From Nocardia miyunensis NBRC 108239 (GTDB taxonomy: Bacteria > Actinomycetota > Actinomycetes > Mycobacteriales > Mycobacteriaceae), in the NCBI RefSeq assembly GCF_001613065.1, contig NZ_BDBQ01000051.1, positions 104,429 through 128,428 on the forward strand: DNA of 24,000 nucleotides, read 5' to 3'. Position numbers and translations under genes: made by a program. Shown in pieces: positions 1 to 24,000 of this stretch. Under the pieces are notes generated by a model that was given only the letters and a program-made list of their open reading frames with translations, was not told where the DNA came from and did no database searches. Position 1 is the stretch's first letter, and each line of letters starts with the position of its first letter.

Positions 1-36
1 CCGGACCTTCTTGGACGGTGCTCGCTTGACTGCCAT
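1..36 (-). CDS. rpsR: Ribosomal protein S18 paralogue, 5' end only (runs off the left edge)
   Basis: The reverse strand reads GAAAGGACACTGAT-ATG GCA GTC AAG CGA GCA CCG TCC AAG AAG GTC CGG = MAVKRAPSKKVR. This is a basic N-terminus with a purine-rich SD-like element upstream. Its position matches rpsR2 in the known actinobacterial rpmB2-rpmG2-rpsN2-rpsR2 operon. Only 12 codons are visible, and it is not in the ORF track. Confidence 0.4.
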   Translation of the reverse strand, partial: MAVKRAPSKKVR

Positions 37-147
37 ATCAGTGTCCTTTCTCGGCATGAGCTCTGGGCCCTGCGTGGTTACGCAAGCTCCCTCCTCGGGC
101 CCTGACCGCACCTGCCGGGCTTCCCTCTCACGAGATCTGGGGGTGGT

Positions 148-510
148 CTACCAACTCGATTTGTGCACACCGGGCAGCTCCCCGCGGTGGGCCAGCTCGC
201 GCACACGCACTCGGGAAAGGCCGAACTTCCGCAGATATCCACGTGGGCGGCCATCCGAAGCATCCCGATTGCGCAATCGTACCGGACTTGCATCGCGAGG
301 TAGCCGCTGCATTGCCGCGTAAAGCTCTACAGCTGTGCCTTTGGCCTCCGCATCGCCGCGGCGGATTCGCTGCCCCCGAGTCTCGCCGCGAACCGGCGAT
401 CCGGCGGCGGCGCGCCGGGCGGCCTCCTTCAGCTCGGCGCGCCGCTCGGCATTGCGGGCGACGACGGCCGCGCGCTGGGCGTTGCGGGCGATCTTGGACT
501 TCTTGGCCAT
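148..510 (-). CDS. rpsN: Ribosomal protein S14, long Cys-less (C-) form
   Basis: Starts [10 protein letters not shown] and ends ...[44 protein letters not shown], a typical S14 signature. It has no CxxC zinc motif. Its ATG overlaps the rpmG stop (TAATG at 508-512). Confidence 0.9.
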
Positions 511-674
511 TACCTGTCCTCCCGGAAGTCGACGTGCTCGCGCAGGACCGGATCGTATTTGCGCAGCACCATCCGGTCCGGATCGTTACGGCGGTTCTTT
601 CGGGTGATGTAGGTGTAGCCCGTGCCCGCGGTGGAGCGCAGTTTGATCTTGGGGCGAATCTCGTTGCGGGCCAT
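510..674 (-). CDS. rpmG: Ribosomal protein L33, Cys-less (C-) form
   Basis: 54 aa: [54 protein letters not shown], a classic L33 with no Cys. The ATG at 674-672 overlaps the rpmB stop. The long 510..1385 track ORF is an upstream extension that I reject. Confidence 0.9.
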
Positions 675-910
675 CAGATCCGCACACCCTCGCGCCGGAG
701 CCGCGCGACGGTCGCCTCGATGCCGTCGCGATCGATGGTCTTGATGCCCTTCGCCGAGACGGTCAGCGTGATGCGGCGGTCCTCGCTGGGCAGGTAGTAG
801 GTCTTGCGCTGGATGTTGGGGTTCCAGCGGCGGTTGGTGCGCATGTGTGAATGCGAGACGGTCTTGCCGAATCCGGGCCGGCGCCCGGTGACCTGGCAGT
901 GTGCCGACAC
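674..910 (-). CDS. rpmB: Ribosomal protein L28 paralogue
   Basis: [66 protein letters not shown] matches the L28 family. I place the start at GTG 910, preceded by AGGAGG (reverse complement of 915-920), rather than at the track ATG 946. Confidence 0.9.
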
Positions 911-927
911 GGTGATCCTCCTGAAGA

Positions 928-942
928 TGACAATCATTTTCG
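928..942. promoter_or_regulatory. Zur-box-like palindrome (proximal to rpmB)
   Basis: TGACAATCATTTTCG fits the 7-1-7 actinobacterial Zur box TGAAAAT-N-ATTTTCA with 2 deviations. It lies 18 nt upstream of the rpmB GTG, in the divergent spacer. Confidence 0.7.
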
Positions 943-982
943 ACATTGGACATCGAACACTGTAGCGTGGGCGGCCAGTAAA

Positions 983-997
983 TGAAAATCATTGTCG
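983..997. promoter_or_regulatory. Zur-box-like palindrome (proximal to the COG0523-like gene)
   Basis: TGAAAATCATTGTCG is a second 7-1-7 match, 55 nt from the first box. It overlaps the TTG at 992 and lies just upstream of the GTG at 1010. Confidence 0.7.
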
Positions 998-1009
998 AAA
1001 GGGGTTCCG

Positions 1010-2362
1010 GTGGCCTCACCTCCCGAGCGCCGCACACCCGTGGTGCTACTGGCCGACGCGTCCAACGAAACCGAACCGGGCGCACCCGTGGGCGCGGGTC
1101 TGGCCCGCATCGCCCGCGCGATGCTGGACACACCGGGCACGGTGGTGATCCGCCACGATCTGACCGCCCTGCACGAGGGCATCGTGCATAGGACGGTGTG
1201 GTACGGCACCCCGATCGGCCGGGACGTCGCGAATCCCGCCGTCGATCACCACGCGGTGACGACCGTGCACGAACTCGCGCACGGCTGCGTCTCGTGCACG
1301 CTGCGCGCCGATCTGCTGCCGCTGCTGTGTCTGCTGGCCACGCGAGATTCGGTGCGGCGCATCGTGATCGCGCTGGATCCCGCATTCGAGGCCGAGGCGG
1401 TCTGTCATGCCATCGAGCATGTTCCGGTGGCCGGTGTGGCCGGCCGCGTCGACGGGCCCGCCGGTCGCAGCGTGCGGATCGAGGCCGTGGTCACCGGTCT
1501 GGACGCGCGGACCTGGCTGGCCGACGCTGTCGGTGCGGAGACCCTCGCCGAACGCGGCCGCCGGGCCGATGACGAGCGCACCGTGGCGCAGGTCGCGGTG
1601 GGACAGGTCGAATTCGCCGATGCCGTCCTGGTTTTCGGCGGGCAGGCGGTGACCGGTGCGGAACGCGCGCGCCTGACCGCGATCCTGGATCGGCTGATTC
1701 CGCGCGCCCCGGTCGATTGGGCGCACGGTTCGACGATCGAGGATCAGGTGCGGATCGAGCGCCTGCTCGACCGCGTCGCGGCCGATTCGCGTCGCGGCCG
1801 GATCTTCGACGCGCACGCGCCGCTGTTGCGCCGCCGACCCCCGCTGCACACCGAATTCGGTGTCACCCTGGTCGAATTCGCCGCCGGACGCCCGTTCCAT
1901 CCGGCCCGGCTGCACGACGCGCTGGACGTGTTGTTCGAGGGTGTGGTCACCGCGCGGGGCAGGGTGTGGCTGGCGACCCAGCCCGACGAGGTGGTGTGGC
2001 TCGAGTCCGCGGGCGGCGGGTTGCGGGTCGGGAGCGCGGGGCCGTGGCTGGCCGTGCTGCCGCCCGAGGATGCCGCCGCGGCCGATCCGGATCGCCGCGC
2101 CCTGGCCGCGATGCGCTGGGACGAGCACTTCGGGGATCGTGACGTCTCGCTGACCGTCCTGGTCTGCGACGCCGATCCGGACGAGATCCGGCACGCGCTG
2201 CACTGGGCCCTGGTCGACGATGCCGAACTGCGTCTGGTGCGCACCGCGCCCGAGGTCGTCGCGCAGTGGGACGACCCGTTCGGCGACTGGCATGAAGACC
2301 CCTGTGAGACAAACGAATCCACCGCGACTCAGGGCGCGCAGGACGGGAGGGCAGATCGGTGA
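1010..2362 (+). CDS. COG0523/CobW-like putative metallochaperone with degenerate GTPase motifs
   Basis: [20 protein letters not shown] occupies the position of the COG0523 GCxCC motif. A CobW_C-like segment follows ([48 protein letters not shown]). No GK[ST] Walker A occurs anywhere in the protein. Start is either GTG 1010 (GAAAGGGG upstream) or TTG 992 (track); I prefer 1010 because 992 lies inside the Zur box. The stop overlaps the rpmE start (GTGA at 2359-2362). Confidence 0.8.
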
Positions 2363-2646
2363 AGGCAGGTATCCACCCGGAATATCATCCGGTGATCTTC
2401 GAGGACGTGAGCACCGGTAAGCGATTCCTCACCCGTTCCACGGCCGTGAGCACGCGCACGGCGCAGTGGTCCGACGGCAACAGTTATCCGTTGATCACCG
2501 TTGAGGTCAGCGCCGACTCCCATCCGTTCTGGACCGGCGCGCATCGCGTCTTGGACACCGCTGGGCGGGTGGAGAAGTTCGAGCGCAAGTACGGTCGGCG
2601 CACGCCCGGTCGCCGGGGCGGCGAGCAGAAGGGCACGGTGAGCTGA
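2359..2646 (+). CDS. rpmE: Ribosomal protein L31 type B (Cys-less)
   Basis: [28 protein letters not shown]...[13 protein letters not shown]...[11 protein letters not shown] is an L31 signature without the CxxC motif. It is translationally coupled to the upstream gene through the GTGA overlap. Confidence 0.9.
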
Positions 2647-2647
2647 G

Positions 2648-2821
2648 ATGGCGGTTCCGAAGCGGCGGATGTCCAGGTCGAATACCCGTAGCCGACGGGC
2701 GAATTGGAAGGCGAGCCCGCCGGATCTGGTGCCGGTGAGCGTCGGCGGCGCGGTGTATCGCGTGCCGCGGCGGTTGGTGGCCGCGGTGCGACGAGGGCTG
2801 ATCGATCCGGCTCGGCTGTAG
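2648..2821 (+). CDS. rpmF: Ribosomal protein L32 (Cys-less); absent from the ORF track because it is only 57 aa
   Basis: My own translation: ATG 2648 gives [57 protein letters not shown], with TAG at 2819-2821. [17 protein letters not shown] is the L32 hallmark. It starts 1 nt after the rpmE stop. Confidence 0.85.
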
Positions 2822-3052
2822 ATCTGTCGCGAGAGTCGGTGCGGCACAGGGTGATGTTCAGGGTGTTTGTCCGCATTCCGCGATTTTTGGGCAAATATCA
2901 AGATTGGGTCGAGCTGCGCATGTAGCCGAATTATTGATTGCGATGAGGTAGCTGATCTCTGAACTACCTACTGCCAGTTGGTTTTTGAGTGTGAAAAAGT
3001 CCACATGAAGTGATGATTTCGTGCTCTGGACCCGGTAGCCTCATTCGGGAGG

Positions 3053-3083
3053 GCGGGTTCTCTCGGGAGACCAGGGAACCCGC
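3053..3083. terminator. GC-rich hairpin between convergent rpmF and the 3155..3547 gene (candidate bidirectional terminator)
   Basis: GCGGGTTC (3053-3060) pairs perfectly with GAACCCGC (3076-3083). The 15-nt interior contains TCTC-GG-GAGA. There is no clear U-tract, which is common in actinobacteria. Confidence 0.4.
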
Positions 3084-3154
3084 TCATCGCCATTTCTGCG
3101 GGAGATTCGCGCGGGGGCACGCTCTCGATCCATGCGGCCGGGCTGCGATCGATG

Positions 3155-3547
3155 TCACGCATGTTCCGAGTTGCCGCGGCCGAGCGCCTCGTGCACCAGC
3201 GATTCCAATCGCGCGACCTGTTCGGCCAGCGCTGTCAGCGGCGCCTCCGCCAGCGACAGCGGCCACGGGAGCCGCGGTTGTGACAGGTTTCGCACCTGTT
3301 CCTCGAGTTCGGCGATCGTAGCCTCCAGATCGCCCACCTCGGTGCGTAGTTCGGAGATCTGCGTCAATGCGGCGGCCACGGCGTCCACCAGCGATCGGTG
3401 CCGACCGTCTTCGTCGGTGCCCAGCTGTGGCCATCCGGCCAGGTCGGGGCCGCGCAGCTGGGTCTGGATATCGCGGAGAACGGCCAGGTGGTCCGGGAGT
3501 GCCTGCGACGCGTCGGTCTCCTCGGCGTCATCCGGGCGGGATTGCAT
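3155..3547 (-). CDS. Hypothetical acidic coiled-coil protein (130 aa)
   Basis: MQSRPDDAEETD...LTQISELRTEVGDLEATIAELEEQVRNL...ALAEQVARLESLVHEALG shows heptad-like Leu/Glu periodicity and high GC3, whereas the opposite-strand ORF is Ser/Cys/Arg junk. I place the start at ATG 3547. TACAGT (reverse complement of 3554-3559) lies 6 nt upstream, which fits a leaderless mRNA with a TANNNT -10. No family was recognised. Confidence 0.55.
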   Translation of the reverse strand: MQSRPDDAEETDASQALPDHLAVLRDIQTQLRGPDLAGWPQLGTDEDGRHRSLVDAVAAALTQISELRTEVGDLEATIAELEEQVRNLSQPRLPWPLSLAEAPLTALAEQVARLESLVHEALGRGNSEHA

Positions 3548-3654
3548 GGGGCCACTGTAATTCGCCGTGTGCGCGCGGCGCTCGGCATCGGATGTGCCGC
3601 TGCCGAATCGGGCGCGTGCGGGCGGTGGTTGTCTGAATTTGCAGTCTCGTAACA

Positions 3655-3709
3655 CGATTGCGGTAATTTTGCCGAGTTATTTACGGGCAAAGTTACCGCC
3701 TCGTAATCG
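3655..3709. repeat. Long imperfect inverted repeat/hairpin in an AT-rich intergenic island
   Basis: GCGGTAATTTTGCC (3660-3673) pairs with GGCAAAGTTACCGC (3686-3699). That is 14 bp with one T/G position (a G-U wobble only in a plus-strand RNA) and a 12-nt loop. The outer arms CGATT (3655-3659) and AATCG (3705-3709) extend the stem across a 5-nt bulge. Confidence 0.5.
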
Positions 3710-3889
3710 GTGCGGGCGAGGCTCTGTCTGGGCCACATTCCACGGGCCCGCGCCCCCGGATTCCGGGTGTGTGCAGGCTGAAATACCAGGGCCGCAGCGG
3801 TTTCGAGGAACCCCGCGCCCGACGAATCCGGGTCGGATCGCCTACTGCCGGGGGCGGTCCGACCCGATTCGTATGTCCGTGCGGTCCGC

Positions 3890-4717
3890 TCAGCCGACCG
3901 GCTCGGACGTGCGGGCGGTCTCGGTTCTGCGGTTCTGTCCCTGGATGCGGCGCTGGCGCGGGCCCTTGGGCACCCGCTTGGTGCGCGATTCGGGCTGCAA
4001 CCGCCCGGTGCGGTCCGGTGCGACCAGAACCGCGGTGATCGGGACCGCGAGCGACATCGTGGCGACGACGAAGATCGGGATGAACATGGTGAACAGATCC
4101 CGCCCGGCGGGCTGCGGCATGGCCGGATCGATGCGCACCGTCAGCCCGGACAGGCCGAGATAGAGGATTCCGATGACCGCGCCCGCGTACACCACGGACG
4201 CCCCGACCAGGGCCGTCGTCACGTGCACCCGCGTCGTCCAGAGCAGTGCGGCGACGAGCACAACCAGCAGAACGGTGCATCCGGCGATGATCGCGGGACT
4301 GATCGTGGTCGTGCCCTGTACCGCCAGGGAGCTCAGGCCAAGGTAATTCATCAGCCCCAGGCACAGTCCCGCGACGAGCGCGCCGATGCCCAACCGGACG
4401 GGCTTGCGATCGTCGCCCGCGATGATCAGTCCGGCCAGCACGCCGACCGGCGCCACCACGAGCGCGGCGACGCGCTGCATCAGGTCGTAGCGGACCACCC
4501 CGGTGGGCAGCCCGACGCCCAGCATCGTCACCGACATCGCGACCTGCGTCCCGATCGTGCCGATGCACACGGCCGCCGCGGTCAGCCACACGAGCCGGAA
4601 TTTGGCGGTCACCGACAGCGTCGACTGCCGGATACAGATCAGGCCGACCAGAGTGCCCGCCCACGCCACACCGAGCGCCAGCACGAGCACCCAGGTCCCC
4701 ATGGTGAAGTACTGCAC
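3890..4717 (-). CDS. Polytopic (about 7-TM) membrane protein with three degenerate MHYT-like repeats and a basic C-terminal tail
   Basis: I read seven hydrophobic segments. Alternate helices carry related motifs: GTIGTQVAMSVTMLGV, GLCLGLMNYLGLSSL and GAVIGILYLGLSGL. The first is followed by VRYD, as in MHYT domains (GxWxMHFxGM...YD), but the His is missing in all three repeats. GTG 4717 is preceded by CAGGGGG at 7-nt spacing. It lies 48 nt downstream of cvnD on the same strand. Confidence 0.75.
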   Translation of the reverse strand: MQYFTMGTWVLVLALGVAWAGTLVGLICIRQSTLSVTAKFRLVWLTAAAVCIGTIGTQVAMSVTMLGVGLPTGVVRYDLMQRVAALVVAPVGVLAGLIIAGDDRKPVRLGIGALVAGLCLGLMNYLGLSSLAVQGTTTISPAIIAGCTVLLVVLVAALLWTTRVHVTTALVGASVVYAGAVIGILYLGLSGLTVRIDPAMPQPAGRDLFTMFIPIFVVATMSLAVPITAVLVAPDRTGRLQPESRTKRVPKGPRQRRIQGQNRRTETARTSEPVG

Positions 4718-4765
4718 GCAAAAACCCCCTGTCCGGGTCGTATCAGATCTCGGTGGTACAGCCGC

Positions 4766-5377
4766 TCATCGGTGCGCTGGATCGCGGGCGGGCGGTTCGG
4801 TCAGACGCGCGATGGCGTATTCGGTTACCGCTGCCAGTGATTGGCGCACCTGGACCGGATCGCGGGCGTCGATGTCGACGATGGGCACGCCCTCGCGGAT
4901 CGACAGCGCCTCGCGCAGTTCGGTCGCCGGGAACCGGGGAGAATCGGGAAAACGGTTGACCGCCACCAGGAATGGCAGCTGCCGCGCCTCGAAGAAGTCG
5001 ACCACGGCGAAACTGTCCTCGATCCGGCGGGTGTCCAGCAGCACCACCGCGCCGATCGCGCCCCGGACCAGGTCGTCCCACATGAACCAGAATCGGCGCT
5101 GGCCCGGGGTGCCGAACAGGTACAGGGTCAGATTGCCCGGCAGGATGATGCGGCCGAAATCCATGGCGACCGTGGTGGTCTCCTTGCCGGGCGTGGCCGA
5201 CAGATCATCCACGCCGTCGGAGTAGCCGGTCACCATGGCTTCGGTGCGCAGCGGCACGATCTCCGAGACCGCGCCGACGAAGGTGGTCTTGCCCGCGCCG
5301 AAACCACCGGCCACCACGATCTTCGTGGAGGCGGTGCGGGTTTCGGCGTCCGAGACGTCAGAGAGCGCGGAGTCCAC
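4766..5377 (-). CDS. cvnD: Conservon GTPase CvnD (MglA/Ras-like ATP/GTP-binding protein)
   Basis: TKIVVAGGFGAGKTTFVGAVSEI (P-loop), LFGTPGQRRF (switch II) and VAVNRFPD (NKxD-like). I place the start at GTG 5377 (VDSALSDVSD...), preceded by GGAGAGG. It overlaps the end of cvnC by 20 nt. Confidence 0.85.
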   Translation of the reverse strand: MDSALSDVSDAETRTASTKIVVAGGFGAGKTTFVGAVSEIVPLRTEAMVTGYSDGVDDLSATPGKETTTVAMDFGRIILPGNLTLYLFGTPGQRRFWFMWDDLVRGAIGAVVLLDTRRIEDSFAVVDFFEARQLPFLVAVNRFPDSPRFPATELREALSIREGVPIVDIDARDPVQVRQSLAAVTEYAIARLTEPPARDPAHR

Positions 5378-5735
5378 GCAGGGTCCTCTCCATGAGCGAG
5401 CGGCGCTCATCGTACGTGGCGTTTTCACTGAGCGTGGTGTGCACCCGCAGCGTACCGGCGACGACCAGATCGCCGATGACGACGCGGACCATACCCAGCG
5501 GCCGTTGCAAGTGGGCGGCGATCTCCGCGACCGACAGCCTGCCACCGCCACCACCGAGGCGCAGGATATCGGTACGGACATCGCCTGCGGGCCAATCGAA
5601 TCGGCTCGCGTACGGCAGGGTCTCCACGACTGCCTCCAACGGTAGGTCGACCGCGGGCTGGGTGCGCCCGGCGGTCAGCGCGTAGGGGCGGACGCGTGTT
5701 GTCGGCCGGGGATCGGCTCCGAAGGAACTCGACAT
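5358..5735 (-). CDS. cvnC: Conservon protein CvnC (DUF742 family)
   Basis: VRPYALTAGRTQP...LSVAEIAAHLQRPLGMVRVVIGDLVVAGTLRVH is a typical DUF742 pattern, and the gene sits between the Roadblock and GTPase genes. Confidence 0.85.
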   Translation of the reverse strand: MSSSFGADPRPTTRVRPYALTAGRTQPAVDLPLEAVVETLPYASRFDWPAGDVRTDILRLGGGGGRLSVAEIAAHLQRPLGMVRVVIGDLVVAGTLRVHTTLSENATYDERRSLMERTLRGLRAL

Positions 5736-5742
5736 GGAACCG

Positions 5743-6153
5743 TCAGACCGACGAACGGGCAGTGGCCTGAACGACCGCTCCGACCCGATCGGACAATAGC
5801 GCCATCTCGTAGCCGATGCGGCCGATATCGTGCTGCTTGTTGGCCAGCACTGCCAGATGCGAGCCGTTGCCGACGCTCATCACCAGCAGATAGCCGCGTT
5901 GCATGTCCACGATCGACTGCATCACCTTGCCGCCCTCGAACAGCTGGGCGGCCCCCGAGGACAGACTGGCCAGTCCGGCGGTCACCGCGGACAGCTGCTC
6001 GGCGCGATCCGCGGGCAGGTGCGGACTGGTGGCCTGCAACAGGCCGTCGGCCGATACCAGCACCGCGTGCGAGACGCCGGGGACCTCGCGCGTGAAGCGC
6101 GTCACCAGCCAGTTGAGATTCTCGTCGGTGGGGGGCTGCTCGGTATCGGTCAT
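5743..6153 (-). CDS. cvnB: Conservon protein CvnB (Roadblock/LC7 domain)
   Basis: [29 protein letters not shown]...[24 protein letters not shown]...[21 protein letters not shown] 6153 overlaps the cvnA stop (ATGA at 6150-6153). The track ORF 5743..6594 is over-extended. Confidence 0.9.
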
Positions 6154-9100
6154 ACGTGTCCTCCATCGTTGTGCTGCGCGTCGTGTTGTTCGAGCCCGCC
6201 GCCGGACCGATTTCCGTTGTACCCGTTTTCGTCCCCGTACGACGTGAGGCCCGCGCGTCCACTGCGTACACCGCTGAGGTGCCGGGACAGATTGCTGCGG
6301 ATTTCCTCGGGATCGGGGGCGCCGGTGTCGGCGGGTGGAGTCAAGCCGCCCGGGACGAGCTGAGCGCCCGGGTTGCGAATGGGAAGTCCACCGGAGGTCC
6401 GGTGGTCCATGGTCGGTTTGCTGGCTTCTTCGGCCGCGGCCCAGCCCGCGTCGGCGGGGGAGGACCAGGCGCCGCCGGGTTCGCTCGCCGAGGGCTCGAC
6501 CAGCCACTCCGAGACCATGCGCTGGTAGATGGGCGATTCGGCGGGTTCGAGGGCGCCGGGCTGCTGGACCGGCAGCGTCGCGGTCTGCGCCCACAGGTCC
6601 GCTGGCTCGGAATCCCAGGACGGGGTGCGGGCCGGTTCGGGGGGCGCGGGGGCCGGGGTGTTGCCGGGCATCGGCGGGAATTCACCCGACGGCCAGGGCT
6701 CGGCCGCGGGGCGCCGGCGTCGGGGGCGCAGGATCTGCTCACCGCCGGGTCCGGATCCGGTCGTCGAGTTCGGTGTCCGGGACGTGGAATCCAAACTGCC
6801 CCAGGCCTGTTCGGTCGCGGCAGGCTGCTCGGGGCGCGTGTCGGCCCAGAACTGTTGTGCCGGTTCGGATCCGGTCTCTTCCCAGCGCACCGCGCCGGAC
6901 CACGCGTCGCCGCTCCGCCAGCGGGCGATGTCCGGGCCCTGCTGGTACTGCGGTTCTTCGGCATCCCAATCCTGCTGCGCCGGAACCGATTCCGGTGAAT
7001 ACCAACTCGATGCGGAGTTCGACCAGTCCTGCACCACCGGTTCGTCGTCGTCCTCGTCCCGGTCCGGCTGTGACAATACCGACCGGTCGGGGACGGCCCA
7101 GGGGTCTCGGGCGGTCTCGCCCGCATGGGCGAACGGATTCGGTTCCTCGTCCTGCGGCTGATAGCCGATCACGTTGTCGGAGACCGGCTCCGGGTCTTGG
7201 CGGGAGACGAACAGACCGGTGGGTCCGTCGTCGGGGGCCGGCTCGGGATCGTGCTGGGAGACGAACAATCCGGTGGGCTCGTCGGCGCCGGACGAGGACT
7301 CCGCGGCGGATTCGGAATCCCCGCGCGCCGGGCGGCGCTGCGGCAGCGGGGTCACCGAGGAACCGAACAGCGGCACCGGAGCCGGGATGTCCTCGGGCGC
7401 GGCATGGGCCGGTGTCGAGGTCGGCGTGGCGGGCAGCGGTGCGCCCGGGAATTCGCCGGACTCCGGCTTGTCGGAGGTGATCAGGGATTTCGGCAGATGG
7501 ACCGTGGCGGTGATGCCCGGCTGCTGCGCCATCGTGGAGGTGCGGCGCAGGCTGACGGTGACCGTATGGCGCTTGGCGAGCCTGCCGACCACGTAAAGGC
7601 CCATGCGGCGGGCGGTTTCGACGGTCACCTCACCGCCGGAGGCCAGCCGGTCGTTGATCTCGCGCAGATCGTCACCGGACATGCCCAGGCCGCGGTCGGT
7701 GATCTCGATCAGATAGCCGCCCTCGGGCGCCGCGGACACCGACACCGCGACCGGTGTGCTCGGCGGCGAGTAGCGCAGCGAGTTGTCGATCAGCTCGGCC
7801 AGCAGATGTTCGATGTCGACCGCGGGCTCACCGGCGACGACGCCGTCGGGCACCGCGCCGATCTCCACGCGCTGATAGTCCTCCACCTGGGAGACCGCAC
7901 TCCAGAGCATGTCCGAGAGCGGCACCGGGGGCAATTGGCCGCGGCGCAACGCGGTTCCGGCCAGCACCAGCAGGTTGTCGCCGTTGCGGCGCATGCGGGT
8001 GGCCAGGTGGTCCAGGCGGAACAGGCTCTGCAGCCGCCCCGGATTCTCCTCGTCGCGTTCGAGATCCTCGATCAGCGTCAACTGCTGCTCGACGAGGGAT
8101 TGGCTACGCCGCGAAAGGGTTTCGAACATGCTGCTGATCAGCAGTCGCAGGCGGGCCTGATCGGCGGCCAGGTGCAACGCCTGGCGGTGCATGTCGTCGA
8201 CCGCGCGGGCCAGCTGGCCGATCTCCTCGGTGGTCTGCACGTCGACCGGGAGGATCTCGGGGGTCGCGCCGCCGTCGCGCACCACCGACAGCTCGGCGGG
8301 CAGGTCCACGTGGGCGACCTGCAGCGCGCCGCGCCGCAGCCGCCGCACCGGCACGACCAGGGAGCGCGCCACCGCAAGCGCCAGCGCCAGGCCCGCGAGC
8401 ATGGTCAGGACCACGGACGCGACGTCACGAAGCACGGTGCTGCGCGCATCGATCGAGGTGCGGCTCAGACCCGAGGTGATCAGGTCGGCCACGTGGTTGA
8501 TCGCCTCGGAATAGGTGGTGGCGCTGCGCCGCAGCGAATCGTCCACCCCGGCTATCGTCCTGGGCTCGGCCGAGTTCTGGCTCAGCGCGCGCAACCGGGT
8601 CTGCTGGGCGTCCAGCAGGATATCCGGCTTGTACGCCGAGGTCGGCTGGACCACGGCGTACTGGTTGATCATGGTGAGTTCGGAACCGGTCGCGGTGAGC
8701 GCCTGCGCCATCATCGCCGGATTGTTGCTGATCTCGCCGCTGCCGATGATGAGCTGCTGTTGCAGGAACATCCGGCGCGCGATGGTGAGATCGCCGAGCT
8801 GGGTGTAATACCGCTCGAGCGTCGTCTCCTTGGGCGTGATGAGCGTGGTGACGGCGTTGCTGATGTGGGTGGCCACCTCGTCGGCCTCGGTGCCGAGCAC
8901 CTGGGCCGAACTGCCGTGCAGGCTGTTGCGCATCCCGCGTCCGGTGGACAGCGCGTCGGTGATCTCGGTGCTCACCTGCTGGTCGACCCGCGCCAGCGGC
9001 AGTGCCGACTGGAGGTTGGCCGCGGTCTGGTCGAAGCGCGCGGAGACCTGGTCCAGCGTCGCCTGCCCGAGGCGGTCGCCGGTGCCCGCGGCGACCGCGA

Positions 9101-9317
9101 GATCATCTGCGGCGGAACCGAAGTCGAGCAGCGGGCGAATGATCTGCGCCTGCTGGGTCGCGACGTTCAGTTGCGAGATGGTGCCCAGTTCGCCCCGGAT
9201 TCGCAGGACGGCGAAGACCGAGGCCAGCACGACGGGCAGGAGCAGCACGATGCCGACCTTGCTCGTCACCGAGAGGTTGGACAGATTTTGCTGCCATGGT
9301 CGCGGTGCAGTTCCCAT
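6150..9317 (-). CDS. cvnA: Conservon sensor histidine-kinase-like protein CvnA with a roughly 450-aa disordered Pro/Glu/Asp/Trp-rich tail
   Basis: It has an N-terminal TM helix ([16 protein letters not shown]), a long helical sensor region, a second TM helix plus a HAMP-like segment ([26 protein letters not shown]), and HATPase_c motifs ([30 protein letters not shown]). A low-complexity tail follows. Confidence 0.9.
7186..7293 (-). repeat. Two copies of a 54-bp in-frame tandem repeat inside the cvnA tail
   Basis: Units 7186-7239 and 7240-7293 are about 70% identical by my hand alignment. They encode [16 protein letters not shown] and [16 protein letters not shown]. Confidence 0.7.
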
Positions 9318-9721
9318 CCCGCTTCCGTCGCCTCCGCTCGCGCATTCGCCCTGGGGGTCCCACCGCGGCCGGTTCCCGGCTCACAGCCTCACCTCGCAGG
9401 TGCTCGGCCGCGCTGTGCCGAAGGCACTGTATCTTCGGCCAGCTCTCGAGCCCCCTCGCGGGCCTACGCAGATCCGCTGGCGCTCGAATTTGCGCAATGT
9501 GAACTGACGTTCTTCGGGTCCAACCGCCGGAGAACCGACTGTAGGTCTTCTTTTACGGCACGCAACATACCGCGTGAACTTGGCCACGGCAATTCGGACT
9601 TCCCTGCTCTGAAATCGCTAATTTCCCCACGCACAAGGTGTTTCATACGCTCGTATCCGCGCGAGCGAGTAAAGCGACTGGTCACCGGCTCGCGGTGAAC
9701 CGGCGTGTCGAACGGGGGGCT

Positions 9722-9738
9722 TCTCAGTGGACTCTCAG
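9722..9738 (+). promoter_or_regulatory. MprA-box-like direct repeat upstream of mprA
   Basis: TCTCAG-TGGAC-TCTCAG, with an 11-bp period, ends 24 nt upstream of the mprA ATG. The same architecture recurs upstream of pepD (12115-12131). Confidence 0.6.
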
Positions 9739-9761
9739 TCGGTGCGTTCAGACTGGACCAC

Positions 9762-10454
9762 ATGCGCATTCTGGTAGTCGACGACGACCGCGCGGTGCGG
9801 GAATCGCTGCGGCGGTCGCTGACGTTCAACGGCTACTCCGTCGAACTGGCGGTCGACGGGCTCGACGCTCTCGACCAGGTGGCCGCGCAGCGGCCCGACG
9901 CGCTGGTACTGGACGTCATGATGCCGCGGCTGGACGGCCTCGAGGTCTGCCGCCGACTGCGCAGCACCGGTGACGACCTGCCCATACTCGTTCTCACCGC
10001 ACGGGATTCGGTGTCCGAGCGGGTCGCGGGACTGGACGCCGGCGCCGACGACTACCTCCCCAAACCCTTCGCCCTCGAGGAGTTGCTGGCGCGGCTGCGC
10101 GCGCTGCTGCGGCGCACCTCGGCCGATCCGGCGGGCGCCGCCGAATCCGAGACGATGACGTTCGCGGATCTGTCGCTGGACCCGATCACCCGCGAGGTGT
10201 CCCGGGGCGATCGCGCCATCAGCCTCACCCGCACCGAGTTCGCACTGCTGGAAATGTTGATGGCCAATCCGCGCCGGGTACTCACCCGCAGCCGCATTCT
10301 CGAGGAGGTCTGGGGCTACGACTTTCCCACCTCCGGCAATGCCCTCGAGGTGTACATCGGCTATCTGCGGCGCAAGACCGAGGCCGAGGGCGAGCCCCGG
10401 CTGATCCACACCGTGCGCGGCGTCGGCTACGTGCTGCGCGAGACCCCGCCGTAG
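9762..10454 (+). CDS. mprA: OmpR-family response regulator MprA
   Basis: [30 protein letters not shown]...[17 protein letters not shown]...[34 protein letters not shown]...[16 protein letters not shown] is near-collinear with M. tuberculosis MprA as I remember it. I prefer ATG 9762 to the track GTG 9705, because the upstream 57 nt have low GC3 and contain the repeat box. Confidence 0.9.
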
Positions 10455-10456
10455 GA

Positions 10457-11977
10457 GTGGGCGTCATCGTGGGAAGGCATGTTCCGCGTTCGACCGCACG
10501 GGGTTCGGGCGGGCGCGGACGGGATGCGAACGGGCGTGGCCGCGACGTCGTGGCCGGACTGCGCCCGCGCACCGACACGCACGATCTGCGTCCGCCGATG
10601 CCGCTGACGCGCTCGGTGTCGCTGCGCTGGCGGGTGACGTTGCTGGCGGCCTCGGTCGTGGCGATCGCCGTGGCGGTCACCTCGATCGCCGCCTACGCGG
10701 TGGTGGCGCGCGCGCTGAATGCCGATCTCGACCAACAACTTCGGACCCGGGCGACCGGCATGATCGACCAGCGCCTGGACGCGCTGGACTATCAGGAGGT
10801 ACTGCAACTCGGCGCGCTGTACTCCAACGACGTGTCCATCGCGCTGAACTATCCCGGCAGCGATCAGTGGGTTTCGTTGTCCCGCAACTCCGATTCGCCG
10901 ATCGGGGCGCCCGAGGTCGCGGTCGCGCACGGCCGGTCCTCGTTCTCCCTGCGCACCAGCCGGAATCAGCGAGTGCTCGCCGAACATATGGAATCCGGTG
11001 CGACGCTGGTGATCTGGCAGTCCCTGGAACCGACCCAGGAGGTGCTCGACCGGCTGGCCCTGCTGCTGTTCGTGGTCGGCGGCTGCGGCGTCGTGGTGGC
11101 CGCGGCAGCGGGAGCCGCGGTGGGCCGCACGGGATTACGGCCGGTGGCGCGGTTGACCGCGGCCGCCGAACGAGTCGCGCGCACCGACGATCTGGCCGCC
11201 ATCCCGGTCACCGGCGACGACGAATTGGCCCGTCTCACCGAGAGTTTCAACACTATGCTGGTCGCCCTCGGCGAGTCGCGCGAGCGACAGCGGCGACTGG
11301 TCGCCGACGCCGGGCACGAGCTGCGCACGCCGCTGACCTCGCTGCGCACCAATATGGAACTGCTGATCGCCTCCTCCCGTCCCGGCGCGCCCCGGATTCC
11401 CGAGGACGACATGGCCGAGCTGCGCGCGGACGTGGTGGCCCAGATCGAGGAGCTGTCCACCCTGGTCGGCGACCTGGTGGATCTGGCCCGCGAGGACGCC
11501 CCGGAGGACGTCTACGAGCGGGTGGACGTCGGCGCGGTGACCGAGCGCGCGCTCGAGCGGGCGCGCCGCCGCCGCGCCGGGGTGGAATTCGTCGCCGAGC
11601 TGTGCCCCTGGTTCGTCTACGGCGACGAGGCCGGACTCGAACGAGCCGTGCTGAACGTCCTGGACAACGCGGCGAAATGGAGTCCGGCCGGAGATCAGGT
11701 GCACGTCACGATGGCCGAGACCGGGCCCGGACTCATGGAGATCACCGTCGACGACGCCGGACCGGGCATTCCGCCCGAGGAACGCCGCCTGGTCTTCGAA
11801 CGCTTCTATCGGACCACGGCCGCCCGGTCCATGCCCGGTTCGGGCCTCGGCCTGGCCATCGTGCAGCAGGTGGTGACCAAACACGGTGGGACGATCACCA
11901 TCGAGACCTCCGAACGCGGCGGTGCACTGGTCCGGATCGTATTGCCCGGCGAGAATGCCGTACCGCCGGTGCAATAG
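10457..11977 (+). CDS. mprB: Sensor histidine kinase MprB
   Basis: SVSLRWRVTLLAASVVAIAV (TM1), a HAMP segment (GLRPVARLTAAAERVARTDDL...ELARLTESFNTML), an H-box (DAGHELRTPLTSLRTN), an N-box (VLDNAAKWSP) and G-boxes (DDAGPGIP, GSGLGLAIVQQVV). The start is uncertain: GTG 10457 lies 2 nt after the mprA stop, and the alternatives are GTG 10469 and ATG 10598. Confidence 0.85.
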   Translation: MGVIVGRHVPRSTARGSGGRGRDANGRGRDVVAGLRPRTDTHDLRPPMPLTRSVSLRWRVTLLAASVVAIAVAVTSIAAYAVVARALNADLDQQLRTRATGMIDQRLDALDYQEVLQLGALYSNDVSIALNYPGSDQWVSLSRNSDSPIGAPEVAVAHGRSSFSLRTSRNQRVLAEHMESGATLVIWQSLEPTQEVLDRLALLLFVVGGCGVVVAAAAGAAVGRTGLRPVARLTAAAERVARTDDLAAIPVTGDDELARLTESFNTMLVALGESRERQRRLVADAGHELRTPLTSLRTNMELLIASSRPGAPRIPEDDMAELRADVVAQIEELSTLVGDLVDLAREDAPEDVYERVDVGAVTERALERARRRRAGVEFVAELCPWFVYGDEAGLERAVLNVLDNAAKWSPAGDQVHVTMAETGPGLMEITVDDAGPGIPPEERRLVFERFYRTTAARSMPGSGLGLAIVQQVVTKHGGTITIETSERGGALVRIVLPGENAVPPVQ

Positions 11978-12087
11978 CGCCGCGCGCAACGGGTAATAGG
12001 CCTGTGCAGTGCGCCTAATGCCATCGACGGGGATTCTTTCGGGCCGGTAGGTTGAGCATACGAAGGCGGCCCGCCCACGATCGCGGA

Positions 12088-12107
12088 AGAACTGATGGAG
12101 AACTGAT
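12088..12107 (+). promoter_or_regulatory. Perfect 9-bp direct repeat with an 11-bp period, immediately upstream of the pepD MprA-like box
   Basis: AGAACTGAT-GG-AGAACTGAT occupies 12088-12096 and 12099-12107. The one-helical-turn spacing is typical of winged-helix response-regulator sites. Confidence 0.35.
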
Positions 12108-12114
12108 AGCGCCG

Positions 12115-12131
12115 TCTCAGTTCGCTCTCAG
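12115..12131 (+). promoter_or_regulatory. MprA-box-like direct repeat upstream of pepD
   Basis: TCTCAG-TTCGC-TCTCAG ends 46 nt upstream of the probable pepD ATG (12177). It has the same half-site and spacing as the box at 9722-9738. Confidence 0.6.
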
Positions 12132-12176
12132 TCGATGTCATCAGTCTGGTCGGCAGACGTGAGGAGAAACGAGAAG

Positions 12177-14084
12177 ATGACCGAGGACCCGAAGGACAAC
12201 CGGGAACAGCCGCAGTCGTCGGCCGACTCGGAGTTGCGGGCGCAGACGCCCGATGCACAGCCGGCCGAACAGCAGTCACCCGATCCCGGTCGATCGGCGG
12301 GGTCCGCGCCCCAGGATCAGCCCGCTCAGCAGTCCGCGTCCCAGCCGGGGACGCAGGGCTCGGGCGCGCCGCAGTCGCCCTATGCGCCGCCCGCCTCCGC
12401 ACAGTCGCCGCTCGGGCAGGCACAGGGCGGGACGGAGTCGCCGTTCGGCCGGACGACGTTCGGCCAGCCGGGAGCGCAGGAGTCCGCCTCCCAGGGGTCG
12501 GCCGTGCCGCGGGCGCCGTTCACGCAGTCCGGCTCGTCGGAGTCGCCGTTCGGGCAGGCGTTGCCGGGCGGGTCGGAGTCGCCGTACGCCTCGTCGCAGT
12601 CGCCCTACGGCCAGTCCGGGGCGCCGGAATCGCCGTTCGGGCAGACCGCCTTCGGGCAGCAACCGTCGCCGTTCACCCAGCCGCCCTCCCCGTACTCGCA
12701 GTCCGGGCCGCAGCAGCCGGTCACGGGTCAGTTCCCGGCGACCGGCTCGGGTTCGGCGCCGGCGGGGTATTCGCCGTGGGCGTCCCGGGAGACGCCGACC
12801 CAGCACACCACCCCGATGCCGCCGTATCCGCACGCCTACGGCTCCGGTGGCGGGCAGCAACCGCCGACCGGTCCCTTGCCCACCGCCGCGGGCTCGCCCT
12901 TCGGTTCCGAGCACAGCACCGCCGCCTATGCGAGCGCGCCCTATGCGACTGCCGCGCCGCAGCGTCGCGGCCGGGCCGGACTGGTCGTCGGGGCGATCGT
13001 GCTGGCGCTGGTCGCGGGTGGCGTCGGTGGGGCGATCGGCGCGCTGGTGGCCGATTCGGGCGGCGGGTCCTCGGTCACCAATGCGCTGGACAACTCCTCG
13101 CCGAACGCGAATCCCGCCTCGGTCACCGCGCCCGCGGGATCGGTGCAGGCCGTTGCGCAGAAGGTCGTGCCGAGCGTCGTGATGATCAAGGTGGCCGGTG
13201 ATCGTGCCGAGGGCGAGGGCTCCGGGGTCATCCTGTCCTCCAACGGGCTGATCCTGACCAACAACCACGTCGCCAGCGGCGCCGGACCGGGCGCGAAGAT
13301 GCAGGTGCAGTTCAAGGACGGCAGCACCAGTTCCGCCTCGGTCGTCGGCGTCGACCCGATCTCGGATCTGGCGGTCATCAAGGCGGAGAACAAGTCCGGT
13401 CTGACGCCGATCGACCTGGGCACCTCCAAGACGCTCCAGGTGGGCCAGCCGGTCGTCGCGATCGGATCCCCGCTGGGCTTGGCCGGAACGGTCACCACCG
13501 GCATAGTCTCGGCGCTCAATCGCCCGGTGTCCACCAGCGGTGAGTCCGGTTCGACCGGCACCGTGATCTCCGCCGTGCAGACCGACGCGCCGATCAACCC
13601 GGGCAACTCCGGCGGCGCGCTGGTCGATATGAGCGGCAAACTGATCGGTATCAACACCGCGATCGCGACGCTGGGCGGCAGTTCGGACAGCAGCCAGCAG
13701 AGCGGCTCGATCGGCCTGGGCTTCGCGATCCCGGTCGATCAGGTGCGCCGGGTGGCCAACGAGCTGACCAAGACCGGCCACGCGACCTACGCCCAGATCG
13801 GCATGACCGTGCTGAATCAGGCGCCGAGCAACGTCAACGCCAACGGCGCGGTGGTCAAGGACGTCGCCGCCGACGGCCCGGCAGGCAAGGCGGGCATCCC
13901 GCCGGGCGTGGTGGTGACCAAACTCGATGATCTGGTGATCGACAACGGTGACGCGCTGGTCGCCGCGGTCCGCTCGCATCAGCCGGGCGACAAGGTCTCG
14001 CTGACCTACACCGACACCAACGGACAGAACGCGAAGACGGTCCAGGTGACCCTCGCCGGAGCCGCCGCGGACGGTGCCCATTGA
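12177..14084 (+). CDS. pepD: HtrA/PepD-family membrane serine protease (trypsin-like domain plus PDZ) with a long low-complexity N-terminus
   Basis: Catalytic triad context: TNNHV (His), DLAVIK (Asp) and GNSGGALV (Ser). A PDZ-like C-terminus follows (GAVVKDVAADGPAGKAGIPPGVVVTKLDD). There is one TM helix (LVVGAIVLALVAGGVGGAIGALVA). I prefer ATG 12177, which is preceded by GAGGAG, to the track ATG 12135. Confidence 0.9.
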   Translation: MTEDPKDNREQPQSSADSELRAQTPDAQPAEQQSPDPGRSAGSAPQDQPAQQSASQPGTQGSGAPQSPYAPPASAQSPLGQAQGGTESPFGRTTFGQPGAQESASQGSAVPRAPFTQSGSSESPFGQALPGGSESPYASSQSPYGQSGAPESPFGQTAFGQQPSPFTQPPSPYSQSGPQQPVTGQFPATGSGSAPAGYSPWASRETPTQHTTPMPPYPHAYGSGGGQQPPTGPLPTAAGSPFGSEHSTAAYASAPYATAAPQRRGRAGLVVGAIVLALVAGGVGGAIGALVADSGGGSSVTNALDNSSPNANPASVTAPAGSVQAVAQKVVPSVVMIKVAGDRAEGEGSGVILSSNGLILTNNHVASGAGPGAKMQVQFKDGSTSSASVVGVDPISDLAVIKAENKSGLTPIDLGTSKTLQVGQPVVAIGSPLGLAGTVTTGIVSALNRPVSTSGESGSTGTVISAVQTDAPINPGNSGGALVDMSGKLIGINTAIATLGGSSDSSQQSGSIGLGFAIPVDQVRRVANELTKTGHATYAQIGMTVLNQAPSNVNANGAVVKDVAADGPAGKAGIPPGVVVTKLDDLVIDNGDALVAAVRSHQPGDKVSLTYTDTNGQNAKTVQVTLAGAAADGAH

Positions 14085-14674
14085 GCCGCCCGCCCCGCAC
14101 CCTGACCCTGCTGACGGACGGCAACTCCGGCGGCGGGGGACCGGATTCCCTGTCACCCCTGGACGCTACGGTTAGCGGCATGGAAATCGATGCTCCTGTG
14201 GCGGGTCGTGCGCTCGTGGTGATTGTGGACGACCGGTCCGCCCATGGTGGGGAGGATTCGCTGGGTCCGCTGGTGACGGAGTTGCTCACCGAGGCCGGGT
14301 TCCTGGTCGACGCGACGGTCCTGGTGGCGGGCGACGAGGTCGAGATTCGCAATGCGCTCAACACCGCCGTCATCGGCGGTGTCGATCTGGTGATCTCGGT
14401 CGGCGGTACCGGCATGTCCCCGCGTGATGTCACCCCCGAGGCCACCTCCGAGGTGCTCGATCGCGAACTGCCCGGAATCAGCGAGGCGCTGCGTTCCTCC
14501 GGTCTGGCGGCGGGTTCGCTCGATGCCGGGCTGTCCCGCGGGCTGGCCGGGATCTCCGGCAGCACGCTGGTGGTCAACCTGCCCGGGACCAGGGCCGCGG
14601 TGCGCGACGGTATGGCCACGCTCGGCCCGCTGGTCAGCCGGGTCATCGATGAGCTGTCCGGTCTGGACGAGTAA
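14081..14674 (+). CDS. moaB: MoaB/MogA-family molybdenum cofactor biosynthesis protein
   Basis: GRALVVIVDDRSAHGGEDSLGPLVTELL...VDLVISVGGTGMSPRDVTPEAT...STLVVNLPGTRAAVRDG is a MoaB/MogA signature. TTG 14081 overlaps the pepD stop (TTGA), and the first 33 codons have about 85% GC3, so I keep the long form. ATG 14180 is the alternative start. Confidence 0.8.
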   Translation: MSRPPRTLTLLTDGNSGGGGPDSLSPLDATVSGMEIDAPVAGRALVVIVDDRSAHGGEDSLGPLVTELLTEAGFLVDATVLVAGDEVEIRNALNTAVIGGVDLVISVGGTGMSPRDVTPEATSEVLDRELPGISEALRSSGLAAGSLDAGLSRGLAGISGSTLVVNLPGTRAAVRDGMATLGPLVSRVIDELSGLDE

Positions 14675-14892
14675 TGAGCTCCACCCCGAACGATGACGAT
14701 CGAACCCTCCGCCCGCGCCGGGCGGAGGGTTCCGCACGTTCGGCGGCCGATGCGGCGAAGTTGGCGCGCATCTTCGGCGACACCCTGCCGCAAACCACCA
14801 GCGACGAGCGCGGTACCGACGGTGAATTCCCAACTGTGGGAACGTCATCGGACGATTGGCTGCGGTCTCAGGTCCCGCCGCATTACGGATGA
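14674..14892 (+). CDS. Small hypothetical protein (72 aa), start overlapping the moaB stop
   Basis: TAATG overlap at 14672-14676. GC3 is about 74% by my count. The sequence is acidic and disordered-looking and ends with DDWLRSQVPPHYG. The competing 14693..14992 ORF is Arg-rich junk. No family was recognised. Confidence 0.5.
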   Translation: MSSTPNDDDRTLRPRRAEGSARSAADAAKLARIFGDTLPQTTSDERGTDGEFPTVGTSSDDWLRSQVPPHYG

Positions 14893-15008
14893 TCACTCCC
14901 TCAGCGCACATGCGTCGCGCTGGCGCACTCGCGCCGAAACTTGCGCCGGAGCTATTTTGCGAGCGTTAACACGGTTTTTGCGCCGCGCGTAACATGCGTA
15001 CTTGCTAA

Positions 15009-15024
15009 TGTGATTTAGATCACA
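15009..15024. promoter_or_regulatory. Perfect CRP/GlxR-type site TGTGA-N6-TCACA
   Basis: TGTGATTTAGATCACA has both half-sites matching the consensus. It sits in the roughly 41-48% GC island between the moaB-cluster genes and the porin genes. TACGTT (15042-15047, TANNNT) lies about 30 nt downstream, compatible with a class II arrangement. Confidence 0.6.
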
Positions 15025-15262
15025 AGATGTTTACATGAACATACGTTGTCAGCCTCTCGTCAGTGCGTTTAATGTTCGCCTTTGGGCTATACCACAGCGG
15101 CTCTTTTGGGCCCGGGAACGGCGTCTCGGCGTCGACCCCGGCGGAACGTAGCCCGGTTCCGACAGGTTGGTCTGGCGGTAGCGCGACCCATGTCGCCGGT
15201 TAGGCGGCGGCAACATGCTGGCGAATAGACTGAGCTGGGCCCGGTAATGGGCCGCGTTTCCA

Positions 15263-15308
15263 ACCCCGGTGGTCGGGGTCGGAAATCAGCCTCGGTGGTC
15301 GAGGCTGA
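15263..15308 (+). promoter_or_regulatory. Two adjacent hairpins with identical GTGGT loops in the porin leader
   Basis: Hairpin 1 is ACCCCG-GTGGT-CGGGGT (15263-15279). Hairpin 2 is TCAGCCTCG-GTGGT-CGAGGCTGA (15286-15308). The second ends 25 nt before the porin ATG, and the core CGGTGGTCG is repeated 26 nt apart. Confidence 0.35.
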
Positions 15309-15333
15309 CTGCTATAACCTGATGAGGGGAAAT

Positions 15334-16011
15334 ATGAGCGAGAACCGCACCAGCGGTGCGCGTCGCGGTGCCCGTTTCGCGGGTATCGGGGCGGCGGCAG
15401 CCGTTGCGATCGGATTGCTATCGACCGGCGCTGCCAACGCCGACACTTTCGTGCCGTTGCCGGACGGCCACAGACTGGGTGCCGATGGTGTTTCCATCAC
15501 CCGCACCCATGAGCACGCCACCATTTCGACATCCTTGGCAGCCAACGGTGCCGGCCGTACTGTCTGGGTGTCGGGTATCGCGGCCGCGGATGTTCCGCAC
15601 GCACCGATCACCACGGTGGGCCCGAACAACGGCCAGTTGAACAATCCTGGCACCAACAATTCGTCGACACACGGCGCGTCGCAGCTCAATTCGGGCTACA
15701 TCATCGGCTGCCAGGTCGACATCGGCTCGGACGCCATCTCCGCCGGAGTCTCCGGCAGTGTCAGCCTGACCGATGCGTCACTCGGTGGATCGATCGGCTT
15801 GAACCTCGGCCCCGGCCAGGTCAAGTTCGTACAGATCGACTCGATCGACATCACGCACCCCGGCCACTACTCGGTGGAATACCAGGACGCGGAGATGCAG
15901 ATCCAGGGTTGCGCGGGTTACGCACAGGCTCGTGCGTACACCGTTGTCGAAGTTGTCGGCAACAACTACTCGAAGACCACCCTGTACGGGCAGCCCTTCA
16001 GCATCGGCTGA
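15334..16011 (+). CDS. MspA-family porin paralogue 1 (secreted, signal peptide)
   Basis: The signal peptide ends in AANA|DTFVPLP. The mature part shows the MspA-like blocks GYIIGCQVDI, LNLGPGQVKFVQI, IQGCAGYAQARAYTVVEV and TLYGQPFSIG at the C-terminus. ATG 15334 is preceded by GAGGGGA. Confidence 0.8.
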   Translation: MSENRTSGARRGARFAGIGAAAAVAIGLLSTGAANADTFVPLPDGHRLGADGVSITRTHEHATISTSLAANGAGRTVWVSGIAAADVPHAPITTVGPNNGQLNNPGTNNSSTHGASQLNSGYIIGCQVDIGSDAISAGVSGSVSLTDASLGGSIGLNLGPGQVKFVQIDSIDITHPGHYSVEYQDAEMQIQGCAGYAQARAYTVVEVVGNNYSKTTLYGQPFSIG

Positions 16012-16077
16012 CGTGCGTGGTCTCCAAGCGCCAACTCTATTCTCGCGCATAGCGATTCACCCATGAGGGAACTAAAC

Positions 16078-16758
16078 ATGAACATCCGTAAGACTCTGGC
16101 ACGCGCGGCCGGCGTCGGTGCTGTGACCACCGCCGCTCTAGGTCTGTTCTCGACAGGCGCCGCGAACGCCGATACCTTCGTCCCGCTGCCCGGTGGCAGC
16201 ATCACCCGCACCCTGACCGATGGCACCTCCGTCCACGTATGGATCGATGGCGAGTCGGCGAACATCAACCCGTCGATGGGTTCGACTCCGCTGCACCGCA
16301 ACGCGTGGGCCTCGGCCACCGCGCATGTGCACATCTCCGGTAAGACGACCGCCACGGGCGGCCACATCTATCCGGGATACGTCGTCGGCTGCCAGGTGAA
16401 CATCTCCGGCGGCGGCGCCAGTGCGTCGCCGAGTGCCGGTGCCAGCTGGGACAGCAGCGGCAATGTCACGCCCAGCGCCTCGGTGGGCACCAGTGGCAAC
16501 CTGACCCTCGGCCCCGGCCAGGCGCAGGCCTTCTACGTCCTGGACCTGGAGAAGAAGGACGACTTCGGTGGGGATGCCCACAAGACCTACACGCCGTTCA
16601 CCGGTAACGACGGCTCGGTCGCGTGGGCGGACGAGACCATCGGTCTGACCGGCTGCGCCGGTTACGCGCAGGCGCGTTCGTTCGTCAGCGTCGAGGTCTC
16701 CACCGACAGTGTCATCAGCTGGGTGACATTGTGGGGTAAGCCCTTCAGCCTCGGCTGA
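16078..16758 (+). CDS. MspA-family porin paralogue 2 (secreted, signal peptide)
   Basis: MNIRKTLARAAGVGAVTTAALGLFSTGAANA|DTFVPLPGG, then GYVVGCQVNI, LTLGPGQAQAFYV, LTGCAGYAQARSFVSVEV and TLWGKPFSLG. ATG 16078 is preceded by GAGGGAA. It lies 66 nt after paralogue 1. Confidence 0.8.
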   Translation: MNIRKTLARAAGVGAVTTAALGLFSTGAANADTFVPLPGGSITRTLTDGTSVHVWIDGESANINPSMGSTPLHRNAWASATAHVHISGKTTATGGHIYPGYVVGCQVNISGGGASASPSAGASWDSSGNVTPSASVGTSGNLTLGPGQAQAFYVLDLEKKDDFGGDAHKTYTPFTGNDGSVAWADETIGLTGCAGYAQARSFVSVEVSTDSVISWVTLWGKPFSLG

Positions 16759-16786
16759 TCGGATTCGATTCCTCCGGCATGACGGT

Positions 16787-16832
16787 GGGCCCGGTGCATG
16801 CGGTACCGGGCCCGCTGCCGGGATCCGGGCAG
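16787..16832. terminator. Tandem GC-rich hairpins between convergent porin 2 and mscL
   Basis: GGGCCCGGT (16787-16795) pairs perfectly with ACCGGGCCC (16805-16813). This is followed by CTGCC..GGCAG (16815-16832). There is no U-tract. Confidence 0.45.
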
Positions 16833-16848
16833 GTTGTATCCCGTTGTG

Positions 16849-17286
16849 CTACAGGGGATTTCGCTGCTCATGAAGTGAGTTCGGTGAGGACTCGTGCCGC
16901 CCGCCCTCGCCCCCGGTGTCTTCGGCGAGCAGGTCGCGGATCTCGGTCAGCAATTCGACTTCGGTCTGTACGGCGGTCTGGCCCCAGCGCTTCTTGATCC
17001 GGGTGGCCGGGAGCACCAGGATGAAATAGACCACGGCCGCGATGATGATGAAATTGATCGCCGCGGTGATGATCGGGCCGAGTGCGACATAGGTCGCGGG
17101 TTTATCGGCGACGATCCGGAATCCCAGGCCCAGATCGCTCGATCCGCCGAATATCTCGATGAGCGGTTTGACTATTCCATCGGTGAACGCGGTGACGATG
17201 GCGACGAATGCGGTGCCCATCACGACCGCGACCGCCAGGTCGATCACGTTCCCGCGGAATATGAAGTCCTTGAAACCCTTCAGCAT
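16849..17286 (-). CDS. mscL: Large-conductance mechanosensitive channel MscL
   Basis: MLKGFKDFIFRGNVIDLAVAVVMGTAF...IIAAVVYFILVLP is a canonical MscL N-terminus with two TM helices. ATG 17286 is preceded by CAGGAG. The track ORF is over-extended to 17352. Confidence 0.9.
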   Translation of the reverse strand: MLKGFKDFIFRGNVIDLAVAVVMGTAFVAIVTAFTDGIVKPLIEIFGGSSDLGLGFRIVADKPATYVALGPIITAAINFIIIAAVVYFILVLPATRIKKRWGQTAVQTEVELLTEIRDLLAEDTGGEGGRHESSPNSLHEQRNPL

Positions 17287-17431
17287 TTGCGGCTCCTGTC
17301 TCATCCGGCGCACCTGATCCGTGCCGAATGTTCTGGTCGTAGCGGCGGACACCTGCGATGTCCGCTCACGGATCGGGTATCCGGGATGCTAGATGGATTT
17401 TGCAGCAAATAGTTGGCGAATCGTATGAACT

Positions 17432-18148
17432 CTACTGAAAAATAACCGTGAGCGCGGACCGCAGGGATGCCGCGGCGACGGTCGTGGCGTGCGCTGAATC
17501 GAGTGCGATCAGTACCACGCGGTCGTCCGATCGAGGTGATTTCCCGGCGTTGGATCTTTCGGGTATCGACACCACGACGGCTCCGGTCGCGAGGGTGCGC
17601 GCGGGTGTCGCGGCGGGCGTGTCCGGTTCGGCCGCGGCGACCACGTCGACCCGGTCGCCGGTGCGCAGAATCTCGGCCACGACGTTGTCCGCCAGTCGAA
17701 TCGGGACGATCCGGGCGTCGGGTGCGGCGGTGGCGGCCGCGGCCAGGCGTGGCCCGAGCACCCGCAGATCGGTGAAGATCTCACCGGCGCGCATGGGTGC
17801 GGACAGGGTGGCGCCGAGCAACGGTGCGAATTCGCGGATCGCGCCGCCGGGCAGGCTGTTCGCGGTGAATGCGGCGGTGCGCAGATCGGCGGCGGCCACC
17901 GCGCGGCCGGGCGGCAGGTCGTGCGCGGCGACCACGACCTCGACCCGCTGTGCGGCCGGATCGTCGCGCAGGAACAGGAATCCGGCCAGCGCTGTGAGCG
18001 CCGCGGCCAGTACGCGGCGGGCCAGCGTGCCGTCCAGCCAGGAGGGGCGGCGGTGCCGCAGCCATTCCCAGCGGGGAATGCGGCCGAGGTCGATATCGCC
18101 GCCGCGGACTGGAATCGACCTGCCTCGGCCGGGCGCGCTGTACGTCAT
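17432..18148 (-). CDS. SAF-domain (CpaB/RcpC-like) membrane-anchored protein
   Basis: One TM helix (VLAAALTALAGFLFL) is followed by VVVAAHDLPPGRAVAAADLRTAAF...LLGATLSAPMRAGEIFTDLRVLG, a SAF-like beta-clip pattern. There is no SD before ATG 18148. TAGCGT (reverse complement of 18156-18161) lies 7 nt upstream, suggesting a leaderless mRNA. Confidence 0.7.
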   Translation of the reverse strand: MTYSAPGRGRSIPVRGGDIDLGRIPRWEWLRHRRPSWLDGTLARRVLAAALTALAGFLFLRDDPAAQRVEVVVAAHDLPPGRAVAAADLRTAAFTANSLPGGAIREFAPLLGATLSAPMRAGEIFTDLRVLGPRLAAAATAAPDARIVPIRLADNVVAEILRTGDRVDVVAAAEPDTPAATPARTLATGAVVVSIPERSNAGKSPRSDDRVVLIALDSAHATTVAAASLRSALTVIFQ

Positions 18149-18209
18149 ACCGGGGACGCTACGGCTCGTGCGATACCGCTCCGCCCGGAAAACAGCTGGT
18201 CAGAATTGG

Positions 18210-18239
18210 GCTGTGGATAACTCGGAAGCTGTGGACAAC
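18210..18239 (-). promoter_or_regulatory. Pair of perfect DnaA boxes in a 12-nt direct repeat
   Basis: The plus strand reads GCTGTGGATAAC (18210-18221) and GCTGTGGACAAC (18228-18239). The reverse complement gives TTATCCACA and TTGTCCACA, the E. coli-type and actinomycete-type DnaA box consensus sequences. The two are 18 nt apart and lie 62-91 nt upstream of the SAF gene ATG. Confidence 0.55.
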
Positions 18240-18267
18240 ACCGTGTGCGCCCACCGCGGCCGATACG

Positions 18268-18582
18268 TCAGGCAGCCGGAGTGCTGGTGGCCGTGCTGCT
18301 GCTGGACGAGCTGCTCGAACTGCTCGACGAACCGTCCGAGGAGGAGTTGCTCGACGAGGAGGCCGAGGATTCCGCCTTGGCGGGCTCGCTCGCGGTGGTC
18401 GAACCGCTGCGGCTGTCGGTGCGGTAGAAGCCGCTGCCCTTGAACACGATCCCCACGGAATTGAAGAGCTTGCGCAGCTTGCCGTCACACTTCTCGCACG
18501 TGCTCAGCGCATCGTCCGAGAACCTCTGAATGATGTCGAACTTATCGCCACACTGCGTGCACTGATACGAATAAGTAGGCAC
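18268..18582 (-). CDS. FmdB-family zinc-ribbon protein with a poly-Ser tail (Rv0991c-like)
   Basis: VPTYSYQCTQCGDKFDIIQRFSDDALSTCEKCDGKLRKLFNSVGIVFKGSGFYRTDSR carries the CxxC...CxxC ribbon, followed by a Ser-rich C-terminus. GTG 18582 is preceded by GGAGG at 5-nt spacing. Confidence 0.85.
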   Translation of the reverse strand: MPTYSYQCTQCGDKFDIIQRFSDDALSTCEKCDGKLRKLFNSVGIVFKGSGFYRTDSRSGSTTASEPAKAESSASSSSNSSSDGSSSSSSSSSSSSTATSTPAA

Positions 18583-18888
18583 AGGAACCTCCACAGTCTC
18601 CGTCGTTAGCACTCTACAGCCGACAGTGCCAACAACACCAATTGAGGATTAATTCCGTGCCTTCGGCCTCCGCTTCGCTCCGGCGGGTTTGCGGCGCCCT
18701 GGGGCTCGACGATAGGTCCCGTGTCGGGCACTCGTTCCTCGCACCCGCCACACGTCGTCCCATCGGCGAGCCGCGCCGCAAACCAGGAGTTGGCGCTGTT
18801 CGGGGCTGGTGGAACGAGGTGTGATGGTTTGTGTCGGATGGCCTCTGTCCGGCGGCGGTGCTCGTTTGGCCCGATGAAAGGTTGAGCT

Positions 18889-19497
18889 TCAGCTGTCCGT
18901 GGACAACTGCGTCAGGCCGGCGTCGGGGGTCAGGGCCCAGCCCATGCGGCGGTCGTGGGGTTCTTCGGGGAGGTGGTCCAGGAGTTCCTCGTCGCGGACG
19001 ACGGCGATGAGGCGGGCGTCGGGGCGGGCGGCCGGGAGGGTGCGGTCGTAGTAGCCCGCGCCGCGGCCGAGCCGGACGCCGCGACGGTCCACCGCCAGGG
19101 CGGGAATCAGGATCGTGGTGGCCCGGGCGATGGCGGCGGGGGACAGGTGCGGGCCGGTCGGTTCCAGGAGGCCGTAGCGGGCGCGGTGCAATTCCGCTCG
19201 TCCGGTGTACTCGGCCCAGTTCAGCGGCCCCGGCGGGCCCGTCACCGGGAGCAGGACACGTGCGCCCGCGGCCCGGAGCGCGTCGAGCATGGCCGGGGAA
19301 CCGGGTTCGCCGCGCACCGGGACATAGGCGGCGACCCAGGTCTCCTCGGCGGTGTCGAGGAGCAGCCGCGACGACGCGGCGGCCAGGGCTGCCGATTCCG
19401 CCTCGTGTACGGCGGGATCCACGGCGGCACGTCCGGCCAGCAATCTCTCGCGCCACTCACGTTTGTCCGGCTGACCAGCGATCTCCACGCGGACCAC
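18889..19497 (-). CDS. 5-formyltetrahydrofolate cyclo-ligase
   Basis: KREWRERLLAGR..., AAYVPVRGEPG, ILIPALAVDRRGVRLGRGAGYYDRTL is an MTHFS signature. The start is uncertain: GTG 19497 or GTG 19488. The track ATG 19659 is rejected as an over-extension. Confidence 0.8.
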   Translation of the reverse strand: MVRVEIAGQPDKREWRERLLAGRAAVDPAVHEAESAALAAASSRLLLDTAEETWVAAYVPVRGEPGSPAMLDALRAAGARVLLPVTGPPGPLNWAEYTGRAELHRARYGLLEPTGPHLSPAAIARATTILIPALAVDRRGVRLGRGAGYYDRTLPAARPDARLIAVVRDEELLDHLPEEPHDRRMGWALTPDAGLTQLSTDS

Positions 19498-19870
19498 GAT
19501 AGGTGGCCCCGGCCGGTTCCCGTCATTCGCTCGGCATGGTCCTGCTCGGCGATCGGGCTTGTCCTGCCCGCCTGGTTTCCGGTCGCACACCGCACCGTCG
19601 CGAAGCTCACGTGCGACCGGGGTTTCCCGCTCTGTGCGACGGGGAACAGTTGCAAGCACGCTGGTGGTGGCCGGGTCCGCATCGCGGAACTCGGCGAGCG
19701 GTCACAGGGACCGCCACCTAGGCTTCGCGGTGTGCCGCGCCGGGGCGAAGCCCGTCCGGCCGACGAAACTGATGGATAGGGTGTGCCTTATGACAGCATC
19801 GCGAAGCGATTCGGCGAAGGATGGCGGTCGGGCGACGGGTGGGCCAGCTGACGCCGGATCGGACGCGAGG

Positions 19871-20812
19871 GTGCGGGGATCCGACGCGACCGCGAAATCC
19901 TGCTTCCGTACCGCCGTCGTCCCCGCGGCCGGGCTCGGGACGAGGTTTCTACCCGCGACCAAGACCGTGCCGAAAGAGCTGCTGCCGGTGGTGGATACGC
20001 CCGGGATCGAGCTGGTCGCCGCCGAGGCGGCCGATTCGGGCGCGGCTCGCCTGGTGATCGTGACCTCGCCCGGAAAAGACGGCGTGGTCGCACATTTCGT
20101 CGAGGATCTGATGCTGGAGAGCACCCTCGCCGAACGCGGCAAGTTCCATCTTCTGGAAAAGGTGCGCAAGGCGCCGGGGCTGCTCGATGTGACCTCGGTG
20201 GTCCAGGAGGAGCCGCTGGGTCTGGGCCATGCGGTGGCCCAGGCGGAGAAGGCGCTGGACCCCGACGAGGACGCCATCGCCGTCCTGCTGCCCGACGATC
20301 TGGTGCTGCCCTCGGGCGTCCTGGATGTGATGAGCCGGGTGCGGCGCAAACGCGGCGGTTCGGTGCTGTGCGCCATCGATGTGCCCAAGGACCAGGTCAG
20401 CGCCTACGGGGTGTTCGATGTGGCCACCGTGCCCGACGCGACGAACCCGAACGTGTTGCGCGTCAACGGGATGGTGGAGAAGCCCGATCTCGCCGACGCG
20501 CCGTCCACCTACGCCGCGGCCGGTCGCTATCTGCTCGATCGCGCGATCTTCGACGCACTGGGCCGCATCGAGCCCGGCGCGGGTGGCGAATTGCAGCTCA
20601 CCGATGCCATTTCGCTGCTGATTTCCGAGGGACATCCGGTTCATGTCGTCGTGCACCGTGGGTCGCGACACGACCTGGGCAACCCGGGCGGCTATCTTCG
20701 AGCTGCGGTCGATTTCGCTTTGGAGCGTGACGAATACGGACCGGCCTTGCGTGAATGGCTGGAGCACCGACTCGCCCCCGACTGGGATCCGCAGCTGACG
20801 TCGCCGGAGTAA
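19871..20812 (+). CDS. galU: UTP-glucose-1-phosphate uridylyltransferase GalU
   Basis: AVVPAAGLGTRFLPATKTVPKELLPVVDTPGIELVAAEA...VEKP...AAAGRYLLDRAIFDAL...GGELQLTDAI. I prefer GTG 19871 because upstream GC3 drops to about 67% and homologues start about 12 aa before AxVPAAG. ATG 19790 is the alternative. Confidence 0.85.
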   Translation: MRGSDATAKSCFRTAVVPAAGLGTRFLPATKTVPKELLPVVDTPGIELVAAEAADSGAARLVIVTSPGKDGVVAHFVEDLMLESTLAERGKFHLLEKVRKAPGLLDVTSVVQEEPLGLGHAVAQAEKALDPDEDAIAVLLPDDLVLPSGVLDVMSRVRRKRGGSVLCAIDVPKDQVSAYGVFDVATVPDATNPNVLRVNGMVEKPDLADAPSTYAAAGRYLLDRAIFDALGRIEPGAGGELQLTDAISLLISEGHPVHVVVHRGSRHDLGNPGGYLRAAVDFALERDEYGPALREWLEHRLAPDWDPQLTSPE

Positions 20813-20868
20813 TCTGGCCGGCAGCCGAGCGAGCGCCGCATCGGACTCGGACGTGAGGGAAGGGCTGC

Positions 20869-22122
20869 ATGCGCTCGGTGGAGGATCAGCAGATCAAAGT
20901 GACCGCGGCGGCCGTTGCGCCGCGGCCGGTCCGGGTCGCGATCTCCGAGGCCCAAGGTCTGCTGTGCGCCGAGGATGTGGCCACCGAACGTCCGCTGCCG
21001 GGTTTCGATCAGGCGGCCATCGATGGTTACGCGGTGCGCAGTGTCGACGTTCAGGGTGCGGGCGCGGACATCCGGGACGAGAACGGTGATCCGGTCGATC
21101 TGACCCTGCCGGTCGTCGGCGAGGTCGAGGCCGGTTCGCGGCAGCCGATCCGGTTGCAGCCGCGGCAGACTGTGCGCGTGGATACCGGCGCGCCGCTGCC
21201 CACCCTGGCCGATGCGGTGCTGCCGGTCGATTTCACCGACGGCGGCCGTGCGCGGATCAAGGTCTACGAGCCGGTCCGCACGGGTGATTACGTGCGGCGC
21301 ATCGGCGATGACGTGCAGCCGGGCGATATCGCCGTGCGTGCGGGCACCATCATCGGCGCGGCGCAGGTGGGGTTGCTGGCCGCGGTGGGCCGGGACAAGG
21401 TGCTGGTGCATCCGCGGCCGCGGCTGTCGGTGATCTCGATTGGCGGCGAGCTGGTCGACATCGATCGCACGCCCGGTCCGGGCCAGGTCTACGACGTGAA
21501 TTCGTATGCGCTGGCCGCCGCGGCGCGGGACGCGGGCGCGGACGTGAACCGCGTGGGCATCGTCAGTGCCGATCCGAAGCGGCTGCGCGACATCGTGGAG
21601 GGGCAGCTGGTCCGCTCGGAGGTGGTGGTGATCGCCGGCGCGGTCGGCGGTTGGGCGTCCGAGCAGATCCGCGAGGCGCTCGAGGGCCTGGGCGAGTTGA
21701 CGATCGATCGGGTCGCCATGCATCCCGGTTCGGTGCAGGGGTTCGGGCGGCTCGGCCGCGATGAGGTGCCGACCTTCCTGCTGCCGTCGAATCCCGTTGG
21801 CGCACTGGTGGTTTTCGAGGTGATGGTGCGTCCGCTGATTCGCATCGCGCTGGGGCGGCGTCATCCGATGCGGCGAGTGGTGCGGGCGCGCACGATCATG
21901 CCGATCAGTTCGATGGCCGGGCGGCGCGGTTATCTGCGCGCGCAGTTGATGCGCGACGAGCAGACCGGCGATTATCTGGTGCAGCCGCTGGGCGTGAACG
22001 GTTCCGCACATCTGCTCTCGACCCTGGCCGAGGCGAACAGTCTGATCGTGCTCGCGCCGGAAGTCACCGAGGTTCGCACCGGTGACGAGGTCCAGGTTGC
22101 ATTTCTCGCCCAGCGTGGCTGA
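20869..22122 (+). CDS. moeA: MoeA-family protein (molybdopterin molybdenumtransferase or gephyrin-like Glp)
   Basis: PLPGFDQAAIDGYAVRS, VRVDTGAPLP, YVRRIGDDVQPGD, SVISIGGELV, GQVYDVNSYAL, VVIAGAVG and AMHPGSVQGFG are MoeA blocks. ATG 20869 is preceded by GAGGGAAGGG. Confidence 0.9.
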   Translation: MRSVEDQQIKVTAAAVAPRPVRVAISEAQGLLCAEDVATERPLPGFDQAAIDGYAVRSVDVQGAGADIRDENGDPVDLTLPVVGEVEAGSRQPIRLQPRQTVRVDTGAPLPTLADAVLPVDFTDGGRARIKVYEPVRTGDYVRRIGDDVQPGDIAVRAGTIIGAAQVGLLAAVGRDKVLVHPRPRLSVISIGGELVDIDRTPGPGQVYDVNSYALAAAARDAGADVNRVGIVSADPKRLRDIVEGQLVRSEVVVIAGAVGGWASEQIREALEGLGELTIDRVAMHPGSVQGFGRLGRDEVPTFLLPSNPVGALVVFEVMVRPLIRIALGRRHPMRRVVRARTIMPISSMAGRRGYLRAQLMRDEQTGDYLVQPLGVNGSAHLLSTLAEANSLIVLAPEVTEVRTGDEVQVAFLAQRG

Positions 22123-22128
22123 ATAGTA

Positions 22129-22785
22129 ATGGACATGAACGTTTTTCGGGCTGCGCAGCATCCCGGCTGGCCCGCGCATCTCGGCCCGGTGCGGGTGGGC
22201 GCCGGGTTGGTCACGTTACGTCCCGTCCGATTGCGCGACGCGTCGGCGTGGGCGCGCATCCGGGTGCGCGATCGCGATCATCTCGAGCCGTGGGAGCCCA
22301 CGGGCCGCGGTGCCTGGGAGGCGCGCAATCATCCCTCGAACTGGCCGTCGCTGTGGTCGAGCCTCAAGTCCGAGGCGCGGCGCGGGGCGATGATTCCCCT
22401 GGTCATCGAGGTGAACGGCAACTTCAGCGGGCAGTTGACGGTCGGCAATATCGTGCGCGGCGCGTTGCGTTCGGCGTGGATCGGCTACTGGGTCGCCACC
22501 GATGTCGGCGGCCAGGGTGTCGCCACCGCGGCCCTCGCCCTGGGCCTGGACCACTGCTTCGGGCCCGTCGGCCTGCATCGCGTGGAGGCCACCGTCCGCC
22601 CCGAGAATCTGCCCAGCCAGGCGGTACTGCGCAATGTCGGCTTCCGCGAGGAGGGCATGCTGCGCCGCTACCTGGACGTCGACGGCGCCTGGCGCGACCA
22701 CCTGCTGGTCGGCATGACCGTCGAGGATCTGTCCGGCACGGTCGTGGACAGGCTGATCCGGGCAGGTCGTGCCACCCCCGCATGA
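22129..22785 (+). CDS. rimJ: GNAT N-acetyltransferase, RimJ/RimL-like
   Basis: LRPVRLRDASAW...HLEPWEP...GYWVATDVGGQGVATAALALGLDHCF...LHRVEATVRPENLPSQAVLRNVGFREEGMLRRYL is an acetyltransferase (GNAT) motif A/B pattern. Confidence 0.85.
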   Translation: MDMNVFRAAQHPGWPAHLGPVRVGAGLVTLRPVRLRDASAWARIRVRDRDHLEPWEPTGRGAWEARNHPSNWPSLWSSLKSEARRGAMIPLVIEVNGNFSGQLTVGNIVRGALRSAWIGYWVATDVGGQGVATAALALGLDHCFGPVGLHRVEATVRPENLPSQAVLRNVGFREEGMLRRYLDVDGAWRDHLLVGMTVEDLSGTVVDRLIRAGRATPA

Positions 22786-23070
22786 GTGTGTCCAATTGGC
22801 TCCAGGAGACCCGTGTTACTCGTGGGGCAGGTGTTGACGGCGCGCCTGCGACGGATTTCGCGTCGGCCGAATTAGCCTACGGACGTCGGTGGTGCGTCCC
22901 GCATCGCCGGAAGGGAGCCGGTGCAGTGGCCCGATCAGGCGGCGGTACAACCTCTTCCGCCTATCCGGGACGCGGTGCGAGAACGGTCGGCAGCACGTCG
23001 GCGATGTACGAGCAGGTTGCGAGATCTGTCGCAGGGACGACAGCCAGGCGGGGACGGAGGTGCGGGCGCA

Positions 23071-24000
23071 GTGCCGAATTCGATCTTGTGGGTCGGCCTG
23101 GTGGTCCTCTGGGTCTTCGTGTTGTTCCCGATGCTCGCCGCGCGGTATCCACGCATTCGGCGAACCACCGATACCGCCCTGGCCACCCGGGTACTCCATC
23201 GGGGTGGCACCAGACGACGCGCCAAGTCGGGGCCTGCCTCCGGGCACGACTCGGATCCGGACTGGGTACCCACACGAGTGCAGAGAAGGCTTTTACACGG
23301 CGATGATGCGGAGGATCGGATGACGACTTCGGCCGATGGGCCCGTCACCGAGCACGACGACAGCAGCGGTACCGGCGCGGGCGTCGACGTCGGTGAGGTC
23401 ATCGAGGCCGAGGTCGACGAGTCGGGCGAGGCCGAATTCGGCGGTATGGACGAAGTGGACAGCCAGCGCGAGAATACCGAGGTCGCGGACGCCGGGCCGG
23501 ATGTGAGGGATGATTCCGTGCTGGTCGGCGAAGAACCCGCCCCGATGAACGCGCGAATTCCCCCGGCGCGCACGGCATCCGGGACGCAGCGGGCGACGGA
23601 TCTGCCCGAGGCCGAGGAGGTCGAATCGGCGGCTGCCGGGCCGGATCTCGCCGATGCCGAATCCGATTCCGCGTCAGGACGTTTCGTGCCAAACCGCCGG
23701 GGCCGCGGGGGCTACGATCCCGAAGCCGATGCGGTGGCCCGTGCGGCCCGCTATCGGTTCCGGCAGCGCATGACGCTCGCATTGGCGTTGAGCGCCATGC
23801 TGTTCGGCGCTTTCGCGCTGGTGGCCTCGCCGCTGCTGTGGTGGGGGTGTGCTCTGGCCGTGCTGGTGCTCGCGGGTTACCTGTTCTACCTGCGTCGCCA
23901 GGTGCGTTTCGAGGAGGAGATCCGCCGTCGCCGGTCGTCCCGGCTCGCGCGTGGCGCGCAGCCCGCGGCGGCCCGTGACTCCGCCCGTCCCGCCGCGCCC
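23071..24000 (+). CDS. Membrane protein, Rv0996/GlpR/SepX-like (3' end outside the window); absent from the ORF track
   Basis: I translated frame 1 from GTG 23071, which is preceded by GGAGG at 10-nt spacing. There are 310 codons with no stop up to position 24000. VPNSILWVGLVVLWVFVLFPMLAARYPRIRR is an N-terminal TM helix. An acidic disordered linker follows, then two further TM helices (MTLALALSAMLFGAFALVASPLLWWGCALAVLVLAGYLFYL), then RRQVRFEEEIRRRR. It sits downstream of moeA-rimJ. Confidence 0.6.
   Translation, partial: MPNSILWVGLVVLWVFVLFPMLAARYPRIRRTTDTALATRVLHRGGTRRRAKSGPASGHDSDPDWVPTRVQRRLLHGDDAEDRMTTSADGPVTEHDDSSGTGAGVDVGEVIEAEVDESGEAEFGGMDEVDSQRENTEVADAGPDVRDDSVLVGEEPAPMNARIPPARTASGTQRATDLPEAEEVESAAAGPDLADAESDSASGRFVPNRRGRGGYDPEADAVARAARYRFRQRMTLALALSAMLFGAFALVASPLLWWGCALAVLVLAGYLFYLRRQVRFEEEIRRRRSSRLARGAQPAAARDSARPAAP

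Follow-up and report, generated by a model that had tools for sequence, protein, structure and literature searches.

A Degenerate MHYT-Fold Membrane Protein as a Candidate Accessory Component of an mfp-Type Conservon in Nocardia miyunensis

Introduction

In mycobacteria, the small GTPase MfpB, when bound to GTP, docks on MfpA. A published account of the mfp operon gives mfpA as the fifth gene (PMC9769811), and mfpA has been reported only in Mycobacteriaceae (PMC13015309). Conservons with an accessory gene include Cvn8, whose accessory protein CvnF8 binds to CvnA8 and has a stimulating effect on it (PMC13343842).

The window analysed here is a stretch of 24,000 nucleotides from Nocardia miyunensis NBRC 108239 (contig NZ_BDBQ01000051.1, positions 104,429 to 128,428), in which four conservon genes are followed by a fifth gene for an MHYT-fold membrane protein. 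The operon is the Nocardia counterpart of the mycobacterial mfp operon. Its CvnB is 65% identical to Rv3364c/MfpD of M. tuberculosis (PDB 9hef), as against 37% to CvnB5 of S. coelicolor, and the MHYT gene thus occupies the operon position of mycobacterial mfpA. The initial annotation of this DNA regarded the pairing as undescribed; in agreement with this, no paper in the library that was searched brings up MHYT alongside a conservon or mfp term.

Core Genes and Operon Layout

All five genes are co-directional on the minus strand, as are the features given below, and the four core genes of the cvnABCD conservon were confirmed by Pfam. The first gene, cvnA (mfpE-type; 6150..9317), encodes a histidine-kinase-like membrane protein of 1055 aa with HAMP and HATPase_c matches. 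The order of its parts is TM1, an all-helical extracytoplasmic region of ~250 aa, TM2, HAMP, HATPase_c, and a tail of ~435 aa that is rich in Pro, Ala, Ser, Gly, Glu and Asp and carries LPIR at aa 978. Pfam gave no NIT match for this CvnA and hhalign no similarity to a NIT-type CvnA; its homologues have PF26990 (DUF8316) at the N-terminus. The Roadblock/LC7 protein encoded by cvnB (mfpD-type; 5743..6153; 136 aa; Robl_LC7, 2e-23) is presumed to be the GAP of CvnD, and the DUF742 protein encoded by cvnC (mfpC-type; 5358..5735; 125 aa; DUF742, 7e-28) is presumed to be the GEF. CvnD itself (mfpB-type; 4766..5377; 203 aa; ATP_bind_1, 4e-26) is a small Ras-like GTPase whose gene starts with GTG.

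The core genes are tightly packed, and the coordinates first given for their junctions all agree with the sequence. An ATGA at 6153-6150, with GGAGGA upstream, holds both the stop of cvnA and the start of cvnB, and a 7-nt gap separates the cvnB TGA (5745-5743) from the cvnC ATG (5735). The 20-nt overlap of cvnC and cvnD (5358-5377) runs from the cvnD GTG at 5377, which has GGAGAGG upstream, to the cvnC TGA at 5360-5358; an identical overlap is present in the gene calls of relatives.

The fifth gene (3890..4717) begins with GTG at 4717, 48 nt after the cvnD TGA (4768-4766), and has its own ribosome-binding site, GGGGG, 7 nt before the start, as originally described. Within the spacer (4718..4765), neither a hairpin nor a stable structure was found (z +1.2), nor any promoter- or terminator-like match. 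A strong, GC-rich, terminator-like hairpin (-50 kcal/mol, z -3.05) lies 3' of the fifth gene (3823..3872), and hairpins with a different stem sequence occupy the same position in five other loci (L001, L003, L004, L005 and L012). Judging from the sequence, the fifth gene is probably co-transcribed with cvnABCD. Across 80 Nocardia loci, the median spacer between cvnD and the MHYT gene is 34 nt, with 66 loci at 60 nt or less and 29 at 20 nt or less. The closest relatives of the N. miyunensis locus have spacers of 124-314 nt, which is room enough for an independent promoter.

MHYT Homology and Loss of the Motif Histidines

The product of the fifth gene (275 aa; WP_067672247.1) is annotated by NCBI as a "hypothetical protein". 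MHYT domains are copper and gas sensors with metal-binding histidines, and the initial annotation had described a degenerate, MHYT-like 7-TM protein. This description is borne out: the orthologue profile aligns end to end with canonical MHYT proteins (profile-profile alignment, E 4.9e-62), and an AlphaFold2 model has seven membrane helices (pLDDT 78.5), each outer loop holding a short beta element. As a single sequence, the protein reaches 17.3 bits against Pfam MHYT, below the cut-off of 21, and it is the family profile that matches. Homology is decisive at the profile level, and the protein is a true member of the MHYT family. The threefold internal repeat proposed earlier is supported by the predicted 7-TM structure and, in part, by sequence: hhalign relates repeat 2 to repeat 3 (P 7e-6) and repeat 1 to repeat 2 (P 0.007), and detects no similarity between repeats 1 and 3.

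Replacement of the motif histidine in all three repeats had also been claimed. The three strings AMSVTML (aa 60-66, outer end of TM2; 4520..4540), LMNYLGL (aa 122-128, outer end of TM4; 4334..4354) and GILYLGL (aa 183-189, outer end of TM6; 4151..4171) are indeed present and align with the canonical MH[FY]xGM positions. With none of the three motif histidines left and only two of the six motif methionines remaining, the canonical copper site cannot form. Among the 80 Nocardia orthologues, motif 1 has histidine in none; motif 2 retains it in 48, with Asn in N. miyunensis; and motif 3 retains it in 74, including the four closest relatives, with Leu in N. miyunensis. Complete loss is a recent, lineage-specific end state. 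One or two histidines survive in most of these orthologues, and there are fully canonical proteins among the linked homologues. Genes that are intact and lack the histidines are also found in N. alni, the N. cyriacigeorgica group and three further lineages (L074, L084 and L089).

Conserved Surface and Selection

Conservation values are 0.76-0.93 for TM1, loop 1, TM2, TM7 and APDR, as against 0.49-0.56 for TM3-TM6. The most conserved cytoplasmic element (CIRQSTLSVTAKFRLVWL, aa 28-45; 4583..4636) runs from where TM1 ends, through loop 1, to where TM2 starts; its columns are invariant or near-invariant in A1, and regional conservation is 0.76-0.81. At the cytoplasmic end of TM7, the juxtamembrane PITAVLVAPDR (aa 226-236; 4010..4042) is invariant in A1 (conservation 0.93). 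It is the signature of the cvnD-adjacent subfamily, and its APDR part is also found in Rhodococcus M1 and in L089.

The C-terminal tail (aa 237-275; 3893..4009) is Arg/Lys-rich and predicted to be disordered (pLDDT ~50; conservation 0.30). A long basic cytoplasmic tail had been noted from the start, and the charge is real (12 K/R against 4 D/E in aa 233-275). However, tail length and charge vary among orthologues, and the basic tail is specific to the N. miyunensis clade rather than a feature of the family.

The fifth gene is intact in all species and is under purifying selection, with dN/dS of 0.24-0.34 against close relatives. Of the five genes it evolves fastest, and CvnD is almost invariant.

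Linkage across Genomes

The arrangement mprB-mprA<>cvnABCD-MHYT is present in 80 of 80 Nocardia loci. In Rhodococcus pyridinivorans, R. gordoniae and strain CH91, the order is gyrB-cvnABCD-MHYTx3-gyrA, and the start of the first MHYT gene overlaps the cvnD stop; a lineage related to this clade has two MHYT genes. Overlaps of 8 nt at the same junction occur in L084 and L089, and such start/stop overlaps point to translational coupling. Canonical MHYT genes follow cvnD on metagenomic contigs, and in three loci (L085, L093 and L094) a canonical MHYT gene with all three histidines (HHH) lies directly after cvnD among different flanking genes. The five-gene block has stayed whole while moving among no fewer than four chromosomal contexts, next to mprAB, gyrB/gyrA, ESX genes, or a LuxR/methyltransferase pair. 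In L140 and L143, a canonical MHYT gene is located immediately upstream of a NIT-type cvnA, far from cvnD. This is a second, independent association, involving another conservon paralogue and a different gene order.

Linkage to the conservon holds in Nocardia, Rhodococcus and metagenomic lineages, but not for most stand-alone MHYT genes elsewhere, which sit in many unrelated contexts. The functional tie to the Cvn switch suggested in the initial annotation is supported to the extent that sequences can tell.

Proposed Role and Alternatives

We propose, at about an even chance, that the fifth protein represents a new class of mfp-type conservon accessory protein, a membrane input or pseudo-sensor that modulates CvnA. 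A stand-alone MHYT-fold module, consisting of nothing else, would be made together with CvnA-D and would lie in the membrane beside the 2-TM CvnA, modulating its activity by protein-protein contact. The likely contact surface would be the conserved TM1/loop 1/TM2 and TM7-APDR face, and through CvnA the protein would bias the switch formed by CvnB (GAP), CvnC (GEF) and CvnD (GTPase). Where the module is canonical, as in the metagenomic homologues that follow cvnD, it presumably supplies a gas or redox input that depends on copper. The Met, His and Tyr ligands were lost stepwise in Nocardia, and of the three histidines none is left in N. miyunensis, whose protein would be a ligand-independent co-receptor or scaffold, or a sensor of a non-canonical ligand.

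Which protein it contacts and which way the signal runs are our inference. Four observations point to CvnA: matched divergence, the highest mirror-tree correlation, the MHYT gene abutting cvnA in L143, and the precedent of CvnF8. Mean p-distance is 0.46 for the MHYT protein and 0.45 for the N-terminal sensor/TM part of CvnA, and 0.08-0.15 for the kinase part of CvnA and for CvnB/C/D. The mirror-tree partial correlations are highest for CvnA (0.60 and 0.59) and lowest for CvnD (0.29), although they are weak evidence because of confounding by shared phylogeny and rate class. The published rule that accessory proteins go with a sensor-less CvnA does not clearly hold here, given the ~250-aa extracytoplasmic region of this CvnA and the NIT domain of the L143 CvnA.

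CvnD is at least as natural a partner in view of the position of the gene directly after cvnD, the frequent translational coupling and the mfpA precedent. The 7-TM protein might then be an effector or membrane anchor, with CvnD-GTP docking on loop 1, the APDR face or the tail, so that the switch is localised or its output relayed at the membrane. The overlaps in Rhodococcus, L084 and L089, the shortest Nocardia spacers, the operon slot shared with mfpA and the cytoplasmic location of the conserved residues all agree with this. However, of the Cvn proteins it is CvnD whose distances covary least with those of the MHYT protein, CvnD barely varies next to the fastest-evolving gene of the five, the MHYT gene adjoins cvnA instead in L140 and L143, and the cytoplasmic surface is small, with an unconserved tail. 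An effector or anchor role seems unlikely.

It is also quite unlikely that the gene is only a neighbour of the conservon and has no functional link to it, encoding a stand-alone membrane sensor or an unrelated protein, having stayed next to cvnD by descent and possibly being a co-transcribed passenger. The many unrelated contexts of stand-alone MHYT genes would fit this, all cases downstream of cvnD may descend from one ancestral juxtaposition in the mfp-type conservon lineage, and the longest spacers would permit separate transcription. Against it stand the preservation of the block across its chromosomal contexts, the second association with another paralogue, and the start/stop overlaps. 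Very improbable is a decaying relic, functionless after losing its three histidines and becoming a pseudogene. The depleted motifs, the Pfam score below the cut-off, the very recent loss of a last histidine that the closest relatives retain, and the fast evolution might suggest decay, but the reading frame is uninterrupted and preceded by a good ribosome-binding site, dN/dS is far from ~1, and the structure prediction is confident. Moreover, TM1, TM2, TM7 and APDR are strongly conserved, and the other histidine-less lineages keep intact genes.

Comparison with Known Systems

Compared with mfpEDCBA of Mycobacterium, the Nocardia operon has orthologous core genes and the same layout, in which five genes run in one direction and the GTPase gene is followed directly by the fifth. 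The difference lies in the fifth product, which is a soluble pentapeptide-repeat gyrase mimic in mycobacteria and a 7-TM MHYT-fold membrane protein in Nocardia.

Conservons with CvnF (GAF) or CvnE (cytochrome P450), for example Cvn8/CvnF8 of S. coelicolor, likewise have a fifth accessory gene after cvnABCD, an accessory sensor-type domain without an output domain of its own, and a CvnA without a Pfam NIT domain. In contrast, the Nocardia accessory protein is an integral membrane protein, neither GAF nor P450, and its CvnA retains a large extracytoplasmic domain. Since the fifth protein has almost no cytoplasmic mass, binding at the HATPase/DHp domains of CvnA in the manner of CvnF8 is unlikely here.

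The fifth protein shares the 7-TM fold of three 2-TM repeats with MHYT sensors (CoxC of Afipia carboxidovorans; NbdA and MucR of Pseudomonas aeruginosa) and with stand-alone MHYT proteins, and keeps their outer-loop RYD, VQG and DP elements. It differs in having no fused output domain and in that its gene belongs to a G-protein operon. The general concept of degenerate pseudo-sensors or pseudo-enzymes as partners in bacterial signalling, with degenerate GGDEF/EAL domains as an example, offers an analogy only: ligand or catalytic residues are lost from a protein that preserves its scaffold and its partner surface. To our knowledge, no case of such a pseudo-sensor with an MHYT domain has been described.

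Organisation of the operon

Between positions 3890 and 9317, the minus strand carries five co-directional genes. The first four are cvnA (6150-9317; 1055 aa; Pfam HAMP and HATPase_c), cvnB (5743-6153; 136 aa; Robl_LC7, 2e-23), cvnC (5358-5735; 125 aa; DUF742, 7e-28) and cvnD (4766-5377; 203 aa; ATP_bind_1, 4e-26). This order of a histidine kinase-like protein, a Roadblock/LC7 protein, a DUF742 protein and then a small GTPase of the Ras-like type is the one that defines a conservon. Conservon genes are tightly packed, and the junctions listed in the initial annotation can be read directly from the sequence: an ATGA overlap between cvnA and cvnB (6153-6150), a gap of 7 nt between the cvnB stop (TGA, 5745-5743) and the cvnC start (ATG, 5735), a 20-nt overlap between the cvnD start (GTG, 5377) and the cvnC stop (TGA, 5360-5358), and a 48-nt spacer containing GGGGG between the cvnD stop (TGA, 4768-4766) and the start of the fifth gene (GTG, 4717). 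Another feature of conservon CvnA proteins is an LPxR motif, conserved in an extension at their C-terminus (Wuichet & Sogaard-Andersen 2014, PMC4316618); in the window it is present as LPIR at residue 978 of 1055. The last ~435 aa of CvnA (residues 621-1055; 6150-7457) are a low-complexity tail, enriched in Pro, Ala, Ser, Gly, Glu and Asp, to which a large share of the length and divergence of the protein is due.

Divergent from the conservon, on its upstream side, are mprA (9705-10454) and mprB (10457-11977). They are followed by an ORF for a pepD/HtrA-like protease (12135-14084, plus strand; 649 aa), in which the trypsin domain begins only at residue 346; this ORF would either have a long N-terminal extension or start farther downstream. 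A tandem pair of MspA-family porin genes occupies 15247-16011 and 16063-16758 on the plus strand (Pfam MspA, 6e-25 and 8e-47). Just 3' of the operon lies a coiled-coil ORF of 166 aa without a Pfam match (3155-3655, minus strand). Its sequence corresponds to the C-terminal portion of a longer gene, present in other Nocardia and in the compared locus L089, whose first part encodes a glycoside-hydrolase-like domain of the Rv2525c type (Rv3766_C region); the window ORF may be an N-terminally truncated version of that gene. A gene for ribosomal protein L31 (2359-2646, plus strand) and a ribosomal L33-like domain at the 3' end of an ORF at 510-1385 (minus strand) are also near the operon, and possibly represent an alternative ribosomal-protein cluster. 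In most Nocardia loci the L31 gene is found ~2-5 kb from the fifth gene.

The fifth protein belongs to the MHYT family

The product of the fifth gene (3890-4717, minus strand; 275 aa) is identical to WP_067672247.1, a "hypothetical protein" of Nocardia miyunensis. It is an MHYT protein by descent and by fold, and not by the motif that defines the family. The MHYT domain (PF03707) consists of six transmembrane helices, arranged as three two-helix repeats, and a seventh transmembrane helix. The resemblance to this domain that the initial annotation had proposed is only partly visible to Pfam: MHYT is the sole family matched, with a score of 17.3 bits that falls below the cut-off of 21 and covers one repeat only. 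Most of the orthologues carry an MHYT annotation, and PF03707 is matched at E <= 0.01 by 23 of 27. When a profile of the Nocardia orthologues was aligned with one of canonical stand-alone MHYT proteins, the two matched end to end over 249 columns (hhalign probability 100%, E 4.9e-62), which bears out the proposed likeness. An exhaustive HMMER search with the Nocardia profile retrieved 5389 proteins; beyond Nocardia, those among the matches listed are mostly 250-400 aa long and carry LMHFIAM, AMHYTGM and GMHYTGM. Word-indexed homologue searches returned almost only Nocardia, and other genera were reached through exhaustive HMMER.

In an AlphaFold2 model built from the family alignment (pLDDT 78.5, pTM 0.71) there are seven membrane helices, each of the three outer loops contains a short beta element, and the tail is disordered from residue 233. 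Of the threefold internal repeat, the likeness of repeat 2 to repeat 3 is detected (P 7e-6), as is, weakly, that of repeat 1 to repeat 2 (P 0.007). When the PDB was searched with Foldseek, no match was significant (best E 0.07, TM-score ~0.24); the matches were generic helical-membrane proteins, GPCRs and rhodopsins among them. The structure of an MHYT protein does not appear to have been solved. Fusion to other domains was considered for the orthologues at L029, L034, L051 and L076, and rejected, since these proteins end at ~255 aa and the extra length is an ORF-extension artefact. Neither a P450 nor a GAF domain was detected in the fifth protein with Pfam and NCBIfam, and a Pfam scan of 10 larger ORFs of the window found no pentapeptide repeat of the mfpA type.

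Loss of the motif histidines

Profile alignment agrees with the motif degeneracy first proposed. The positions of MH[FY]xGM are occupied by AMSVTML, LMNYLGL and GILYLGL, so that Met, Asn and Leu stand in place of the three motif histidines; two of the six motif methionines are kept. Judged from its sequence, the canonical copper site cannot form in this protein.

Motif degeneration is both graded and recent. Among 80 Nocardia species, none retains all three histidines and the first is missing from every one; 48 have kept the second and third, 26 only the third, and six none. The four closest relatives of the window protein (83-86% identity) retain the third histidine, which places the loss of the last one in the window lineage recently. 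The histidine-less state has also been reached separately in N. alni, in the N. cyriacigeorgica group, and at the loci L074, L084 and L089.

The gene itself is not decaying, since it is intact in all 80 species, its dN/dS against close relatives is 0.24-0.34 (0.18-0.25 for CvnA and 0-0.12 for CvnB, CvnC and CvnD), and conservation is focused in particular segments. It reaches 0.76-0.93 in TM1, cytoplasmic loop 1, TM2, TM7 and the juxtamembrane segment PITAVLVAPDR, and is 0.49-0.56 in TM3-TM6, which bear motifs 2 and 3, and 0.30 in the tail. The long basic tail to which attention had been drawn does carry a net charge of +8 in the window protein, but is not shared beyond the window's clade, outside which tails measure 15-52 aa and are close to neutral.

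The fifth gene as a probable part of the transcription unit

The 48-nt spacer (4718-4765) is free of terminator-like sites, and no stable fold was found within it (z +1.2). A sigma-70 promoter scan of 6.5 kb gave zero matches anywhere, a result that is uninformative for a high-GC actinomycete. A GC-rich hairpin (-50 kcal/mol, z -3.05) is located 3' of the fifth gene, and its position recurs in five relatives with a different stem sequence. From this architecture, the fifth gene is likely to be co-transcribed with cvnABCD in the window.

Across the 80 Nocardia loci, the spacer between cvnD and the MHYT gene has a median of 34 nt and does not exceed 60 nt in 66. Spacers of 124-314 nt occur in the window's clade, in N. 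vaccinii (241 nt), N. jiangxiensis, N. macrotermitis and N. albiluteola, where their length makes an internal promoter possible. Such long spacers occupy 7757-8003 in L001, 7692-8003 in L003, 7874-8003 in L004 and 7684-8003 in L006, whereas that of the window is only 48 nt. What the window and its closest relatives have in common is limited to the final ~25 nt ahead of the start codon, which indicates a recent deletion or insertion; this event may have removed or added an internal promoter. The N. jiangxiensis spacer contains a short tandem repeat. In the window, a 13-nt direct repeat flanks the fifth gene (TCCGGGTCGGATC, 3827-3839; TCCGGGTCGTATC, 4732-4744), with one copy forming an arm of the hairpin 3' of the gene and the other preceding the start codon by 15 nt. 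For a related 12-mer, with up to one mismatch, there were 2 matches against 0.35 expected, a number equalled in 5 of 100 shuffles, and the repeat may be due to chance.

Linkage of MHYT genes to conservons

All 80 Nocardia loci have the arrangement mprB-mprA<>cvnABCD-MHYT. Linkage inside a single genus is weak evidence, and the search was therefore extended beyond Nocardia. In the Rhodococcus pyridinivorans/rhodochrous group, R. gordoniae and Rhodococcus strain CH91, a conservon of the same type is followed by three tandem MHYT genes (L082, 695-13419; L172, L173 and L174, 1600-14423; the R. gordoniae sequence is CP101467.1). This block is inserted between gyrB and gyrA, beside the origin region, within the origin-proximal cluster recF-dciA-gyrB...gyrA-DUF3566. 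The stop codon of cvnD is overlapped by the start of the first MHYT gene; this copy is degenerate, with only the third histidine kept, and copies 2 and 3 are canonical. A related lineage has two MHYT genes instead of three.

Other contigs carry the same pairing in different surroundings. At L084 and L089, cvnD and the MHYT gene overlap by 8 nt, and the genes downstream differ between the two. Three metagenomic loci (L085, L093 and L094) have a fully canonical MHYT gene 19-36 nt 3' of cvnD, with ESX genes in the flank of one and a LuxR/methyltransferase pair in that of another. At L140 (410-6319) and L143 (1243-7198) the order is MHYT-cvnA-cvnB-cvnC-cvnD, the MHYT gene being canonical and directly adjoining the start of a cvnA of the NIT type. 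These two conservons are a different paralogue (CvnD 54% identical), and their association with MHYT is independent, with a different gene order; both have a second cvnB-like segment after cvnD. The pairing of MHYT proteins with conservons is conserved beyond one synteny block.

The linkage does not extend to the family as a whole. No cvn neighbours were found for the Rhodococcus plasmid copies, Embleya, L081, or ~10 metagenomic loci whose upstream flank covers 3 kb or more, and a tblastn search of plasmids with the fifth protein found only unlinked MHYT genes (Rhodococcus plasmids and Embleya). The expected co-occurrence with conservons thus holds for Nocardia, for a Rhodococcus clade and for the additional contigs, but most other stand-alone MHYT genes are unlinked, which means that it belongs to particular MHYT clades. 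The neighbour-joining tree was used for grouping only, as its midpoint rooting is skewed by the fast-evolving degenerate clades.

Possible partners and mechanism

CvnA-type proteins are membrane histidine kinase-like sensors. For the GTPase MfpB/CvnD, MfpD/CvnB serves as the GAP and MfpC/CvnC as the GEF. Lacking an output domain, the fifth protein must work by way of a partner, and CvnA would be the favoured one. Both are membrane proteins and they have diverged equally: the mean p-distance is 0.46 for the MHYT core and 0.45 for the N-terminal sensor/TM part of CvnA, against 0.08-0.15 for the cytoplasmic core. The distances of the MHYT protein also track those of CvnA best (mirror-tree partial r 0.60 and 0.59) and those of CvnD worst (0.29), figures that are confounded by phylogeny and rate class. 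In addition, the MHYT gene of L143 abuts cvnA. There is a precedent in the accessory protein CvnF8, which binds and stimulates CvnA8 (PMC13343842). Taken together, this is suggestive of CvnA as the partner. In the main rival model the fifth protein would behave like MfpA, which is bound by MfpB-GTP (PMC4316618), and CvnD-GTP would dock on its conserved cytoplasmic face; the gene order and the translational coupling with cvnD speak for this.

MHYT domains detect gases by means of copper bound to Met, His and Tyr. Copper-dependent sensing of CO, O2 or NO by an MHYT domain has been shown for CoxC only, and CO sensing by CoxC needs the canonical copper site (PMC11347149). The histidine-less protein of the window might instead be a ligand-independent co-receptor or scaffold, or might sense a non-canonical signal. 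It is tempting to go further, and to picture the MHYT protein as a primary membrane receptor coupled directly to the GTPase cycle (from the receptor by way of GEF/GAP to the G protein), a bacterial analogue of 7-TM receptors and their G proteins that was ancestrally a copper-dependent gas or redox reporter tied to DNA-gyrase control. The position of the module between gyrB and gyrA in the Rhodococcus clade, and the presence of the gyrase mimic mfpA in the same mycobacterial slot, would fit such a role, which we nevertheless regard as improbable. If it were true, the histidine-less Nocardia proteins would be pseudo-receptors fixed in one signalling state.

Significance and relation to known systems

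Conservons are widespread actinobacterial G-protein systems and, to our knowledge, their inputs are essentially unknown. An MHYT accessory protein would point to a concrete, testable input for a conservon whose mycobacterial orthologue, the mfp system, is clinically relevant; the candidates are copper, redox state or a diatomic gas, or else some membrane signal. The natural gradation from versions with all ligands to versions with none could help to separate sensing from scaffolding, and stand-alone MHYT proteins without an output domain would gain a candidate downstream pathway. The pairing had been thought undescribed, and no paper was found, in full-text searches of literature available without subscription, in which MHYT occurs with conservon, Cvn, Mfp, AGPS, roadblock or DUF742. 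Surveys from 2026 name CvnE (P450) and CvnF (GAF) as the only accessory types, and beside these the literature of that year recognises MfpA. What the window holds would thus be a known system, the conservon, with a previously unlisted accessory class, an MHYT-fold membrane protein that is here in a degenerate, pseudo-sensor form.

Conservon accessory proteins go with CvnA proteins that have no extracytoplasmic sensory (NIT) domain (PMC13343842), a rule that applies here only ambiguously. Pfam finds no NIT domain in the window CvnA; an extracytoplasmic helical region of ~250 aa is present, and corresponds to DUF8316 in homologues. In hhalign, the N-terminal profile of Nocardia CvnA had no similarity to a NIT-type CvnA, and a single-sequence AlphaFold2 model of residues 1-361 is all-helical and otherwise too poor to use (pLDDT 54). 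The MHYT-linked CvnA of L143 does carry a NIT domain.

The closest known system is the mfp operon. The window CvnB is 65% identical (165 bits) to M. tuberculosis MfpD (Rv3364c, PDB 9hef) and 37% identical (80 bits) to S. coelicolor CvnB5. Identity to MfpD is 64-76% for CvnB of the other cvnD-MHYT loci, 76% for that of the Rhodococcus block between gyrB and gyrA, and 47-54% for L140 and L143. Compared by CvnB alone, the window conservon is of the mfp type, an orthologue of Rv3365c-Rv3362c. The Rhodococcus location, together with the control of gyrase-binding MfpA by the mycobacterial orthologue, hints at a link between this conservon lineage and gyrase that predates mfpA. As the fifth gene of the mycobacterial operon, mfpA has been reported only in Mycobacteriaceae (PMC13015309). 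Unlike the CvnE and CvnF accessory types, the fifth protein of the window has neither a P450 nor a GAF domain, and the fifth slot of the mfp operon, which in mycobacteria is taken by the pentapeptide-repeat gene mfpA, encodes an MHYT-fold membrane protein in Nocardiaceae.
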